NCBI GenBank assembly: GCA_964480345.1
Contig: CAYZNW010000001.1
Location: 1,348 to 65,347 of the forward strand
Source of the DNA: an uncultured Candidatus Saccharibacteria bacterium
Lineage (GTDB): Bacteria > Patescibacteriota > Dojkabacteria > SC72
Length of the DNA stretch: 64,000 bases
Direction of reading: 5' to 3'
A program made the translations under genes and the position numbers. The notes under the pieces were generated by a model, which saw only the letters and a list, made by a program, of their open reading frames with translations, had not been told where the DNA came from and made no database searches. Shown piece after piece: positions 1-64,000 of this stretch. Every line of letters starts with the position of its first letter. The stretch's first letter is position 1.

Positions 1-51
1 TTATTTTTGACACCCTCTCCCATCTATATAATTAACAAGCTAATTCCCCTA

Positions 52-1539
52 TTAAACAGCCGAGTCTAGCCTGTTAGAATAAAATTCTGGCTCACAAGTA
101 AGCGTAATCTGAAGATTTTTAAGCATCTTCAAATCTCCGTTATGTAGGATGTATGTAGAGTGTGCCTCACAACCCTTCAATTTCTGTATACTACGCAAAC
201 CCTCCTCTACAGTTGGATTAGTCACAGAAGAAATACTCAAAGCAATTAAAACCTCCTCTAGATTAAGAGAGCTATTCCTATTTAATACACTCTTAGGCAT
301 TAACTCTAACATAGGTTTAAGAACAGAAGGAGAAAGCAACTTAATATTATCAGGAATTTTAGACATCTCTTTCATCGCATTTAAAATCACACTGCTAGCA
401 GGACTCAACAACTCTGTTTCTTTACCTGTTATAATTTTTCCATTAGGCAACTTCAAAGACACAACATGCTTCTGCTCTTTTTTCGATTTTTCCAAAGCAG
501 GCTTTACAACATCTAAATACTCCTCATCAATACCTAGCTCGTTCATTAGCTTCTTTACTCTTTCAGGAGTTTTAGAATCTGCTAAACCCAATTTGTAATT
601 ACACATTTCATTGAAATATCTTCTAACTATCTCTTTCTTAGCAGCTTCCTGAATAACCTTATCATCTGATATACACTTTCCTATCATGTTTACACCCATA
701 TCTGTTGGAGATTTGTAAATATCTTTTCCAGTAATACGGTGAAGAATTGTCTTCAGTACAGGAAATACTTCAATATCACGATTGTAGTTTATGGCCTTAA
801 CTCCATACTCCTCAAGATGGAAGTAATCAATCATATTACTATCTTCTAAATCTGCAGTAGCTGCCTCATAGGCCATATTTACGGGATGTTTAAGAGGAAG
901 ATCCCATACAGGCATAGTCTCAAACTTCGCATATCCTGCATTTACACCTTTAAGATGCTCATGGTATAGCTGAGACAAACAGGTTGCTAATTTACCAGAA
1001 CCTGGACCTGGAGCTGTCACCAGAATTATCTTTTTATTTGTTTTAATATATGGGTTTGCACCGTATCCCTCTTTACTTACAATGGTATCGATATCTGTAG
1101 GATACCCTTTTGTAAAGCGATGGATATATGTTTTTATCTTAAATCTTTTTAACTTCTTTATGAATTTATCTGCAGTTGGTTGATTTTTGTAAAGAGTTAC
1201 CACTACAGAGTTTATATTAAAACCCATCTCCTTCAAGTTATTCATTAGACGAATAACTTCCATATCGTATGTAATTCCATACTCTGCCCTTACCTTATTC
1301 TTCTCTATATCTCCAGCATTTATACAGAATATTATTTCCAAATCATTTTTAAGCTCTAGGAACATCTTTATCTTCGCATCTGATTGAAATCCTGGTAAAA
1401 CTCTTGCTGCGTGAGTATCATCAAAAAGCTTACCCCCTATCTCAAGGTATAGTTTGTCAAAAAGTTTAGTTCTTTCAAGAATATTCTTACTCTGTATCTT
1501 TACATATTTTTTATTATCAAATCCGAGTTTCATTTTCAA
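52..1539 (-). CDS. DUF1846/UPF0371-family protein (about 495 aa, conserved in Firmicutes/archaea)
   Basis: Length and motifs (FDKLYLEIGGKLFDDTHAARVLPGF, TAPGPGSGK) recalled as UPF0371; no search possible. Confidence 0.4.
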   Translation of the reverse strand: MKMKLGFDNKKYVKIQSKNILERTKLFDKLYLEIGGKLFDDTHAARVLPGFQSDAKIKMFLELKNDLEIIFCINAGDIEKNKVRAEYGITYDMEVIRLMNNLKEMGFNINSVVVTLYKNQPTADKFIKKLKRFKIKTYIHRFTKGYPTDIDTIVSKEGYGANPYIKTNKKIILVTAPGPGSGKLATCLSQLYHEHLKGVNAGYAKFETMPVWDLPLKHPVNMAYEAATADLEDSNMIDYFHLEEYGVKAINYNRDIEVFPVLKTILHRITGKDIYKSPTDMGVNMIGKCISDDKVIQEAAKKEIVRRYFNEMCNYKLGLADSKTPERVKKLMNELGIDEEYLDVVKPALEKSKKEQKHVVSLKLPNGKIITGKETELLSPASSVILNAMKEMSKIPDNIKLLSPSVLKPMLELMPKSVLNRNSSLNLEEVLIALSISSVTNPTVEEGLRSIQKLKGCEAHSTYILHNGDLKMLKNLQITLTCEPEFYSNRLDSAV

Positions 1540-1607
1540 ATATTATATTAGCATATACGGTATGCAAGCACATGGTAAAATAAAGAATTGACTTTTAGAC
1601 ATACATA

Positions 1608-2447
1608 ATGAAGATAGCAATATTTAGTGATATACACAGCAATAACTTAGTGCTTAAAGAGATTTTGCACAAGCTAAAAGATGAGGATATTAATGAGTAT
1701 ATTTTTTCTGGAGATTATATTACTGATGGTTTTGAAGACAATGAGATACTAAGTTTGATTAGATCCATCACTTCAAACATAATTGCTGGTAACAGAGAGG
1801 TAGCTATTGCTTCATATTCAGATAATTCATGGGAGAACATTAAGCAGTTGAAGTCTATGTTGTATTCTTTTCGAAATATGACAGAGGAGAACAAAGAATA
1901 TTTAAAGTCTTTACCTATATCAAAACTCGTTAATATAAACGGTAAGAAAATTAGTATTTCACACGGCTCTCCATACAATACTAGAGATGCTGTTTGGAAA
2001 GATAGTTATGATGTATTTGATCAGTTGATTAATGAATATGACGCTGATATCTACATCACAGGCCATACTCATAGAGCTTTTGATACGACATATAAAGGTA
2101 AGGCTTTTATTAACTCAGGTGCTGTAAGTGGCCCTATTAGTGGCGAGCCTGTTGCCACATACGGAGTTTTAGAGATTGATGGTGAAGATATAAAATATTC
2201 TCCAAGAATTTACAAATATGATTACAATGCAGTAAAAGAATACTACTTAAACAGTAAATATCACCAAGAGTGTCAGGAGTGGAGTAATTTGCTAATTTAC
2301 ACTCTTAGAGATGGGTTTAGTTACAGTTGCGATTTCATAAAATATCTCAATCAAATAACCAACGAGGACCAAGTAGAGAATAGTAAATTATGGGACGAGA
2401 AATTTAAAGAGTACTGCAAGCTGAACAAATTAAAGATTTTAAGATAG
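1608..2447 (+). CDS. Calcineurin-like metallophosphoesterase
   Basis: N-terminal MKIAIFSDIHSN, GDYITDG, GNRE, GHTHR metallophosphatase motifs. Confidence 0.8.
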   Translation: MKIAIFSDIHSNNLVLKEILHKLKDEDINEYIFSGDYITDGFEDNEILSLIRSITSNIIAGNREVAIASYSDNSWENIKQLKSMLYSFRNMTEENKEYLKSLPISKLVNINGKKISISHGSPYNTRDAVWKDSYDVFDQLINEYDADIYITGHTHRAFDTTYKGKAFINSGAVSGPISGEPVATYGVLEIDGEDIKYSPRIYKYDYNAVKEYYLNSKYHQECQEWSNLLIYTLRDGFSYSCDFIKYLNQITNEDQVENSKLWDEKFKEYCKLNKLKILR

Positions 2448-2455
2448 TCTACTCT

Positions 2456-3169
2456 TTAAGTAGATCCTTTAAGAAGGACTCCCGCTATTCCTTTCAAAAA
2501 TGTCCCTATTATACGAAAAACAATCTTAACTGCCCCTATTACATCATCTATGAACTGATCTATGCTTTTTCCTGATGGAGCCGTTACAGAGTGGCTATCA
2601 ATCCCTTCTAAAGAAGCAGATGCTTCATCTTTCGCTCCTTTGACTGATCCTCCGTATTTTGAATATAAAGTAGAATACTCAGGCATCAGAGGTAGTATTT
2701 CATTAATTTCATCAAGTGTTAAGTATCCGTTATACCTTCTAGATACAAACTCTATTATCTTTTCATTTTTCTCATTATTACCGTATACATCAAAGAAAAT
2801 ATTTAATTCTAAAATCTCGTTATTAAAACCTACTGCCCTCACACTCGATTCATTAACTTTTTCTACATACTCTGCCAAGCTATCTTTATTTAACTCACCT
2901 AACTGATATGTCGATGTAATTGTATTAATAAAACTGCTATTTGCTTTTTTGTAATTTTCCAAAGCATCTACCCTATCTACAAAAACACAATTTAAAGGAT
3001 TATCTGTTTCATCAACATATATTCTTAAATTCCTATCAATCTGCCCATATTTCTCAACCTCAGAACATGGCAATGGGGGATTTGTTTCCTCAGCTGATAT
3101 CTTAATAGGAGAAAGGAGTAAAAAGCACGCGAGTAAGGAGAAAATTGTTATACATTTTTTCATATGCAT
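2456..3169 (-). CDS. Secreted hypothetical protein (N-terminal signal peptide)
   Basis: Hydrophobic leader MHMKKCITIFSLLACFLLLSPIKISA; no recognisable domain. Confidence 0.45.
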   Translation of the reverse strand: MHMKKCITIFSLLACFLLLSPIKISAEETNPPLPCSEVEKYGQIDRNLRIYVDETDNPLNCVFVDRVDALENYKKANSSFINTITSTYQLGELNKDSLAEYVEKVNESSVRAVGFNNEILELNIFFDVYGNNEKNEKIIEFVSRRYNGYLTLDEINEILPLMPEYSTLYSKYGGSVKGAKDEASASLEGIDSHSVTAPSGKSIDQFIDDVIGAVKIVFRIIGTFLKGIAGVLLKGST

Positions 3170-3235
3170 ATCCTTATTAACATGTTATATCAAAATAATA
3201 CACTAAATGAATATATTTTTCACCAGATAAATACA

Positions 3236-5062
3236 CTACCTTTTCATCTCAAACATCTCTCGCAACTCTTTAACAGTTGTAGCATCATTCGCACTCTTAT
3301 CTCTCTTCCATTCTACTAGCCTTGGGAATCTTAAAGACAAACCATCTCCTACCCTATCTCCTGTTATTCTTTTTGTAATTTCATCAGCCTCTACAGTAAA
3401 GACTATTTCTGGATATACCCAAACATCTGGTATTAAGAAATCTGGACATAGTACATTTTGAAGCTTCTCTTCTATATCCATATTTTCAAACTGTTTTTTC
3501 ATACTCTCGAGTAACTCATCAGTAAAACCTGTACCAACTTTACATATGGCTTCAAATGTATCTGTATCTTCATTGTATAAAGCTCCTAGGACAGCTCCTA
3601 CTCCTAATTTAGATCGTCTACCGGAACCTCTGTAATATCCGACACATACAAGATCTACAGTATCAACTAAGGTATTAACCATAGATTTCTTCAGCTTAAT
3701 CCACTCATAATTTCGAGTACCAGGCAGATATCCTCCTTTACCATTTTTCACAATAACTCCCTCGTTACCATCTGCAATATTTTCATCGAATATTTTCTTC
3801 AAGCCCACAATATCATTTACACTTGCTGTTATACATCTGTCTATACTTTCATGCATATCCAAATTATCTAATATATCTACTCTTTCTGAGGTATCAATTT
3901 GAGATAAATCTTGACCATTTAAATACAAGATATCAAAACACATTGCTTTGACTGGAATATCTTGTTGTAAAGAATTCACATCATACTTTCTTCTTCTTTG
4001 CATTGTTTCTTGAAAAGAAAGAAATTTACCATCTCTGAAACCGAGTGCTTCCGAATCAAGTACAAAAGAATCATACTTAAGGCTCTTGGCAGACTCCACA
4101 ATTTCAGGAAACATATCGGTAACATCTTCTAAATTACGAGTAAAGAGCTTAACCACCACATCATTGCTCTCAGTTACAAAAAGACCTTTCTCATCATTAG
4201 GTAAATATTTCTCCCATATAACATCTATATCCTCTGTAGGATCATCTTTCTTCTGATATTTATGAATTTGACATCGTAATCCATCAAATTTTGGTTGAAC
4301 CAATATCGGCATTTCAAATCTTTCAAATACCTCTTCAAAGGAACCTACTCTTTCTACTAGTCTTGGCATCACTGGAATACCTGGTAGGAGAGATACTTTG
4401 TTCAAATTTGATATAGCCTTATCTTTAGTAGTATTAATGATGAGAGAGCAGATATATCCGATATCTGTCCTAACACCATACGCTCTAACTAACTCCTCCC
4501 TTATACTTTTATCTCCAGATACTACAAACGAGAAAACATCTAGTAATGTTTTAGCATTTACACCAAATCTTAATTCCCCACAGATTATACGAGCAAAATA
4601 TTTTGCTTCCAAATCCGAGAATGTTTTCAAAGTATCAATTATTAATGAATTCTTTCTTTCTACAGAACCAGTACCTGTAATATTCATAATCTGCCAAAGA
4701 AGATCATATATCTCTAAAAGAGTTCTGTTTTCTGACTTAAATTTACTGTCTACAACAAAGCTCATAACTGTTTCTCCAATATCTCCTGTTTCGTTTCTTT
4801 TGTCCTGGATATCAATTTTAATACTGTTTACCTTAGCGTATGAAGTTAGCAGATTCAGAAGGCTTTTTTCTGAATAGTTAAATTCGCAAGACACAAAAGG
4901 AGGGGCTATCCTTCCCAGGATTAAGTAAGAGAGTATTTCTGCCTCTTGTTTCTCTAGTTTGGAATAAAAAACAGAGAGAATTTCAGTGATCTCGTTTCTA
5001 GATGGAATCTTCTCAATTTTCTCAAGTATTTCACTTACTTCTCTAAATGATGTTTGTGCCAT
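3236..5062 (-). CDS. ATP-dependent DNA ligase, three-domain (DBD-NTase-OB) archaeal/eukaryotic-like size
   Basis: Motif I KFDGLRCQ (KxDGxR), motif IV EGVIVK, motif V WIKLK; 608 aa. Confidence 0.85.
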   Translation of the reverse strand: MAQTSFREVSEILEKIEKIPSRNEITEILSVFYSKLEKQEAEILSYLILGRIAPPFVSCEFNYSEKSLLNLLTSYAKVNSIKIDIQDKRNETGDIGETVMSFVVDSKFKSENRTLLEIYDLLWQIMNITGTGSVERKNSLIIDTLKTFSDLEAKYFARIICGELRFGVNAKTLLDVFSFVVSGDKSIREELVRAYGVRTDIGYICSLIINTTKDKAISNLNKVSLLPGIPVMPRLVERVGSFEEVFERFEMPILVQPKFDGLRCQIHKYQKKDDPTEDIDVIWEKYLPNDEKGLFVTESNDVVVKLFTRNLEDVTDMFPEIVESAKSLKYDSFVLDSEALGFRDGKFLSFQETMQRRRKYDVNSLQQDIPVKAMCFDILYLNGQDLSQIDTSERVDILDNLDMHESIDRCITASVNDIVGLKKIFDENIADGNEGVIVKNGKGGYLPGTRNYEWIKLKKSMVNTLVDTVDLVCVGYYRGSGRRSKLGVGAVLGALYNEDTDTFEAICKVGTGFTDELLESMKKQFENMDIEEKLQNVLCPDFLIPDVWVYPEIVFTVEADEITKRITGDRVGDGLSLRFPRLVEWKRDKSANDATTVKELREMFEMKR

Positions 5063-5063
5063 A

Positions 5064-5435
5064 TTATTCTGTATATCTATACATAGTTGATTTCGTTGTA
5101 CCTTCCTGAGTAACTAAACCTTCTTTAATCAAAGCATCTAAATCTCTCCTAACTGTTCTGGTAGAGATATTTGGTACTAAAGCATATATTTCGCTTGGAG
5201 ATACTATCTTTTTTCTTCGTATAGCATTAAGTATTATCCTCTGTCTTTCTGTAATACTGTTCAAAATCTCTCCACTATCTACAACTGCTTCTTCTTGCCC
5301 TCTGTTACTAGCTTTTCTCTGTTTAAGAAATATGAACAGAAAGAAGCCAAATATGAAAGCTAAGATATAGAAAATACTTTTCTCTGAATTTTCACTCTTA
5401 CAATCGTCTTTTTCCATAACACTTCTTTGTAACAT
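5064..5435 (-). CDS. Small membrane-anchored protein with C-terminal DeoR-like winged-HTH
   Basis: TM segment IFYILAFIFGFFLFIFL; C-terminal IILNAIRRKKIVSPSEIYALVPNISTRTVRRDLDALIKEGLV resembles DeoR N-terminal HTH. Confidence 0.5.
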   Translation of the reverse strand: MLQRSVMEKDDCKSENSEKSIFYILAFIFGFFLFIFLKQRKASNRGQEEAVVDSGEILNSITERQRIILNAIRRKKIVSPSEIYALVPNISTRTVRRDLDALIKEGLVTQEGTTKSTMYRYTE

Positions 5436-5484
5436 TAGCTATATTAGATAATATCATTTATGCAATAAGGTTAAAAGGTTAGTA

Positions 5485-8154
5485 TTACTCCAATTCTCCC
5501 ATATTCTTCCCTTGGGAAGCGCTAATATCCAAAGGGAGATTCATCGACACAACATTTTTGGTAATATCTTCAACTTTTTTCTGAAAATCATCAATTCTAC
5601 TCTCTTTAACTTCGAAAATAAGCTCATCATGAATCTGTAACAGTATATGAGCTTCATCTACAAATTCTTTTGATATGAGTTCATCTATTTTTACCATAGC
5701 TAGCTTCATAATATCAGCCTCACTACCCTGTATAGGCATATTTACAGCTTCTCTTTGAGCAGCTTTCAAAACTCTAAAATTCTTTGAGGAAAGACCTCGT
5801 ATATGCCTTGTTGTACCAAATATAGATTGCACATAACCTTTCTTGTAAGCCTCCTTCTCTAAATTCCTAATATACTCCTCTACTCCGAGATAATGATCAA
5901 AATAGCTCTGGATATATCCAGATGCAAGACTCACATCAATATTTAGCATCCTAGCAAGACCAAATGCAGTCTGACCAAAAAGAATTCCAAAATTCACTGT
6001 CTTACCTAGCCCTCTCTCACTTTTTGTAATATCTTCAACGCTCTTGTTAAGAATTCTGCTTGCTGTAGCTTTATGAATATCTATACCATCAGCAAAATCT
6101 TTAATTAGAAGGTCATCATTCGCTAAATGAGCCATAATTCTTAATTCCATCTGTGAGTAATCCACTCCAAGGAACTTATATCCATCTCGAGCGATAAATG
6201 ACTTTTGTATCTTCTCTGCCCACTCTCCCTGTGCTGGTATATTTTGCAAATTGGGATTAACAGAAGAGAATCTTCCTGAAGTAGTACCTGTTTGTTTGAA
6301 ATCAGTATGAATTGTATTTTGTCCATCTTTTACTAAATCTAATAGAGGAAGGACATATGTACTTAAAATTTTATTTAATTCTCTGTATTTCAATATTTTC
6401 TCAATTGCAGGATGATACTCTTTCAGCTCTTCTAGAAAAGACACACTAGTCGAAGCCTTTTTGTTTGCAGGTAAACTTAATTCATTAAACAATACATCAG
6501 AAAGTTGCTTTGGAGAATTAATATTAAATTCATGTCCTATTGCTTCAAAGATATCTTTTCTTAAATCTTTAATTTCCTCTGAGAGGTTCTTTTCGAGTTC
6601 ATTCAACCATTGAGTATCTACACATATACCTCTACTCTCCATCTTATGTAATATTTGTGAAATTGGAATCTCTATTTTTTGCAGTACATTTTCAAAATAT
6701 TTTTCATGAATATTTAAAAACTTGTTTAGACTCTCTTTAGTATAGTCATACAATTCAAGCTCATTTGCTGATTGAATCTGCCTCTCTTTTATCTCTCCTA
6801 TAGTGTCTAAAACTTCCTTCATTTGTGATGGATGAATCCTGTCTGGGAGCACATTACTAGCGTAGTTGAAGGTGATATCTTTTAATGAATATCCTCTTCT
6901 TTCCGAATTGATTAGATGAGCGAAAAGGTTAATATCATGTATCGGTACTCCATCTTCTATTTCATACATACCAACAGAGTTTTCAAAGGAGTATGTTGTT
7001 GTTTCACTCTTTAAGTTAATAGTTACACTTTCTTCTTTACATACAAAGTCTTGTTCCACACCATCTGCTTTCCTTCCTCTGATAATTATGAATTTTTCTC
7101 CAATAGCTGATTCGTCAGTATCGATATATGCACTGGTAATCTCTTTACAATCCTTCAAAAACTCATTGATTTCGTCAGATGTACTCCATACGGTGTCCTC
7201 TACAGGTGAGGAAAAAATATCTAGTTGGGTAGTAATTGTTTTAGGTTCATCTTCTTTTAATTTATCCAATCTAGTTATGAGTGATCTAAATGCATATTTT
7301 TTGAATACCTGGATAACTTTATCTTTATTAAAATCATTTAATATACAGTTATCTAAATATGTAGATATATCTACATGTTGATCTATGGTGGCTAATTTTC
7401 GACTTAGTTCAGCTTGCTCTATACCTTCTTTAAACAGTAGAGCTTGTCTTGGTTTTAACTCTGCTAGATGCTCATATATACCGTTTAATGATTGATATTT
7501 TGCTAGTAATTCTATTGCGCTTTTTGCCCCTATTCCTTTTATACCTGGGATATTGTCTGATGGATCTCCTGCTATTGCTTTGAAATCTATAACTTGTTCT
7601 GGGTAGTAGCCTAGATAGTTGTATGTTTCTTCTCGATCGTATGCTACAAGGTTTTTGAAATTGCCTGATGGAAGACATACTTTTACATCGCCTCCTACTA
7701 GTTGTAACAAATCTCTATCACCACTTAAGATATATAGCTCTATGTTTTCATTACACCATTTACCCTCTTTAACTAGTCTGGATATTGTTCCTAGTATGTC
7801 ATCTGCCTCATATCCTTCTTTTTTCAATATTGGGATATTAAATGCTTGTAGGACTTCTTCTACCATTGGGAATTGGTCAATTAGTGACTGATCAGTTGGC
7901 TTTCTTGTTGATTTGTAATCTGCAAACTCTGTATGTCGAAATGTTGGTTTTGCAGTATCAAATGAGCATAGGACATATTTCGGATCAAAAAGTTCTAAAG
8001 CAGACATAAGCATGACGGTAAAACCGTATACAGCGTTTACCTGCAGTCCTTCTTCAGTTTGAAGAGATGATGGATATGCATGAAAGGCTCTATGCACAAT
8101 GGCATTGGCATCTATGGCTAAGAATCTGTCTTTGCCGTTTTTTACTAAATTCAT
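5485..8154 (-). CDS. polA: DNA polymerase I
   Basis: 5'-3' exo N-terminus (FLAIDANAIVHRAFHA), 3'-5' exo-sized middle region (not examined for motifs), motif B RGLGKTVNFGILFGQTAFGL, motif C QIHDELIFEV. The ORF track start at 8169 is GTG; ATG at 8154 gives the canonical N-terminus. Confidence 0.9.
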   Translation of the reverse strand: MNLVKNGKDRFLAIDANAIVHRAFHAYPSSLQTEEGLQVNAVYGFTVMLMSALELFDPKYVLCSFDTAKPTFRHTEFADYKSTRKPTDQSLIDQFPMVEEVLQAFNIPILKKEGYEADDILGTISRLVKEGKWCNENIELYILSGDRDLLQLVGGDVKVCLPSGNFKNLVAYDREETYNYLGYYPEQVIDFKAIAGDPSDNIPGIKGIGAKSAIELLAKYQSLNGIYEHLAELKPRQALLFKEGIEQAELSRKLATIDQHVDISTYLDNCILNDFNKDKVIQVFKKYAFRSLITRLDKLKEDEPKTITTQLDIFSSPVEDTVWSTSDEINEFLKDCKEITSAYIDTDESAIGEKFIIIRGRKADGVEQDFVCKEESVTINLKSETTTYSFENSVGMYEIEDGVPIHDINLFAHLINSERRGYSLKDITFNYASNVLPDRIHPSQMKEVLDTIGEIKERQIQSANELELYDYTKESLNKFLNIHEKYFENVLQKIEIPISQILHKMESRGICVDTQWLNELEKNLSEEIKDLRKDIFEAIGHEFNINSPKQLSDVLFNELSLPANKKASTSVSFLEELKEYHPAIEKILKYRELNKILSTYVLPLLDLVKDGQNTIHTDFKQTGTTSGRFSSVNPNLQNIPAQGEWAEKIQKSFIARDGYKFLGVDYSQMELRIMAHLANDDLLIKDFADGIDIHKATASRILNKSVEDITKSERGLGKTVNFGILFGQTAFGLARMLNIDVSLASGYIQSYFDHYLGVEEYIRNLEKEAYKKGYVQSIFGTTRHIRGLSSKNFRVLKAAQREAVNMPIQGSEADIMKLAMVKIDELISKEFVDEAHILLQIHDELIFEVKESRIDDFQKKVEDITKNVVSMNLPLDISASQGKNMGELE

Positions 8155-8176
8155 ACTGTATTTTAACACAAAAGGT

Positions 8177-8190
8177 CAGACCTAGGTCTG
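8177..8190. repeat. Palindromic repeat copy 1 (CAGACCTAGGTCTG), 5' of polA start and 3' of surface-protein gene
   Basis: Perfect 14-bp palindrome; related copies at about 12701-12722 and about 12887-12908. Confidence 0.5.
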
Positions 8191-8202
8191 TTAGGAAACT
8201 AT

Positions 8203-8236
8203 GAGAAAAAAGGGTACTGCAGACACAGCACCCTTC
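8203..8236 (-). terminator. Intrinsic terminator for gene 8260..9654
   Basis: Minus strand: GC-rich bulged hairpin (GGGTGC...GCACCC) followed by TTTTTTCTC. Confidence 0.5.
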
Positions 8237-8259
8237 TTTCAATCTCATGTATAAACACA

Positions 8260-9654
8260 CTAGAGAACTCCTACATTAATACAACCCTTTTGACCTGCAT
8301 AGGATGTTATATATACACCTAAAGGACTACTTACGTTTGTAGTTGTATTGCCTGCTTTTATTGTTATTCCACTACCTGATAAAGGAGAGACAGATATACC
8401 AGCATAGTTATTTCCCAAACTGATATTTGACCCTGTATTTAAACTAACATACTGAGAAGCTCCTTTGTTTAAGGATAAGTCCTTACAACCTGGAGCTGCT
8501 GGAAAGTCAGTAAAATTGTACTGAAGCTTAGCCTCGGTAACGATTGAAATAGCATTACTCTTTATTCCACCCATCTCAGCCCAGATACTATTTGTACTTG
8601 CAGCAGCAGTATTCGTAGTGGTAACCTCTCCTGTATTAGGATTGAGACCAAGCGAACCAAACTGACCTCCTATATTGCCTGAACCCTTGTATACTACAAT
8701 TCCTTTGCTACTCGGATCTGCATCTGCTGGAAGATACTGTAATGTTGGTCTCGCAGTTCTCAATGTCGTATCTCCATGGTATAGATATGTTCTGTTATAT
8801 GTAATCTTTAGACCTGTCACAGGATTTGTAACAGTAACATTTGCTATTGCAGATTTCCCATCTGCAGTTTTTACTGTAATAACGGCAGTACCACTAGCTA
8901 CACCAGTTACCACTCCATTACTTACAGTCGCTACTCCAGTATTACTAGAAGACCAAGTAACAGCTTTGTTAGTAGCATTTGCTGGTAAAACTGTCGCAAC
9001 TAATGTATCAGAAGCTCCTTTTCTCAACGCAACACTTGTCTTATTCAATGTAACACCTGTTACCTCTACTGTCCCTGGAGTCACAACCTTAGAACTCTCC
9101 GTCTTCTTCGAATCCTCTTTCTTTACCTCTTCCCACTGAGCAGCTAATGTAATATCTTCGCTAACTAAAGTCTCAAAATTATACTCTGCACCGTTTAGAA
9201 ACCATCCTTTGAAAGTAAAGTTATCCTTATTTGGATCCATTGGTTTAGCTACAGCGGTATTCTCTACCACTTCAATTACATTAGCTTCTAAACCATTGTC
9301 TGCATTAAATGTCACTTTAAATGTTTTCGCATCATTAGAAATCCAATTAGCTACAAGCTTTATATCTTTTGTAATCTTGGTAGAAGGAGCAAAAGTTTGT
9401 CCATCTAGTAACCAACCATTAAATTTATACCCTTCTTTAGTAGGCTCTTCTGGTAGTGGTAAGTTTTCACCTTCTTTTACTACTACTTTTTCAACAACAG
9501 TACCACCATCAGTATCGAAAGTAATAGCATATGTTTTCTCTTTGTTTCCAAAGATAATAATGGCAGCTATAACTGCTGCTATTACTAGTAAGATTCCACC
9601 AAGAATGTAAGGGAATTTCTTACTCTTTAAGATTTTATTTAATTTGTCCTTCAT
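8260..9654 (-). CDS. Surface protein with two InlB-B/Listeria-Bacteroides (flg_new) repeats and a Big_2 Ig-like domain
   Basis: N-terminal TM/signal; YAITFDTDGG...GYKFNGW and FKVTFNADNG...FKGW repeats; Big_2-like VTGVTLNK...AVITVKTADGKSAIANVTV. Confidence 0.65.
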   Translation of the reverse strand: MKDKLNKILKSKKFPYILGGILLVIAAVIAAIIIFGNKEKTYAITFDTDGGTVVEKVVVKEGENLPLPEEPTKEGYKFNGWLLDGQTFAPSTKITKDIKLVANWISNDAKTFKVTFNADNGLEANVIEVVENTAVAKPMDPNKDNFTFKGWFLNGAEYNFETLVSEDITLAAQWEEVKKEDSKKTESSKVVTPGTVEVTGVTLNKTSVALRKGASDTLVATVLPANATNKAVTWSSSNTGVATVSNGVVTGVASGTAVITVKTADGKSAIANVTVTNPVTGLKITYNRTYLYHGDTTLRTARPTLQYLPADADPSSKGIVVYKGSGNIGGQFGSLGLNPNTGEVTTTNTAAASTNSIWAEMGGIKSNAISIVTEAKLQYNFTDFPAAPGCKDLSLNKGASQYVSLNTGSNISLGNNYAGISVSPLSGSGITIKAGNTTTNVSSPLGVYITSYAGQKGCINVGVL

Positions 9655-9774
9655 AATTAAAATAAATAAATTAAATAGTTGTTTAATTACTAATGATTAA
9701 AGAATATCAGAATAAATCTATATTTACCACTTTTGGATATTAAAAAGAAACCTATATATTAGGCCTTTTTCTTC

Positions 9775-11682
9775 TTATTCAAACAAAGCATCAAACTCTT
9801 CTCGTCCGACTACCTCTTTCTCTATGAGCATATCCACTAATTTCTCTACATACTCTTTCTTTTCAATAAGGATGTTCTTTGCATCTTTGTATGCTTCATC
9901 AACGAGATTCTTGATCTCCTGATCAATCACTTGTGCTGTCTGTTCACTGTAATCTTTACCTCCACCGTATGCATATCCCAGATGAGTAGTTTCGTCTAGA
10001 TCACCATACTTAATCATACCTAACTTCTCACTCATACCGTATTTCATAACCATTTCTTTTGCTACTTCTGTCACATGCTCTATATCAGAAGATGCTCCTG
10101 AAGAAACATCATCTAAGAAAATCTCTTCTGCTGCTCTTCCACCTACTCCTGTTCTTAACCAAGCTAGCATTTGCTTTTTGAAAAGTGTAGTTCTCTCTTT
10201 CTCTGGTAGATATACTGTTACCCCTCCTGTCATACCTCTAGATATGATAGAAATCTGCTCTACAGGATCAGAATACTCTGTAAATTTAGCAACAATAGCA
10301 TGACCTGCCTCGTGATATGCTGTTTTTCTAATATCATCCTCCTCCTTATCTCCTTTCTTCTTTCTACCTAATTTAACCTTTAAATATGCTTCCATCAAAT
10401 CTTCTTGTGATATCTGGGTCCTATCATCTTTTGCTGCCATAATAGCTGATTCATTTAAAAGATTTTCTAAATCAGCACCTGAATACCCTACTGTCTTTTT
10501 TGCCAAAGTATCTAAATCTACACCCTCTTCAAATTTCTTGTTTTTAGAATGAACATCTAATATGGCTTTTCTACCTTTTGCATCAGGCATAGGCACTACT
10601 ACTGTTCTATCAAATCTTCCTGGTCTCAAAATTGCAGTATCTAAAACATCAGGTCTGTTTGTCGCAGCAAGTACAATTACATTTTCTCTTTCTTCCAATC
10701 CATCCATTTCAACCAATATCTGATTTAATGTTTGCTCACCTGCTCCAGAGTGCAATACTGTCCCTCTTTTTTTTGCTACAGCATCAATTTCATCGATGAA
10801 TATAATGCACGGAGATGCATTTCTAGCTTTTTTGAATAAATCTCTGACTCTTGAGGCACCTGCGCCTACCAACATCTCTTCAAATTCTGATCCTGATGTA
10901 TGGAAAAACGGCACGCCTGCCTCTCCTGCAATAGCTTTTGCCAAAAGGGTTTTTCCAGTACCAGGAGATCCTGCTAAAAGCACTCCTTTTGGAATTCTAG
11001 CACCAGCATCAGTATATTTCTTTGGATATTTAAGAAAATCTACAATTTCAGTCAACTCTTCTTTTACCTCATCAATTCCTGCAACAGAATCAAACGATGT
11101 TCCTGATTTCTTACCAAAAAGAAGCCTTGCCTTACTCTCTCCAAAATCCATTATCTTTCCTCCAGAAGCAGGCATATTTTTAATCATCATATATCCAAAA
11201 ATAACTGCTGCCGTTAAGAAAAGAAAGGTTAATATATCCCCAAAGGACACCTCTATTGCTGGTTGGTAGTAATCATTTTTTAAATCTTGAACTTTTATAC
11301 CAGCATTAGTCAAAATATCATAGAAATTTGATTTATCTGGAAGCAGTGCAAACTTACGAGATATAGTTTCTACACCATCCTTTTCCTCGTTCTTCTGAAG
11401 AATTATCATGTCGTCTTTAAGATATATCTTGTCGTAATCTTTCTCCGTTATATTTGTAACTATCTCACTAACAGAAACCTCTTCCCCTTTATTATTTAAT
11501 GCTTTGTACATAAACATCACTCCTGTAAGAAGCAATGAGATGATGATAACCGTTAGGACGCTAGGAATTTTGAATCTTCTGACTGGCAATTTACGAATAT
11601 CTACAGTGTAAACATTTGATTCTTCTTTCTTAACCTGATCTTTACTACTACTAGCACTTTTTTTACTTCTTTCCTTTTTCAT
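9775..11682 (-). CDS. ftsH: ATP-dependent zinc metalloprotease FtsH
   Basis: TM, AAA Walker A LLAGSPGTGKT, SRH, zinc site HEAGHAIV. The ORF-track N-terminal extension (to 11763) overlaps a tRNA, so trimmed to Met at 11682. Confidence 0.9.
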   Translation of the reverse strand: MKKERSKKSASSSKDQVKKEESNVYTVDIRKLPVRRFKIPSVLTVIIISLLLTGVMFMYKALNNKGEEVSVSEIVTNITEKDYDKIYLKDDMIILQKNEEKDGVETISRKFALLPDKSNFYDILTNAGIKVQDLKNDYYQPAIEVSFGDILTFLFLTAAVIFGYMMIKNMPASGGKIMDFGESKARLLFGKKSGTSFDSVAGIDEVKEELTEIVDFLKYPKKYTDAGARIPKGVLLAGSPGTGKTLLAKAIAGEAGVPFFHTSGSEFEEMLVGAGASRVRDLFKKARNASPCIIFIDEIDAVAKKRGTVLHSGAGEQTLNQILVEMDGLEERENVIVLAATNRPDVLDTAILRPGRFDRTVVVPMPDAKGRKAILDVHSKNKKFEEGVDLDTLAKKTVGYSGADLENLLNESAIMAAKDDRTQISQEDLMEAYLKVKLGRKKKGDKEEDDIRKTAYHEAGHAIVAKFTEYSDPVEQISIISRGMTGGVTVYLPEKERTTLFKKQMLAWLRTGVGGRAAEEIFLDDVSSGASSDIEHVTEVAKEMVMKYGMSEKLGMIKYGDLDETTHLGYAYGGGKDYSEQTAQVIDQEIKNLVDEAYKDAKNILIEKKEYVEKLVDMLIEKEVVGREEFDALFE

Positions 11683-11715
11683 GAATTCTCTTTTTAATTT
11701 TAGTTTCTGGATAAA

Positions 11716-11789
11716 TGGTGGGAAGTGGAATCGAACCACCGACCTTGGGTTTATGAATCCCATGCTCTAACCGACTGAGCTATCCCACC
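11716..11789 (-). tRNA. tRNA-Met (anticodon CAU), elongator type; Ile2/lysidine type not excluded
   Basis: Cloverleaf GGTGGGA/TCCCACC acceptor, anticodon loop TTCATAA, T-loop GGTTCGATTCC; TATAAT about 7 nt upstream of 5' end. Confidence 0.8.
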
Positions 11790-11920
11790 GTGGCTTCAAT
11801 TATACCATACCTACACAGGCCTGCCCTAGACCTGCCCCTCGCCAATACAATCTTTTTTTGAAATACACAAGAAAACAAGAGAAGGTCTGCCCCGAGGTAA
11901 GAAAAAAGTAATAAATCTGA

Positions 11921-12481
11921 TTAGTTAGCCTTACCTGAATACTCCCCTGTCTCTGTGTTTATCTTTAAAACATCACCTTTTTTAATGAAAAGAGGGACAT
12001 TAACTTTGTATCCTGTTTCTAAAGTTACAAGCTTAGTTGCAGTATTTGAAGTATTACCTCTAACAGCATCAACTGCTTCTGTAACTTGCAAATTCACAGA
12101 AGGACTCTCCTTCAAAGTCAAAATCTTACCTTCGTAAGTCATAACCAAAGCTGTCTCACCTTCTTTAAGGAAATTGATATATTCACCGATAACATCTTTT
12201 GGAATCATGATTGTTTCGTAAGTTGCAGAATCCATAAAGTAGGAACCACTTCCATCAGAGTACAAAAACTGCATTTCTTTCACTTCTGGATGTACATACT
12301 CTACTTTTGCACCTGCTTTAATTGTTTTAGTGATAATCTGGCCATTATCAAGCGCTTTCATCTTTAAGATATATAACCCACCTTGACGACCCTGTGTTTT
12401 CAACTGCCTCTCCTGAAGGATAAAAATCCTATCATTCTCTAATAAATACATTCCTTTTACTGGCTGATCTGTTAATGGCAT
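11921..12481 (-). CDS. efp: Elongation factor P, Arg-type loop (KTQGRQGG)
   Basis: EF-P three-domain length and KOW-like N-terminus; the loop aligned to E. coli KPGKGQAF carries Arg instead of Lys. Start taken at ATG 12481 (MPLTDQ); the track start at 12529 is TTG. Confidence 0.8.
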   Translation of the reverse strand: MPLTDQPVKGMYLLENDRIFILQERQLKTQGRQGGLYILKMKALDNGQIITKTIKAGAKVEYVHPEVKEMQFLYSDGSGSYFMDSATYETIMIPKDVIGEYINFLKEGETALVMTYEGKILTLKESPSVNLQVTEAVDAVRGNTSNTATKLVTLETGYKVNVPLFIKKGDVLKINTETGEYSGKAN

Positions 12482-12575
12482 AAATTTCTCACTTATATTA
12501 AACAAACGTGATTCTATCACCGCAATCAACGTTTTTCAACTAACTAAAACAAATATTTTTTAGAAAAATCGAAAA

Positions 12576-12650
12576 TGGTTGCGGGGGTTGGATTCGAACC
12601 AACGACCTTTAGGTTATGAGCCTAACGAGCTTCCACTGCTCTACCCCGCG
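12576..12650 (-). tRNA. Initiator tRNA-fMet (CAU)
   Basis: CGCGGGG 5' end with C1xA72 mismatch, A11:U24, anticodon loop CTCATAA, 3' CCCCGCAACCA encoded. Confidence 0.75.
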
Positions 12651-12700
12651 CTAAACATGTGAGATTATACCGAATTATTCATATTTCTTCAAATTCTTAG

Positions 12701-12722
12701 AGGTCTGACCTAGGTCCGACCT
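12701..12722. repeat. Palindromic repeat copy 2 (AGGTCTGACCTAGGTCCGACCT)
   Basis: 22-bp palindrome with one mismatched pair; same CCTAGG-centred family as 8177-8190. Confidence 0.5.
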
Positions 12723-12886
12723 GTTGTAAGATACTTTTCATCTTTGCGAAAAAGGCTTGCCAAAGCAGGTTTCTGCGGTATGGCAAAGTATATCCGCTTT
12801 TGGAGACGAGTAGACCGTAGAGCTTAGGCGCGACAAAGTCTTTCTAAACTGGGCTTACTTATTCTTATGAACTTTCTCTTGCTAGA

Positions 12887-12908
12887 GGTCGCACCTAGGT
12901 CCGACTCG
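12887..12908. repeat. Palindromic repeat copy 3 (AGGTCGCACCTAGGTCCGACTC)
   Basis: 9-bp arms around CCTAGG; right arm identical to copy 2; lies just 3' of the ftsB-like gene. Confidence 0.45.
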
Positions 12909-12913
12909 GAGTT

Positions 12914-13360
12914 TTAAATCCCTTCCTCGAAGAATTTGAGCCATGCTTTGTAGGCGTACTCTGTGGGTTTTTGATCGGTTTCGTCTATGTATGTTGCCAC
13001 GATGTTTTTTGAGTTTTTTAACAGTTCGGGATCTATGATAAAGACATATTCGTTGCTACCAGACAGGTTTAGTCTGTCTCGAGCTTGCACTTCAAGATAT
13101 TCGTTGCTTTTCATATCTTCTAACTCTAAGCTCATTCTTAAATTGCGGATTCGTAATTCATTAACTTCCTTTTTCGCATTTTTAGAAATTTCTAATTTCT
13201 GCATGGTTATTTCAAAGGAGTGGTATACATTGTAGAAAAGAAGGATAGATATACCTATTAATGAGATCTGGACGAAGAAATTTCCTAGTAGTGGGTTAAG
13301 TGGAGGAGATTTTCGCTCTGTTTTAATATTTTCGTTGGTACGATATATGACTTTATCCAT
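12914..13360 (-). CDS. FtsB/DivIC-like septum formation initiator (bitopic)
   Basis: Single TM, coiled coil, conserved EYLEVQARDRLNLSGSNEYVF motif resembling the FtsB/DivIC family. Confidence 0.55.
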   Translation of the reverse strand: MDKVIYRTNENIKTERKSPPLNPLLGNFFVQISLIGISILLFYNVYHSFEITMQKLEISKNAKKEVNELRIRNLRMSLELEDMKSNEYLEVQARDRLNLSGSNEYVFIIDPELLKNSKNIVATYIDETDQKPTEYAYKAWLKFFEEGI

Positions 13361-13478
13361 GGAATTATACTATCAGTATCCTACGCCACTTTCAAAACCT
13401 ATATACATTTATTATTGCTCTTGGGCTTCACTGATGATATAATTACTTTATATCCATAAAATTTAAGAAAGAAATATA

Positions 13479-14366
13479 GTGGGGCAAATAAATAATGTTA
13501 ATTTCAAAGAAAAAGCGGATCAGTTCATAGAGGATTTAAGAAAGAAAAACAGGTCAGAAGCAACAATAATTGCTTATGCGAAGGATCTTGAGCAGTTACT
13601 GAACTATTTTTCCAAAAACAGTATCGCTTCTTTTGAGAAAGTTACAATTGAAGATTTGGAGGGATATAGACAAAATCTACAGGACAATAACTACACTCCT
13701 AAGAGTATTTCTAGGAAGATAAATAGTACAAGAACTTTCTTTAGATACCTATTAGAAAATGGAGCTATTGAAGATAATATTTCTGAGAAGTTGTCTCATC
13801 CTAGATTTGAGATTAAACCTCCTAGAATTTTATCGGAGATGGAATACAGATCTTTGCGAGATGTTAGTCGAGTTGACATTAGACTCTACTCTATCGTAGA
13901 GATATTGCTTCAGACAGGTATCAGAATTGGTGAATTGGCAAGTTTGACTTTAGATGATATTAGACAATCTAAAGATGGAAAGATCGATTTTCTTTATATC
14001 AAACAGGCAGGTAGTCATGCTGCAAGAAAAGTTCCTCTAAATAAATCAGCGAAGAAAGCTATAGATGAATATATGAATGTGCGACCAGAAACAGAGGACG
14101 ATACTCTTTTTGTAACAAAGAATGGTAGAGCTTTGTTGGTCAGAAATATTAGAACTGCAATTGATAAAGCTTTCGAAAGAGCTGGTATTAAAAATGCAAA
14201 GGTTAATGACTTAAGAAATACTTTTATCGCACATCATTTAGCAAATGGTATTGATTTGAGAGTCGTATCAAAGCTAGTAGGACACAAGAGATTGTCAACT
14301 ACAGAGAAGTATTTGAATGTCATTAAAACACAGATCAACGAAGAGAGTTCTCTAAAGGAACTTTAA
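13479..14366 (+). CDS. Tyrosine recombinase, XerC/XerD-like
   Basis: N-terminal SAM-like domain; catalytic R...HxxR...GHKRLSTTEKY (R-H-R-Y). GTG start. Confidence 0.8.
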   Translation: MGQINNVNFKEKADQFIEDLRKKNRSEATIIAYAKDLEQLLNYFSKNSIASFEKVTIEDLEGYRQNLQDNNYTPKSISRKINSTRTFFRYLLENGAIEDNISEKLSHPRFEIKPPRILSEMEYRSLRDVSRVDIRLYSIVEILLQTGIRIGELASLTLDDIRQSKDGKIDFLYIKQAGSHAARKVPLNKSAKKAIDEYMNVRPETEDDTLFVTKNGRALLVRNIRTAIDKAFERAGIKNAKVNDLRNTFIAHHLANGIDLRVVSKLVGHKRLSTTEKYLNVIKTQINEESSLKEL

Positions 14367-17300
14367 TTTACGAAGTTTTCCCCTACTACTTCCCCATCTC
14401 TTTCTACTTTTACTATTTTGCTTGCTGCGGAGTTGTTTTCAACTTCTATCTTATAGCTTCCTTCATCTACTACAAATCTGTACCGTCCTTTCTCATCTGT
14501 TACCCTCTTTTCTAATATACGATCAAACTCAGGATCTTTTAATAGTACCGGAATATCTGATAGAGGCATTTTTTCGCTGTTTGTTACAACCCAATATTTA
14601 TTTCTTCTTCTACTAAGTAAAGGATAGATTACAAAAGACAAAGGAATAACATAGATTAAAGGAATTAGTAGATTAAATGTTGTTGGATTCTTAATATATA
14701 TATATGCTGATATAGCAGTTCCTACTATTAAAATGGCGAGATTAAGAAATACAATTGCATTACTTAAGAAGCTTCTCATCACGACTTTATTTCTCGCAGA
14801 GGAATCTATATCTACAGGATCCATAGGAATGGCAACTTCGACATCTATATCTTCTTTTTTGACAGTAATAGAACCTTTGTATACATGAGTCAAAGGATAA
14901 TCTACACCCTCTGTGATAATTCTACTTGGGAATAGGAAACCTCCTTTAGATACCTGTAACACATATTTACCATCATTTAATCTTGTCATAAATCTTCCTT
15001 TTCCATCTGTAACACTACTGTTTACTAACTTACCTGATTCTTCAAAAATACGAACTACTGCCATACTCAACGGTTCTTTTGTTCTTGAATTGTAAACCAT
15101 ACCGTACGGTATTTCTTTTTTCTTGAAGCCTAAAGCCACAAGGATACTTGTGAAGAACTGACCTATTGCATAAATTACAGGTAGTATTCCTCCAGAAGCG
15201 ATAATTGTACTGACAGCTGTTGTAGCTACCGTTACTGTACTTACTGTAGCTGTATTTGTTAAATTGGTACTCTCATCTGTAGAGGACATCCATGATTTGA
15301 CTAATCCCTCTATTCTTCCAGGTATGTTTGCAAGAGCAGAAATGAAGGTATTTGCAACTTTGGAAGTTGCTGTGGTCGTGGTAGAAGTATCTGAACCTGA
15401 GCTACTCTCTTTCTCTTCATTGTATCCAAGACCTCCTGTGCCAGTTAATCCATCTGCGATCCAGTAAGTTACATTTCCTATTACTGCTTTAGAAACTGTA
15501 ACTGAACTAGCTTCCACATCCTTGCTTTGTGGGAATTCACCTGTATATTTCACTCCTCCTGCACAGTTCAAACTAACTTCACTCAAACTCTTAGCTTCAG
15601 GACAAAGCATAAATGAATTAGTATCGTTTCCTACTACAAACATCGTATATTTATTTGCAAGGCCTTGATCTTCGGAAAGTTTAACAACTGTTTTCTTTTC
15701 ACTTGCAGACATATCAATTAATGCTTCAGACCAATCTCTGTCTTTAGAGAAAAGAATAGGTATCTCCGCTACGATATACAGACCTGAGTATACTTTGACT
15801 TTCTGCTCCCCAAGCTGGCCATTTTCCACCAGAGTTAAGTCTATATTGTCATCTTCAGACAGAACAACATTTATTCCCTCCTGAACATTTAAAATGATAG
15901 CTTTAGCTCCAATAAAGATCGGGTTACTCCATACTGTTAATACTCCATTCATATTTCTTCCAGCAACAGAGAAACCGTACTGTTGTCCTACCTCTAGACC
16001 ATTTATTAAGATACCATTAGACCCTCCAAAATCAGTAAACTTACCGTATTTAGGAGAATCTATAAATGTTGAAGAAGAGAAATCTATATATTTACCAGAA
16101 TTAGTTTCTTTTATTGCGAACTCTGTATATGTAGGGTTTTCTAAAGTATTAATATATACACGAGCAGAATTAGAAGTAACCCTATCTACCTTTATTGTAA
16201 TAGGTGGCTGAGCAAATGTTGACACAGAAATTACTTCTGACCATTCTGAAAACACTCCATCCTTGTTTGAACTTCTTGCTTGGAAAGTATACTTCTTATT
16301 TGGTGCCAGACCAGATACTGTTATGCTTTCGGCAAAAGGTAAAGATGATGTGAAAGAGAGAAGAACTCCAGTGTTTCGGTCATAATATTTCTGCTCAGTT
16401 GTCTCAAATACTTGGATGCTATCTCTCGTACTTCCTGTTAATTTTAGAAGAACAGAACCGTATGTAACAGGTGTAGCTGACGCTACTTTCACTGATTCGG
16501 ACATTGTATTAAATGAAAGTAACTCTGTCTTAGCGCTATCTGATAAAGAATTGTATGCTTGAATAGATCTCTTGTAAATCGTATTTGATGTAAGATTCGT
16601 TTCTTTACAATTTGAACTCGTAATATCTTCAAGAGTGCATGTTAGTATTAGAGAAGAGTTCTCATCATATATCCGATATCCAGTAACTGTACCAGCAGTA
16701 GGAGCATCTACTGTCCAAATAATTTCATTTGTAGTAATAGAGCTAGCCTTAAATCCTGTTGGTGTACTAATTTTAGTAACGATATCAGTACTTTCAGAAA
16801 ATTCTGTCTCAATATTCAAACTGTTTTTTGCTTTAATAACAAAAGAGTACTCTGTATTAGGCAATAGGTTTGTAAGTACAATACCATTTAAACCTCCGTA
16901 CTGAGTATAAGTAAACCACTCTGGAGTATCTATTAAAACTTTCGATACAGCATCTACATATTTCCCACTCTTACTCTCTTGTACCAGATACTGTGTAGTA
17001 GCTGGGTTATTCGTTGCATCTATCTTGATTTTTAATTCGTTTGTCTTAATATCTGTTATTTCAACAGGATTTGGTTGTGCAGATACTGTTCTTATAGTTA
17101 CATACTCAGAAAAAGCACTTTCTATACCATCGTAGTTTTTGGACTTTACTCTAAATTTATACTCAGTATCAGGAAATAGATTGATAACTGTATCTGAAGT
17201 ATCCACTAACCATTCGTTTATTCCGTCATTACATGAGCTATCAATACATTCAAAAAAGAAGGCTGTTTGTCCAACTCCAGTATTATTAACTCCACTTGCC

Positions 17301-19660
17301 GAAACAGTTAAGGAATTACTCGTTATATTGGATACTGTTAATGTAGGAGGCACAGAGTATGTGTATGCTGTTTGAATATCTGAATACTCTGTCTCTACAC
17401 TATCTCCATTTCTTCCTTTAATTCTAAATCCATAAAGAGTGTTATTTTCTAAACCAGTAACTTGCTGCGTATCGGATCTTACCCATCCATTAATACCTGT
17501 ATTACAATTACTACCTATAGCACAATTTAGTAATATCTCAGAATCATTTACTCTATCCGAGATTGTAAAATCCATTGTTGTAGATGCGATTGAGAGTATC
17601 GTAAATGAGGGTATTCGCAATGTTGTATATACCTGTTTCGCAGCAGAGAGTACACTTTCTCCAGCACTGTTGTAAGCAGATATTTTCCTAGTATATTGTG
17701 TATTTTCTAACAAGCCACTCTCTTCACATGTATTTATGCTACTACCAACACAAGTTTTAATTAGATTGTTTAGTCCATCATACAATCTCACTCCATCCGC
17801 GACTCCAGATCCATATGTAAAATTCCACAAAATTTTATCAGTAGATGGTAACGGTGTACCCATTACAGGAGTATTTGGTATAGCTAGCGTAGAGAATTGC
17901 GCAGTAGCTGACCAAGCGCTTACAGCATTGAAGTTATCCCAGAATCTAACCCTCCAGTAGTAGGTATTTCCGTATGACAGAGCCGAGCCTGCATAAGAAA
18001 TATCTGGAGTTCTTGCGCCATTAGTTACTTGAGTAGCAAAGCCTGTTTGCCCTGTATCCCAGAGCATTGTTCCATTAAATGCGGAAGCGGTGTTAACTTG
18101 TATTTGGTAATATGCTCCTCTATCAGTACTATCTGGATCTGAAAATATTGCTGAGAACTCTGGAGTCATATCAATGATATTAGTTGGGTTTGTTAAACCT
18201 TCCGTCAGTAAAGATGTAGGAGCATTTGGAGCTTTGTTTCCGACTATTTCTCCTCCAAGTGTTACTGATTGCGAGGCGGTTCTTTTACCGTATAGGACAG
18301 TAATGTATGGAGGGATGCTGCTACCTGAAATAGATGCTGAAGCTGTGTGACTATGGTCATCAGGAGCAAATCCCACAGCTACTCCAGCAATAAAACGGCT
18401 AGATTCATATACTCTTGGTACGGTGAAAGACAATGCGTGTGAGTGTGTGGCAGAGCCTTGGGCTGTTAAATTTACACCTGTTCCACCTGCAGCGAAAAAG
18501 TTATCTAGTGCTGTGTATCTACTCCACCCTAGCGGAGGTATTACAGAGAACATAGAAATTACAGGAGCATTAACAGTAGCATTAGGATTTTTAACAAACA
18601 GTAAGGTTTTGAATGGAGGATAATTACTTCCAGCACCGTTAGAAGATAGTGTTACTGAGTGTACATGCCCTCCTCTTGCAACATCTCTAGTACTTCCTCC
18701 ATCTATAGTTATATTTCCACAATAGTTATTTGGTGCAGCCGATGTAGCTAAACTACTAAAAGTATGAGTATGGGTTCCTGCTCCCCCTAAAGCTCCTGCT
18801 GAAGCAGCTCCATACGGTATTCTACCATCAAAAATAGTTTCTCTACTCCATCCTGCTGGGATAGAGCTATCAGACAAAAATGTTAAATTGCTTGTTCCTG
18901 ACAAAGAGTTTCTAGAACATACGTAAGATGTCGAGTATGGAGGTAGAGAGGCTGTGCTACTTACTGTTCCTGTAACAGTATGGGTATGACCGAAATGACA
19001 TCCGCAAATCCAAGTTTCTCCATCAGTTACATTACCACCACCAGAATTCCCTGAGGTATTTACAGAGAGACTTCCTCCATGGTTATGAGAGGAGGCTCCT
19101 CCCGTATTACCATATACAGTACTTCCATACGCCATCCTATTATCAAAAACTGTTTCTCTAGTCCAACCGGCAGGACACGCCGCTGTAGAGTACAGAATAG
19201 CTTTTCCTGTCCACGCCATAGAAGTTGAAGTTGCGGAGCTATTTCCATAATACAGATAAATATTTTTACCTACTGCCGAGGTAGGAACTCTTACCCATAC
19301 TTGAGTAGAAGCTGTATTACACCCTCCTTCCACCCAATGGGAAAGCAATGTAGTATCATTACTATCTACAAATCTAATATCAGAACAATCACTTTTCATC
19401 TTCCCTTGTGTTATCAAAGTAGATGAATCAAATGGCACCAGCACATCTATGTTTGACCCTGCAGCAGAAAGAGTTACAGTTTTTCTATACAACCAACTAT
19501 CACTAAACCAACCAGATGCTATTGGATTTCTATCTAAAATCAAAAGAAATATCAAAAGTGGCAATGCTGTTATTATCAAAAAGATAGACAGATATACTAC
19601 AAAATTTCTTGTTATCATCATCCCAAATAAGGAGAAAGTTTTTTCTTTCTTGGCAGTCAT
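14363..19660 (-). CDS. Giant multidomain surface protein: N-terminal TM + DUF2341/LamG-like domain, three tail-collar-like PxGW...THxH repeats, multiple fibronectin type III repeats, C-terminal TM segments with two carboxypeptidase-regulatory-like domains
   Basis: DIRFVDSNDTTLLSHW...IYLYYGN (DUF2341-like); repeated AGWSRETxFDxR...GG(A/S)xTHxH; repeated FN3-like roughly 90-aa units; MAVVRIFEESGKLVNSSVTDGKGRF and RVTDEKGRYRFVV (CarbopepD_reg-like). Confidence 0.7.
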   Translation of the reverse strand: MTAKKEKTFSLFGMMITRNFVVYLSIFLIITALPLLIFLLILDRNPIASGWFSDSWLYRKTVTLSAAGSNIDVLVPFDSSTLITQGKMKSDCSDIRFVDSNDTTLLSHWVEGGCNTASTQVWVRVPTSAVGKNIYLYYGNSSATSTSMAWTGKAILYSTAACPAGWTRETVFDNRMAYGSTVYGNTGGASSHNHGGSLSVNTSGNSGGGNVTDGETWICGCHFGHTHTVTGTVSSTASLPPYSTSYVCSRNSLSGTSNLTFLSDSSIPAGWSRETIFDGRIPYGAASAGALGGAGTHTHTFSSLATSAAPNNYCGNITIDGGSTRDVARGGHVHSVTLSSNGAGSNYPPFKTLLFVKNPNATVNAPVISMFSVIPPLGWSRYTALDNFFAAGGTGVNLTAQGSATHSHALSFTVPRVYESSRFIAGVAVGFAPDDHSHTASASISGSSIPPYITVLYGKRTASQSVTLGGEIVGNKAPNAPTSLLTEGLTNPTNIIDMTPEFSAIFSDPDSTDRGAYYQIQVNTASAFNGTMLWDTGQTGFATQVTNGARTPDISYAGSALSYGNTYYWRVRFWDNFNAVSAWSATAQFSTLAIPNTPVMGTPLPSTDKILWNFTYGSGVADGVRLYDGLNNLIKTCVGSSINTCEESGLLENTQYTRKISAYNSAGESVLSAAKQVYTTLRIPSFTILSIASTTMDFTISDRVNDSEILLNCAIGSNCNTGINGWVRSDTQQVTGLENNTLYGFRIKGRNGDSVETEYSDIQTAYTYSVPPTLTVSNITSNSLTVSASGVNNTGVGQTAFFFECIDSSCNDGINEWLVDTSDTVINLFPDTEYKFRVKSKNYDGIESAFSEYVTIRTVSAQPNPVEITDIKTNELKIKIDATNNPATTQYLVQESKSGKYVDAVSKVLIDTPEWFTYTQYGGLNGIVLTNLLPNTEYSFVIKAKNSLNIETEFSESTDIVTKISTPTGFKASSITTNEIIWTVDAPTAGTVTGYRIYDENSSLILTCTLEDITSSNCKETNLTSNTIYKRSIQAYNSLSDSAKTELLSFNTMSESVKVASATPVTYGSVLLKLTGSTRDSIQVFETTEQKYYDRNTGVLLSFTSSLPFAESITVSGLAPNKKYTFQARSSNKDGVFSEWSEVISVSTFAQPPITIKVDRVTSNSARVYINTLENPTYTEFAIKETNSGKYIDFSSSTFIDSPKYGKFTDFGGSNGILINGLEVGQQYGFSVAGRNMNGVLTVWSNPIFIGAKAIILNVQEGINVVLSEDDNIDLTLVENGQLGEQKVKVYSGLYIVAEIPILFSKDRDWSEALIDMSASEKKTVVKLSEDQGLANKYTMFVVGNDTNSFMLCPEAKSLSEVSLNCAGGVKYTGEFPQSKDVEASSVTVSKAVIGNVTYWIADGLTGTGGLGYNEEKESSSGSDTSTTTTATSKVANTFISALANIPGRIEGLVKSWMSSTDESTNLTNTATVSTVTVATTAVSTIIASGGILPVIYAIGQFFTSILVALGFKKKEIPYGMVYNSRTKEPLSMAVVRIFEESGKLVNSSVTDGKGRFMTRLNDGKYVLQVSKGGFLFPSRIITEGVDYPLTHVYKGSITVKKEDIDVEVAIPMDPVDIDSSARNKVVMRSFLSNAIVFLNLAILIVGTAISAYIYIKNPTTFNLLIPLIYVIPLSFVIYPLLSRRRNKYWVVTNSEKMPLSDIPVLLKDPEFDRILEKRVTDEKGRYRFVVDEGSYKIEVENNSAASKIVKVERDGEVVGENFVN

Positions 19661-19715
19661 AGCAATATTTTAATAGAATATATGCGAGTTAGCAACTAAA
19701 GAAAGATTATAGAAA

Positions 19716-19792
19716 TGGTGGGAATAGGTGGACTCGAACCACCGACCACGGCTTTATAAGAACCGCGCTCTAACCGCCTGAGCTATATTCCC
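19716..19792 (-). tRNA. tRNA-Ile (anticodon UAU)
   Basis: Cloverleaf GGGAATA/TATTCCC acceptor, anticodon stem CGGTT/AGCCG, loop CTTATAA, T-loop GGTTCGAGTCC, CCA encoded. Confidence 0.7.
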
Positions 19793-19847
19793 ATTATGTA
19801 GAGAGATTCTATCAAAAGTTAGAATAATTTAGAAGTACTTGCGTATA

Positions 19848-22370
19848 TTAAAATATTGAAGAGAAATCTTTGAGAGGATCCTCTTTACTCGCTGTGTTTA
19901 CATCCAACTGTGATCTTGTTCGAATATCCTCATTAATAATATTAGTATCTCGACCATATTTCCTTCTAGAAATCTCCTTAACTATTCTAGCAACTTCAGC
20001 ATTGACAGGTAAATCAAATCCTGAGTCTGGGAATTTAGGTCCATACGATGCATCAAGAGAGAATGGTGAAGGATATGATCCGTTTACTAATAGCTTTGTA
20101 TAGTAATGCCCTATGCCTTGATTCACCATATCAGTAGCAGATACATATGATTCAAATGGTGTTTCTAAAAATTTAGCATCTTCAGGAGAACATCGTGCTA
20201 TAAACAAACTACCAACATTACCAAAAACTGCATTTTTGATATCCTCTGGTAACTGCCCTATATACTGATGTGCTAACGTTAAATTCAATCTGTACTTTCT
20301 AGCTTCAGAAAGTATGGAGTTAAATTCTTCAGTTGCAAAATTCTGGAATTCATCAGCATAGAAGAAGAAATCTCTTCTCTGATCCTCAGGGATATTTTCT
20401 CTACTCAATGCTGCTGCTAGCATCTTTTGCACAAGAAGAAGACCTAGGAACGACATATTTTCATCTCCAATAATACCTTTAGAAAGGTTAACTATTAGAA
20501 TCTTCCCTTCATCCATAATCTGTCTAAAATCAAAAGAAGAGGTTGATTGCCCTATGATATTTCGAATAGCTAGATTCGTTGTAAATTTATCAAATTTTGA
20601 TATGAAGTATGTCAATGATTCAGCTTTAGTTTTCTTATCTGTCTTGGCAACCTGATCTGTCCAATATCTGTGTACTAGCTCATCCTTCACTTGTGGTAAC
20701 CAGTAATTCATCACCCAATCTTCATCTTGTAAAATCCTAACCACCTCTATTAATGTGGAATCTGGTCGAGACATAGCTGTCAACATAGAGTTTCTAACTG
20801 CCTGTTGAAATGCTGGACCAGCATATCCTTGATTGTTTGGATCAAACAATCTAATTAATAAAGCAATGAAGCTATTAACAATTTGATGCTTATGCTGTTC
20901 ATTGTAATACTCCATGATATTCAAACCAAAAGGTCTCTCAAAATCTCCAGCATTGAAATATATAACTTTGTCAGCCTTCTCAGGAGGAATTCTCTCTAAA
21001 ATCATCTCGGCGGCAGAACCGTGTGGGTCAATAAAACAAACACCATCTCCATTATATATATCTTGAAGGATCATTCTAACCATTAACCAAGATTTACCTG
21101 TACCTGTCTGTCCTAAAATATATGCATGTCTTCTCCTATCATCTCTTTCAAAACATATCATTTTCTTCTTACCTCTAAAGTAGTTGTTCCCTACCCATAT
21201 CATATCTTTAGAGTTAACATCTGAACTAATGTCATTACTTGCTACTAACTCTTTTGACAGAAGCCATTTAATATTTGGAGTAGAAACATCTTTGTTTGGA
21301 AAATGATATAACCCTGCAAGCTCCTCTAAATTTAAAATACTTTTTTCATCTTCAGGAGTTCTTCTGTAAATCACATCATAGAGAAAAGATTGTGAATTTT
21401 TACTATCAATCTTTTTCTTCTTTAATTTATTAATACCTGGATTACTGTACTGATCATATGCACCAATAATATTATCCAGATGCATCTTCGCAATTTCTTT
21501 ATCTTTCGCACTAGTCACTATTCTAATTTCTGCAACTAAACCTGGTTTAGATATCTTATCTCGAATAGCTTGTAGCTTTTCTTGAGATACATTTATCTTT
21601 TTCTTCTCTGGATTAGAATTATTACTTTCAACTTTCTGTATGAATTGTGAACCATTTTTCTGCCATTGAGAATCTGATGGAGCTACAACAAGCTGAACCA
21701 TTGCTCCTTCATTTTCCGCCATCTTACTCAGTGTACTTAAAACATTGGCCATAGGATCTCCTGTGAAATCTTCTGCTTTCCTTATTGGATTGTAAGACTC
21801 TTCATCAAGAACGAGCCTAGCGTAAGCTAACTGATTCCCTTGTGCGAAGATATTGTATTCATCAACTATAGAAACATCTGCATCTTGATACGATCCTAGT
21901 ATTTGTTTCTCAACCAAATCAGCATATTTTCGTGGGCAATGGACAAAGAATCTAATCTCACCTGGTAATCCAACTATTTCGAAACTGACACAGTTACTTA
22001 CAGTAAAATTCTGGGCTATCCCCTCTGCTTTAGCACTGATACCGTACAGGTTAGCAAACATTTTTTCGGCAACACCGATTTCTACTTCATTGTTTCTAGG
22101 GACTCTTACCTCCATTAAAACTCCATCACTGGCTTTCTCATTTCGGTCTTTCTTTTTTAATTTTTTCTTAACAAAGAAAAAACCTAAAACTGCTATCAAA
22201 ACCAGCAGTAGTATAAAAGCTATCCAACCAAATGGAATATTTAGACTTTTAGAACCGTAGTAGTCATCATATGAATTATCGGAGTACTTTACATCAGCTC
22301 CTACTTTAATATTTGAATCCACAACAGGGATGGGACCCTGTATTTGTGCGAGAGTATATCCAGATTTCAT
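19848..22370 (-). CDS. Membrane-anchored FtsK/HerA/VirD4(TraG)-family P-loop ATPase (type IV secretion coupling-protein-like)
   Basis: N-terminal TM; Walker A ILGQTGTGKSWLM, downstream CFIDPHGS (DPxG) and FFFYADEFQNF Walker-B-like, typical of the TraG/VirD4/DUF87 family. Confidence 0.55.
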   Translation of the reverse strand: MKSGYTLAQIQGPIPVVDSNIKVGADVKYSDNSYDDYYGSKSLNIPFGWIAFILLLVLIAVLGFFFVKKKLKKKDRNEKASDGVLMEVRVPRNNEVEIGVAEKMFANLYGISAKAEGIAQNFTVSNCVSFEIVGLPGEIRFFVHCPRKYADLVEKQILGSYQDADVSIVDEYNIFAQGNQLAYARLVLDEESYNPIRKAEDFTGDPMANVLSTLSKMAENEGAMVQLVVAPSDSQWQKNGSQFIQKVESNNSNPEKKKINVSQEKLQAIRDKISKPGLVAEIRIVTSAKDKEIAKMHLDNIIGAYDQYSNPGINKLKKKKIDSKNSQSFLYDVIYRRTPEDEKSILNLEELAGLYHFPNKDVSTPNIKWLLSKELVASNDISSDVNSKDMIWVGNNYFRGKKKMICFERDDRRRHAYILGQTGTGKSWLMVRMILQDIYNGDGVCFIDPHGSAAEMILERIPPEKADKVIYFNAGDFERPFGLNIMEYYNEQHKHQIVNSFIALLIRLFDPNNQGYAGPAFQQAVRNSMLTAMSRPDSTLIEVVRILQDEDWVMNYWLPQVKDELVHRYWTDQVAKTDKKTKAESLTYFISKFDKFTTNLAIRNIIGQSTSSFDFRQIMDEGKILIVNLSKGIIGDENMSFLGLLLVQKMLAAALSRENIPEDQRRDFFFYADEFQNFATEEFNSILSEARKYRLNLTLAHQYIGQLPEDIKNAVFGNVGSLFIARCSPEDAKFLETPFESYVSATDMVNQGIGHYYTKLLVNGSYPSPFSLDASYGPKFPDSGFDLPVNAEVARIVKEISRRKYGRDTNIINEDIRTRSQLDVNTASKEDPLKDFSSIF

Positions 22371-22417
22371 CTATAGGACAGTAATCTTATGAATAAAGGA
22401 TATCACACTGAGAATAT

Positions 22418-22771
22418 TTAATCTATATCGATTGGAGCTCCGTTTATTTTTCTGTTCAATATTGCAACTGCGTCATCAGCAGTAACTTCTTGATTTTTTA
22501 CTCTGACAATATTTTCTTGAATTTGTAGAGGGAGTTGGTACCCTGCTCTGTTAGACTGCTCTGTGGTAGGTTCATTACTATCTTTTTTGCCTATAAAAAT
22601 ATCACCCTTACTTATTGTCTTCTCTTCTGTAGAAGGTGTAGAGGCTGGAGACTCTTGTTCTACTCCTGTTTTTTCAGAGTTTAGATACTCAGCAGGAATA
22701 GAAGGAAGGTTCATTTGTGCCTCTGTCTGAGTAGAGATATTTTCAGTTATAGAGTTATCAGGATTTGCCAT
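22418..22771 (-). CDS. Hypothetical protein (acidic, no TM)
   Basis: ORF only. Confidence 0.35.
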   Translation of the reverse strand: MANPDNSITENISTQTEAQMNLPSIPAEYLNSEKTGVEQESPASTPSTEEKTISKGDIFIGKKDSNEPTTEQSNRAGYQLPLQIQENIVRVKNQEVTADDAVAILNRKINGAPIDID

Positions 22772-22784
22772 AGATTACTACGAA

Positions 22785-23228
22785 TTATACCACAAACTTT
22801 CTACTTTCATAAAGCAATTCTTTGTTCATATCTCTTTCTTTTTCCCTATCTTTTTTCTCATGTCTTTTTCTTCCTCTACCCAAACCAACTTGTACTTTAA
22901 TAATGCCTCGTGTCTCATATATTGAGACAGGAAGAAGTACAAGTTTCTTCGATTTCATTTTACTTTCTACCTGTACAAGCTCTGATTTTTTGATAAGAAG
23001 TTTACGACTTCTTCTGGAATCATATTTATCACTTCCATCATATTTGTATTTAGGGATATCTGTATTTACTAGATACAGTTCACCATTAATAATTTTCACA
23101 AAGGAGTCTTCTAGATTTGCTCTACTATCTTTAATGGATTTAACTTCAGAACCAGTAAGCACTATACCTGCTTCAAAGCTCTCTACTATTTCATAATTGA
23201 AATTTGCCTTTTTGTTTGTAATTTTCAT
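22785..23228 (-). CDS. smpB: SsrA-binding protein SmpB
   Basis: KKANFNYEIVESFEAGIVLTGSEVKSIK...RKLLIKKSE canonical SmpB motifs. Confidence 0.9.
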   Translation of the reverse strand: MKITNKKANFNYEIVESFEAGIVLTGSEVKSIKDSRANLEDSFVKIINGELYLVNTDIPKYKYDGSDKYDSRRSRKLLIKKSELVQVESKMKSKKLVLLPVSIYETRGIIKVQVGLGRGRKRHEKKDREKERDMNKELLYESRKFVV

Positions 23229-23239
23229 TACTAATTATA

Positions 23240-25519
23240 CTACAAAGATACTCTCCAGATAATGGAATTTTCAACAATATATGCATTTTTCTCTGATAGA
23301 TCTACAACTATGTCTTTTACATTAGACCAACTCTCGTTATTTTCGCCTCGATACTGATACTGATTCAATAGAAGTAATTGATTTGGATGTCTAACTTCTG
23401 CTCCACCCTCCAAAGGTTTCTCAAATCTGAATAATCTTTTACCATTAGAATCAAACAAGAACAGCGAGCTTTTCATATCTTCTCCGTATGTATATCCACA
23501 TGATAGATTACCGTAATCTCCATCAAATCCTAGAGGTGTCAAAGGATTTTCTGCTTGTTTCTGTTGAACATAGTTCCAGCTGTATCGATATATCTGGGTT
23601 GGAGCAACAACATATACACTTAAATCTCCTAGGATATCTATTCCCTGTTTAAATCCTTCATTTTCAATATATGGGAAGAGCAAGCTATATCTATTACTAT
23701 ATACCGCAGATGATTTTAGAATTACTCCAGTATCTTTAGTTAGGAAGTAAGCATTATCCGCATCTGTAAGCATAATCAAACTACTAATATCCTTGTACTT
23801 AATGTCTCCCCTAGTTAAACCCGACATACTTATAATGCTTCCAAAAAGATTGGTTTCATCAAATGGAGCTTTTAGCAATCCAGATTTCTCATCATATATG
23901 TATACTCCCTCCACTCCCATTGAAACAAACTTTGGATCTTTTACTAAACCCTTGTCATCAGTCAATGTTTTAATAGTTTTATCTGAAAGATCAACAGTAT
24001 ATATAGCTTTTCTTCCTTTATCGGAGAGAAGAAGATACTCTTTGTTATTCTTAGCATGATATATATCTACATCTGTTAAATCAGCTCCCTCTCCAAAAGT
24101 TAATCTAGCTTGAATATATTCCTCTAAATTACTACTCTGAGTAGACACCCCTATTTTCTTAAACAAGTTATCGGATACATCTAAATATTTCTTTTTCAAA
24201 TCTTCAAATGTCTTCAAATCTTTATCGCTAAGATCATTTGGAACTTCTTTAATTAAATTCTCAGCTCTAAATATATTTGTTTCAGCGCTATCTCTATCAG
24301 TAACAGCCGTACTCTCAGCTTTCCCTATAAATTCCTCTATCTTAGTAAACTTCTCTCTTGCATCTTTTGCTACTGCCCTCTCATACTTAATCTTTTTTGT
24401 GAAATTTACACCAAAGATTGCTAAACCTATGATGAGTATTAGAAGAAAAATGATTTTAAACCTTTTGTTTCTTAATTCTTTTATTTTGTAATCATCTATA
24501 CGAATAGAATCAACAGGAGATCTAACCTTTTTTGTATTTAACTTTACTTCTGAGACTTGAGATCCTATTTTCTTAAACCATCTTTTATTTTTAATCTTTA
24601 GAAAAACTTTTTCTTTTAGTGCAACAAAGAGTTTTCTTACAAAACTAAACAACTTTTCAAACAAGCCTTTTATTGAAGAACCTATATCTGCGAATTTCTC
24701 TTTGATATTTTTGGGTAAAGGAATCTTTATTTTTTCAAATAATGTTGAAATTCTACCTTTTACATTACTTGGAAGTTGAACCTTATCGACAACATCTGAT
24801 TTGAATTTCTTTAGGAACGCAGGAGTATCTTTTTCTTTCTTTGGCTCTTTTACAACCTTCTCTACATTTTGCACTTTCTCTTCATCACCTACCGAAGTTA
24901 AACAGAGCAAACCGCCTCCATCAGGTAAAGATTTTCCAACTTGAGCTAATGCAGATTTGAAAGAATCTTTCTGTGAAAGGATAGAAACTTTAGCTATTAC
25001 AGGAGAAAGAACTTTTGATGTAGAAATAATTAAACTTTCTTTTTCATCTAATACAAGACCTGCTGTATTCGCTTTTTTCTTATCCATTATCTCTGTTATA
25101 TTTACACATTTATCTTTTTTGCAAAGGAATATCTCATCTTCGCCCATCTTTCCTACATACAATCCTTCTTTTCGGACAAGTACAACAGTAAAGCTCATAT
25201 CTATTCCTGTTTCTTCCAGATCTTTATCATGTTTGATGAGGCTTTTCATTTTCTCTAAACCTTGATTTAGAGATTCTTTAAGTGCTTCATTTGTTGTTTT
25301 AGAAATAGAGTATATGTAACCATCTACAATTGCTTCTATGACAAATTTGGATAGTCTAGCTAACGGGATTCGTTTATGAGAGGAGATTCTAAAGAGGATA
25401 TATATGTCAGAATCTTTTCCAGACTTATCTTTCCTGTTTTCAAAAAGACTTTTATATACAATAACAAAGGAGTTACTGTTTTTTCTGTTGAGAATATATT
25501 GTTGGGCAGAGATTTCCAT
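23240..25519 (-). CDS. Large bitopic hypothetical protein (759 aa, one central TM, beta-rich C-terminal ectodomain)
   Basis: TM IIFLLILIIGLAIFGV; no confident domain. Confidence 0.45.
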   Translation of the reverse strand: MEISAQQYILNRKNSNSFVIVYKSLFENRKDKSGKDSDIYILFRISSHKRIPLARLSKFVIEAIVDGYIYSISKTTNEALKESLNQGLEKMKSLIKHDKDLEETGIDMSFTVVLVRKEGLYVGKMGEDEIFLCKKDKCVNITEIMDKKKANTAGLVLDEKESLIISTSKVLSPVIAKVSILSQKDSFKSALAQVGKSLPDGGGLLCLTSVGDEEKVQNVEKVVKEPKKEKDTPAFLKKFKSDVVDKVQLPSNVKGRISTLFEKIKIPLPKNIKEKFADIGSSIKGLFEKLFSFVRKLFVALKEKVFLKIKNKRWFKKIGSQVSEVKLNTKKVRSPVDSIRIDDYKIKELRNKRFKIIFLLILIIGLAIFGVNFTKKIKYERAVAKDAREKFTKIEEFIGKAESTAVTDRDSAETNIFRAENLIKEVPNDLSDKDLKTFEDLKKKYLDVSDNLFKKIGVSTQSSNLEEYIQARLTFGEGADLTDVDIYHAKNNKEYLLLSDKGRKAIYTVDLSDKTIKTLTDDKGLVKDPKFVSMGVEGVYIYDEKSGLLKAPFDETNLFGSIISMSGLTRGDIKYKDISSLIMLTDADNAYFLTKDTGVILKSSAVYSNRYSLLFPYIENEGFKQGIDILGDLSVYVVAPTQIYRYSWNYVQQKQAENPLTPLGFDGDYGNLSCGYTYGEDMKSSLFLFDSNGKRLFRFEKPLEGGAEVRHPNQLLLLNQYQYRGENNESWSNVKDIVVDLSEKNAYIVENSIIWRVSL

Positions 25520-25520
25520 A

Positions 25521-25784
25521 TTAGCTTAATATTACAAACAAAAGAGAAATAAGAGAACCTATTATTGTTACAAAAAGATGAATTAATATTACTGTTTTAA
25601 CTATTCTGTTTTCAGGGGAAGAAAATGTGTCTGAAAGAATTCTGACTCGTAGATAGAGCATTAATGAAAAAAACATATTACCAAAGAGAAAGAGAAGTAC
25701 AGGTATTTTGAGTAGTCCAAAGAAATTGAAGTCCATTTGTGGAGAGTGAACTGCCAAGCTGTCTAATAGTTCATACGGATCCAT
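25521..25784 (-). CDS. Small integral membrane protein
   Basis: Two hydrophobic helices; abuts the bPH gene. Confidence 0.35.
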   Translation of the reverse strand: MDPYELLDSLAVHSPQMDFNFFGLLKIPVLLFLFGNMFFSLMLYLRVRILSDTFSSPENRIVKTVILIHLFVTIIGSLISLLFVILS

Positions 25785-26404
25785 TATATTTCTCCTTTCT
25801 GTTTAGACTCTAAGAGGTCGTAAAGTATATCTTGCACCTCTCTCGGTCTAGGGATATTATCAAATTCTATCTCTGCTTTTGCACCCGCAGTCTGTATATA
25901 CAAAGTCCCTATGTCAAAGACGCTGCTTAACAACCCTACCTGCTTATGAGTAACATCCTCTATTCTTTCTAACCTTGCTTCAGAGGAGGTATGTGATAGA
26001 GCTGATGTGAAATCTAAATCAATAACTCGTTGATCAGTAACAATATTTACATTGTAGAACCAACGTATATATGCATACACAAGTATAGAGAAGCAACTTA
26101 ATAGAGAGATAATCCACAGTGATATGAGTAGAGATGGGTTTTGAAATACTTGAGGAAGCACAACTGTCAGAATTACAGTAATTAAAAATATGAAAAGCAC
26201 GGTAAACAGGTAAGGAAGATACATCGCCCAATGGGTACGCACTATTAGAATAACATTCTCATCTTTCTCTTTCCCTGCAAACGAAAGACTTTTTGGAAAA
26301 GACATGAAGAATTGACCATTATCTTGCTGTAAATGGTCAAGAAAAGATTTATTTAGATTTCTAAATTTCTTTGGAATCCTGTTTGGAGCTTCTTTTATTG
26401 CCAT
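25784..26404 (-). CDS. Membrane protein with bacterial PH (bPH_2/YdbT-like) domain
   Basis: Two TM helices followed by IVTDQRVIDLDF...TLYIQTAG, typical of bPH_2. Confidence 0.5.
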   Translation of the reverse strand: MAIKEAPNRIPKKFRNLNKSFLDHLQQDNGQFFMSFPKSLSFAGKEKDENVILIVRTHWAMYLPYLFTVLFIFLITVILTVVLPQVFQNPSLLISLWIISLLSCFSILVYAYIRWFYNVNIVTDQRVIDLDFTSALSHTSSEARLERIEDVTHKQVGLLSSVFDIGTLYIQTAGAKAEIEFDNIPRPREVQDILYDLLESKQKGEI

Positions 26405-26503
26405 ACAAAATTATACCATTAAGAAAGAGAAATAAACAATGTGGTTCTGTTCTTCTACAGGTTAGTATATAATGTGATTAATAATTTAAGTGTGAGAAAT
26501 AAC

Positions 26504-27076
26504 ATGAGTGAGACTTTAAAAGTTTTAACACAGGCTTTCATTGGTGAGAGTCAGGCTAGGAATAGATATACTTTCTATGCAAGTATTGCTAAAAAAGAGG
26601 GCTATATGCAGATTTACGATATATTCACTTTAACAGCGAATCAGGAGAAGGAGCATGCTAGCTGGTTGTTTAAGATGATTCAAGATGTAAAAGGAGATAG
26701 TAGTAAATTAGAGGTGAATGCAGAAGCTCCATTTGTTCTTGGTGATACAAAAGAAAATCTAAAAGCAGCAATAGAGGGTGAGGTTTATGAGAGAGATACT
26801 ATGTATCCTGATTTTGCAAAGGTAGCTAGAGATGAGGGTCATGAGGAGATTGCAAAAAGACTGGAGTTGATAGCAGTTGCAGAAAATCATCATGCAGAGA
26901 GGTACGAAAAGCTTCTGAAAGTTCTTGAAGATGGCTCAATATTTAAAAAGGATGAGGAGGTAGCATGGACTTGTGCAGAGTGTGGGTATGTTCATTACGG
27001 TAAGGAAGCTCCAGAGGAGTGTCCATGTTGTAAACATCCTAAAGCATACTACTCTCTAATGTGCGAGGAGTTTTAA
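26504..27076 (+). CDS. rbr: Rubrerythrin (ferritin-like diiron domain + C-terminal rubredoxin-like CxxC...CxxC)
   Basis: EGESQARNRY, EKEHA, EGEVYERD, NHHAERYEKLL; CAECGYVH...CPCCKHP. Start moved to ATG 26504. Confidence 0.85.
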   Translation: MSETLKVLTQAFIGESQARNRYTFYASIAKKEGYMQIYDIFTLTANQEKEHASWLFKMIQDVKGDSSKLEVNAEAPFVLGDTKENLKAAIEGEVYERDTMYPDFAKVARDEGHEEIAKRLELIAVAENHHAERYEKLLKVLEDGSIFKKDEEVAWTCAECGYVHYGKEAPEECPCCKHPKAYYSLMCEEF

Positions 27077-27107
27077 CAGGCAGATAAGTATACTTAGAAT
27101 TGAGATT

Positions 27108-27138
27108 GAGCAGGTTCTTACCTGCTCTTTTTCTATTT
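27108..27138 (+). terminator. Intrinsic terminator after rubrerythrin
   Basis: GAGCAGGT-TCTT-ACCTGCTC hairpin followed by TTTTTCTATTT. Confidence 0.55.
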
Positions 27139-28965
27139 CTTCTCTACATTGAAGTATGCATAACCATTTTGTGGAATCCTCATATGTCCTGGAGCTATTT
27201 GGTTATATATATCTTTGAATCCTGCTCCAGAGATATTTACATACCCTTTATTTGTATTAAATACGACAGATGCGGTTCTACCTGGTTCTAACGCTGTAGA
27301 TGCAGAATATACATTGTGTACAGGAGAAACAAGGAAAGACTTTACTTCGTTAAGGGTATATGGAGTTTTATCAGTTCTACCGTAATCAAGACGCCCAGGA
27401 CATCTACCGTAATCACTTGGTAAAAGTCTCGATTTATCAGGAACTCCTTTTACACCTATTCCATTTTTAACAAAATATGAATTAATCATCATTGCCATTT
27501 CATCATGAGAAAGGAATGGAGAGTGTCCACATGATTCTCCTGATGAAGAGTATCCGTTTATATACCACGATTTATAAAACCATGTTACTCCTGATTTTCT
27601 CTCCCAAGAATCATTAAACCAGTCATTGCCATTACCACTCACAGTATCCCAACCGACTGTATTACCCCACCCTCCATGTACTGCAGCAAATTGTGTGGAA
27701 GTGGTAGTTCCATCTGAGTTTGTTAGGACCATACCTCTCGTAGCTCGAACTGCTTGCACCCAAGCTCCGCTCTTCAAAGGAAGGTTGAAAACTTGACATT
27801 TCTCAGTAGTACAAATTGATTTTCTTCCATTTTGCGTATAGTTAACAGCGTAAGTTCGTGCAGCAATTGCTTGAGCTTTTAAAACTTCCATAGGCCAACT
27901 TTCTGGGACCTCTTTTATGCCTAACAAATAGTAATCCTCCAAAGATAAAGAACCGTATCCATCTACTGAAATATTACCTGTAATATTCTCACCTACTCCA
28001 GCATAGGTTATCCTCCCATTTGCAATATTCTTCCCTGGATAGTAAGCATTTAGTATTTGAATATATGATTGGCCTGCTTCTGCCCTAGCTTTTGCTCCCC
28101 ACTGACTCATACCGTTCCTATGGGTGTAAGCTCCTATGGAGAAAATACCAAAAGAGTTGGCAGGAGCCTGAGATATAGCCGTACCATTCTCTGCTCCTGT
28201 ATAACCTCCTGTATATATCAAACCAGCACTTCTTGCAGCAATCAAGGCTGATTGCAATTGAGACATCTTAGCATTTAAATCTGTAATCTCAGCACTTAAA
28301 ACTTTTTTCTGAGAGTACTGCTCTCCTAAAGCTTTCTGAAGTTTACTCTTCTCTTCGGCCAATAACTTATATGAAGTATCCAAATCGCTTTTCTGCTTAT
28401 CTAAATCCTCTTTCTGCTTATTCAAATCAGCTTTAGCTTCTTCCAAACCAATAAACTCACCACTTATCTTCTCTACCTCTTCCTTCAGTATTGTAATAGC
28501 ATTTCGTTTTACAAAGAAATTTTCTACAATATTATTCCAATCAGCAAATGACAGAAAGAAATTTGCTGAATTATTTCTACTTTTCATATACAACTGACTT
28601 GATACTTCATCTAACAGTTCTTTCTTCTTTAACAGATCTTGCTGCTTTTTAGCTATTTCATCAATTTTCCCTTGTAGTTCAGCATCTTTCTCATCAATAC
28701 TAGCTTGAATTTTCGCAATCTCTTCGTTTATGAGGTTAATTTTTTGAGTAACTGAGTAATTACTGCTACTTATCTCTTTGATTTTACTTTCTACAGTTGC
28801 AAGTACTCCTTTCTTACCATCTATCTGGCTACTTTTCTCTGAGATTTGTTTCTCCAAATCAGAGATTTCATTAGAATATACAGGTATATTTAGCAGTGAT
28901 CCTCCATATATTAAAAGGAAGAGAATAGTTACTATTTTTTTTAGAAACTTCGGCAGTTTACTCAT
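27133..28965 (-). CDS. Secreted coiled-coil protein with C-terminal SpoIID/LytB peptidoglycan-remodelling domain
   Basis: Signal peptide; long coiled coil; YTHRNGMSQWGAKARAEAGQSYIQILNAYYPG matches the SpoIID GHGxGxSQxGA...YY motif. Confidence 0.7.
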   Translation of the reverse strand: MSKLPKFLKKIVTILFLLIYGGSLLNIPVYSNEISDLEKQISEKSSQIDGKKGVLATVESKIKEISSSNYSVTQKINLINEEIAKIQASIDEKDAELQGKIDEIAKKQQDLLKKKELLDEVSSQLYMKSRNNSANFFLSFADWNNIVENFFVKRNAITILKEEVEKISGEFIGLEEAKADLNKQKEDLDKQKSDLDTSYKLLAEEKSKLQKALGEQYSQKKVLSAEITDLNAKMSQLQSALIAARSAGLIYTGGYTGAENGTAISQAPANSFGIFSIGAYTHRNGMSQWGAKARAEAGQSYIQILNAYYPGKNIANGRITYAGVGENITGNISVDGYGSLSLEDYYLLGIKEVPESWPMEVLKAQAIAARTYAVNYTQNGRKSICTTEKCQVFNLPLKSGAWVQAVRATRGMVLTNSDGTTTSTQFAAVHGGWGNTVGWDTVSGNGNDWFNDSWERKSGVTWFYKSWYINGYSSSGESCGHSPFLSHDEMAMMINSYFVKNGIGVKGVPDKSRLLPSDYGRCPGRLDYGRTDKTPYTLNEVKSFLVSPVHNVYSASTALEPGRTASVVFNTNKGYVNISGAGFKDIYNQIAPGHMRIPQNGYAYFNVEKK

Positions 28966-29011
28966 ATTAATAGTATAGCAAAAATCAAAAGAAAGTTTTT
29001 TGAATCAAAAA

Positions 29012-29731
29012 CTAATCTATCATCCTAATTATGGCAGAGAGTATTGATGCTGAGAGGATTACAAATACTAAACCTATGATAGCCCATGTTAGAGTTCCTT
29101 GTGCTTTTTTGATTTTTTCGGGATCTCCTGAAGATGTTAGCCACATATACCCTCCCATTACAATAAATAAGACAGAGAGTAATCCAGCAAGAGGAAAGAT
29201 ATATCTAAATATTCTTTCAATCATTTGAAACATCTTTTTTATTCTAGGAGGGTCTTCTTCTCCTCCTACTACACTTGTATTAGAACTTTTTGTAGTATTT
29301 GTAGTAGAAGTTGTATTAGTAGTACTAGTACTGCTACTATTACTTTCTTCATACAAACATGTATCACCACCTGTACAAGACTCTATTTTTTTATTTAAAT
29401 TATTTAGATTCTCATTGAAAGCAATCATATCTTTTGAATTAATAATTTCATCTATCAAACTTCTAATAGATTCATTTTGAGTATAAAGTTCATTTGCCTT
29501 TATTGAGCTAATAACGTCCTCCCAACCTTTATAGAAATTTACACCTTTCTCTCCGTCTGTTTGTTCTATCTCTAAGTAACGTTTGTATGCTGTTAAATCT
29601 GAATACAGTTCGTTATATAGCTCCTCACTTCTATTGGCAGAAAGGACAGTATCAACATTTAAGAAAGAGTAAGAAAAAACAAGTAGAAAAAATACTCCGA
29701 TAGTAGAAATCACAAAAGTAAAATTTTTCAT
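29012..29731 (-). CDS. Pilin-like paralogue A: N-terminal secreted domain + Thr/Ser-rich linker + C-terminal two-helix VirB2/TrbC-like module
   Basis: C-terminal IFPLAGLLSVLFIVMGGYMWLTSSGDPEKIKKAQGTLTWAIIGLVFVILSASILSAII, near-identical to paralogue B. Confidence 0.5.
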   Translation of the reverse strand: MKNFTFVISTIGVFFLLVFSYSFLNVDTVLSANRSEELYNELYSDLTAYKRYLEIEQTDGEKGVNFYKGWEDVISSIKANELYTQNESIRSLIDEIINSKDMIAFNENLNNLNKKIESCTGGDTCLYEESNSSSTSTTNTTSTTNTTKSSNTSVVGGEEDPPRIKKMFQMIERIFRYIFPLAGLLSVLFIVMGGYMWLTSSGDPEKIKKAQGTLTWAIIGLVFVILSASILSAIIRMID

Positions 29732-29746
29732 AGTACTTTAATAAAA

Positions 29747-30139
29747 TTACTTCACTACACTTAGTACTATTTTACTGATATATGGTAAAAATACAATTAC
29801 TCCTGTAATCACAGAAACGAGTACGCTAACAAGAACAGCTCCTGCACTCACATCTTTTGCATATTTAATATTTACTTTGTAGTCGTGAGAGACAGTATCA
29901 CACAAAGCTTCAATAGCACTATTTATTGCTTCAGATATTAGAACCATAGATATTACTAAACTGATAGATATCCATTCAAAGTGTGATATTCGCAGTATGA
30001 ATCCTAATACTACAACTACAATAGCAGCAGCTAAATCTATTCTAAAATTTCTTTCATTTTTGAATATCAATTTGATACCGTTTCTAGCATATCCTTGACT
30101 CTTGAAGAAATTTTCAGCTTGATAGTTACTGTTTTTCAT
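29747..30139 (-). CDS. dgkA: Diacylglycerol kinase / undecaprenol kinase family (DgkA)
   Basis: Three TM helices; DLAAA...SEAINSAIEALCD matches the prokaryotic DAGK signature. Confidence 0.75.
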   Translation of the reverse strand: MKNSNYQAENFFKSQGYARNGIKLIFKNERNFRIDLAAAIVVVVLGFILRISHFEWISISLVISMVLISEAINSAIEALCDTVSHDYKVNIKYAKDVSAGAVLVSVLVSVITGVIVFLPYISKIVLSVVK

Positions 30140-30462
30140 TAATCAAATATCTTTATAATGGCAGATAAGATAGAGGCAGAAAGTATTACAAATACTAAAC
30201 CTATTACTGCCCAAGTTAATGTCCCTTGAGCTTGTTTAATCTTTGAAGGATCACCTGATGATGTCATCCACATATATCCTCCTTGGATAATGAAGACAAC
30301 GCATAGCAAGCCTGCAATAGGTAGTATCTTTGAAAATATGTTTTCAAACATAGAGAAAAGCTCACCTATTTTCTTTGGTTGCTCTTGTGCAAATAACGCA
30401 GAGGGAGTTATGAATAGGTTGAGGAATAGTATTAAGAGTGTAGAAGAAATCGTAGCTATCAT
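30139..30462 (-). CDS. Pilin-like paralogue B (signal peptide + two C-terminal hydrophobic helices; VirB2/TrbC-like)
   Basis: ILPIAGLLCVVFIIQGGYMWMTSSGDPSKIKQAQGTLTWAVIGLVFVILSASILSAII. Confidence 0.5.
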   Translation of the reverse strand: MIATISSTLLILFLNLFITPSALFAQEQPKKIGELFSMFENIFSKILPIAGLLCVVFIIQGGYMWMTSSGDPSKIKQAQGTLTWAVIGLVFVILSASILSAIIKIFD

Positions 30463-30741
30463 TTACTTACTTTGTAAAATTTGTTTAATAATAAATTGTA
30501 TTACGGTAGGAGATAGAAAAACAAGTACAAGCCCTAGTAATGCAAATAGAAGGGATCTGGAAGCCTCTGATATCTTCTTTTCATCACCTCTAGACAGTAT
30601 GAATTTGAATCCTGATAAGACAATGGCAACAACTGCAATAAATACAGAAAACGACATTGCAAAGTTTACTAAGAAATATACAAATCCCTGCAAGTCTCCA
30701 TACCCAGCACGAGCTAACCCGTCCAAATTAACTAATGACAT
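30463..30741 (-). CDS. Pilin-like paralogue C
   Basis: Same architecture: ...VLSGFKFILSRGDEKKISEASRSLLFALLGLVLVFLSPTVIQFII. Confidence 0.45.
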   Translation of the reverse strand: MSLVNLDGLARAGYGDLQGFVYFLVNFAMSFSVFIAVVAIVLSGFKFILSRGDEKKISEASRSLLFALLGLVLVFLSPTVIQFIIKQILQSK

Positions 30742-30758
30742 ATTTAATACTAGTTATC

Positions 30759-31124
30759 TTAGTTTGCCTTAATAAGACTGTTCAGAACAAACTGAACCAA
30801 GATTACTGCAATGAAACAGATTATTAATCCAACGATTGCCCAAGTTAATGTACTGGTAGCTTTCTGAATCTTTGATTCGTCTCCTGCTGCAGTAATATAG
30901 GAATATCCTGCAAAGATTAAGATAACGACACAAACGAAAGCTGCTAATGCAATTCCATAATTAAGAATATCTTTTAAGAAACCCATCAAGTCTTTACCAC
31001 CACCACCTGATGTAACACCACCAATCAAATCGTTTGCTGTAGGAGTCTGCGCATATGTTGCAGAAGCAAGATATAAAGATGAGCCTGCGACTGAAAGTGA
31101 TGCCAGTGCTTTAGAAATTTTCAT
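30759..31124 (-). CDS. Pilin-like paralogue D
   Basis: Signal peptide; ...IFAGYSYITAAGDESKIQKATSTLTWAIVGLIICFIAVILVQFVL. Confidence 0.5.
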   Translation of the reverse strand: MKISKALASLSVAGSSLYLASATYAQTPTANDLIGGVTSGGGGKDLMGFLKDILNYGIALAAFVCVVILIFAGYSYITAAGDESKIQKATSTLTWAIVGLIICFIAVILVQFVLNSLIKAN

Positions 31125-31196
31125 AGTTATATAAGATTTATAATGTTATTTATTTTAAATACCTGATTATATATAAATCAAGCCATAGTTGCAATA

Positions 31197-31484
31197 CTAC
31201 CCCACTCTTTCCAAAACAAATAAAACAATAACTTTTGCCATAAAAACAATAATCATTCCGACTACTGCTGCAGTAAGAGTCTTCTGCCCTTTTGATATCT
31301 GATCAGAATTTCCTGCCGCTGTTATTAACAAATAACCGGCTACCACAAACATAATTACAGCTACTAATGCAGAGAAGTTAATAATTGTATTAATAAGAGG
31401 AATACCCTTACCCTCTATTACTCCCTCAAAATCATCTCCTAAATTTATTAGCCCTCTTGTAAAGAATTGCGATATATCAACCAT
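31197..31484 (-). CDS. Pilin-like paralogue E
   Basis: ...VVAGYLLITAAGNSDQISKGQKTLTAAVVGMIIVFMAKVIVLFVL. Confidence 0.45.
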   Translation of the reverse strand: MVDISQFFTRGLINLGDDFEGVIEGKGIPLINTIINFSALVAVIMFVVAGYLLITAAGNSDQISKGQKTLTAAVVGMIIVFMAKVIVLFVLERVG

Positions 31485-31485
31485 A

Positions 31486-31839
31486 TTAATTATATATTCC
31501 TAAATCTAAACTATTACTAATTATAAGTAATATTGCTACACTAAGCAAAATTACTAGTAACCCAATAATTGCATTAGTTATAATACCCCTAGCCTCTTGA
31601 AGCTTATCAGGATTACCCTTACTAGCCATGAGCATATACCCACCGTATGCAAGCAATAATACTGCACTTGCTACTCCTAAAGGAACAGCAATATCTATGA
31701 TTTTCCCAACGAGCTCCTCTTTATTGCTACCAACATCACCTTCCAATGCACCAACTTTTTCATTTAAAGTTTCACTTAAACTCCCAGCATATACTTTATT
31801 CACAAAGAAACTGTTTAGTTTTTCAATAAAATCTATCAT
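31486..31839 (-). CDS. Pilin-like paralogue F
   Basis: ...LLAYGGYMLMASKGNPDKLQEARGIITNAIIGLLVILLSVAILLII. Confidence 0.45.
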   Translation of the reverse strand: MIDFIEKLNSFFVNKVYAGSLSETLNEKVGALEGDVGSNKEELVGKIIDIAVPLGVASAVLLLAYGGYMLMASKGNPDKLQEARGIITNAIIGLLVILLSVAILLIISNSLDLGIYN

Positions 31840-31860
31840 AATTCGAATTATACAATATAC

Positions 31861-34800
31861 TTATACTTCTGCATACTCACATATAGAATTGTAATCACAA
31901 TGCCTACAATTCCACATATTTGGCAACGGATTAAACTGACCACTCTCTATCAAATCGATACTCTCTAAAACCTGTTCCTTAGCTTTCTCTCTTTTTGCTT
32001 CAGAAATATCAACATTCACAACTTTACATGTTTCAATGAAAATATACTTCGCACTAACCACTTTTAACCCAAGTTTCTGTTCAACCAAAAGAGCATAGAG
32101 TGGAAGCTGTAAATCTTTTTTAATATCAGCATCTTTCTTCTCATTACCTGTTTTGTAATCTACGATACAAACCTGCTTTACTCCACTCTCCTCTCCTACA
32201 ATATCAATTCTATCGATTTGCCCTGTAAACAGAGTATTCCCGATGTTTGTATTCACAGATTCCTCTAGTTTAAAAGGTCTTTCATCAGAAGAGTAAACTT
32301 TCTCATAATACTGCTTCATCAACTCCACACCCTCCTTTTTTCTTAGCTCCTCCTGTTTTTTTGATTCATATCCACTACTAACCCAATTCTTCTCATACAA
32401 AGATAGTAAATCCTCTAAAGTTGGAGCTTCAAAAATTCCATCTAAACCCTCTTGCGAATTTAGAAGTATTTTGTAAAAGTCTTTCAATGTATTATGAATT
32501 GTATTTCCAAAAGATGTAGCTGAGTGTGCTTTCTGTGGTATTTTTAAAAGATATGAATACTCGTACCTTCTAGGACATTTCTCATAAGTGGTGTGCTGAG
32601 AGTAACTAAACCTCTTAACTAAATTCTTAACTTCCTCTTTTGGGATGATCGATTCATAACTATCTTTTGGTAGAAACTTCAAATCAGCAATACCTTTACT
32701 TTCCTCGCTATCAACAATATCAAAATCATCTTCTACTCCTCTACTAAGAATTTCAGAAAGAAAGACACTTGGTTTCTTCTTCCTTTTTGCATCACCGTAG
32801 AAATTCGCAGCTGTTAAAAACAACTTTTCTTTAGCTCGTGTAGCACCGACATAAAACAATCTTCGTTCTTCTTCTAAACTTTCTTCACTTTCATTACGCT
32901 CTTTATCAAAAACCTCCTTGACTAACTCATCTGGCATAGGAATAGAATCTTTTCTACCTTGTGCAGGGAATCTTTGACTTACAAGATTGACCATAAAGAC
33001 AATTGGAAATTCCAAACCTTTAGAACCGTGTACCGTCATAATATTGACGGCGTTCAAATCTTCCATATCAATCTGATCAACTAGAGGAGATTCTCCTGTT
33101 TCTATGGAATAGTTAAGATAATCTACATACTCATAGATATTTGAATCTGGATTATCTTTTTCATATTTTTTAATAAGCTCAAAATATTTATTTATATTTG
33201 AAATTGCAAAAAGATGCTCTGGTGTTTCCTCTTCAAGGTAGCTTTGAAGGAAACCGCTATTCATAATAAATTCATAAAGGATCTCTACAATTCCTTTATG
33301 CTCCTTTACTTTAATAATGCTAGAATTGAGAATTTCTAAGAGAGTGGATACTCCTGCAACAGCTTCGTCAGACAGAATTTTAAGAACAATACTATCCTCC
33401 TTCACATTTTTAACATCTATATTACTTTCCTCTCCTAGCTTAATACTCCACAACTGCTCTAACTGTTCAAACATACTTTGCCTCTTCTCTCTAGCTAAAG
33501 TGTTTAATTCAATATACTCTCTGGAAGTTAACTTCCATATTGGCAAAGAGAGTAACTTGTACATAGAAGCATCATCTGTATAGGCAACTAATACTCTCAA
33601 GAAACAGATAAGCTCTTTTATCTCATCTCTAAAATAGAGACCTCTCGCCCCGCCAAGCTTGTAAGGAACTCCTTTGTATCGTAAAGATTGGATAAAAATA
33701 TCAGCATGATTGTTGGCTCTAACAAGAATAGCTATGTCAGAGAATTTGTACTTCCCTTTTGCAATTTCATCAATACCTAACAGATTTGACTGTCCTTTCT
33801 CATCAAATACCTCACCTTTATGCAAAGAATCCTCTACAAGATCACCATGTCCTGTAAGTCTTAATATCTCATTTGTAACTAATTCCGCTTCAGATTCCTC
33901 ACTCTTTGAAACCATCAAATTCACACTATCCTGATCATCATCAAAAGCTCCTTTCGCTACCAATCGTTTATCTATACCCTCGGTAACCTCCAACCTATTC
34001 GGATTATTATGTTTAATTAATGCATAGGCTGAATCCAAAATCTCCTGCTTAGATCTGTAATTCTCCGTCAGAACTACCTCTTTAGCATCAGGATATGTTT
34101 CTTTAAATTGCAAAATATTTGATATGGCGGCTCCTCTAAACTTGTAGATAGACTGATCATCATCTCCTACTACAGTTAAATTTGGTCGGCTCGTTTCAAT
34201 ATCTTTGATATCACTACCAAGAACTAAAGTGTTAATGAGAACATTTTGAGTGTAGTTACTATCCTGAAACTCATCTACAAGTATATATTTGAATTTCTTC
34301 CTGTACTTTTCTAAAACATTTTTCCTCTCTCTGAATAGTTTTAGGGCCAAAATTATCAAGTCTCCGAAATCCAACTTAGAATCATTTAGTTTAATATCTG
34401 AATATTTTTTGTACGTCTCGGCTAACTCTTTCCATTTAACATACTCCTGCTTCTCAAGTTCGTTACTTTGTGGAAGTTTAGAAACATACTCCAAGTAATC
34501 TTCAGGTGCGACATCTTCATCTTGCAATTTCGACACATGACTTAAGAAGCTATTCAAAAAATCTTTTGGGGATCCCTTAGGTAAAAGGGTTTTCAGAGGT
34601 AAGTCATAGAGATGTTTTCGCAACAAGATATACGATTGGGCTTTATTCATCAGAGAGAAACGCCCATCAATACCAATATTGTAACCATCTTCTCGTAAAA
34701 CAGCATCACAGAAAGAGTGAAATGTTGATATGAACGGTTGCTCATAACCGTACTGCATTTCATCAACCACCCTATCTTCCATCTCTTGAGCAGCTTTCTC

Positions 34801-34977
34801 TGTGAAAGTTAAAGCTAAAATCTCTGATGGCTTTGCCCATCCTTTTTCAATAATATGAAGAATTCGCTTGGTAATAACCTGCGTTTTTCCAGTACCTGCT
34901 CCAGCAATGATTAATAGATCCCCATCATTAAACTCTACAGCTTCCTTCTGTTTCTCATTTAGGTTGAATTGTCCCAT
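31861..34977 (-). CDS. UvrD/PcrA/AddA-like SF1 helicase fused to C-terminal RecB-family (Cas4-like, Cys-cluster) nuclease
   Basis: Walker A IIAGAGTGKTQVITKRI, UvrD motifs (TFTEKAAQEM, LVDEFQD, MTVHGSKGLEF); C-terminal DxxxVDYKTG and CRHCDYNSIC. Confidence 0.8.
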   Translation of the reverse strand: MGQFNLNEKQKEAVEFNDGDLLIIAGAGTGKTQVITKRILHIIEKGWAKPSEILALTFTEKAAQEMEDRVVDEMQYGYEQPFISTFHSFCDAVLREDGYNIGIDGRFSLMNKAQSYILLRKHLYDLPLKTLLPKGSPKDFLNSFLSHVSKLQDEDVAPEDYLEYVSKLPQSNELEKQEYVKWKELAETYKKYSDIKLNDSKLDFGDLIILALKLFRERKNVLEKYRKKFKYILVDEFQDSNYTQNVLINTLVLGSDIKDIETSRPNLTVVGDDDQSIYKFRGAAISNILQFKETYPDAKEVVLTENYRSKQEILDSAYALIKHNNPNRLEVTEGIDKRLVAKGAFDDDQDSVNLMVSKSEESEAELVTNEILRLTGHGDLVEDSLHKGEVFDEKGQSNLLGIDEIAKGKYKFSDIAILVRANNHADIFIQSLRYKGVPYKLGGARGLYFRDEIKELICFLRVLVAYTDDASMYKLLSLPIWKLTSREYIELNTLAREKRQSMFEQLEQLWSIKLGEESNIDVKNVKEDSIVLKILSDEAVAGVSTLLEILNSSIIKVKEHKGIVEILYEFIMNSGFLQSYLEEETPEHLFAISNINKYFELIKKYEKDNPDSNIYEYVDYLNYSIETGESPLVDQIDMEDLNAVNIMTVHGSKGLEFPIVFMVNLVSQRFPAQGRKDSIPMPDELVKEVFDKERNESEESLEEERRLFYVGATRAKEKLFLTAANFYGDAKRKKKPSVFLSEILSRGVEDDFDIVDSEESKGIADLKFLPKDSYESIIPKEEVKNLVKRFSYSQHTTYEKCPRRYEYSYLLKIPQKAHSATSFGNTIHNTLKDFYKILLNSQEGLDGIFEAPTLEDLLSLYEKNWVSSGYESKKQEELRKKEGVELMKQYYEKVYSSDERPFKLEESVNTNIGNTLFTGQIDRIDIVGEESGVKQVCIVDYKTGNEKKDADIKKDLQLPLYALLVEQKLGLKVVSAKYIFIETCKVVNVDISEAKREKAKEQVLESIDLIESGQFNPLPNMWNCRHCDYNSICEYAEV

Positions 34978-35124
34978 TATCTAAATAGCAGTATTAAATA
35001 CAAAATCACTCCAACAAGTATTCCAAGAATTAGAAGTAAAAGAACTTTGGTGTTTGGACAGTATTTAATAAATTTTTGTATGAAAGATCGTATTTCTCTT
35101 TTCATAAATGATTTTAGTAAAATA

Positions 35125-36006
35125 TTACTCTATTTTAGCAAGTTTCTTTAACATTTCTACCTCATCTGCAATTCCTTCTGAAGATTTTAATGCAGGAGTT
35201 TCTAGAATAAATGGAATATTCTTCAACTCTTTTCTACTAAGAATATCTTCAATAGCTTTAGAACCCAATTTACCTTTACCTAAATTTGCATGCCTATCTT
35301 TGTTAGAGGAGTAATCGGCCATAGAATCATTCAAATGAATAGCTTTAACATTTTTCACTCCTAACTCTTTCTCCATATCATCTAACACACCATCCATATT
35401 ATTTACCCAATCATAGCCTGAGGAAAATGTATGTTGAGTATCAACTACAAACCCTACCCTTTCTCTATCTTTAACTCCATCTCTCATATTTTTTAATTCA
35501 GTAAAATTTCTACCAAGGTTACTTCCTGTTCCTGCTGTTGTCTCTATGAGGAGTTTCTGTGTGCCCGGTACTTCATCAAGAACCCACTGTATACCGTAAG
35601 ATATCCTTTCAAGGCTATCTTCATAGGAGAGCTCTTTCTGTGATCCTGGATGAAAACATATCCCAAGAATTTCAGCATCAATATTTCTTTCTTTGATAAG
35701 TTTGGCGACTTTCTCAGCAAAATCTAAATATACAACTAAACCCATTTTACCCAAATGGAAAAGTTTTTTGTCACTTCTAGCCAAATTAGTTAGATATATG
35801 CCGTGAATAAGGATTTTCTTGACTGAAGAGTTTTCAAGAGCATTCACAAAAGACAGAATCTGCTCATCTGAAACAGGTTTGGTTGCCCACCTCATAGGAG
35901 CAGTAGGCATCATTTGGATAGCATTTACTCCATATTTCTCCCCATTTTTTATTGAATTTTCTACTCCTCCAGAAGAGGAAACGTGAATTCCTAGATACAT
36001 ATACAT
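35125..36006 (-). CDS. nfo: Endonuclease IV (AP endonuclease family 2, Nfo)
   Basis: MYLGIHVSSSGG start, TIM-barrel xylose-isomerase-like Nfo pattern; start trimmed from the track's 36048. Confidence 0.75.
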   Translation of the reverse strand: MYMYLGIHVSSSGGVENSIKNGEKYGVNAIQMMPTAPMRWATKPVSDEQILSFVNALENSSVKKILIHGIYLTNLARSDKKLFHLGKMGLVVYLDFAEKVAKLIKERNIDAEILGICFHPGSQKELSYEDSLERISYGIQWVLDEVPGTQKLLIETTAGTGSNLGRNFTELKNMRDGVKDRERVGFVVDTQHTFSSGYDWVNNMDGVLDDMEKELGVKNVKAIHLNDSMADYSSNKDRHANLGKGKLGSKAIEDILSRKELKNIPFILETPALKSSEGIADEVEMLKKLAKIE

Positions 36007-36037
36007 ATTATGTCTTGGAGAGGAAGAAATAGCAAAT

Positions 36038-37207
36038 CTATCGTACAACAGAAGAGTAAGTTCTTCCTAGTACTACACCCTCACCTAGAAGAGTACTAAC
36101 AGGAACAAATTTGTATCCCATTTCTGACAAGTTCTTTATGATACATGGCATAGCATCTACTGTCTCAACATTAATATCATGAAGCAGTATTATCGAGCCT
36201 CTGAAAGTCCTGTTTGTAATACGATTACATATGATATCACTTCGAGGATGTTTCCAGTCATCAGCTATTACTGACCAAAGTATTACTGGTTGTAAGAAGT
36301 TTCTGTAAACATGTAATATCTCTTCATTTTTCGCTCCGTATGGAGGACGAGAGAATTTACTCTCTATACCAGTTTTCTCAAGTATCACCCTGTTTGTAGA
36401 ATATATCTGCCAATTCACCATATCAAGCGAGATATCTTTAAAGTTAGAGTGATCCCAAGAGTGATTACCAAGTTCGTGTCCCTCTGCAGCAGCCCTTCTT
36501 AGTTCAGCTTGGTATCTTTCTACTCTACTACCTACAACAAAAAAAGTTGCTTTCAAATTCTGCTCTTTCAATATATCCAGTAATCTGTTTGTATACGGAC
36601 CTGGGCCATCGTCAAAAGTAAGAGCTATACATTTTTCTTCCAAACAGTTAACTGATGGATTAGCAACAACAAAATGGAATTTCTCTATATCAGATCCTGA
36701 TGGATATGTTATTGGCGGGAGATTTAGCAAAGACTTAGCATAATCGTTTCTAAGTAAGAAATCTATCTCAGAGACTGGTATCTCTATTCGTTTTTCTCTC
36801 CAAATTACTCGAATAGTTTTAGAGTCTACGAGAACAAAACTGTTTAGACTTTCTCTCACAATTTGATTTATATCTTCAACTGTATACCCTCCACTCTCTT
36901 GGATTTTGTTTCTAAATTTGTCGATGAAGAATTGATAGCTGAAGTTATTTCCTCCAACTAGATCAAACATATTAACAGGAACTACTGTTTCAACATGTAT
37001 TGGAGTAGGTTTTTCTTCTTTAGGAGGGAGTGGTTTCTCTTCTTCAACAATATTTTGCTCTTGAGGGGGGATCGGTTTCCAATCCTGTGTAAGATGCATT
37101 ATTCGGAATGTAAAAAAGAGTGTTCCCCAGAAGAGTAATACCCCTAATATTAAGAGGGTATATACAACACAAATGATATTTCTTCTTCTCTTTTCGTTGT
37201 TTTCCAT
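36038..37207 (-). CDS. Polysaccharide deacetylase (NodB homology domain), membrane-anchored
   Basis: N-terminal TM; TFDDGPGPYT...KATFFVVG...HELGNHSWDH NodB motifs. Confidence 0.85.
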   Translation of the reverse strand: MENNEKRRRNIICVVYTLLILGVLLFWGTLFFTFRIMHLTQDWKPIPPQEQNIVEEEKPLPPKEEKPTPIHVETVVPVNMFDLVGGNNFSYQFFIDKFRNKIQESGGYTVEDINQIVRESLNSFVLVDSKTIRVIWREKRIEIPVSEIDFLLRNDYAKSLLNLPPITYPSGSDIEKFHFVVANPSVNCLEEKCIALTFDDGPGPYTNRLLDILKEQNLKATFFVVGSRVERYQAELRRAAAEGHELGNHSWDHSNFKDISLDMVNWQIYSTNRVILEKTGIESKFSRPPYGAKNEEILHVYRNFLQPVILWSVIADDWKHPRSDIICNRITNRTFRGSIILLHDINVETVDAMPCIIKNLSEMGYKFVPVSTLLGEGVVLGRTYSSVVR

Positions 37208-37298
37208 ATCTATATGCTACCACTACTTCTATGTACTACCAAACTTGTTGCTTGTTTATAGAATAAATAGAGAGAATGAAGTATAATTACACGGTAAT

Positions 37299-37390
<92 letters not shown>

Positions 37391-37408
37391 CTTTTCATAT
37401 ATCCAATC

Positions 37409-38317
37409 TTAGAAATGTAACTTTGTCTTTACAGATACCCACCAATCCTCTTTTGTTCCTATCAAAAAACCCAACGAAGCTAATGCGCAACCAAAAACAG
37501 AATCTACAACATAATGCTCTCCACCATACCAAGTAGCAAAAATCACTAAAATAGGGATTATGAACAACAACAAACCCTTAGGCCCAATAATATGCTCTCC
37601 CCACAAAGCACCGTAGAAAGACCAAGCAGCATGCATAGATGGAAATGCTGCAAAATCATTATGACCATACCCATCAACCCAAAATCTGTAATCAATACCA
37701 AAATATCTAGCTGCAAAAAAAATTCTCTCCACACTAGGTAGAAGATTCACATCATTAGCATACCAAGGAGGAGCAGAAGGGAAAAAAATATTTACAACAA
37801 CGGAGAACAACGATATCCATATTAACCCATAAATATACTTTCGAAATACAGAAACACTCTTCTTCCAAGCTAATATCCCTATAAATATCCAAAACACAAA
37901 AAAGGAAAGATATGCAAAGAAAAGCAAATAATCATACCAGTTTGGAGTAAAAGAACCAGCACTAATACCTGAGAAATTCTTCTGCAAAAAAGCAACCGTA
38001 GTCTCACTATCAAAACTCAACAACATTTTATCCCATTTGATCAAGACATCATCTAACAAAGGTCTATGTAGAAACTTAGAGATATCATATGCTTTTGCTC
38101 TTGATATCTCATAAAGAAATATGAGAAGAACAGGAAGAAGTAGCTCTTTAAAGAAAATATCCTCTTTTTCAAATACTAAAACAAACAGTATCAAAACTAT
38201 GGCTAACGAAGAGAAAGAGATTTTGAAAACAAAAAAATTTACAAATAATAGAAAGAAAATAGACAGAATCAGTACAATCCTCTTCTTATTTATTTTAATC
38301 AAGGCAGTTTTTTTCAC
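37409..38317 (-). CDS. Polytopic membrane protein, PAP2-like phosphatase superfamily
   Basis: Multiple TM; PSMHAAW (PSGH-like) and GGEHYVVDSVFG (SRxxxxxHxxxD-like). Confidence 0.45.
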   Translation of the reverse strand: MKKTALIKINKKRIVLILSIFFLLFVNFFVFKISFSSLAIVLILFVLVFEKEDIFFKELLLPVLLIFLYEISRAKAYDISKFLHRPLLDDVLIKWDKMLLSFDSETTVAFLQKNFSGISAGSFTPNWYDYLLFFAYLSFFVFWIFIGILAWKKSVSVFRKYIYGLIWISLFSVVVNIFFPSAPPWYANDVNLLPSVERIFFAARYFGIDYRFWVDGYGHNDFAAFPSMHAAWSFYGALWGEHIIGPKGLLLFIIPILVIFATWYGGEHYVVDSVFGCALASLGFLIGTKEDWWVSVKTKLHF

Positions 38318-38413
38318 ATAGTAATACTAAAAAATTACTCCAAGCAACAATCTACTTTCTCTTTGACAAATTTACCAATCTTTTTCCAAAAGTTGGTTTT
38401 TCTTTTTTTCTCC

Positions 38414-38881
38414 TTACTCATCATCTTCCTCCTCTTTTACATGAACCTCTTCAGGATTAATCAAACCTGTATTCAAAGCCCAGAAGAGAGAGTAAAGACC
38501 GTAAGCCTTCTCAAACATTTCCTCCGCCTTCTCTGTATCACCTCTACCAAGATGTTTCGTCCCATACTCCATGATTCGATAGCTTGCTGCTAAGAGATGT
38601 TTAGAGATACACCAAACCTCTCCTTCATACTCTTTGATAATCATCTTAAGAAGAGATTTTCTCATCTCCCGAATCTCTGCAAGTAATTCATAGTATGCTG
38701 GATTTTCTGTCTTAGCTCCACTAAAGAAAAGATGTTCCTCTATGGAAATCAAGTTCATGATTGCAATACTTAAATCTTCGTCTGCTGACAAATCAAGTTT
38801 ATGATCTTTTTTCAAAGAGTCATATTTCTCAACAAGCTCATTAACTTCGTCCATATCAATCTGTTTTTTCTTTTTGTCCAT
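38414..38881 (-). CDS. Hypothetical acidic cytoplasmic protein
   Basis: ORF only. Confidence 0.35.
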   Translation of the reverse strand: MDKKKKQIDMDEVNELVEKYDSLKKDHKLDLSADEDLSIAIMNLISIEEHLFFSGAKTENPAYYELLAEIREMRKSLLKMIIKEYEGEVWCISKHLLAASYRIMEYGTKHLGRGDTEKAEEMFEKAYGLYSLFWALNTGLINPEEVHVKEEEDDE

Positions 38882-38907
38882 AAAGCTAATATTAGAAATT
38901 AGTTGCC

Positions 38908-39969
38908 TTAGTATACTATTAGATAGAAGATTATTGTAGTTATGAGTAATGCAAGCAAAGGTATCTCTACTTTTTGGAAAGGAATAAATACCCTGTTTCT
39001 GTTTATTCTTAGTAATGTTTTGTGTACTTTCTGTCCAATTAAGAAAGAAATAGATCCTACTGTTATTCCAACTAAAACCTTATCTATTCCCCAGATAGTA
39101 TTTAATTCATGACCTAATATACCTGATAGTTTTAACGACACAAGGAATAGCAGTACTGTTAAAACAAAGAGGAGAAAGGAAAGTACATTCACATTGGAGG
39201 TCTTTTTCTTAAATTTCGATTTAACAAAATTTATTAACCAAAGAGCTGAGGAGCTCATTAATCCTCCTATCCATATTCCTGATATGGTGTCATCTATGCC
39301 TAAATATCTTGATATTCCTACTCCTGCTCCTACAGCTATTGTACATACTGGACATATGGCATATGCAGGCTTTGTTAAGAAGAGAAAAGAAAAAGAAAAT
39401 ATAGCAACTAAAATCATTTTGATGCTTTTACTTCTTCCTATCTTTTTTTTCCCTTTTTTCGTGTCAGATTGTCTAAGTAAGTAACCAAATAGAGGAAGAA
39501 CAAGAAGAAATATAGATATCCCAACTATTAATTTCTCTGTATTTTTCTTTCCTTTCTCATCAACAACCCTCTCCTGCTCTTCTGGTAGTACCTCCCCATT
39601 AGCCATAGAGTTTAACTTCTGCATAATACTATCTACAGAGCGATAGCACTTACCATCTGCATAAAGCATTGGAACAGTCGCATTGTTAGAATTTATTCCA
39701 CATATATCTAACTTCTCTTTGAAACTTTCAAAATTCTCAGTACTTTCTCGCACCTCTATATGGCTAATTTCAACCCTCTTATCTAACCCTTCATCAACTA
39801 TTTTCTCTTTCACTTCTAAACAGTATTTACATGTTTGACTCAAATACAAGAGAGGCTGTTCTGTGCTACTAGCTCGTACTTCCCCTATTCCCAATATTAT
39901 TAAGAAAGAGAAAAACATAATTAAAGATAGCGCTTGAAATGCCTTCCTTCTAATATTTATTTTAAGCAT
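38908..39969 (-). CDS. Membrane protein: extracytoplasmic glutaredoxin/thioredoxin-like CxxC domain fused to polytopic domain with intramembrane CPVC
   Basis: Signal/TM; SQTCKYCLEVKEKIVDEGLD (CxxC); C-terminal 5-6 TM with AICPVCTIAVGAG. Confidence 0.4.
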   Translation of the reverse strand: MLKINIRRKAFQALSLIMFFSFLIILGIGEVRASSTEQPLLYLSQTCKYCLEVKEKIVDEGLDKRVEISHIEVRESTENFESFKEKLDICGINSNNATVPMLYADGKCYRSVDSIMQKLNSMANGEVLPEEQERVVDEKGKKNTEKLIVGISIFLLVLPLFGYLLRQSDTKKGKKKIGRSKSIKMILVAIFSFSFLFLTKPAYAICPVCTIAVGAGVGISRYLGIDDTISGIWIGGLMSSSALWLINFVKSKFKKKTSNVNVLSFLLFVLTVLLFLVSLKLSGILGHELNTIWGIDKVLVGITVGSISFLIGQKVHKTLLRINRNRVFIPFQKVEIPLLALLITTIIFYLIVY

Positions 39970-40039
39970 GCTAAGTATTCTACATTATTTTACATTTACA
40001 TAGTATACTGTATGTATCTAAATTATTTTTTTCATATGT

Positions 40040-40858
40040 ATGGAAGAAATTAAAAAAGATAATTTTTCAGAAGTGCGAGAAGAAAGAGAGAAGGCGCCAT
40101 CAAAGAATCGCTGGAGTGCATTCTTAATTGCCCTTATGTTTCTCATAATCTTGCTACTGGTTGGATATATTGCATATCAGAAAGGATATATTAAATTTAC
40201 ACTAAATCCTGCGAAACAGGAGAAAGAAGTAGAGAGTAAAACAGAGGAGAAGAAAGAAGAAATAAAACAGGAAGAGGTCAAACAGGAGGAGCAAGAAACA
40301 ATTAAAAGTTCAGTTTACAATGGGAAATATTTGACAGCAAAAGTTCCTGAAGGATGGGATATATCTGAATACATAGATAGTGAGGGTTCAGCTCAAACAA
40401 GTGTTCCTCTCAAAGGTTTAACAGAGTTAACAATTTACAAAGGAGAGGGATATGCACTTTCTTTTAAGGGTATCTATGGGATAGGTTTTGAAGGTTGTCC
40501 TGAGTTACCACATTTTGAAGATAGTTCTTCGGCATATGAGAAAGAGCAGAATGGATACAATGAGGAGATATACGGACCTATTAAATATACTAATTACAAG
40601 AATTCTGACTATGATGAATTTACTTTACTTGGTCAAAGAGTAAGGCTAGTAGGTACGAAATTGTTCTATGATACTATCCCAAACAATAACTATTTTGAGC
40701 CTCAGTGTGCATCGGCATTTATGAATCTAAATTGTTTAGGTTATACGGGTGATGGTACAAACAAGATTAGTAGTTATACATATAACTTTGCTCCAAATCT
40801 TACAGATCAAGATATACAGGAGTTAATATATCTACTAAGTAGTATAAAAGTGAAGTAA
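40040..40858 (+). CDS. Hypothetical bitopic protein (TM + Lys/Glu-rich linker + globular domain)
   Basis: ORF only. Confidence 0.35.
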   Translation: MEEIKKDNFSEVREEREKAPSKNRWSAFLIALMFLIILLLVGYIAYQKGYIKFTLNPAKQEKEVESKTEEKKEEIKQEEVKQEEQETIKSSVYNGKYLTAKVPEGWDISEYIDSEGSAQTSVPLKGLTELTIYKGEGYALSFKGIYGIGFEGCPELPHFEDSSSAYEKEQNGYNEEIYGPIKYTNYKNSDYDEFTLLGQRVRLVGTKLFYDTIPNNNYFEPQCASAFMNLNCLGYTGDGTNKISSYTYNFAPNLTDQDIQELIYLLSSIKVK

Positions 40859-40878
40859 AGGTTCAATTTTGAATTGAT

Positions 40879-41364
40879 TTAGAAACTCCTTAATTGGAAG
40901 ATTCGAAATTCTTTCCAATCACCTGATGGTAGGTATGAAGAGATATCCTCTCCCTTACTCTTCGCATCTAAATAATCTCTAAACTCTTTTAGAGTCATTT
41001 TGCAATTAAAATGAAACCAATAGTAGTCATACCAGCTCTTAAACAATTGACCGTAACAAAACTCTACACCCTCCTGCTCTCCTTGAACATCTGTTCCAAA
41101 TTTCCTTGTTTGATATATACAGAAGTCTCTAGCATATCGATATCCCTCTAAAATCTCTATATATTCATCATTACATTTACCTGGTAGTTCGCAACGGATT
41201 CTCTTTCTACTTTCCCATACTTTATCATCATATTCCGAGATCTTATGATACAACTCTACTTCATTTAATAGTTTGATCTCATCTGGATTTTCTATAAATC
41301 CTGGATATATTCCTAATATTTTTTCTTGTTTTCTATCACTTTCGCAAGACTCTTCTATAGACAT
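40879..41364 (-). CDS. Hypothetical Cys-rich cytoplasmic protein
   Basis: ORF only; 9 Cys. Confidence 0.35.
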   Translation of the reverse strand: MSIEESCESDRKQEKILGIYPGFIENPDEIKLLNEVELYHKISEYDDKVWESRKRIRCELPGKCNDEYIEILEGYRYARDFCIYQTRKFGTDVQGEQEGVEFCYGQLFKSWYDYYWFHFNCKMTLKEFRDYLDAKSKGEDISSYLPSGDWKEFRIFQLRSF

Positions 41365-41556
41365 ATGCAGAAGAAATAAATTAGGTTATTTCGATAATGG
41401 GTAGTATCTCTATTATATACAAAGAGATAACTTTTTCAATTCTTAACCGACATTGAAATAACCATACTACAACGATATAATAGCGCTAATGTCCTGGTTT
41501 AATACCAGCTCATTAACAATAGAAGTAATAGACCCTTAACCAACATAGGAGGAAAA

Positions 41557-42762
41557 ATGAACAACAATCGTATTTTTATGTCTCTTCTACCAACAACAAG
41601 TTTCCTTAACGAAGATGGCACATTTAATTTAAATGCTGCCCTTATGTTTTGTGGACTAACTGGTGGAATCTGCTACAGCCCTGATGGCTTCGAAGCATTA
41701 AAAACAGAAGACAAAGAGGAGACACTTAAAAGAGTTAATAGAACTCTTAATAGTGGACATCATAGTCTATATGATCACCCTCAAATATCTTTAGAAATTA
41801 GTAACATACCTAAGATATTAGCAATGGTGTTAAATAATGAGCACCAGTACACAACAAGTGAGAAATCAGGTAGATATGTAGATATGTCAGAAGCTGCAGA
41901 AACAGAAATAGAGAAAGAACTCTACAATAAATAGATACCCAAATTTACTGAGATGGTTACAGAAAGATATGGAGGGAGATTAGCTCAAGGTAAAATTGAT
42001 AAATTAGCATTAGAAAATGCTAGATATTTTACTTCTGTCTTCACTCCAACAAGTATGATATACACAGTTCCATTTGGGCAACTTAACAGGATTGTTAAAT
42101 GGTTGGGAGATTATCAGGAGTGGAAAGAACATCCGTTAAATAAAAGGCTAAGTCCATATATAACTGAATTTGTAGAAGTATTAAAAAAGCTTAATGTTCT
42201 TGAACCCAGGTTACAAACCAATGAAAAAGAGAGAAAGTTATCTCTTTTCGCAACAGAGGAAGAAACTATGGATTGGGAGAGCTGTTTCGCATCAACCTAC
42301 TCCATTTACTATCCTGGGAGTTTCGCTCAACTAGCTCAGGCACATAGGCATAGAACTTTAGATTACAGCATGTATATTCCTCGGAGATTCGAAGCTTTTA
42401 TACCTCCAATACTGGATCATTTTCCTGAAAACAAACAGATGTGGACGGAGGACATGCAATTAGTCAAAGATATTTTTCCACAAGGACAATTGGTTCACAT
42501 ATATGAACAAGGAAATTTGGAAAACTTCATACTTAAATGTAAAGAGAGACTTTGTACTCATGCGCAACAAGAAATAATGAGGCAAACTCAAAAAACATTA
42601 AAACAGTATGTCGCTACACGTCCATCTCGTAAGGTCAGATCTAAAGTTAAATCTTATGAATTGACGAGATATTTGGATGGAGCAAGATGTACTTTTCCAG
42701 ATTATACTTGTTCAGAACCGTGTGGTTTTGCTGAAGGAATTAATCTCACAAGAGATATTTAA
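41557..42762 (+). pseudogene. ThyX-like (FAD-dependent thymidylate synthase fold) gene interrupted by a single in-frame TAG at 41932-41934; catalytic RHR replaced by EHQ
   Basis: SGHHSLYDH...IPKILAMVLNNEHQYTTSEKSGRYVD aligns with ThyX HGHETPFEH...ARQWFRHRIASYNELSGRY; ORFs 41557..41934 and 41953..42762 share a frame, separated only by TAG. Confidence 0.35.
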
Positions 42763-42869
42763 TTCTATACCGTTAAGGGATAAATGGAGGCATATCCTCT
42801 TTCACTATTACTTCTATTTATCCCTCACTGATCCAAAAAGTATGGTTATCTACAACTCTTAATCTTTCC

Positions 42870-43589
42870 TTATTCTTCTGACACATCTGAAGATTTACTA
42901 TTTTGGATTTGTTGATCTTCCAAATATTTATTTAAATAATTCGTCCACTCTGGAGCGTTTTCCTCTTCAAATAGATGACGTAAAATTTCGACAATAATTT
43001 GATGACGATCTTGTGCTTCGTTTTTTCCTGAAGTTGTCATCATTAAGTATTTTAGTTTTAATATTTTTTCAAATATGTGACACACACTACTATCAGCACA
43101 TTTTCTGGTATATTTATCCGCGGTCATATCTTCTATTGGAAATATATTCCTATCAAAGAAAGGTTTCCCATTCTTCATAGAGTATGTATAAACCCTTAAG
43201 ATACCATTGATTCCAAGAGCATCACACATATCTGCATCTGACACAATCTTTCCTTCAAGAGTTTTGGGTCTATTCCCTTTTAATAAATTGCTATAACCAA
43301 TACTACCTAGTTCTTCCAATACTCGATGTTGTATATCATCATCTATTTTAGCTTCTGACATAATCTTCTTAGCATTCCTTAATTCTTCTGCAGATTCAAA
43401 ACCAAAAATCTTATAATCATCTACATCATGTAATAATGCTATCAATGAAACAATATCTTTATTTGCATGTTCTTTTTCAGCAAAATTTAAAGATAACTGT
43501 AAAACCCTGTTTATATGATCCATTCCATGCCCTGAATTGTCATTACTTAACAAATTCGAAACTCTATCTTTAACTATTTCTATAATCAT
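42870..43589 (-). CDS. HD-domain phosphohydrolase
   Basis: HGMDHINRV...LIALLHDVDDYK (H...HD motif). Confidence 0.8.
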   Translation of the reverse strand: MIIEIVKDRVSNLLSNDNSGHGMDHINRVLQLSLNFAEKEHANKDIVSLIALLHDVDDYKIFGFESAEELRNAKKIMSEAKIDDDIQHRVLEELGSIGYSNLLKGNRPKTLEGKIVSDADMCDALGINGILRVYTYSMKNGKPFFDRNIFPIEDMTADKYTRKCADSSVCHIFEKILKLKYLMMTTSGKNEAQDRHQIIVEILRHLFEEENAPEWTNYLNKYLEDQQIQNSKSSDVSEE

Positions 43590-43679
43590 TTTGTTTCCTT
43601 TCTAACAATAAAAAATCAACTCGATTACTGAGATTGATTTGTATTTAAATATTCTAATTAGTTAGAATAGAAAGTTCAC

Positions 43680-44089
43680 TGGTGGAGACGATGGGAATTG
43701 AACCCATGTCCAAAAGCGTCATCTAGCACCATATACAAACATATCCAATCTTGTTTAGTAAGACATATCTAAAAGATTAGACAAAAAATATATCCCCTCA
43801 GTTATACTTTTCATTTATTTACCTTACTGACCAGATAAACAAATATACCCTAGTAACGACTATCTAAAACCTCTAACTAGAGATAAAGATAATAGACATT
43901 AACCGAAATTAATCAGTTAAACTTAAGCAAAGTTATAGTTATAAAGTGGAGCTGAAACAGCTGCTTTTAACTGATTTGCAAAAGCGACGATTTTGTTTTT
44001 TACACTTATCATGTGTGTTAAGAATATCGAACTTAACAAACGGTTTGTGATAACTAGAATCAAACTCCTGTCGAAAGCCTGACGTCCCC
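43680..44089 (-). ncRNA. ssrA: tmRNA (SsrA)
   Basis: 5' GGGGACGTCAGGCTTTCGACAGG and 3' GGACATGGGTTCAATTCCCATCGTCTCCACCA closely resemble B. subtilis tmRNA ends; internal tag ORF gca aat cag ... aac ttt gct taa. Confidence 0.85.
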
Positions 44090-44128
44090 ATATTGATAAA
44101 GAACAGTAGTATTATACCATTTTTATAC

Positions 44129-44842
44129 CTATTTATGAAGCTCCTTATGATATCTCCAATGCCAAGGTTCATAAGAAATACCAAACTCATTATCTTTTGG
44201 ATATGACTCTTTAAAACCAAAATCCTCACCATTATCTAAAAGCCACCTATACTCGGCTGTATTCTCAAATCGCCTATCATCATTCTCGTTTGGAATCCCA
44301 TCTGTAGTTACAAAATCAATAGCCATACTATCTGCAACACAATGCTCACTATACCCTGGCATAGCCACTCGCTTAATCGTATCTTCTATCTTAAAATCAT
44401 ACATATTTAAATAGTAAACAAACAGAAAAAGCTGATATGCAGGAGAACGATACCCAGACCCTACTAGAAGTCTCTTCCCTATATCCTTATACATTTGATT
44501 ATTCATCCTCTTGTAGGCTTTATACACTTCCTTAGACAAATATCTAACTCCTATTTCCTCAAAACCCTTCTCCGTATCTACTGTATATCTCTGCTCTTTT
44601 ATCTCTACTAAACCTTTTGGAACATCTTGTATTCCCACATACTCTCCTTTAAAACCATATTCTGTAGGATTAATTGTTAAAAGTTTTTTTAGGAAAGTAA
44701 TCTCCTCCCTATTCAAAAAGCCATAGACTACATCTAAATCCACTATAGAAAATTTCTCTCTTCTTGTTGCAAGAATCTTCTCAAGAAGAGATTTCGTTAA
44801 CTCTTTCTCTTTGTTTGAAATATCAAAGCTTTTCTTTTTCAT
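44129..44842 (-). CDS. Peptidase M15 (VanY-like D-Ala-D-Ala carboxypeptidase)
   Basis: SEHCVADSMAIDF and EPWHWRY zinc-site motifs. Confidence 0.75.
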   Translation of the reverse strand: MKKKSFDISNKEKELTKSLLEKILATRREKFSIVDLDVVYGFLNREEITFLKKLLTINPTEYGFKGEYVGIQDVPKGLVEIKEQRYTVDTEKGFEEIGVRYLSKEVYKAYKRMNNQMYKDIGKRLLVGSGYRSPAYQLFLFVYYLNMYDFKIEDTIKRVAMPGYSEHCVADSMAIDFVTTDGIPNENDDRRFENTAEYRWLLDNGEDFGFKESYPKDNEFGISYEPWHWRYHKELHK

Positions 44843-44858
44843 AACTAAATATGAAATA

Positions 44859-45359
44859 CTACTCTATTCGGTTCTTTAAGGTATTAAGAATACTGTTTAG
44901 AAGATTAGAGTACTCCTCTTTACTTACTTTACCATCAGCATTTGCTGCAAAACCTAAATCTTTTCTTATACTCTCATATGTTCTTCCATTTCCTAAATCT
45001 TCTCTAAAACCAACAGTATCTATTCTTCCATCTTCCAAAACTCTATTCGCAATCTCAACAGCTCTATCCAAATTACCACCTGTTTGCTCTATGTATTTGA
45101 GAGTACCTATATGGGAAGCAATGAGGAAAGATGTAACTATCTCTGCATGATCTAATCCTTCACTCTCCACACCTACAGATTTAAGAAACTCTGATTTCTG
45201 CGTATCATATTTTGCAGAGTAACTAGAAGCTCCCTCCCCTGTATACTCGATATTCTCAACAGGAAGTACAACTTCCCTAATATCTTCTACAGTTAAGGAC
45301 AATTTTAAATTCTCTGTCTCATAGCTAGAAGACTCAAACTCATTGAAACTATTTTCCAT
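44859..45359 (-). CDS. Hypothetical protein
   Basis: ORF only. Confidence 0.35.
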   Translation of the reverse strand: MENSFNEFESSSYETENLKLSLTVEDIREVVLPVENIEYTGEGASSYSAKYDTQKSEFLKSVGVESEGLDHAEIVTSFLIASHIGTLKYIEQTGGNLDRAVEIANRVLEDGRIDTVGFREDLGNGRTYESIRKDLGFAANADGKVSKEEYSNLLNSILNTLKNRIE

Positions 45360-45435
45360 AATATATGTTAAAAATAATTTAATTTTACATATATAATTAT
45401 ATCACTCTAAAGGAAATTCTTAATAGTCAAAAGTG

Positions 45436-46179
45436 TTAGTAAGCTTTTCTTCTACTGTACTCCCACATACCAATACTCGTAGCAACAGAAAGGTTAAGAG
45501 AATCAATATCTTTAGAATGTGGAATATATACACTCTCTCCTAAACCTTTCTCAATATCCCTATAACTTTCATCCAAACCTTTACCCTCATTACCCTGTAT
45601 AAAAGAAAACGGTTCCTTGAAATCTACATCTAAAATACTCCTTGCACCATCCAACATGAAAGGATACATATTATGCCCCTTGTAAGCCTCTGTATACGCC
45701 TTAAAACTCTCGAAATACATAAAGTTGATTCTAAACAACGCCCCCATCGTAGATCTAACTACCATAGGATCAAAAATATCTACTCCAGGCTTAATAATTG
45801 CTAAATTCTTAAAACCAAAACCACACATACTTCGTACAATCGTACCTAAGTTACCAACATTACTAGGATTAACTAAAACAATATGATTCTCATCACTATT
45901 CAAAGAAGTCTCATATTTTTCAAAAACTCCTACTACATAGGTATTCTCTTTAAACGCAACCCTATCTATAGCCTTACTATTCACCTTATACGGAATATTC
46001 TCTTTCTTACATATATCTAAAATCTCTTTAACACCATCACTCTCAATACCCTCCTCTTTAACAAGTATTTCAACAACCCTCTCTTTTTGAAACTTCAACA
46101 AATCTAAAACAGGATAAGCCCCAAAAGCATATGAAAAATCAAACTTCTTCTGATATCTTTTTAACTTCGGTAATTTCAT
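45436..46179 (-). CDS. SpoU/TrmH-family RNA 2'-O-methyltransferase
   Basis: NPSNVGNLGTIVRSMCGFG, IQGNEGKGL SPOUT motifs. Confidence 0.8.
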   Translation of the reverse strand: MKLPKLKRYQKKFDFSYAFGAYPVLDLLKFQKERVVEILVKEEGIESDGVKEILDICKKENIPYKVNSKAIDRVAFKENTYVVGVFEKYETSLNSDENHIVLVNPSNVGNLGTIVRSMCGFGFKNLAIIKPGVDIFDPMVVRSTMGALFRINFMYFESFKAYTEAYKGHNMYPFMLDGARSILDVDFKEPFSFIQGNEGKGLDESYRDIEKGLGESVYIPHSKDIDSLNLSVATSIGMWEYSRRKAY

Positions 46180-46193
46180 CTCAACATTATACC

Positions 46194-47093
46194 CTATTCT
46201 TCATCCTTTTTACCTTTTTTCGTACCAATCAAATTCCATTTCTCATTTCTTAAAGTCATATATGCCTCCTCTACTTTCTTCTTTGTATACTCAATCTCTT
46301 TCTGATTCTCAATTTCTTTTAAATACAGCTCTCTGATACTGTTCAAAAAACCAAATAGCAAAGCAATATATCCAAAGAATTGAGCTAGTACAGAAAGATT
46401 TACCATATGTTCTACTTCTAAGTTCAAAAATGGGATGTAGAAGATTTGTGAGAGTAAGAAAAACGATATTGCAAAGATTACCCAGAAATCAATATCTTCA
46501 TATTTCCAATCTTTCCTAAAGAAATACCCAAGTAGAGATACTAAAAGGAAGATGAATCCTGTTACAGAGAGGATAATTGCCATATACTCTTCATTGAAAT
46601 GTTGTCCAAAAACCAGATATACAATTAATGATGAAAATAGGAGGAATATGAAGAAGATTCCAAAAACTCTTGATTTCTTACTTTGATTCTCACCTGTATA
46701 TGTTCCAAAGAAGAAACTTGAAAAGAGTAACAAGGAAAGAAAGGTTTTGGAAAGTATTGTTCTTAATGAATATACGCTATCTGTTGTAGCAAAGAGATCG
46801 TTGAAATTAGCAATACTCATTAGTAAGGAAACAATATCTAAGATACCCACTCCCAAAAAGCCAATACCTAGTAAGAAATATTGTAAAGACTTTTTCTGAG
46901 TAGAGTATCTAAGTAACGAGATTATTCCTGTAAATATTGCAAAGATTCCAGAGAGAAGAACTATGAAGCTTCTAAAATCTGTAATCCATTTTAGTCTGCC
47001 TACAAATATTGCAAACAGTAAGAAAGATGCTACTGTTAACAGTAGAACTAAGAACTGTGTTTTTGTATGTTCTGTAGATAAAGTTTTTTTCAT
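46194..47093 (-). CDS. Polytopic membrane hypothetical protein
   Basis: 7-8 predicted TM helices. Confidence 0.4.
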   Translation of the reverse strand: MKKTLSTEHTKTQFLVLLLTVASFLLFAIFVGRLKWITDFRSFIVLLSGIFAIFTGIISLLRYSTQKKSLQYFLLGIGFLGVGILDIVSLLMSIANFNDLFATTDSVYSLRTILSKTFLSLLLFSSFFFGTYTGENQSKKSRVFGIFFIFLLFSSLIVYLVFGQHFNEEYMAIILSVTGFIFLLVSLLGYFFRKDWKYEDIDFWVIFAISFFLLSQIFYIPFLNLEVEHMVNLSVLAQFFGYIALLFGFLNSIRELYLKEIENQKEIEYTKKKVEEAYMTLRNEKWNLIGTKKGKKDEE

Positions 47094-47110
47094 TATTTTA
47101 ATATGATAAA

Positions 47111-47689
47111 TTAATACATATATTTAGTAAACGATATACTCACATTTCTTTCTGCATACGGAGCACATATTGTAATATTTCCTAAACCATCTTGAGATAT
47201 GTAATATCCCGTACCATTAATAGATCTGTTTTCTGGGTCAGATGGAATAGACAGTACTCTCTCTTTCCCACTTTTATCTTTTGCTATGGAGTTAAGATTT
47301 ACAAGACCTGTACAATCGTACGGTCCGATCTTGCATATTTCGTTTCCTGCAGTCATACATTGAGGAGATATTAATACTTCTTTTGGTATTTCATTATTAT
47401 CTTTGGTATAGGATTGTATAGATGACAGTATCATTGATATATCCGCCTGTCTTCTTGAATTTCTGTTTTCTGAACCCTCTTTATTTGGATTGAAGAATAG
47501 ATAGACTAGGAAACCTACTACAAAGAACGCCGAAAGAACAACTAATATATCAAGAATTGAGAATTTGGTTTTATGCTCCTCTACACTTTTAACTTGTAAG
47601 GGTTTTTCTAATGATTGATTTCGAGGAATAACTACCTTGTTTTGTTCTGGTTTGGGCATGTTCTGTTCCATATTTAGATAAATATACAA
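47111..47689 (-). CDS. Hypothetical bitopic protein
   Basis: ORF only. Confidence 0.35.
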   Translation of the reverse strand: MYIYLNMEQNMPKPEQNKVVIPRNQSLEKPLQVKSVEEHKTKFSILDILVVLSAFFVVGFLVYLFFNPNKEGSENRNSRRQADISMILSSIQSYTKDNNEIPKEVLISPQCMTAGNEICKIGPYDCTGLVNLNSIAKDKSGKERVLSIPSDPENRSINGTGYYISQDGLGNITICAPYAERNVSISFTKYMY

Positions 47690-47867
47690 GAGTTTTTGAG
47701 ATAGTGCTAGATGGTAGGATAACCTACTATCCTATAATTCGATAATATACAAATATAGTGTTTATCTTTTCTCAAAATATTGGTATATAGGCACTTTTAG
47801 TAAGAAATAGAAGTTGTCCACAACTTAGTATAAGTGTGGATTAAGTAGAACTTGGAAAATATGAGAA

Positions 47868-47954
47868 CGGAGGGAGAGGGATTCGAACCCCCGATCTGGA
47901 AACCCAGATAGAGCTTTTCGAGAGCTCCCCTTTCAACCACTCAGGCATCCCTCC
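47868..47954 (-). tRNA. tRNA-Ser (anticodon CGA)
   Basis: GGAGGGA acceptor, long variable arm, anticodon stem GAGCT/AGCTC with loop CTCGAAA, T-loop GGTTCGAATCC. Confidence 0.8.
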
Positions 47955-47965
47955 GAAACTTATAC

Positions 47966-48646
47966 CTATACCTTCTCCAAAGGAATATATTTACCGTATG
48001 TTATTTCATCTAACCTACTCTGTTTTCTAATATCTTTATACATTAACTTGTCTTGTAACAATACAAAAAGAGCATCTTTATCTTCCTGTGAAGAAATTAA
48101 AAACAAAACTCTAGGAATATTTAGCTTAGTCTCTACAATCAAAGAGTAATATTCAGATGTTTCCTTCTTACAAAAATAGAAAGAATCAAGCATATACCAC
48201 TCAAAAAGCTTATCATATGACTCTATACCTCTTGCAGTAATCTTATTACTGATTGTAATAGGTTTTGTTGTACCAGATACATACAGAAGAAATAGGACAG
48301 CAATCACTGATCCCATCATCAAGTAATGTTTCAATATTGCTAAAAGTAGGATTAAAACAAGAGATAAAGCAACTATCATCAAGAAATTCTTGTTACTGAA
48401 TTTTAATTGATATCTATCAGGAGATGACCACTCAAAAAGCTTAATATTCTGAACTACCTTTCTGTTCTGTACAGGGTCCTTCTCTATCTCTACATCCTTC
48501 TCTATTATCTCTTTCCTTCTCTTGTTCTTCATCTCTTTAATAGCATTCTTTTTCATCTCACTAATCTTCTTATCTCTTTCTCTCAGACTCTTCTCTCCAG
48601 AGATAATGTCATACAGTGTATTTATTTCTTTTTTCTCATCTTTCAT
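47966..48646 (-). CDS. Hypothetical membrane protein
   Basis: ORF only. Confidence 0.35.
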   Translation of the reverse strand: MKDEKKEINTLYDIISGEKSLRERDKKISEMKKNAIKEMKNKRRKEIIEKDVEIEKDPVQNRKVVQNIKLFEWSSPDRYQLKFSNKNFLMIVALSLVLILLLAILKHYLMMGSVIAVLFLLYVSGTTKPITISNKITARGIESYDKLFEWYMLDSFYFCKKETSEYYSLIVETKLNIPRVLFLISSQEDKDALFVLLQDKLMYKDIRKQSRLDEITYGKYIPLEKV

Positions 48647-48649
48647 GCT

Positions 48650-49021
48650 TTATGATACTACTAAAATTAGTATTAATACAACAATTAATAAAGGGAAACC
48701 TAAAAGAATATCTAATATATGGAATATGTGTAGAAGAAGAACTACTACCAAACCTATCGATATTATTGATGATATTTTAATGGAGGATTTAACAGTTTGA
48801 TTGTAAGTAAGCTCTTTTTTGAATATTAAGTAGAAAAAGTATGAAAGGATTGATATTAATGTAAACATAATTACAAAAAGAAGAATTACTGTTGTTGAAA
48901 CATTTAATATATTTATATTCCCAACTTCATCAAATGGTACGAAAAGGTTGTTCATCAATAAATAGTACAAAAATCCTACAGAGAAAATCAGAAGAAAAAA
49001 ATTTACAAATACAAATTTCAT
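48650..49021 (-). CDS. Small polytopic membrane protein
   Basis: Three hydrophobic helices. Confidence 0.3.
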   Translation of the reverse strand: MKFVFVNFFLLIFSVGFLYYLLMNNLFVPFDEVGNINILNVSTTVILLFVIMFTLISILSYFFYLIFKKELTYNQTVKSSIKISSIISIGLVVVLLLHIFHILDILLGFPLLIVVLILILVVS

Positions 49022-49098
49022 AATATTTATTGCTCTAGGTTTTAAAGATATTTTACTTAATTACTAATATTATGCCATTAAATTTATAGATATTAGTA

Positions 49099-49782
49099 AT
49101 GAATATATTAATTATAGAGAATTCCTCTACTCTTTCACAGGTTCTATCAAAGAGTCTTGATTCGTATGGATATAAAACTACTTTAGATGATGATTCTTTT
49201 CAATCTAAAAAGTTGTTGAAAAAGGGTATATTTGATTTTGTTATTCTTAATACTAACTTAGGGAATAGTAAGAGTTATGAAATATTGGAGAGAATAAAGA
49301 GAGTTAAGAGTGATATAAAGGTGTTAGGAGTATGTAATAAAGGCAACTGGACAGAGAAGGTACAGTTTCTTAATAAGGGAGCTGATGATGTTTTAAGTTA
49401 TCCTTTTCCAATGCAAGAGCTTTTAGCAAGAATACAGACTTTAATTAGAAGACCATCTACTTATGTTGATAAGAATCTGTATATAGGTAAGTTTGTTCTT
49501 GATGTTGATAATAGAGCTATATATAAAGGGAAATCAGAGATAGATGTTAGAAGAAAAGAGTATGATCTTTTCGAATATCTTGTTAGAAATAGTGGAAGAA
49601 TTGTTTCTAGATGTGAGCTTTTAGATCATGTATGGGATTACAGAGAGTATATAGGTTCAAATACTGTAGATGTACATATTAAAAGGTTAAGAGATAAGCT
49701 TGATGACAAAAATATTATAGAAACTATCCACGGTGTAGGATATAAGGCTATAAATAAATCAAAAAAGACTAAATCATCATAG
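49099..49782 (+). CDS. OmpR/PhoB-family winged-helix regulator with atypical receiver lacking phospho-acceptor Asp (orphan)
   Basis: Receiver fold but IIENS (for DD) and ILNTNL (for LLDLML: Asp replaced by Asn); T->C and K->Y at the other phospho-sites; C-terminal trans_reg_C VDVHIKRLRDKL...HGVGYK. Confidence 0.75.
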   Translation: MNILIIENSSTLSQVLSKSLDSYGYKTTLDDDSFQSKKLLKKGIFDFVILNTNLGNSKSYEILERIKRVKSDIKVLGVCNKGNWTEKVQFLNKGADDVLSYPFPMQELLARIQTLIRRPSTYVDKNLYIGKFVLDVDNRAIYKGKSEIDVRRKEYDLFEYLVRNSGRIVSRCELLDHVWDYREYIGSNTVDVHIKRLRDKLDDKNIIETIHGVGYKAINKSKKTKSS

Positions 49783-50890
49783 GCATGACTAGATGGATAA
49801 AGCTATCATCTCCATCTATTTTAAACACGCCTGGTCTTGTTGATTCTGAGCATTCAAATACAATATCCTCACTATCTATATGTGTAAGTACATCATTAAG
49901 AAGTTTTGCACTAAATGCTATTTTAATATCATCTCCTTCTACTTTGCATGAGAGATTACTTTCATTTTTACCTAAGTCACTCTGTACAGCAGAGAGTGAG
50001 ATTTTATTACTAGCTGAAGATATATCTAATATCATCTTATTACCAAGAACTGACCTTGCTATGATGTTGATAATCTTAATAGAATTTACAAAATCACCTT
50101 TTTGAATCATACATTTTGTCTTATATCCTGTTGGAATTATTTGTCTATACTCAGGAAATTCTCCATCTATTAATCTAGATATCAGATCTACATCTGCAAA
50201 TCTAAATAAAACTTGATTCTTGTCATCGATAGTATAAATATTTATCCACTCCTCATCAGTATCTAATGAAGAAACAATATATGAAAGTTCAAGAAGAGCT
50301 CTAACTGGAACTAAGAAATTCTTCTTTGATGCTCCCTTCTCTATTTTTACACTCTGTCTTGATAGTCTTAAACCATCTGTTGATATAAAATGAATAACTC
50401 CATCTTCTATTTCTATTTTAACTCCTGTTAAAACAGGTTTAATATCATCTGTAGCTGCAGCAAAAGCAACTCTTTCTATAGCTGTTACAAGATCACTCTT
50501 TTTTATTCTTACAATTGAATTATCTTTCCCTATTGTAGGAATATTTGGAAAATCTTCAGAAGGCATAGTATTAAAACTAGCAGAGTTATTCTCTGTAGAG
50601 ATATTAAAATTCTGCTTAGAAACATCTACGTCTACCTTCTCTTCCGGTATAGAGTTAACAAATTCTGCTAATTGCTTTGCTGGTACTGTAACAACTCCAT
50701 CCTCTTTAATATCTGCACCTATCCATGTAGTTATACTTAACTCTAGATCTGTTGTTTTAAGAATTAGTTTTCCATCCTTACTTTCAAAAGATACATTGCT
50801 TAATATAGGTAAGCCTGATTTAGTAGCTACTATCCTACTAACAATATTCAAATATTTAGAGAATGTATCCTGATTACAAGAGAATTTCAT
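49769..50890 (-). CDS. dnaN: DNA polymerase III beta sliding clamp
   Basis: MKFSCNQDTFSKYLNIVSRIV...; three-domain length; immediately downstream of dnaA. Confidence 0.9.
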   Translation of the reverse strand: MKFSCNQDTFSKYLNIVSRIVATKSGLPILSNVSFESKDGKLILKTTDLELSITTWIGADIKEDGVVTVPAKQLAEFVNSIPEEKVDVDVSKQNFNISTENNSASFNTMPSEDFPNIPTIGKDNSIVRIKKSDLVTAIERVAFAAATDDIKPVLTGVKIEIEDGVIHFISTDGLRLSRQSVKIEKGASKKNFLVPVRALLELSYIVSSLDTDEEWINIYTIDDKNQVLFRFADVDLISRLIDGEFPEYRQIIPTGYKTKCMIQKGDFVNSIKIINIIARSVLGNKMILDISSASNKISLSAVQSDLGKNESNLSCKVEGDDIKIAFSAKLLNDVLTHIDSEDIVFECSESTRPGVFKIDGDDSFIHLVMPMMI

Positions 50891-51344
50891 ACTTATTTAT
50901 ACAACTAATCTTAACTATTGGGCAGTTTGTTATATGTTTTTATCTTACTTTATTATACAGAAAATTTTATTTATTTGTACTTTCTATTATATTTTTATTT
51001 ATTAAATCTTTTTCGTTTAAGTAGTAGAGAGTATGGATATGTTTATAACTTTATATTTATTTTCTCTAAACTACCTACTACAGAGCTTTTTTTCTATTTA
51101 ATTTATTGTGTATATTTTCTTTTCAAAAGTGTTGTTAGAAGTAAAGAAAGTGTGATATTGAACTAATTTTTTATGTGGATTATTTTACTGGATAACTTTG
51201 GATAAGTTAAATAGGTATGTGGATGAGATAAAATACAGATATATTGTTGTTACAACATATTTACATAAACAATACGTTTCTTTTATGTGGAAATGTAGGA
51301 TAGTTTACCATTAGATATCCATTAGTTATTCACATAGTTGTCCA
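50891..51344. promoter_or_regulatory. oriC part: dnaA-dnaN spacer with AT-rich DNA-unwinding region (about 50940-51120) and DnaA-box cluster (about 51170-51345)
   Basis: Boxes TGTGGATTA, TGTGGATGA, TTATTCACA (each 1 mismatch to TTATCCACA/TGTGGATAA), plus TGGATAAC/TGGATAAG half-sites. Confidence 0.6.
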
Positions 51345-52787
51345 CTAAGCTTTTAAAGTTCTAATACAATTACTTATTTTTTCATCTAATGATTTGTTTT
51401 TATCTCTCTCTTTCTCTATTTTGTCAAAAGCATGGATAACTGTTGTGTGATCTTTCCTATTTACTTCTCTAGCAACTCTTTCTAATGGAAGTTCAAGCTC
51501 TTTTCTAAGAATATACATAACAATTTGTCTACATTGAGCTATATATGCAGTTCTTCTATTTCCTTTTATATCTGATGGTTTAACATCAAATATCTCCCCT
51601 ACTACTGATATTACTTTACTAGGAGTAATTCTTTTTCTTTTGTAATCTATATCTATTTGTAATATTTTGGAAACTTCTTCATCTGAAGGATTTATGCCTA
51701 GTTTAAAAAGAGATGCAACTTTTGTAACTGCACCTTCTAGTTCTCTAACACTGTTTTCAATGTTTTTTGCAATTATATCTATGTATTTATCATCCATTTG
51801 AAGATTTTTTTCTTCTAGGAGTTGTTTTACGATAGCTATTCTTGTTTCGTAATCAGGAGCTTGTATATCTGCTACCATTCCTCCTTCAAATCTTGTTCTT
51901 AATCTATCAGTTATATTTTTTATCTCTTTTGGAGGTCTATCTGAAGCTAATACTATCTGTTTGTCTGCTTGGTACAATGTATTAAATGTATGGAATAGCT
52001 CTTCTTGAGTTCTTGGGTATGTTTCTACAAACTGAACATCGTCTATTATGAGTAAATCTACAGCTCTATATTTATTTCTAAAGTCTTCTGTTCTTTTTGT
52101 TCTGATAGCTTCTACCATTTCATTAAGAAATTGCTCTATAGAGATATATACTACTTTTTTGTTTTGATCTTTCTGTATTACTTCATTTCCAATTGCTTGC
52201 ATAAGATGTGTTTTTCCTAGTCCAGTATTACCGTAGAAAAAGACAGGATTGTAAGCTTTACCTAGATCTTCTACTACAGCTTGAGCAACAGCTTCTGCAA
52301 GTCTGTTATTTGAACCTACTACAAAATTCTCGAATCTGTATTTTGGATTTAGGTATGATTCTTCTAGCTTTTTGGATATAGCATTCTCTTTATTTTCAGA
52401 TTCGGAAAAGAGATTTATCGGCTCATTTGTCTCTGGGTTATGGTATTCATACTTACTTTCTTTCTTACTGTTGTTATTCTCTCTTAGGTTTATTTCTATT
52501 TCATAGTTTTGCCCACTTGCTTTGTTTAATGCTTGTTTTAATGAAGCTTGGTAATCTCTGAGTATTTTTTCCTTTTTATATGTGGAATCACATGATATTT
52601 GCACTACCCCATTATTTATATCTTCTATATATGAATTGTTGAAGATTGCTAGAAAATTTCTGTTGGTAATCATGAGCTTAAGGTGCTCTTTTGTTATTTT
52701 CCATAGCTCGTCAATATCTGTCTGGTTATTGACTGTCTCTGGCTTTTCTAGTTTGTCAAAATATCGTTCAAAGTCTGCTTTTTGCAT
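51345..52787 (-). CDS. dnaA: Chromosomal replication initiator DnaA
   Basis: Walker A GNTGLGKTHLMQAIGN, IDDVQF, C-terminal DNA-binding domain RQIVMYILRKELELPLERVAREV...DHTTVIHA. Confidence 0.95.
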   Translation of the reverse strand: MQKADFERYFDKLEKPETVNNQTDIDELWKITKEHLKLMITNRNFLAIFNNSYIEDINNGVVQISCDSTYKKEKILRDYQASLKQALNKASGQNYEIEINLRENNNSKKESKYEYHNPETNEPINLFSESENKENAISKKLEESYLNPKYRFENFVVGSNNRLAEAVAQAVVEDLGKAYNPVFFYGNTGLGKTHLMQAIGNEVIQKDQNKKVVYISIEQFLNEMVEAIRTKRTEDFRNKYRAVDLLIIDDVQFVETYPRTQEELFHTFNTLYQADKQIVLASDRPPKEIKNITDRLRTRFEGGMVADIQAPDYETRIAIVKQLLEEKNLQMDDKYIDIIAKNIENSVRELEGAVTKVASLFKLGINPSDEEVSKILQIDIDYKRKRITPSKVISVVGEIFDVKPSDIKGNRRTAYIAQCRQIVMYILRKELELPLERVAREVNRKDHTTVIHAFDKIEKERDKNKSLDEKISNCIRTLKA

Positions 52788-53160
52788 AACAGATTTAAGT
52801 TTATATTAGGAGGCAGTTCAGTGAGGGCAGTCAACGGTCGATTGGGACTTTGCTCAATTATATTGATTTTTTTTGTAATGTGGATATCTCTTCTGTTTTG
52901 TTTGTAAAGAGTTGTTGTAAAGGGAATTTTAAGTGCGCTGTTTTTACTCTACTTATTTTAGAGCTTTATATGTGGATACTTTTTGTTAAATACTTTGTTA
53001 GTTGGAAGGCTTGTTACAAAAAGGTTTTCAATATGTATTTATCCTATATATTCTGAAATATTTCTTAAATCATTAAAGTTTATGTAGTAATGAAGAGAAT
53101 TATACATCTCGTTGAACCTGTGATATAATCAGCCTGATTTGATATTTTGATTACTTTATT
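52788..53160. promoter_or_regulatory. dnaA-rpmH divergent intergenic: DnaA boxes (TGTGGATAT, TGTGGATAC) and extended -10 promoter TGATATAAT (about 53118-53130) for rpmH
   Basis: Motifs read directly; classic rpmH<->dnaA divergence. Confidence 0.5.
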
Positions 53161-53337
53161 ATGAAGAGAACATACCAACCAAACAATTTCAAAAGAATAA
53201 AGAAACTTGGTTTTCGAGCTAGAATGAAGACAGCTGGTGGAAGAAAAGTTATTAAGAGAAAGATCCAGAAAGGTAGAAAAGAGTATTCTGTCTCTGAGGA
53301 GTACAAACTTCTTAGAAAGAAACATAAGAATAATTAA
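53161..53337 (+). CDS. rpmH: 50S ribosomal protein L34 (58 aa; below the ORF-track cutoff)
   Basis: [40 protein letters not shown] matches the L34 consensus. Confidence 0.9.
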
Positions 53338-53345
53338 ATAGATTT

Positions 53346-53684
53346 ATGATGCCCAAGAGGTATAGGTTGTCTGCAAAAGATTTTCAGTATGTGTTTAAGA
53401 ACGGTGTTCGTACCAAAGGAAAGTTTGGTATGTTGATTGCTATTGAGGTTGGTGCTTCCTCTACTCCTCTATTTGGATTTGTTGTGAGTAAGAAGATAGG
53501 TAATTCAGTGCAGAGGCATAAGTTAACTAGAATGTTGCGATCTATAGCGGTTGATTGTGTCAAAGAGTTATCTTTAAATGTGTGTAATTACCGTTTTGAA
53601 TATATAGCGTTTGTTTTTCCAGATTCTTTTGAAGAGTTGAAGAGGGAGTTTTTTGATCAGGTTAAGAAGAGTTGTTCTAAATAA
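53346..53684 (+). CDS. rnpA: RNase P protein component
   Basis: Position after rpmH; KGKFGMLIAIEV...SVQRHKLTRMLR (RNR-like motif). Confidence 0.85.
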   Translation: MMPKRYRLSAKDFQYVFKNGVRTKGKFGMLIAIEVGASSTPLFGFVVSKKIGNSVQRHKLTRMLRSIAVDCVKELSLNVCNYRFEYIAFVFPDSFEELKREFFDQVKKSCSK

Positions 53685-53700
53685 ATTCGTGCTGAAATAA

Positions 53701-53943
53701 ATGATTAAGAAATTACTTCTTTTGTTAATAAAAGGGTATCAGAAGACTTTTTCTTACGATCACGGTATTGCTGGAAAACTATCTCCTAATCTAAGATATT
53801 GTAGATTTATTCCTACCTGTTCAGAGTATGGCTATGAGGCAATTCGTAAATATGGTGCTTTTAAGGGAAGCTATCTTGCTATTAAGCGGATATTAAGATG
53901 TAATCCATGGAATAAATCAGATAGATTTGATCCTGTTCCTTAA
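53701..53943 (+). CDS. yidD: Membrane protein insertion efficiency factor YidD
   Basis: YQKTFSYDHG...CRFIPTCSEYGYEAIRKYG...CNPW. Confidence 0.85.
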   Translation: MIKKLLLLLIKGYQKTFSYDHGIAGKLSPNLRYCRFIPTCSEYGYEAIRKYGAFKGSYLAIKRILRCNPWNKSDRFDPVP

Positions 53944-54000
53944 TGCAGATTTGTGATATATTCCAAGAGAATTTATATTTGAATTTATATTTACAAAAAG

Positions 54001-54870
54001 ATGTTCTCATTTATTTGGAATAATTTTTTCTACTATCCCTCTCTTAACTTCATTGTCTTTCTCTACTCTATATTATGGGAGAACTTGGGATTAGCTATTA
54101 TTGTGATTGCTGTTGTCTTTAGACTTATTCTTCTTCCTTTAATGAAAAGACAAACTGAGATGACAAAAAAGATGGCTTCTCTTAAGCCTCAGCTTGATGC
54201 TTTGCAGAAGAAATATCAGAATAACAAGGAGAAGTTATCACAAGAGCAGTTGAAATTGTATCGTAAAGTTGGATACAATCCACTTGGGTGTTTAGGTATA
54301 TATGTACCTCAGCTTCTGATTCTTTCTGTTTTAGCTAGTGTAATTAGAAATGTATCATCAGGTAATCTTAATGGTATCTATCCTTTTATTAAGGATTGGT
54401 TTGCAAATGGTGGTGATATTGTGATTAATCATAGATTTTTGTTGTGGGATTTAACTAAATCATTTAATCAGATATCAGGAGAGTTTGGATTCTTTGCTAC
54501 TATCTCTCTACTCTACTTGCTCTTATGTGTATTAGTTGGTGTATCTCAGTATTTGATGTCTAAGTTTACTGTTGTGATGAGAGATCCAGCATCATACTCC
54601 TCTGATAGTAAAAAGAAGGGTAAGAAGGCAGGTAAAGAGGAGAGCTTAGAAGAGATGTCTCAGAAGATGACTAATGTTACTATGCTAATATTACCTGTTT
54701 CTACAGTGTTCATTGCTGCAAATACTTCTGCTGCTTTGAGTTTGTATTGGATTGTTCAGTCATTTATGCTGTTGATTCAGTATGCTATTTTAGATTGGGA
54801 TAAGACGAGAAAGGGTGTTCAGAATATTTTCACTGTTATGAGAGAGAGAAGGAAGAAAGGTTTAGAGTAG
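54001..54870 (+). CDS. yidC: Membrane protein insertase YidC/Oxa1 (short Gram-positive type)
   Basis: Synteny and 5-TM core with LLPLMKRQTEM...KLYRKVGYNP. Confidence 0.85.
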   Translation: MFSFIWNNFFYYPSLNFIVFLYSILWENLGLAIIVIAVVFRLILLPLMKRQTEMTKKMASLKPQLDALQKKYQNNKEKLSQEQLKLYRKVGYNPLGCLGIYVPQLLILSVLASVIRNVSSGNLNGIYPFIKDWFANGGDIVINHRFLLWDLTKSFNQISGEFGFFATISLLYLLLCVLVGVSQYLMSKFTVVMRDPASYSSDSKKKGKKAGKEESLEEMSQKMTNVTMLILPVSTVFIAANTSAALSLYWIVQSFMLLIQYAILDWDKTRKGVQNIFTVMRERRKKGLE

Positions 54871-54919
54871 AGGTAATGTTTTCTGCCCTTGTTTTGACTT
54901 AAATTTTAATAATTTATCT

Positions 54920-55399
54920 ATGAAAGATAAAGAAATAGTTAAGATTGTTAAAGAAGAGGTAGACAAACTATGCTCTCTTTTAGGGGTAGATTGTGAGAAG
55001 GAGTTCTCTGTAGAGGATGCCGATGGTGACATTAAATATATTAAAGTAGCATTTGAGGGTGAGGATTTGGGTTATATGATTGGAAATAGAGGCAGGCATT
55101 TGGATTCCATCCAATTCATTTTGCAAGTTATTTTAGGTAGGAAGTTTAATGAGGAATTTGATTACAGAGTTTTTGTAGATGTTGGTGGGTATAGGAAGGA
55201 GAAGGATTCTAAACTTGAAGAGATTGCTATGCAGAAGGCAGATGACGCTAGAATTCTAGGAGAGAGGGTTGAGCTGTCTCCTATGAAGCCTTCTGACAGG
55301 AGAATAGTACATTTGGCTTTAATGAAATTTGATGATATTAAGACAGAGAGTGAGGGTGAGGGTATGGATAGGCATATTGTAATAACTCCTTTAAAATAA
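54920..55399 (+). CDS. jag: Jag/KhpB (KH + R3H RNA-binding protein)
   Basis: GNRGRHLDSIQFIL (KH) and SPMKPSDRRIVHLAL (R3H); synteny after yidC. Confidence 0.8.
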   Translation: MKDKEIVKIVKEEVDKLCSLLGVDCEKEFSVEDADGDIKYIKVAFEGEDLGYMIGNRGRHLDSIQFILQVILGRKFNEEFDYRVFVDVGGYRKEKDSKLEEIAMQKADDARILGERVELSPMKPSDRRIVHLALMKFDDIKTESEGEGMDRHIVITPLK

Positions 55400-55409
55400 T
55401 TACTGTTAG

Positions 55410-56879
55410 ATGTTTAAATCTATATTTAGTAAAAAGAATATTCCTTTTCTATTGCTAGATATTATACTGATTACTTCTAGCTTCTTCTTTGTGAGTGAAT
55501 CTTTTGGAAGATTTCTATTTGTACTTATTACAATACTCTTCTATATCCTTATCTCCTATATTTTCAAAAACAGAGTCATTGGAGCTTTACTGTTCATCTT
55601 TTCTATTCTACCTTTTAATGTTACCTATCAGATGCCAAGTAGTGTTGAAGTTTTTGGAACAACACTCTCTTTATATGATCCTTATGTTAATGGAGTGATT
55701 GTTAATTATCTTATTCCCACTATATCGATAGTAGATCTAGGAATATTTTTACTACTCTACTCTGTTCTGTTTACATATGGGTTAGATCCTTTTAAAAGGA
55801 TCTTTTTAAAATACAAATACTGGTTAATATTACTTCTAATATATTTCATATTACGCATTCTTCTTCAGTTTGATTTATTAGTTTTGCTTAATTCTTTTAG
55901 AATTATAGGAGTTCTCCTCTCACTGTTTGTAATAATTCCTATTATTAAAGAGTATCAGTTGTTTAAGAAGAACTTAAAGTTTCTCTTCTTACTCATACTA
56001 TTTGTGACTGTTTTAACAGAGGGAGTATTCTCTGCATCACAAGTTCTGAAAGGATCCTCGTTAGGTTTCCCTTTTTTAGGAGAATCTCAAGTTGTTTCTG
56101 GTATGAGGGGTTCGAGTTTTGTAGAGTTTGGTGGGCAATTGTTTCTGAGAGGTTACGGTACTTTCCCACATCCAAACATTTTGGCAGGTTTTCTTCTCCT
56201 AGCTTCTGTAATAGCTTTCTCTGTGATATTTAGAAGTAAAGGGTACACAAGATTGTTAAGTATTTTTATTTTATTATCTTCCTCTATTTTTGTTCTGTTC
56301 TCTCTATCTAGAATAGCTATATTCTTATTTGTTTTTAATTATTTAATTGTTTTGATTTGGAAGTTGTATGAAAGCTTTAAGAAAGTTAAGGTTTTTTCTT
56401 TTAATTTCTTACCTCTACTTTATTTATCTGAACGATTTGCAAATATTTTTGATGCTAAAGATAATAGTTTGGTTGAAAGAGAGCAGTTGATGATAGCGTC
56501 ATTTAAGGTCATGGAGAGAAACTTCTTGATTGGAACAGGAGTTGGTAATTTTGTACGAGCTATGGCTGATTTTGTACCACGTAGTTTGAAAGGTATTATG
56601 ATATTGCAACCTGTTCATAATATTTTCCTCCTCTCGTTAAGTGAATTTGGTTTGTTAGGGTTTGTTTTCTTCTGGGGTATGATTTGTAAATATCTTTATG
56701 TGAATATAAAGAGGTTTACATTTTTAACCTTTATAGCTTTGGTTGATATTTTGGTGATAGGTTCATTTGATCACTATCTTCTTTCATTACCACAAGGTTT
56801 AGTGATATTTATATCCTTCTTACTACTTGCGATACTAAATTCCGATTCGTCGAAGCAGGATGAATATTATATAGAGTAG
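55410..56879 (+). CDS. Polytopic membrane protein, O-antigen ligase/Wzy-like
   Basis: 10-12 TM helices; central loop with SLSRIAIFLFV reminiscent of Wzy_C; weak. Confidence 0.4.
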   Translation: MFKSIFSKKNIPFLLLDIILITSSFFFVSESFGRFLFVLITILFYILISYIFKNRVIGALLFIFSILPFNVTYQMPSSVEVFGTTLSLYDPYVNGVIVNYLIPTISIVDLGIFLLLYSVLFTYGLDPFKRIFLKYKYWLILLLIYFILRILLQFDLLVLLNSFRIIGVLLSLFVIIPIIKEYQLFKKNLKFLFLLILFVTVLTEGVFSASQVLKGSSLGFPFLGESQVVSGMRGSSFVEFGGQLFLRGYGTFPHPNILAGFLLLASVIAFSVIFRSKGYTRLLSIFILLSSSIFVLFSLSRIAIFLFVFNYLIVLIWKLYESFKKVKVFSFNFLPLLYLSERFANIFDAKDNSLVEREQLMIASFKVMERNFLIGTGVGNFVRAMADFVPRSLKGIMILQPVHNIFLLSLSEFGLLGFVFFWGMICKYLYVNIKRFTFLTFIALVDILVIGSFDHYLLSLPQGLVIFISFLLLAILNSDSSKQDEYYIE

Positions 56880-57749
56880 GATTAGTACCATGCCCTCTTT
56901 CTTACTTATGTAGTATTTCTTTCCTAACAGAGCAAAAATCCAGAAGAATAGTATGGTTACTAATATGAAGATGAGCTCTCCTATGAAGTTTGTGAAGTTA
57001 AGAGTGTGTATTGAAGATGCGATTCCAGGTATTAGAAGCAGATTTACAAGAGTGGATCCTAGAATATTTCCAAGGCTTAGCTCCAATCCTCCCCTTCTTA
57101 TTGCAATGATTGATGTTACGAGTTCAGGTATTGTTATGACTATAGCTATGAAGAAAAAGCCAAGCATGGAGTTTTCTATACTGTATCTTGTTGCAAAAAG
57201 CATTAATGTATCTATGAGTAGCTTTCCCATCATTATTACGAGTACTAGAGATATTATTAATGAGAGGATATTAAATTTTGTTCTTATTTTAGGAAGTGTT
57301 TGTTGATTATGCTTGTTTACAATGATTATGCTTACTATGAATGTTGAGAGCATTATAATTCCACCCCACCATTGTAGCTGTCCTTTTGATACCAATACAA
57401 AAAAAGTTAAAACTATGGCTCCTGCTAAGGTTACGGGTATATTTTTCTTTGTGTCTATTTCAAGTAGTTTATATTTTGAAAAGAAAGCTAAAGCTCCAAG
57501 AAGAAGAGTTATATTTACTAAAGCACTGCCTAGGAATGTTGATATTGTTACGTCTGTGTGCCCTACTATGGCCGAGTACAGTGATATTGTGATATCAGGG
57601 AGTGCTGTACCTATACTTACTAATGTAAATCCTATTAAGAATCCACTAATTTTTAACTTCTTTGCTAATGCTAATGATTGTTTTACAAATAGGTCCGCAG
57701 ACCAAAGAAGAGCTGTGAAATAGATTATTATTAATAGGGCATGTAGCAT
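56835..57749 (-). CDS. Ca2+/Na+ antiporter (CaCA family, YrbG-like)
   Basis: Two alpha-repeats: GTALPDITISLYSAIVG and GNILGSTLVNLLLIPG. Confidence 0.8.
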   Translation of the reverse strand: MLHALLIIIYFTALLWSADLFVKQSLALAKKLKISGFLIGFTLVSIGTALPDITISLYSAIVGHTDVTISTFLGSALVNITLLLGALAFFSKYKLLEIDTKKNIPVTLAGAIVLTFFVLVSKGQLQWWGGIIMLSTFIVSIIIVNKHNQQTLPKIRTKFNILSLIISLVLVIMMGKLLIDTLMLFATRYSIENSMLGFFFIAIVITIPELVTSIIAIRRGGLELSLGNILGSTLVNLLLIPGIASSIHTLNFTNFIGELIFILVTILFFWIFALLGKKYYISKKEGMVLILLYIIFILLRRIGI

Positions 57750-57751
57750 TA

Positions 57752-58123
57752 TTATTGTTGTTTAGGCAGATGCTCACACGCTATCTCATCTTTATCTCCG
57801 TCTAATCTGTTTGTATCTTCACTTGATCCTCCAGCATTTATGAAGAATGTTTGTGATTCATCCTGTGTTGCAAAATCTTCACAGTTATATTCATCTGTGT
57901 ACTTTCCTCCTTCTGTTACAACATTTCCAGATTTGTCTCTTTTAACTTTTGCTTCTTTAAGAGATTCGCCTTTTAGGATTTTTCCGAGATCCCAGTCATT
58001 ATTTGTTGCTTCTAACCCTGCTCCGCCTACTAATAGGACGAGGACGCCACCGAAGACATATTTAAGAATATTTTTTGTCTTTGGGCTTAATGTTGAAAGT
58101 GATTTTAATTTTGGTATTTTCAT
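57752..58123 (-). CDS. Secreted protein with C-terminal Excalibur Ca-binding domain
   Basis: Signal/TM; DTNRLDGDKDEIACE (DxDxDGxxCE). Confidence 0.6.
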   Translation of the reverse strand: MKIPKLKSLSTLSPKTKNILKYVFGGVLVLLVGGAGLEATNNDWDLGKILKGESLKEAKVKRDKSGNVVTEGGKYTDEYNCEDFATQDESQTFFINAGGSSEDTNRLDGDKDEIACEHLPKQQ

Positions 58124-58293
58124 ATGCTTAGAGTACTGAATATAAGAAATAAGCTACGATTAGGATTAGTATTACTAGGAGTACTAACCTTACTGTTTTG
58201 TTCCCACGAAGTTCTTTGAAACTTTTCATAGGTATACAGATAAATTTATTGATATTAATAGTAGCATTTTATGATGACAGCAACAAGTGGGAA

Positions 58294-58380
58294 CGGAGAG
58301 AGTGGGATTCGAACCCACGGTATGATTTCTCATACGCTCGCTCTCCAAGCGAGTCCTTTCGACCACTCAGGCATCTCTCC
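58294..58380 (-). tRNA. tRNA-Ser (anticodon GGA)
   Basis: GGAGAGA acceptor, long variable arm, anticodon stem CTCGC/GCGAG with loop TTGGAGA, T-loop GGTTCGAATCC. Confidence 0.8.
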
Positions 58381-58443
58381 AAGATACGGTATTCTAACAA
58401 AATCTCTTGTTATTTACCATGGTTAATACTTTAGGATATAGTA

Positions 58444-58520
58444 TGGCGTACCTGGCCGGAATCGAACCGACAACCTACTGCTTAGAAGGCAATTGCTCTA
58501 TCCGATTGAGCTACAGGTAC
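58444..58520 (-). tRNA. tRNA-Arg (anticodon UCU)
   Basis: GTACCTG/CAGGTAC acceptor, anticodon loop CTTCTAA, T-loop GGTTCGATTCC, CCA encoded. Confidence 0.8.
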
Positions 58521-58562
58521 ATGTCAGAGAGATTCTATCAAGAAATCAGCTGAAAATAAAGG

Positions 58563-60377
58563 TTAAAACACTTCTTTCACCTCTATTATTATCCCTCCCT
58601 GTTTCTTAGGGAAATATCTAAACCTTTCAGGAAAATTCTTAGGATTAAATTCGATATCACTTCTCTTCTCAGAATATGGAAGATTCTTCAAATAATCATT
58701 ACCCTCAGACCATGACATCTGCTTAAGTTTTGCAGATATCTCCTCTTTACTCACCTTAGGTTTAATAGAAGCTTTTGCTGTTAACTTAATCTTCACAGCA
58801 GAGGTACTACTTGTTTCTACTGTAATATTTTTTGTAATATTATCACTTAAAGTTAATTCTAAATTACCATCTTTCTCAAACAGATTCTTCTCCTGAGCCT
58901 CCTTGGTAAGAAGATTCTCCACTCCTTTATCAAAACCCTCCTTCATATAGAAAGTACCCGAAGTCTTAATCTTCAAAGAAAGATCTACCTGATCAGCTTC
59001 CTCCCCGACCTTCTTACTTGTTTCAATACTATTACTTACAACCTCACTTGCTAAAGACTCTTTAATTAATTCCCAAGTCCCACCTGATTTATCCTTCATC
59101 TCTCTCTCCCCCTCCTCATATGCCTGTTTCTTTAACTCCTCTGTAGCACTATTTATATCTGTTTGTGTTAAAACGGTATACTCTTTCTTATTCCCTCCAG
59201 CAATATCTTTTGAAGAAGTTCCAAACACCTTACTTGATTCATACCCTTGAACTACAAAGTATGTACCTGCAGGAAGATTGAATTCCTCTCCTACATCTAC
59301 AGCTGTGATATTCACCTCTCCTTTCTGATTACACTCTATGGAAACTTCAGCATCAGCTTTGTATGCTTTATTTTCATTTCTTGCTGTTAATGTAGTCCCC
59401 TGCTTAATTTGTATTGGATCAACATCTTGGCAACCAGTAGTACTAAGGAAAGTTACTGTTACTGCTCCTTTAGCCTTATCTCCTTTAAATGCTGTCCCTG
59501 TAGCTTTCACTGTTGTTGAACTACTTTTCTCTATATTTTCTTTCTTAACAGGAATCTTTAAGTCGTCAAAATTAATCTCTTTTATATTTTCATCTCCATC
59601 AAATATCTTCTCTATACTAGCCTCTTTTGCTTTAATATATATATTTACTCTTACAAAAGGTGCTGTAAAGTAGTAGATAACTACTGCTAAGATTACAACG
59701 AGGAGTGTACTACCAAGTATGATCGGATATATTTTATTCGATCCAAATTTACTCTTAACTTTAGAGAAAAAAGATTTTAATTTAAGAAGAAGAACATTTG
59801 GAGATACTTCTTTCTTCTTCTCTTCTTTAAGAACATCTGTGTTGGTTAAATCGTTCTCATATGTAATTGGTATATCCTCATCTATTGATATTGCAATGTC
59901 TTGATCTACTGGTGCTGTTACCTCTGTATCTTTTACTCTACTTTTCTCAACTGCATCGTTGATTCTTTTTTGAAAATCAGTAGGAGGAGTAATAGCTTCA
60001 TTCTCTTCAACTTCCTCCTTCTTAGGAACAGCCTTAGGTTCTCTCTCTTTCTGGCTTCTTTTTACTCGTGCCATATTTTCATCTTCCCACATATCCTCTG
60101 TTGGTAAATTAGGAGCTTCTGTTACTGATAGTCCAGCAAGTGTTGCATTTCTAACTCCTGTAGGATTTTTAATTATTTGTGTTATGAGAAGCTTCTCTCT
60201 TTCGTCAACTGTATCTAGTATGACTTTCAAATTAATTGGACTTATTAGTAGATCTGTATCTTCTGCAAATGTTAAAACGATTCTTTCATTCTCGGTATCA
60301 ACTATTCCTGAAATAATATCTGTTAACTCATCATCTTTAGTAACAACAATTTTTGTTATTTTTTTATTTACTTCCAT
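58563..60377 (-). CDS. Hypothetical bitopic protein (cytoplasmic acidic N-domain, one TM, large extracytoplasmic C-domain), co-oriented downstream of the FtsA/PilM-like gene
   Basis: TM IYPIILGSTLLVVILAVVIYYF; no named domain. Confidence 0.4.
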   Translation of the reverse strand: MEVNKKITKIVVTKDDELTDIISGIVDTENERIVLTFAEDTDLLISPINLKVILDTVDEREKLLITQIIKNPTGVRNATLAGLSVTEAPNLPTEDMWEDENMARVKRSQKEREPKAVPKKEEVEENEAITPPTDFQKRINDAVEKSRVKDTEVTAPVDQDIAISIDEDIPITYENDLTNTDVLKEEKKKEVSPNVLLLKLKSFFSKVKSKFGSNKIYPIILGSTLLVVILAVVIYYFTAPFVRVNIYIKAKEASIEKIFDGDENIKEINFDDLKIPVKKENIEKSSSTTVKATGTAFKGDKAKGAVTVTFLSTTGCQDVDPIQIKQGTTLTARNENKAYKADAEVSIECNQKGEVNITAVDVGEEFNLPAGTYFVVQGYESSKVFGTSSKDIAGGNKKEYTVLTQTDINSATEELKKQAYEEGEREMKDKSGGTWELIKESLASEVVSNSIETSKKVGEEADQVDLSLKIKTSGTFYMKEGFDKGVENLLTKEAQEKNLFEKDGNLELTLSDNITKNITVETSSTSAVKIKLTAKASIKPKVSKEEISAKLKQMSWSEGNDYLKNLPYSEKRSDIEFNPKNFPERFRYFPKKQGGIIIEVKEVF

Positions 60378-60382
60378 TTTTT

Positions 60383-61609
60383 CTACTTATTATTAATATC
60401 ATATACAAATTTAGTCAAAGATGCAGGAGTAATATCGAAAATATGCTTTAATTCACCACTACTGTCTGTAATATTTTCTAACTTCTCTGGAGTGAAGAAT
60501 TCAATTTTAGGAACAACAGGAAATCGTGAGAATTTTTTCCATGGGAATTCAATCATGACCTCTCTGATTTCAGGAAGTAATGCTCCACCACCGCAAAGAT
60601 ATATCTGTGTAGGGAATGAGTCTATATCATCACAGTAATCTAAAGCTGATTTCAATGTCTTCAACCAGAGTTTAGCTACTGGATATACAATTTTCTGAAC
60701 TTCTCTTGCAAGCTCTCTATTTAATTCTTTTTTGGAATATTTTAATTTTCGTTGTTCTGCGTATCTGTATTCTAAATTTAATACTTTTGATATCTCTTTT
60801 GTAAATGTTCTTCCACCAAATGCAAACATCTTTGTTTCAATTACACTACCTTTCTCTACTACAGCGATATCTGTTGTTCCTCCTCCAATATCTATGAAGA
60901 TGGCGGAGAAATCTCTATTTGATGACCCTGTGTATGCTCTAGCTACTGCAAACGGTTGCGCAACTATCCCTATGACATTCATTTCTAACTCTGATGCGAC
61001 TTTTTTTAAAGCTTCCACATATGTTTTTGGTGCAAAGGAAGCGTAGTAATTTAATTTCACATCTCTTCCTTTGTATCCGATTAATGAATCTACAGGCATA
61101 CCTCCTATCTCTAAACCTGTTTTTGTAATATGAAGTATCTCTATATCTTCATTTGTCAAACCAATCCTTTGACTTAAATCTGCTTTCCCATTTGTTTCTA
61201 TCTTACTCTCTATCTGTGTGATGATTTTTCTTTGTTCTTTCTCTGTAACCTCTTTCTCATAGTTCTCATCTCTTTGGTAATTAACCACTATGGAAACTCC
61301 TTGAATATATTCTCCAGCTATACCCATCACTACATTTTTAGGCATCTGCTCTGGAGTTAATCTTTGTGTAATTGATGATATGGAGAGTCGGCAGTTTTCA
61401 AGAACTGTATCTAAATTCGTAATTATTCCACTTCTCATAGCGTGTTGTTGTTGCTCTATCCTAGACATTTTTTTAATGTCTATACCCAAATCATCAATGG
61501 AGAAGAGTATTGTCTTTAATTGTTCAGTACCTATATCTAATGCAACAATATTTTCATTTTTACTAATAGATACAGCTGTAGGTTTTTTAAAGAAAGGCAG
61601 GTTTAACAT
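60383..61609 (-). CDS. Actin-like ATPase of the FtsA/PilM family
   Basis: Phosphate-1 IVALDIGTEQLK, phosphate-2 IDIGGGTTDIAVV, adenosine motif LCGGGALLP. Confidence 0.65.
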   Translation of the reverse strand: MLNLPFFKKPTAVSISKNENIVALDIGTEQLKTILFSIDDLGIDIKKMSRIEQQQHAMRSGIITNLDTVLENCRLSISSITQRLTPEQMPKNVVMGIAGEYIQGVSIVVNYQRDENYEKEVTEKEQRKIITQIESKIETNGKADLSQRIGLTNEDIEILHITKTGLEIGGMPVDSLIGYKGRDVKLNYYASFAPKTYVEALKKVASELEMNVIGIVAQPFAVARAYTGSSNRDFSAIFIDIGGGTTDIAVVEKGSVIETKMFAFGGRTFTKEISKVLNLEYRYAEQRKLKYSKKELNRELAREVQKIVYPVAKLWLKTLKSALDYCDDIDSFPTQIYLCGGGALLPEIREVMIEFPWKKFSRFPVVPKIEFFTPEKLENITDSSGELKHIFDITPASLTKFVYDINNK

Positions 61610-61691
61610 AGTGAAAGTATATCATATTTGAATTAAAACGATACGGTCTGGGTAGTAATTCAATTAATATACTTTCTTGCTATTTAATTAA

Positions 61692-63386
61692 CTACATTAC
61701 ATCTACTAGGATGATTGGCTCTCTCTCTGTTTTTTTGTATATTAATTTTCCAAGATCTTTCTCTAACTGAGTTTTCAAAGCTTTTTCATCAGTATGTTTT
61801 AAATCTCTCTGTGTATTCAACCAGTTTCTATGTGTATCGAAAATACATGTTTGAATCTCTTTTAACAGTTCATGAGAGTGTTTGAAATATATGAATCCTC
61901 TTGAAAGGAATCTAGGTTTACCTACTATCTTCTTTGTATTAGCACTAATATTTAATATTACTGTAAATACTCCAAATTCAGATAACTGTTTTCTGTCTTT
62001 TAATACCATATCACCAATATCTCCTACTCCAAGTCCGTCTATTAGAATTGGTTTAGATTCAATCTTCTTCCCTCTCTTCCAAAATTTTCCATTGTATTCC
62101 CACATCTGCCCATCATCTGTTAAGAATATGTTGTTTTTGTTGAAACCCCATTTCTCTAGATTTTGTTTGTTGAAATATCTAAAAGTTAGTGAACCGTGTA
62201 TAGGCATAATATTTTTTGGTCTAATCATATTGACCATGGCTTTAATATCTTCCTGGTTGCCGTGACCAGTTGAGTGAATCTTTAAGTTCACATTATCTTT
62301 CATTAAATCTGCTCCTAGAGCTATGATCCTATCTGTCATCCTTTCTATCTTACTTATATTCTCAGGAATTTCTGAGGATGACATGATGACAAGATCTCCT
62401 TTTTTGATCTTAATACTTTTATGTTCATTTAATGAGATTCTATTTAATACTGCAAATCTCTCTCCTTGACTGCCTGTTGAAAGAATTAGAAGCTTTTCGT
62501 CTGGATATTTATTAATATCTTTATCTTTAATGAATATTTCATCTTCGGCATTAATATATCCACTCTTTCTAGCTATTGATACTGCCTGATCAAGACTTCG
62601 TCCTGCAATTAAGACTTTTCTGTTCGTCTTCTTTGCTATTTCAATGACTGAGTAAAGCCTTGTGATTAATGAAGAGAATGCTGAGAGTATTACTCTACCA
62701 GGGTATTTCGAAATGATATCTTCTAAATTCTTAGAAATAACTGTTTCTGATGGAGCTTTACCTGGGACAGTTGCATTTGTACTCTCTATTAAAGCTAAAT
62801 CTATCTTTCCTTTTAAACTGTGTAGCTTCTGATAGTCAGAGAGAGGTTCATTAGCAGGATTTGTATCAAATTTAAAATCTCCAGAGAAGAAAAGATTTCC
62901 CACAGGACTTTCTAGAAATATTGAGAAAGCATCTGGAATACTGTGATTGATTCCAATAAAGGTGGCTTTGAAATACTTCCCTATATTTATCTGCGATTTC
63001 CTATCTATTCCGTAGATTTTTACTCTCTTGTCCATCTTGTACTCTCTCATTTTCAACTCTATGAGCGATTTTGCAAAACCACCAGCATATATTGGAGGGT
63101 AGTCAAGCTCAGGCAATATCCACTTTAATGCTCCTATGTGGTCCAAATGACCGTGAGTTATTAAGATTGCCTTAATGAACTTTTTATTCTTTTTTAAATA
63201 TCTTGTATTTGGAATCAAATAGTCGATTCCATACATCTCTTGTCCAGGGAAAGAGTATCCTGCATCTATCATTACAATTTCATTACCGTATTGAACAAAA
63301 TTGGAATTTCTTCCTATTTCTGAAGTTCCAGATAATGTACATAGCTTCAACATATTACCTTGCCCGTTATTTTTTCTATTCACCAT
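61692..63386 (-). CDS. rnj: Ribonuclease J (metallo-beta-lactamase / beta-CASP)
   Basis: ITHGHLDHIGAL, beta-CASP region, C-terminal domain; about 560 aa. Confidence 0.85.
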   Translation of the reverse strand: MVNRKNNGQGNMLKLCTLSGTSEIGRNSNFVQYGNEIVMIDAGYSFPGQEMYGIDYLIPNTRYLKKNKKFIKAILITHGHLDHIGALKWILPELDYPPIYAGGFAKSLIELKMREYKMDKRVKIYGIDRKSQINIGKYFKATFIGINHSIPDAFSIFLESPVGNLFFSGDFKFDTNPANEPLSDYQKLHSLKGKIDLALIESTNATVPGKAPSETVISKNLEDIISKYPGRVILSAFSSLITRLYSVIEIAKKTNRKVLIAGRSLDQAVSIARKSGYINAEDEIFIKDKDINKYPDEKLLILSTGSQGERFAVLNRISLNEHKSIKIKKGDLVIMSSSEIPENISKIERMTDRIIALGADLMKDNVNLKIHSTGHGNQEDIKAMVNMIRPKNIMPIHGSLTFRYFNKQNLEKWGFNKNNIFLTDDGQMWEYNGKFWKRGKKIESKPILIDGLGVGDIGDMVLKDRKQLSEFGVFTVILNISANTKKIVGKPRFLSRGFIYFKHSHELLKEIQTCIFDTHRNWLNTQRDLKHTDEKALKTQLEKDLGKLIYKKTEREPIILVDVM

Positions 63387-63580
63387 TTTTTAATTTTAAT
63401 CTAAATTACATATATTATACATATTACATTTCATACTTGCTTTGAGGAAGTACTTACTACAATATTGTGGGGGAAGATCTCACATATATCCATATTATAC
63501 CATACCTTTGTTTGTGAACCTAATTGTATACCACAATTCCCTTTCTCCTTGCTTGTTGATATAATGCATCATCTTCAAAT

Positions 63581-64000
63581 ATGGAAAAAGAAATTTCAAA
63601 AACATTTGATTCAGAAGAAAAAGAATTACAAATTTATGAACTTTGGGAGAAGTCTGGTTTTTGTAATCCTGATAATATGCGTGAGTACTTAAATGAACAT
63701 GGAAAAAATGTTGAAAATTCTTTCACAATAACTCTGCCTCCTCCAAATGCAAACGGTAATTTACATCTAGGTCATGTTTGTGGTTACTCATTTCATGATG
63801 TGATGGGAAGATATATGAGGATGACAGGGCACCCTACTCTGCTTCTACCAGGTAAGGATCATGCTGGTATTCAGACTGAATCAGTTTTTACTAAAATTTT
63901 AGAGAAGGAAGGCAGGAGTAAAAGTGAGATGGGAAGAGAGGCTTTCTATGAAGAAACATACAAATTCTGTTTAGAAAATATTGAGAATGCAAGAGAGCAA
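63581..64000 (+). CDS. valS: Valine--tRNA ligase, N-terminal fragment (continues beyond window)
   Basis: PPPNANGNLHLGHV (HIGH region) and GKDHAGIQTE; preceded by TGATATAAT extended -10 about 12 nt upstream of the ATG. Confidence 0.85.
   Translation, partial: MEKEISKTFDSEEKELQIYELWEKSGFCNPDNMREYLNEHGKNVENSFTITLPPPNANGNLHLGHVCGYSFHDVMGRYMRMTGHPTLLLPGKDHAGIQTESVFTKILEKEGRSKSEMGREAFYEETYKFCLENIENAREQ

Follow-up and report, generated by a model that had tools for sequence, protein, structure and literature searches.

A predicted single-chain pseudo-trimer of phage fibre-tip units in a Dojkabacteria surface protein

Known fibre tips and related surface proteins

The tail-fibre tip protein gp37 of phage T4 carries HxH motifs that coordinate iron (PMC11705849), and the tip of the Pa223 fibre protein gp60, a homotrimer, resembles that of gp37 (bioRxiv 10.1101/2025.06.11.659172). 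In the gp37 tip, T4 gp12 and Pa223 gp60 (PDB 9nxk), one unit per chain is contributed by each of three chains, and the motifs follow the order IPxGW, GG-x3-HxH, second HxH, PPYxxxxFI. The units analyzed here have the same motif order, but three diverged units are found in one chain, and the protein that carries them belongs to a cell, in whose membrane it is anchored, rather than to a virion. A one-triplet organisation is shared with Pas28 and Pas29 of Actinoplanes phage phiAsp2 (one triplet each) and with stand-alone prophage proteins of ~420 aa (e.g. P0072, P0114, P0075), the type for which GenBank gives “possible receptor recognizing protein; contains HXHY motifs” (Pas29 is so annotated). 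These proteins differ from the one described here in having four HxH motifs per unit instead of two, the extra ones at a 7-residue period, as well as GWxLCDG in units 2 and 3; they lack DUF2341, TM helices and the FN3 stalk, and sit in tail-gene modules.

On the cellular side, the closest described proteins are the large DUF2341 surface proteins of Patescibacteria and the DUF2341 adhesins linked to type IV pili, regarded as putative adhesins or host-interaction proteins (PMC11809585, PMC4858521). The protein under study resembles them in being a large, FN3-rich CPR protein with a DUF2341 match above the Pfam threshold, while the fused HxH triplet and the CarboxypepD_reg anchor cassette are absent from those accounts. 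Neither a pilin-type signal at its N-terminus nor pilus genes among the window ORFs scanned were found.

Architecture of the 1765-aa protein

The features identified in the window (the whole 64-kb stretch of DNA analyzed) are listed in Table 1. An independent Logan contig carries an identical protein, and the ortholog detected at a second Dojkabacteria locus (L009) is 1759 aa long and has the same domain layout. A Pfam scan recovered DUF2341, one Rha78A-type Ig domain, seven FN3 and two CarboxypepD_reg domains, and the product is best interpreted as a protein on the cell surface of a Candidatus Dojkabacteria (CPR/Patescibacteria) bacterium, consisting of head, stalk and anchor.

Table 1. Coordinates of the features of the surface-protein gene and its neighbours in the window.
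Feature	Position	Strand	Basis
Whole gene: surface protein with head, stalk and multi-pass anchor (1765 aa)	14363..19660	-	ORF list, translation
N-terminal hydrophobic segment, aa ~18-42	19535..19609	-	Hydropathy peak 3.0; K/R-rich N-flank
DUF2341 domain, aa ~50-150 (match aa 91-147)	19211..19513	-	Pfam PF10102
HxH unit 1, aa 153-250: PAGWTRET, H192/H194, H225/H227, PPY	18911..19204	-	Motif scan; unit HMM i-E 3.5e-18
HxH unit 2, aa 258-358: PAGWSRET, H297/H299, H332/H334, PPF	18587..18889	-	Motif scan; unit HMM i-E 8e-23
HxH unit 3, aa 366-460: PLGWSRYT, H406/H408, H436/H438, PPY	18281..18565	-	Motif scan; unit HMM i-E 1.1e-14
Rha78A-type N-terminal Ig domain, first stalk domain, aa 481-591	17888..18220	-	Pfam PF25788, 1.5e-20
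Seven FN3 domains, stalk, aa 593-1252	15905..17884	-	Pfam fn3, 2.9e-27
Membrane-proximal domain, aa ~1253-1415	15416..15904	-	Kept in P0259
Ser/Thr-rich linker, aa ~1416-1484	15209..15415	-	Translation
TM helix 2, aa ~1485-1512, then KKKE	15125..15208	-	Hydropathy, flank charges
CarboxypepD_reg-like domain 1, aa ~1517-1615	14816..15112	-	Pfam PF13620, best stretch aa 1520-1576
TM hairpin, aa ~1630-1655 and 1660-1684, KNPTT loop, then RRRNK	14609..14773	-	Hydropathy, flank charges
CarboxypepD_reg-like domain 2, aa ~1688-1765	14366..14599	-	Second CarboxypepD_reg stretch
Xer-type tyrosine recombinase, convergent neighbour, not part of the system	13479..14366	+	Pfam Phage_integrase, SAM_1
tRNA-Ile beside the surface-protein gene	19716-19792		

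The order of domains and the sequence features listed in the original prediction were borne out. The N-terminal hydrophobic segment, a signal peptide or signal anchor with a candidate signal-peptidase site between S and G of IASG (aa 47-50), may be cleaved off; were it to stay uncleaved, the head would lie beside the membrane and not at the distal end. The DUF2341 match that follows (E 4.3e-16, 59.6 bits vs. a cut-off of 23.4) includes both DIRF (aa 94-97) and YLYYGN (aa 135-140), and a block reading YW[IV]EGGC[NG]T within this domain is kept across ~55 related heads. Downstream of the HxH units, the Rha78A-type Ig domain stands after the head also in L009, L010, L011, L013, L060 and L062; among the scanned relatives with a complete three-unit head the sole exception was L066, which contains Gly_rich_2 insertions and an assembly gap. 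At least seven FN3-like repeats had been expected, and pairwise BLAST together with an internal-repeat HMM set the limits of seven. The next domain had no match in Pfam or NCBIfam.

The anchor is a cassette of the form TM, CarboxypepD_reg, TM-TM, CarboxypepD_reg, in which three C-terminal TM helices alternate with two domains matched by Pfam in two stretches (1.2e-13, 51.6 bits vs. a cut-off of 32.3). The same TM-hairpin cassette is borne by P0259, P0260 and P0261, the first of them with 35% identity over 99% of the C-terminal 516 aa, and the ortholog shows an SdrD_B/CarboxypepD_reg match at the place of the second domain. Both CarboxypepD_reg domains, previously described as membrane-embedded, are present but soluble, one between and one after the TM helices, and since flank charges follow the positive-inside rule they are probably cytoplasmic. 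Such a location would be unusual for CarboxypepD_reg domains, which speaks against this topology.

The three HxH units and their relatives

The three tandem units of about 100 aa proposed from the sequence were recovered by motif scan, all with the pattern PxGW(S/T)R.T, first HxH, second HxH, PP[YF]; the six HxH motifs of the whole protein all lie within this stretch. Across 26 aligned units, P, W, G, four His and P were invariant; four such His per unit could also make an intra-unit site. The loops between the HxH motifs were the most variable part (entropy of 3.0 bits vs. 1.9-2.3) and hold large insertions in some relatives. Searches of the units against Pfam, NCBIfam and PDB sequences returned no match, yet a profile search yielded 138 relatives, and the unit profile retrieved 8002 of 1.84 billion representative proteins at E ≤ 1e-3 (713 at E ≤ 1e-30). 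Low-complexity composition, the explanation that would have undone the repeats, is contradicted by the invariant residues and the number of profile matches. On sequence evidence, the units are part of a large unannotated family.

The original assignment to a collar-like phage-fibre module held as to the fibre type, which is supported by relatives, fold and context, and failed as to a direct match with Pfam Collar (PF07484, Phage Tail Collar Domain; MdpB-type), which was not obtained even at E ≤ 10. The window units read GW(S/T)R.T and lack CDG, and the Collar model spans only ~22 of the ~100 residues of a unit in this branch. Collar was matched by 30/97 family members at E ≤ 0.01 (best 1.6e-10), at the IPxGWxLCDG start of the unit. 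Moreover, the unit HMM matched, from end to end (position 2 to about 120), single-unit phage tail-collar or tail-fibre proteins of VvAW1, Venkman, Sf-FR1 and UAM5 with E values from 1e-10 to 1e-16. In such phage “tail collar fibre” proteins the C-terminal tip domain, over its full length, is the homologue of each unit. In BFVD, the top fold matches of the three-unit module were likewise phage tail proteins (Pas29, 1.6e-14; Pas28, 3.4e-13; TMq 0.55), and stand-alone triplet proteins in prophages occupy the tail-fibre place at the end of tail modules, 3' of tube, tape-measure and Dit genes and 5' of lysis genes.

Regarding the arrangement of the units, exactly three were counted in 115/123 and 119/136 proteins (two counts; a top-150 list used here favours high scores and may miss one- or two-unit proteins), and the remaining proteins had 6 or 9 units in contiguous triplets or were truncated or split; none had 4 or 5. 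L027 also has triplets, with inserted domains between units. As the counts are always multiples of three, the units probably form one pseudo-trimeric module rather than independent “collar” domains. The best PDB fold matches of a single-unit model were the Pa223 tail fibre (9nxk; E 0.034, probability 0.92) and C24 (6ov6), which also led the sequence-profile search (9nxk, E 0.67); these matches are weak (fold E 0.03-0.8, TM ~0.36-0.41), and both entries contain three chains. The whole three-unit module had no Foldseek match in PDB. AF2 modelled the three units together with pTM 0.77 and unit cores at pLDDT >90, and one unit alone with pTM 0.46 and pLDDT 75, the first-HxH region dropping from ~95 to 53, where the two runs were built on different alignments and both scores are indirect measures of packing. 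HxH number was consistent within single proteins (2/2/2, 3/3/3, 4/4/4, ~7/7/7), with a range ≤1 in 91% of proteins vs. 66% after permutation, an agreement representing few evolutionary events.

Taken together, these results point to a head that is a single-chain pseudo-trimer of a metal-clamped HxH fibre tip, its pseudo-threefold geometry and metal binding being predicted. Phage tip domains would form homotrimers in which HxH motifs from three chains meet on the axis and six His hold Fe or Zn; with three protomer-equivalents fused in one chain, a single pseudo-threefold module could result. A first His6 layer would comprise H192/194, H297/299 and H406/408, and a second H225/227, H332/334 and H436/438, the two layers clamping the head together. 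The suggestion in the original prediction that paired His act as metal ligands agrees with the literature on T4 gp37 (PMC11705849). The variable, insertion-prone loops may constitute an exposed ligand-binding tip, carried on a stalk of the Rha78A-type Ig, seven FN3 and the domain without family match, and the protein, for which a large surface adhesin had been plausibly proposed, would act like a phage receptor-binding protein, recognising another cell by a structure on its surface (probably a glycan) and attaching there. Three tandem repeats within one chain also build the pseudo-threefold fold of beta-prism and beta-trefoil lectins, an analogy only for the proposed head. The complete reading (fused fibre-tip head, stalk, anchor, recognition function and vertical origin) is given a probability of about 0.6. 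It suggests that host-dependent ultrasmall (Dojkabacteria/CPR) bacteria employ a recognition device of the phage type at their own cell surface, with a tip domain that normally needs three chains written here three times in one.

The units might instead be independent beads on a string, each with its own four-His metal site, triplication only raising avidity. That the invariant His number exactly four per unit agrees with this arrangement, as do the confident terminal strands and pLDDT of the AF2 single-unit model and the weak layer-specific covariation between units (mean phi 0.11 within the same layer vs. 0.02 between layers, driven by one clade). It is nevertheless considered unlikely, given unit counts of 3, 6 or 9, three-chain entries as nearest solved matches of single-unit relatives (including the homotrimeric Pa223 fibre), the higher pTM of the triplet, and relatives whose 4 or 7 HxH per unit exceed the His needed for one intra-unit site.

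HxH motifs are frequent metal ligands in hydrolases, and many phage receptor-binding proteins are enzymes, so that a metal-dependent enzyme with catalytic HxH motifs, e.g. a glycan depolymerase like those of certain phage tail spikes, was also weighed against clamping His. The Ig domain after the head is of a type seen at the N-terminus of alpha-L-rhamnosidases, but rhamnosidase matches were confined to it (31 bits vs. a cut-off of 1800), no catalytic family was matched anywhere in the protein (Pfam, NCBIfam), and the closest relatives in structure and in sequence are fibre tips, not enzymes; an enzymatic head is accordingly rated improbable.

Genomic context and origin

The adjacent Xer gene had been taken to help make a horizontal origin plausible, a claim that was not upheld. 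The recombinase gave full-length matches to XerC, XerD and XerA profiles, below the equivalog cut-offs. The gene order SmpB, VirD4-like, tRNA-Ile, surface protein, Xer, DivIC, tRNA-Met recurs at L009 in another species of Dojkabacteria (72% identity), and no att-type repeat of the tRNA-Ile was found near Xer. Because of this conserved synteny and the lack of a repeat, the Xer gene lends no support to a horizontal origin. The 64 kb are core chromosome throughout (DnaA, PolA, FtsH, EF-P, RNase J), and the ORFs scanned had no match to phage structural families.

Recent arrival of the gene as cargo of an integrated element or prophage remnant between tRNA-Ile and Xer, to which the flanking tRNA and recombinase, the phage-type module and the slightly raised GC over 17-20 kb (0.39 vs. 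~0.35) might point, is highly improbable in view of the Xer profile matches, the missing repeat, the shared gene order, the lack of phage structural families among the ORFs scanned, the lineage-wide paralogy of the head and the overlap of the GC rise with its Gly/Ala/Thr/His-rich sequence. Inherited vertically, the gene belongs to a paralogous family of surface proteins in Dojkabacteria and is not a recent mobile acquisition. The head was found in ~55 loci, mostly from Dojkabacteria genomes and often as several paralogs per genome, with varying stalks and anchors and with housekeeping genes as neighbours.

Architecture and membrane anchor of the 1765-aa protein

The architecture of the large surface protein is certain: ORF, Pfam, hydropathy and motif scans located every feature of the original prediction where it had been placed, from the N-terminal hydrophobic segment to the C-terminal domains (Table). 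The predicted DUF2341 domain scored above its Pfam gathering score, the FN3 array was resolved into seven domains, whose limits were set by pairwise comparison and an internal-repeat HMM, and the CarboxypepD_reg match, in two stretches, exceeded its cut-off. The protein contains six HxH motifs in total, all of them inside the stretch of three tandem units of about 100 aa (the triplet) that forms the head together with DUF2341. The N-terminal segment has a possible cleavage site between IAS and G; cleavage would leave the head distal, and an uncleaved segment would keep it adjacent to the membrane. A type IV pilin-like signal was discarded, as there is neither G/A at position -1 nor a conserved Glu at +5, and the N-termini of homologues are ordinary and signal-like.

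Three relatives were detectable for the C-terminal 516 aa (P0259, P0260 and P0261), and the cassette formed by a TM segment, a CarboxypepD_reg domain, a TM-TM hairpin and a second CarboxypepD_reg domain recurs in all of them, including two (P0260 and P0261) with ectodomains unrelated to that of the 1765-aa protein. All four proteins have K/R clusters (KKKE, RRKQK, PKRRP) behind the first anchor TM, and RRRNK or similar behind the hairpin. According to the positive-inside rule, these flanks would place both CarboxypepD_reg domains in the cytoplasm, an unusual location for this beta-sandwich fold, and the cassette seems to represent a type of anchor or signalling module that has no earlier description.

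Table. Location of the features discussed (window coordinates with strand unless a residue range or another locus is indicated).
Feature	Location	Evidence or remark
1765-aa surface protein	14363..19660 (-)	ORF list and translation
N-terminal hydrophobic segment	aa ~18-42	hydropathy scan
DUF2341 (PF10102)	aa 91-147	Pfam E 4.3e-16, 59.6 bits vs gathering score 23.4
Three tandem units	aa 153-460	each PxGW(S/T)R.T, first HxH, second HxH, PP[YF]
Ig_Rha78A_N (PF25788)	aa 481-591	Pfam E 1.5e-20, 73.9 bits vs 27.4
Seven FN3 domains (fn3, PF00041)	aa 593-1252	Pfam E 2.9e-27, 95.1 bits vs 25
Two CarboxypepD_reg stretches (PF13620)		Pfam E 1.2e-13, 51.6 bits vs 32.3
Three C-terminal hydrophobic segments	aa ~1485-1512, 1630-1655, 1660-1684	hydropathy scan
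Anchor cassette	14366-15208 (-)	
Relatives with insertions or several triplets	P0131, P0148, P0242; L027 939-2237; L066 aa 149-700	
Small ORF before stand-alone triplet gene	L002 9797-9997; L004 9808-9999; L005 9768-10001	63-77 aa
Xer-type recombinase	13479-14366 (+)	
tRNA-Ile, anticodon TAT (UAU)	19716-19792 (-); L009 5720-5796	
VirD4/TraD-like coupling ATPase	19848-22370 (-)	840 aa
117-aa protein	22418-22771 (-)	
759-aa protein	23240-25519 (-)	
DnaA	51345-52787 (-)	
DnaA region, with the lowest-GC stretch	49000-53500	stretch GC 0.28-0.29
ATP-dependent DNA ligase	3236-5062 (-)	LigA_N, M, C domains
Second putative surface protein	8260-9654 (-)	464 aa
FtsH ORF	9775-11763 (-)	
tRNA-Met	11716-11789 (-)	

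Phage-fibre relationship of the repeat unit

Neither the triplet nor single units matched Pfam (E ≤ 10), NCBIfam or PDB sequences, and the Pfam Collar family (PF07484) gave no match at E ≤ 10 to any unit or to the whole module. The collar-like nature proposed for the units was therefore not directly detectable in this protein, and was recovered through its relatives: Collar matched 30 of 97 family members (best E 1.6e-10), collected with a profile that includes the protein's own module, and covered the unit start IPxGWxLCDG. A first search had returned six relatives, every complete one with exactly three units; a five-module profile extended these to 138 (E down to 1e-119), and a 26-unit profile searched against 1.84 billion representatives to 8002 proteins at E ≤ 1e-3, 2260 at E ≤ 1e-10 and 713 at E ≤ 1e-30. 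In the 26-unit alignment P, W, G, four His and P were invariant, and across 570 units the frequency of His per column was 91-99% in HxH layers 1 and 4 (a layer being the nth HxH motif across units). Relatives with four HxH motifs per unit carry the extra motifs behind the first one, with a 7-residue period.

Positions 2 to about 120 of the unit HMM aligned with the C-terminal domain in single-unit proteins of phages VvAW1, Venkman, Sf-FR1 and UAM5 that bear tail-collar or tail-fibre annotations (E 1e-10 to 1e-16; 1e-13 to 1e-16 for the tail-collar ones), indicating that one unit corresponds to the entire tip domain of these proteins. Collar covered only profile positions 1-22 to 1-25 in three of these four, and did not match UAM5. 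No match to the module was obtained by tblastn against 50,697 phage records, where phage proteins were reached only from P0020, a relative with four HxH motifs per unit. The conserved HxH motifs follow the same order in the units as in fibre tips of the gp37, gp12 and Pa223 gp60 type. The relationship to phage fibres is well supported.

Stand-alone triplet proteins of about 420 aa were located in prophage tail modules, in the gene order tail-tube, tape-measure, Dit, other tail genes, a small ORF, the triplet gene, and endolysin, holin or integrase. In the cultured Actinoplanes phage phiAsp2, Pas28 and Pas29 lie behind a large tail protein and bear one triplet each with four HxH motifs in every unit; their GenBank remark reads 'possible receptor recognizing protein; contains HXHY motifs'. 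The small ORF, without family match, ends right before the triplet gene in three unrelated prophages, and could encode a dedicated assembly factor or attachment adaptor.

Three units as a proposed single module

Phage fibre tips are textbook obligate homotrimers, and trimeric tips clamped by HxH motifs are well known. Exactly three units were counted with a local unit HMM in 115 of 123 and in 119 of 136 proteins, the remainder having six or nine units in contiguous triplets, being truncated, or having a unit split by an inserted domain. Proteins with four or five units were absent among those counted; the top-150 list, biased towards high scores, cannot show one- or two-unit proteins. An apparent two-unit exception, L066, was dismissed: its inter-HxH loop contains an inserted Gly_rich_2 domain, and its sequence record is interrupted by an assembly gap.

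The number of HxH motifs per unit was alike within a protein (2/2/2, 3/3/3, 4/4/4 or about 7/7/7), the range being at most one in 91% of proteins vs. 66% after permutation. Moreover, units at equal positions resembled each other across proteins more than units at unequal positions, indicating that the triplication is old and the order of units fixed. A unit-by-unit positional orthology between the cellular class (two HxH motifs per unit) and the phage class (four) was not recovered, as all cellular units were closest to phage unit 1, so that a single shared triplication and two independent ones are indistinguishable. Layer-specific covariation of HxH between units was weak and nearly uninformative, with one clade dominant.

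The AlphaFold2 model of the three units together reached a pLDDT of 79.8 and a pTM of 0.77; pLDDT exceeded 90 in the unit cores and was low in the inter-HxH loops. The model of one unit alone reached a pLDDT of 75 and a pTM of 0.46, with the first-HxH region less confident than in the triplet. Among predicted viral structures, the triplet model matched phiAsp2 Pas29 (E 1.6e-14) and Pas28 (E 3.4e-13), as well as an Aeromonas phage tail fibre and a 'phage tail collar domain' protein. Foldseek found no match for it among PDB chains, where a single-chain pseudo-trimer would match single extended protomers poorly. The single-unit model gave weak fold matches, the best to the Pseudomonas phage Pa223 tail fibre 9nxk (E 0.034, probability 0.92, TMq 0.36) and the next to the C24 protein 6ov6 (E 0.28-0.8); an independent PDB sequence-profile search was led by the same two entries (E 0.67 and 0.026, respectively), each of which contains three chains. 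Pa223 gp60 is a homotrimer with a tip resembling that of T4 gp37 (bioRxiv 10.1101/2025.06.11.659172), whose HxH motifs coordinate iron ions (PMC11705849).

In the simplest reading, the three units would stand in for three protomers, and a single chain would make up a pseudo-trimer. The three HxH motifs of a layer would together provide a His6 site for metal, and the 1765-aa protein would have two of these sites. On balance, the pseudo-trimer, metal binding and an adhesin role are favoured. The fused form comprises more than 700 sequence clusters, with no full-extent Pfam or NCBIfam model and no solved structure, and no account of this three-in-one tip or of its wide occurrence in prophage tail modules was found in the literature searched.

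Cellular heads and their chromosomal context

Proteins combining DUF2341 and the triplet sit among housekeeping genes. In a scan of one genome per species, about 55 of the 80 loci retained matched the head over its full length. Most of them come from Candidatus Dojkabacteria (WS6), MAGs labelled Saccharibacteria, and Microgenomates, with more than one copy in several genomes. Head-bearing proteins are between 646 and over 2400 aa long. Of seven scanned for domains, six have Rha78A-type Ig domains behind the head, in some cases together with FN3 and the CarboxypepD_reg anchor; Gly_rich_2 insertions take the place of the Ig domains in the seventh (L066). Some giant relatives (L039, L027) have two or three triplets. 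The inter-HxH loops are the most variable part of the unit in the cellular class, and some relatives carry insertions of 150-250 aa within or between units, such as Gly_rich_2 in an inter-HxH loop of L066; this variability and the insertions fit an exposed binding tip. DUF2341 itself is regarded as an adhesin-type domain (PMC4858521), and has been noted in giant surface proteins of Patescibacteria, which are possible mediators of host interaction (PMC11809585). In MAGs of Aenigmatarchaeota and Nanoarchaeota (L072-L087), the DUF2341 block was also detected with the triplet missing (query aa ~7-103, about 50% identity), making this head piece common to CPR bacteria and DPANN archaea.

A horizontal origin of the gene, considered plausible in the original prediction, was not supported. 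The window is core chromosome, with tmRNA, SmpB, FtsH, EF-P, DivIC, PolA, DnaA with a GC-skew switch, RNase J, and eight tRNA/tmRNA genes. In the closest relative, a Dojkabacteria locus (L009), the head is 72% identical, the architecture is the same, and the order SmpB, small ORF, VirD4-like ATPase, tRNA-Ile, large surface protein, convergent Xer, DivIC and tRNA-Met is shared. No tRNA-derived or att direct repeat involving the tRNA-Ile gene (19716-19792) was found within 12500-20000. The Xer-type recombinase gave full-length profile matches to XerC, XerD and XerA (170.9, 167.5 and 156.2 bits), each of them under its equivalog cut-off (335, 330 and 220, respectively). Core-chromosome content, synteny, the absence of a tRNA repeat and the full-length Xer match together lend no support to a recent horizontal origin. 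The comparison of GC proposed earlier showed a slight rise over 17-20 kb, which coincides with the Gly/Ala/Thr/His-rich head. An integrated island or prophage was likewise rejected, for lack of att repeats, given the gene order kept in L009, and because the segment between tRNA-Ile and Xer contains the large gene alone, without phage or mobility genes. The gene is chromosomal and vertically inherited. The evidence implies that the module passed between phages and cells long ago, in one direction or the other.

We assign a probability of roughly 35% to the full reading, namely that a domesticated phage tip, fused into one pseudo-trimeric chain that two His6 metal sites hold together, serves in Dojkabacteria and related CPR episymbionts as the variable, multi-paralog adhesin head that decides host attachment, and that the same fused tip acts as a monomeric receptor-binding protein in siphophage-like prophages that form a large group so far unrecognised. 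If true, this would be a metal-clamped fibre tip that has gone naturally from three chains to one, and its widespread form would show how an obligate-homotrimer fold can become single-chain. With the fused form, binding surfaces could be asymmetric, and receptor binders might be engineered on it as a compact scaffold. For partner recognition by ultrasmall host-dependent bacteria, this lineage-wide, paralogous head family of phage type, with variable and insertion-prone loops, gives concrete candidates and residues. No account of the triplet as a Dojkabacteria surface-protein head, nor of the anchor cassette, was found in the literature searched.

Several neighbouring features deserve mention. 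The tRNA-Ile directly upstream of the large gene, as in L009, has a UAU anticodon; most bacteria read AUA with a lysidine-modified CAU tRNA, and this gene may be informative on AUA decoding in the lineage. The coupling ATPase adjoining the large gene showed weak matches, restricted to its C-terminal half, and is accompanied by the 117-aa and 759-aa proteins, which lack a family match; their synteny is kept in L009. The DnaA gene adjoins the lowest-GC stretch, where GC skew turns from negative to positive, and this region is probably the chromosomal replication origin. The DNA ligase encoded beside PolA is of the archaeal/eukaryotic type, and the second putative surface protein combines Listeria-Bacteroides repeats (Flg_new) with Big_2. 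Finally, the listed ATG of FtsH (11763) overlaps a tRNA-Met gene, indicating that the true start is probably further downstream.

Follow-up and report, generated by a model that had tools for sequence, protein, structure and literature searches.

Gene organisation of the locus

Nine co-oriented genes lie on the minus strand between positions 27133 and 34977 of the window, the whole 64-kb stretch of DNA that was analysed (Table 1). They comprise six small pilin-like genes (pilA to pilF), a dgkA gene embedded among them, a SpoIID-like gene at one end and a helicase-nuclease gene at the other. All ORFs and their spacing were reproduced, in agreement with the original prediction of nine minus-strand genes with gaps of -1 to 72 nt. 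Read from the SpoIID-like gene to the helicase-nuclease gene, the gaps are 46, 15, -1, 0, 17, 72, 1 and 21 nt.

Table 1. Genes and features of the pilin-like locus, with positions in the window.
Feature	Position	Strand	Description
VirD4/T4CP-like ATPase	19848-22370	minus	840 aa
SpoIID-like gene	27133-28965	minus	610 aa
pilA	29012-29731	minus	239 aa
dgkA	29747-30139	minus	130 aa
pilB	30139-30462	minus	107 aa, group B
pilC	30463-30741	minus	92 aa, group C
pilD	30759-31124	minus	121 aa, group D
pilE-pilD spacer	31125-31196	minus	72 nt; sigma-70-like site inside
pilE	31197-31484	minus	95 aa, group E
pilF	31486-31839	minus	117 aa, group F
Helicase-nuclease	31861-34977	minus	1038 aa

The median gap in the array is 16 nt, against 47 nt for co-oriented genes elsewhere in the window. 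Left of oriC, 42 of the 49 genes are on the minus strand (86% of the replichore). Given this strand bias and the short gaps elsewhere, the co-orientation and tight spacing are partly a genome-wide property. No convincing terminator was found between the helicase gene and the hairpin that follows the SpoIID-like gene. A sigma-70-like site (TTGCAA-17-TATAAT, 31194-31166) lies in the pilE-pilD gap; it is a consensus match only (10/12), in a region where the total of such sites is not above shuffled expectation, and may possibly be an internal promoter. The term "operon-like" is qualified by the genome-wide share of spacing and co-orientation and by this site.

The array is chromosomal, about 20 kb from dnaA/oriC and amid housekeeping genes, and its six pilin-like genes are free of mobile-element features. 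The host, an ultra-small bacterium, belongs to Candidatus Dojkabacteria (WS6, Patescibacteria), as the relatives are all from Dojkabacteria, which agrees with the CPR-like host suggested before.

Family assignment of the six small proteins

All six proteins pass the gathering threshold of PF18895 (T4SS_pilin; 26.6 bits, whole-protein score), with 47.3 bits for pilA, 47.5 for pilB, 32.2 for pilC, 42.0 for pilD, 30.1 for pilE and 32.7 for pilF. The match in pilA spans residues 168-234. The TrbC/VirB2 family PF04956 (threshold 27.9 bits) is missed by all: pilB, the paralogue nearest to TrbC/VirB2, comes close with 26.4 bits (E 8e-6), the other paralogues reach 17-21 bits and pilF has no score. 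The VirB2/TrbC-like assignment of the original prediction is therefore upheld through PF18895, with TrbC/VirB2 itself close but below threshold. For NF045849, pilD scores 44.8 bits against a cut-off of 40, and the others 17-36 bits.

Orthologues carry precomputed PF18895 annotations, several pilD orthologues also have a precomputed PF04956 match, and the names given at NCBI are "Mbov_0395 family pilin-like conjugal transfer protein", "TrbC/VirB2 family protein" and "pilin". The exact pilD protein is present in NCBI and in Logan (P0001), and the automatic gene call on the Logan contig overlooked pilB and pilC.

As for solved pilins, the profile search of the pilin-like proteins gave no PDB match. 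With hhalign, VirB2 was aligned at E 0.021 and a probability of 2%, in register and helix to helix. A fold search with the two-helix hairpin was not discriminating.

Two other identities were considered and rejected. For a holin or phage membrane protein, no PHROG annotated as holin or lysis was matched, and the genes are in a chromosomal housekeeping context near oriC. Three weak PHROG matches were obtained for pilA and pilF (E about 0.005), all to PHROGs of unknown function. None of the six proteins was assigned by profile to a holin or phage family; such an assignment had been named beforehand as evidence against pilins. For a type IV pilin, the prepilin motif G|F/M-x-x-x-E is absent from all six N-termini, as had been claimed from a first reading, and the proteins have two helices rather than one.

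Architecture, leaders and topology

In an alignment of the six proteins, the common core is a pair of hydrophobic helices joined by a short G(D/N)xxK loop, and the residues V, G, G, A and G are invariant. The motif (A/G)GY is found in five of the six, pilC having SGF instead. The loop starts with GD in pilA to pilD and with GN in pilE and pilF, and reads GNPDK in pilF. Of the shared motif described originally, the two helices and the short loop stand, while (A/G)GY and GD hold only loosely. An AF2 model of pilD is a helical hairpin with helices at residues 46-78 and 83-120 (pLDDT 72.7).

The N-termini, judged by inspection and hydropathy, are diverse. Typical Sec signal peptides are seen in pilB (…ALFA|QE) and in pilD (…ATYA|QT), where the helical hairpin follows. 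In pilF the N-terminus is an atypical, short, conserved leader-like segment ending in VYA|G/Q (VYA|G in the window). The pilA protein has a signal or anchor, an acidic, helical, S/T-rich N-domain of 140 aa and the PF18895 hairpin at its C-terminus. Both pilC and pilE are without signal peptide, the former with a short acidic N-tail and the latter with an acidic N-tail of 25 aa. A leader or N-domain, first ascribed to all six, is thus not uniform, with only short acidic tails in pilC and pilE.

Among relatives, extracellular-type domains are fused at either end of the hairpin, and Cys-rich N-domains are found on the pilins of loci L007 and L010. The wider PF18895-type family is very large: at E<=1e-3 it counts 84,650 cluster representatives. 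Its top members carry 2-17 hairpins in tandem within a single ORF, which gives another hint at the packing of the units. Proteins of 650-4100 aa with Big_5, TIG or PKD domains, encoded far from VirB4, also bear the hairpin, at either their N- or their C-terminus. These multi-hairpin ORFs and giant surface proteins suit the role of a membrane anchor or ring no less than that of a free polymerising pilin.

Conservation of pilin positions across Dojkabacteria

In about 30 Dojkabacteria loci, each pilin position has an orthologous group of its own (F, E, D, C and B), and the five groups are recovered as monophyletic clades in the tree; pilE falls in a clade of its own and pilB in the B clade. Between genomes, proteins at the same position are 54-63% identical, against 24-39% for different positions, and paralogues of different groups within the window are 23-36% identical. 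The positional orthologues of pilF (42-75% identical) are present in all Dojkabacteria loci, and those of pilC are 46-85% identical. Signal-peptide status differs consistently between the groups.

The sixth gene has a different history. The pilA and pilB proteins share 61-67% identity, pilA is nested in the B clade, and among the Dojkabacteria loci compared it was found only in the window and in locus L001, with N-domains that are 44% identical. The pilA gene arose by recent duplication of pilB and gained an N-terminal domain. B-type pilins carry variable N-domains, and extra D copies occur in loci L010, L035 and L041. The pilin set of the locus consists of members of five ancient, individually conserved groups plus a recent B-type duplicate. 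As far as we could find, the positional orthology of the five groups has not been reported before.

Genes adjoining the array

In the SpoIID-like protein, a signal or anchor at the N-terminus is combined with a coiled coil of about 220 aa and a catalytic region. Both PF08486 and TIGR02669 are above their cut-offs and the fold is SpoIID-like, in line with the SpoIID-type identity first proposed. The motif KEV…LKAQAIAARTY is conserved and presumably holds the catalytic Glu. In every Dojkabacteria locus the gene follows immediately downstream of the pilins. Of about 15 loci from outside Dojkabacteria, only one has a SpoIID-domain gene within 10 kb of its pilin array; in L049, from an unrelated lineage, a SpoIID-domain protein and an amidase are found 6-8 kb from a pilin-VirB6-VirB4 cluster. 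Neither an SLT nor a CHAP domain was found in the protein, and there is no virB4 in the vicinity, so it does not qualify as a VirB1-type hydrolase. It is possible that this enzyme stands in for VirB1; equally, its coiled-coil and hydrolase build would fit a division hydrolase of the PcsB/CwlO type, a resemblance that comes from a weak profile match and JGI names. No FtsEX partner was seen in the window.

The dgkA product is a lipid kinase of the DgkA family (PF01219 at 114.5 bits) and aligns over its full length with E. coli DgkA (2kdc/3ze4). Both SEAINSAIEALCD and AKD are conserved. The conserved E/N/E/D and KD positions are, we assume, catalytic or active-site positions. The kinase would act on diacylglycerol or undecaprenol. 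The helicase-nuclease combines a UvrD/PcrA-type SF1 helicase with a PD-(D/E)XK/Cas4-like nuclease (PF00580, PF13361, PF12705; TIGR00372 cas4 at 69 bits). Upstream of the array, it adjoins nfo (endonuclease IV), and it probably acts in DNA repair.

The gene dgkA is missing in five Dojkabacteria loci (L005, L032, L037, L040 and L046), and in L046 the helicase-nuclease is missing between nfo and pilF as well. Neither was found beside the pilin arrays of about 15 non-Dojkabacteria loci searched. Because of these losses and absences, both genes are better seen as neighbours than as parts of the apparatus, contrary to the original prediction; dgkA, embedded as it is, is probably not a component. The whole block from nfo to the T4CP gene, smpB included, is collinear throughout Dojkabacteria, so adjacency within it says little.

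Type IV secretion context

The VirD4/TraG-like ATPase noted earlier at some distance from the array is confirmed by PF02534 (32.5 bits, cut-off 20.1), with PF10412 at 22.9 bits (cut-off 20.5) and a match to PF01935. The protein has a transmembrane helix at residues 40-72, a DUF8128 domain and a P-loop domain, and carries Walker A and B motifs (GQTGTGKS and DEFQ). It matches NF045973 (CD1115 VirD4-like) at E 3e-11, under the cut-off, as is the case for all NCBIfam equivalog models. The gene is kept in the same block across Dojkabacteria, with 72-81% identity.

No homologue of VirB4, VirB6 or PrgI was present among the ORFs scanned in the window, as had been noted for the first two, and none was found in the Dojkabacteria loci within stretches of about 10 kb either side of the array. 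Coupling to a T4SS in the host organism is for this reason only inferred. Homologous arrays of 7 pilins in other lineages of the Patescibacteria have TrbL/VirB6, PrgI and VirB4-like ATPases on their flanks. Among the entries of Table S1 of PMC12102498, two Dojkabacteria genomes are VirB4-positive, and the same study places a pilin near virB4 in only 1135 of 1948 assemblies. The suggestion of a T4SS-type apparatus gains from the VirB6/PrgI/VirB4 clusters in which such arrays are found elsewhere; as a discovery it is not new, such arrays having already been published.

Proposed role and alternative explanations

We consider it fairly probable that this is the form taken in Dojkabacteria by the Patescibacterial VirB2-like pilin array, and that it feeds a VirB4/VirB6/PrgI machine for a host-contact structure. 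The hairpins would be inserted in the cytoplasmic membrane so that both termini face outwards and the loop with its lysine faces the cytoplasm, a topology in keeping with the extracellular-type domains fused to either end in relatives. The pilB, pilD, pilA and probably pilF products would insert after signal-peptidase cleavage, and those of pilC and pilE uncleaved, keeping their acidic N-tails. A monoderm (MPF-FATA-like) VirB4/VirB6/PrgI machine encoded elsewhere in the genome would take up the pilins and build them into a pilus-like or conduit structure where the host cell is contacted, as is proposed for Saccharibacteria, in which the pilin array is essential. The SpoIID-like lytic transglycosylase might open the wall for the apparatus; it might just as well serve wall remodelling or division in general. 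The two neighbours are probably co-transcribed and would serve housekeeping ends of their own, dgkA in lipid-carrier or phospholipid recycling and the helicase-nuclease in DNA repair. Because each of the five groups keeps its own position across Dojkabacteria, every paralogue most likely plays a structural part that the others cannot fill (as major, minor or decorated subunit), rather than being one of several interchangeable antigenic variants.

To our knowledge, no filament has ever been shown for the PF18895 family. The hairpins could instead be membrane modules, with the small paralogues side by side in a fixed hetero-oligomeric ring or platform in the cytoplasmic membrane, the same hairpin as a two-helix anchor of large surface proteins, and "pilin" reflecting only a distant resemblance. 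The size of the family and its poly-hairpin top members speak for this, as do the hairpins fused to the ends of Big_5/TIG/PKD giants far from any VirB4, the absence of significant similarity to solved pilins, and a fixed set of five conserved paralogues, which suits a defined stoichiometric complex. Yet the arrays of other lineages adjoin VirB6, PrgI and VirB4 (also PMC12102498), and the TrbC/VirB2 profile almost reaches its threshold. Before they assemble, VirB2 pilins too are membrane hairpins, which makes the two readings compatible; the membrane-module explanation is doubtful, with a real but minor chance of being right. A related and unlikely idea is that the five paralogues are obligate partners of fixed stoichiometry, with the PF18895 hairpin as a general Patescibacterial building block and, in Dojkabacteria, a locus detached from virB4 that has a dedicated SpoIID-type wall opener. 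Here each layer of a T4SS-type tube resting on a pentameric VirB6 platform could consist of five subunits, one of each kind, or the five could form a hetero-oligomeric membrane ring. The hairpin would then come as separate genes, as "poly-pilin" chains in which as many as 17 units are covalently joined, or as an anchor that fixes giant adhesins in the membrane or filament.

Variation in the array invites another explanation, a cassette of interchangeable pilins for host range or evasion, as proposed for the VirB2 paralogues of Bartonella and Anaplasma and suggested for Patescibacteria in PMC12102498. Low identity between paralogues (23-36%), lineage-specific duplications (pilA in the window and L001, D in three loci) and the variable N-domains of B-type pilins would agree with it. 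However, the five groups keep their positions at 54-63% identity and form their own clades over about 30 Dojkabacteria loci, which marks them as old, separately constrained genes and not a fast-turnover cassette, and they differ consistently in the presence of a signal peptide. We regard this explanation as very unlikely. There is, lastly, only a slim chance that all nine genes are one operon for DNA uptake or conjugation, in which the helicase-nuclease would handle DNA, dgkA would provide the lipid of a protein-lipid pilus and the SpoIID-like enzyme would be the VirB1 equivalent. Tight spacing without a convincing internal terminator, the SpoIID-like gene right after the array in all Dojkabacteria loci, the similar neighbourhood in L049, and the make-up of conjugative pili, which are polymers of protein and phospholipid (Costa et al. 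2016, as cited in PMC12857230), can be adduced in its favour. They are outweighed by the loss of the helicase in L046 and of dgkA in five loci, by arrays in about 15 non-Dojkabacteria loci that have neither gene alongside, by a conserved block that also holds nfo and smpB and so reflects general collinearity, and by the 86% of replichore genes on the same strand. Furthermore, the helicase adjoins endonuclease IV, a repair context, and the SpoIID-like build resembles division hydrolases of the PcsB/CwlO type.

The locus bears on the role of Patescibacterial T4SS and pilin arrays and does not by itself answer the question of function. The phylum is a large share of bacterial diversity, and its T4SS is essential in the sole species tested. 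Three constraints follow from the comparison: the Dojkabacteria paralogues are a fixed, anciently diverged five and not a variable cassette; the pilin array is separable from virB4, virB6 and prgI; and dgkA and the helicase are dispensable neighbours, with the SpoIID-like enzyme always adjacent in Dojkabacteria. The enzyme may be linked to the pilins.

Comparison with known systems

In Patescibacteria, 441 VirB2-like arrays of 2-11 genes each have been described, with T4SS genes close to dnaA (Quinonero-Coronel et al. 2025, PMC12102498), and the T4SS locus of Southlakia epibionticum ML1 has an essential six-pilin series (Wang et al. 2023, PMC10633639; PMC12857230). With pilin arrays in the phylum already described in 2023-2025, our finding is sound but not new. 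If an array is taken as at least two tandem or once-interrupted divergent PF18895/PF04956 genes in Patescibacteria, the locus is one with six genes, the same number as in Southlakia epibionticum. It resembles the arrays of PMC12102498 in its tandem PF18895/PF04956 genes, low paralogue identity, Patescibacteria host, chromosomal site near dnaA and single interrupting non-pilin gene (here dgkA). Unlike them, it is outside a virB4 cluster, with no VirB4, VirB6 or PrgI within 64 kb, and pilA and pilB (61-67%) exceed the published identity maximum of 54%. The text of that study does not deal with the class Dojkabacteria.

The SpoIID-like enzyme shares PF08486, TIGR02669 and the putative catalytic-Glu motif with SpoIID/LytB (C. 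difficile SpoIID, PDB 5i1t). It differs in that the host organism is non-sporulating and in that GMSQWGA, C-terminal in 5i1t, here precedes the catalytic-Glu segment. With PcsB and CwlO it has in common a long N-terminal coiled coil before the hydrolase.

The likeness to TrbC/VirB2 pilins (PF04956; A. tumefaciens VirB2, PDB 8cue/8exh) includes a length of about 100 aa, a signal peptide in some, two hydrophobic helices, a short loop with a basic residue and the in-register hhalign alignment. In contrast to these Gram-negative pilins, the proteins score below threshold and have no significant match to solved pilins, two groups are leaderless, and the host is monoderm. Finally, Mbov_0395/MMCAP2_0565 of Mycoplasma ICEs (NF045849, whose cut-off pilD passes) is likewise a small membrane protein with two helices that belongs to a monoderm T4SS, encoded there by a single gene in a mobile element beside VirB4 and here by six chromosomal genes.

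Family assignment of the small proteins

The array of nine co-oriented genes described from the sequence is confirmed (table), with intergenic gaps, from the SpoIID-like gene to the helicase-nuclease, of 46, 15, -1, 0, 17, 72, 1 and 21 nt. All six small proteins (pilA to pilF) pass the Pfam model PF18895 "T4SS_pilin", scoring 30-47 bits (threshold 26.6), as the original prediction had expected of profile searches. They also come near the TrbC/VirB2 model PF04956, remaining below its threshold (26.4 vs 27.9 for pilB), and pilD in addition exceeds the cut-off of NCBIfam NF045849, "Mbov_0395 family pilin-like conjugal transfer protein". The original interpretation was correct on family and organism type alike.

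A holin or phage origin, named beforehand as the finding that would count against pilins, did not emerge. No PHROG annotated as holin or lysis was matched, the small proteins giving three weak matches to families of unknown function, and the surroundings are housekeeping genes. Type IV pilins were likewise rejected, given the two-helix architecture and the absence of the prepilin motif from all six.

Automatic gene calls on identical Logan contigs place a 160-aa ORF on the opposite strand (30290-30772, +), miss pilB and pilC (30139-30741, -) and leave pilA with no Pfam match. The 160-aa ORF is ruled out in favour of pilB and pilC, which are conserved and match PF18895. Per-array pilin counts obtained by automation can therefore run too low.

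Features of the window and of related loci (L numbers are loci in other genomes or metagenomes)
Feature	Location	Strand	Remarks
XerC/D-type tyrosine recombinase	13479-14366	+
1765-aa surface protein	14363-19660	-	DUF2341, fn3, Ig-like, CarboxypepD_reg domains
VirD4-like ATPase	19848-22370	-
117-aa acidic protein	22418-22771	-
smpB	22785-23228	-
759-aa protein	23240-25519	-	one central TM helix; no Pfam match; faint PP2C-like N-part
87-aa DUF5657 protein	25521-25784	-
bPH_2 membrane protein	25784-26404	-
SpoIID-like gene	27133-28965	-	strong domain matches
pilA	29012-29731	-	PF18895
dgkA	29747-30139	-	strong domain matches
pilB	30139-30462	-	PF18895
pilC	30463-30741	-	PF18895
pilD	30759-31124	-	PF18895; NF045849
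pilE	31197-31484	-	PF18895
pilF	31486-31839	-	PF18895
UvrD/PD-(D/E)XK helicase-nuclease	31861-34977	-	strong domain matches
42-aa ORF	34977-35105	-	unannotated; one hydrophobic helix
ThyX (Thy1) ORF 1	41557-41934	+
ThyX (Thy1) ORF 2	41953-42762	+
tmRNA	43680-44089	-	Rfam, 104.6 bits
Poly-pilin P0241	L019 9925-12387		820 aa, 8 units
Poly-pilin P0245			1775 aa, 15-17 units
Giant pilin fusion	L021 4428-16602
Giant pilin fusion	L023 3345-15291
Giant pilin fusion	L024 8317-14275
SBP_bac_8-like gene	L049 6972-8324
SBP_bac_8-like gene	L054 7917-9272
SBP_bac_8-like gene	L068 5732-7036
SBP_bac_8-like gene	L085 2281-3702
SBP_bac_8-like gene	L098 8682-10013

Pilin architecture

What the six pilins have in common is a hairpin, in which a short G(D/N)xx(K/Q)(I/L) loop links two hydrophobic helices; five columns of the alignment are invariant. 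The AlphaFold model of pilD (pLDDT 72.7) has helices at residues 46-78 and 83-120. The N-termini differ among the groups and are conserved inside each group. Classic Sec signal peptides are present in pilB (...LFA|QE) and pilD (...TYA|QT), and pilF has a short conserved N-terminal segment ending in VYA|G/Q. As for pilC and pilE, these carry short acidic tails and no signal peptide. The pilA protein begins with a signal or anchor, behind which comes a 140-aa domain that is acidic and S/T-rich.

Comparisons with known structures returned no pilin. A PDB profile search with 45 pilins found only helix-loop motifs of de novo designed proteins. The pilD model, compared with PDB entries by Foldseek, gave generic helical hairpins at a best E of 0.9, which is uninformative. 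The hhalign alignment of the pilin profile to a verified VirB2 sequence is in register and not significant.

Host and genomic position

Among species-representative genomes the nearest loci all belong to Candidatus Dojkabacteria (WS6), a lineage of Patescibacteria/CPR, and exact copies of the pilD and SpoIID-like proteins occur in NCBI and Logan. The window contains dnaN, dnaA, rnpA and yidC and is chromosomal. Taken with the dnaA region, a change of sign in GC skew near 50-53 kb places the array about 20 kb from the origin.

On the array's side of the origin the minus strand carries 42 of 49 genes, and a shared orientation by itself says little in favour of an operon. Gaps between co-oriented genes have a median of 16 nt in the array vs 47 nt elsewhere in the window. 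The spacer between pilE and pilD contains a sigma-70-like site, and a hairpin 3' of the SpoIID-like gene is shared with the convergent rubrerythrin gene.

Several further features were observed in the window. Two adjacent ORFs match different parts of the ThyX profile (16-95 and 133-190), as if thyX were split or interrupted. The gene of the 1765-aa surface protein follows closely on the VirD4-like gene and a tRNA-Ile, and is adjoined on the opposite strand by the XerC/D-type recombinase. The window also encodes the tmRNA and, about 20 kb away, its partner smpB.

Conservation of the array in Dojkabacteria

We compared thirteen genome loci and about sixteen metagenome loci of Dojkabacteria. Their common order is nfo, a 42-aa membrane ORF, helicase-nuclease, pilF, pilE, pilD, pilC, pilB and dgkA, followed by the SpoIID-like gene, bPH protein, DUF5657, 759-aa membrane protein, smpB, 117-aa protein and VirD4-like ATPase. 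In a tree built from every pilin copy, five clades match gene position exactly, giving five orthologous groups. Identity between genomes is 54-63% at the same position and 24-39% at different positions. The paralogues are thus old and separately constrained, which argues against a simple variation cassette, a possibility raised in the literature.

Some variations of this set were found. Only the window and L001, its closest relative, have pilA, which nests in the B clade and is 61-67% identical to pilB. Extra D-type copies are present in L010, L035 and L041, and the B-position pilin of L007 and L010 has a Cys-rich N-domain of about 250-300 aa.

The proposal of a single nine-gene apparatus was an overreach. 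The non-pilin genes of the array do not all behave alike. dgkA encodes a complete DgkA homologue, with the residues that we take to be its active site, and is absent from five Dojkabacteria loci (L005, L032, L037, L040 and L046) and from the vicinity of every non-Dojkabacteria array examined. The helicase-nuclease is missing from L046. Its gene neighbours that of endonuclease IV, and a role in repair is the simplest reading. The SpoIID-like gene is directly downstream in every Dojkabacteria locus compared. A search for its relatives, aimed at testing the linkage through distant homologues, found none among the matches listed, at least 120 and all of them Dojkabacteria orthologues. Outside Dojkabacteria, a SpoIID-domain gene was found near one array only (L049), with an amidase, on the opposite strand and 6-8 kb away. 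Since the collinear block also holds nfo and smpB, adjacency in Dojkabacteria cannot by itself show shared function.

The 42-aa ORF (MKREIRSFIQKFIKYCPNTKVLLLLILGILVGVILYLILLFR) has a stop that overlaps the helicase start (TAATG), and occupies the same position in L001, L002, L004, L008, L011 and L013. The genes of the 117-aa, 759-aa, DUF5657 and bPH_2 proteins, located between the VirD4-like ATPase and the SpoIID-like gene, are kept in every Dojkabacteria locus; smpB is part of the block collinear with the array.

Arrays in other lineages

At E<=1e-3, 84,650 cluster representatives match a profile of the six paralogues. Arrays in metagenome loci from lineages other than Dojkabacteria comprise 4-7 pilins. 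The L049 array leads into genes for two TrbL/VirB6 homologues, one PrgI protein and a VirB4-like ATPase (PF19044/AAA_10); L058 carries the same set, and the VirB4-like protein also lies beside pilins in six further loci. The published tie of these pilins to monoderm-type T4SS is reproduced here independently. No homologue of these VirB6, PrgI and VirB4-like components was found in the window or the Dojkabacteria loci, and VirB4, VirB6 and PrgI models gave no match among the ORFs scanned across the window.

Directly upstream of non-Dojkabacteria arrays, and co-oriented with them, is a gene for an SBP_bac_8-like (solute-binding-type) protein of about 450 aa, often preceded by a nucleotidyl transferase.

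Many relatives in the PF18895 family are single ORFs with 2-17 tandem two-helix units separated by linkers of 30-60 aa, here called poly-pilins. They include the protein P0248 and most of the best 150 relatives. In L019, two further pilin genes and a gene for a PKD-repeat protein come after the 8-unit protein, and VirB4 is absent within 10 kb of it. We found no mention of poly-pilin fusions in PMC12102498.

The hairpin is also present in surface proteins of 650-4100 aa (P0391-P0397) with Big_5, TIG, PKD or Laminin_G domains, either at the N-terminus (residues ~50-130) or at the C-terminus. These giant fusions have a conserved neighbourhood of signal peptidase I, HisRS and pilin-fusion, and suggest a further role of the hairpin in anchoring or polymerising giant adhesins.

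Discussion

We propose that both termini of the hairpin would face outside with the loop in the cytoplasm, as indicated by the loop lysines and by the extracellular-type domains fused to either hairpin end in relatives. The B, D, A and perhaps F pilins may be cut by signal peptidase, and a VirB4/VirB6 machine encoded elsewhere would build from the subunits a pilus-like or conduit structure for epibiotic contact. The five groups would have distinct roles, with pilA as a putative decorated B-type subunit. Taken as a whole, we regard this reading as reasonably probable. Its main rival holds that the hairpins form membrane-embedded oligomers or anchors and no filament, in agreement with the many single ORFs of 2-17 tandem hairpins (such as P0241 and P0245) and the giant surface proteins that bear one hairpin. 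We consider it rather unlikely. To the biology of pilin arrays, an active question, the window brings constraints and not an answer.

The pilus or conduit reading can be set beside published arrays. Using PF18895 and PF04956 on 3,035 genomes of Patescibacteria, Quinonero-Coronel et al. (2025) reported 441 arrays. These have 2-11 pilin genes, either tandem or with one non-pilin gene between, and their members are ~25% identical to each other (PMC12102498). T4SS genes are often near dnaA, with T4CP homologues mostly far from virB4 (PMC12102498), and two Dojkabacteria genomes are VirB4-positive in the part of Table S1 available to us (PMC12102498). In S. epibionticum, the pilin series of the T4SS locus is essential (Wang et al. 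2023, PMC10633639). According to a 2025 review, that array comprises six VirB2-like pilins, conserved in structure and divergent in sequence, speculated to form a pilus-like conduit for the uptake of host molecules (PMC12857230). This kind of array is already known, and the window adds an example from a class not discussed in the text of PMC12102498.
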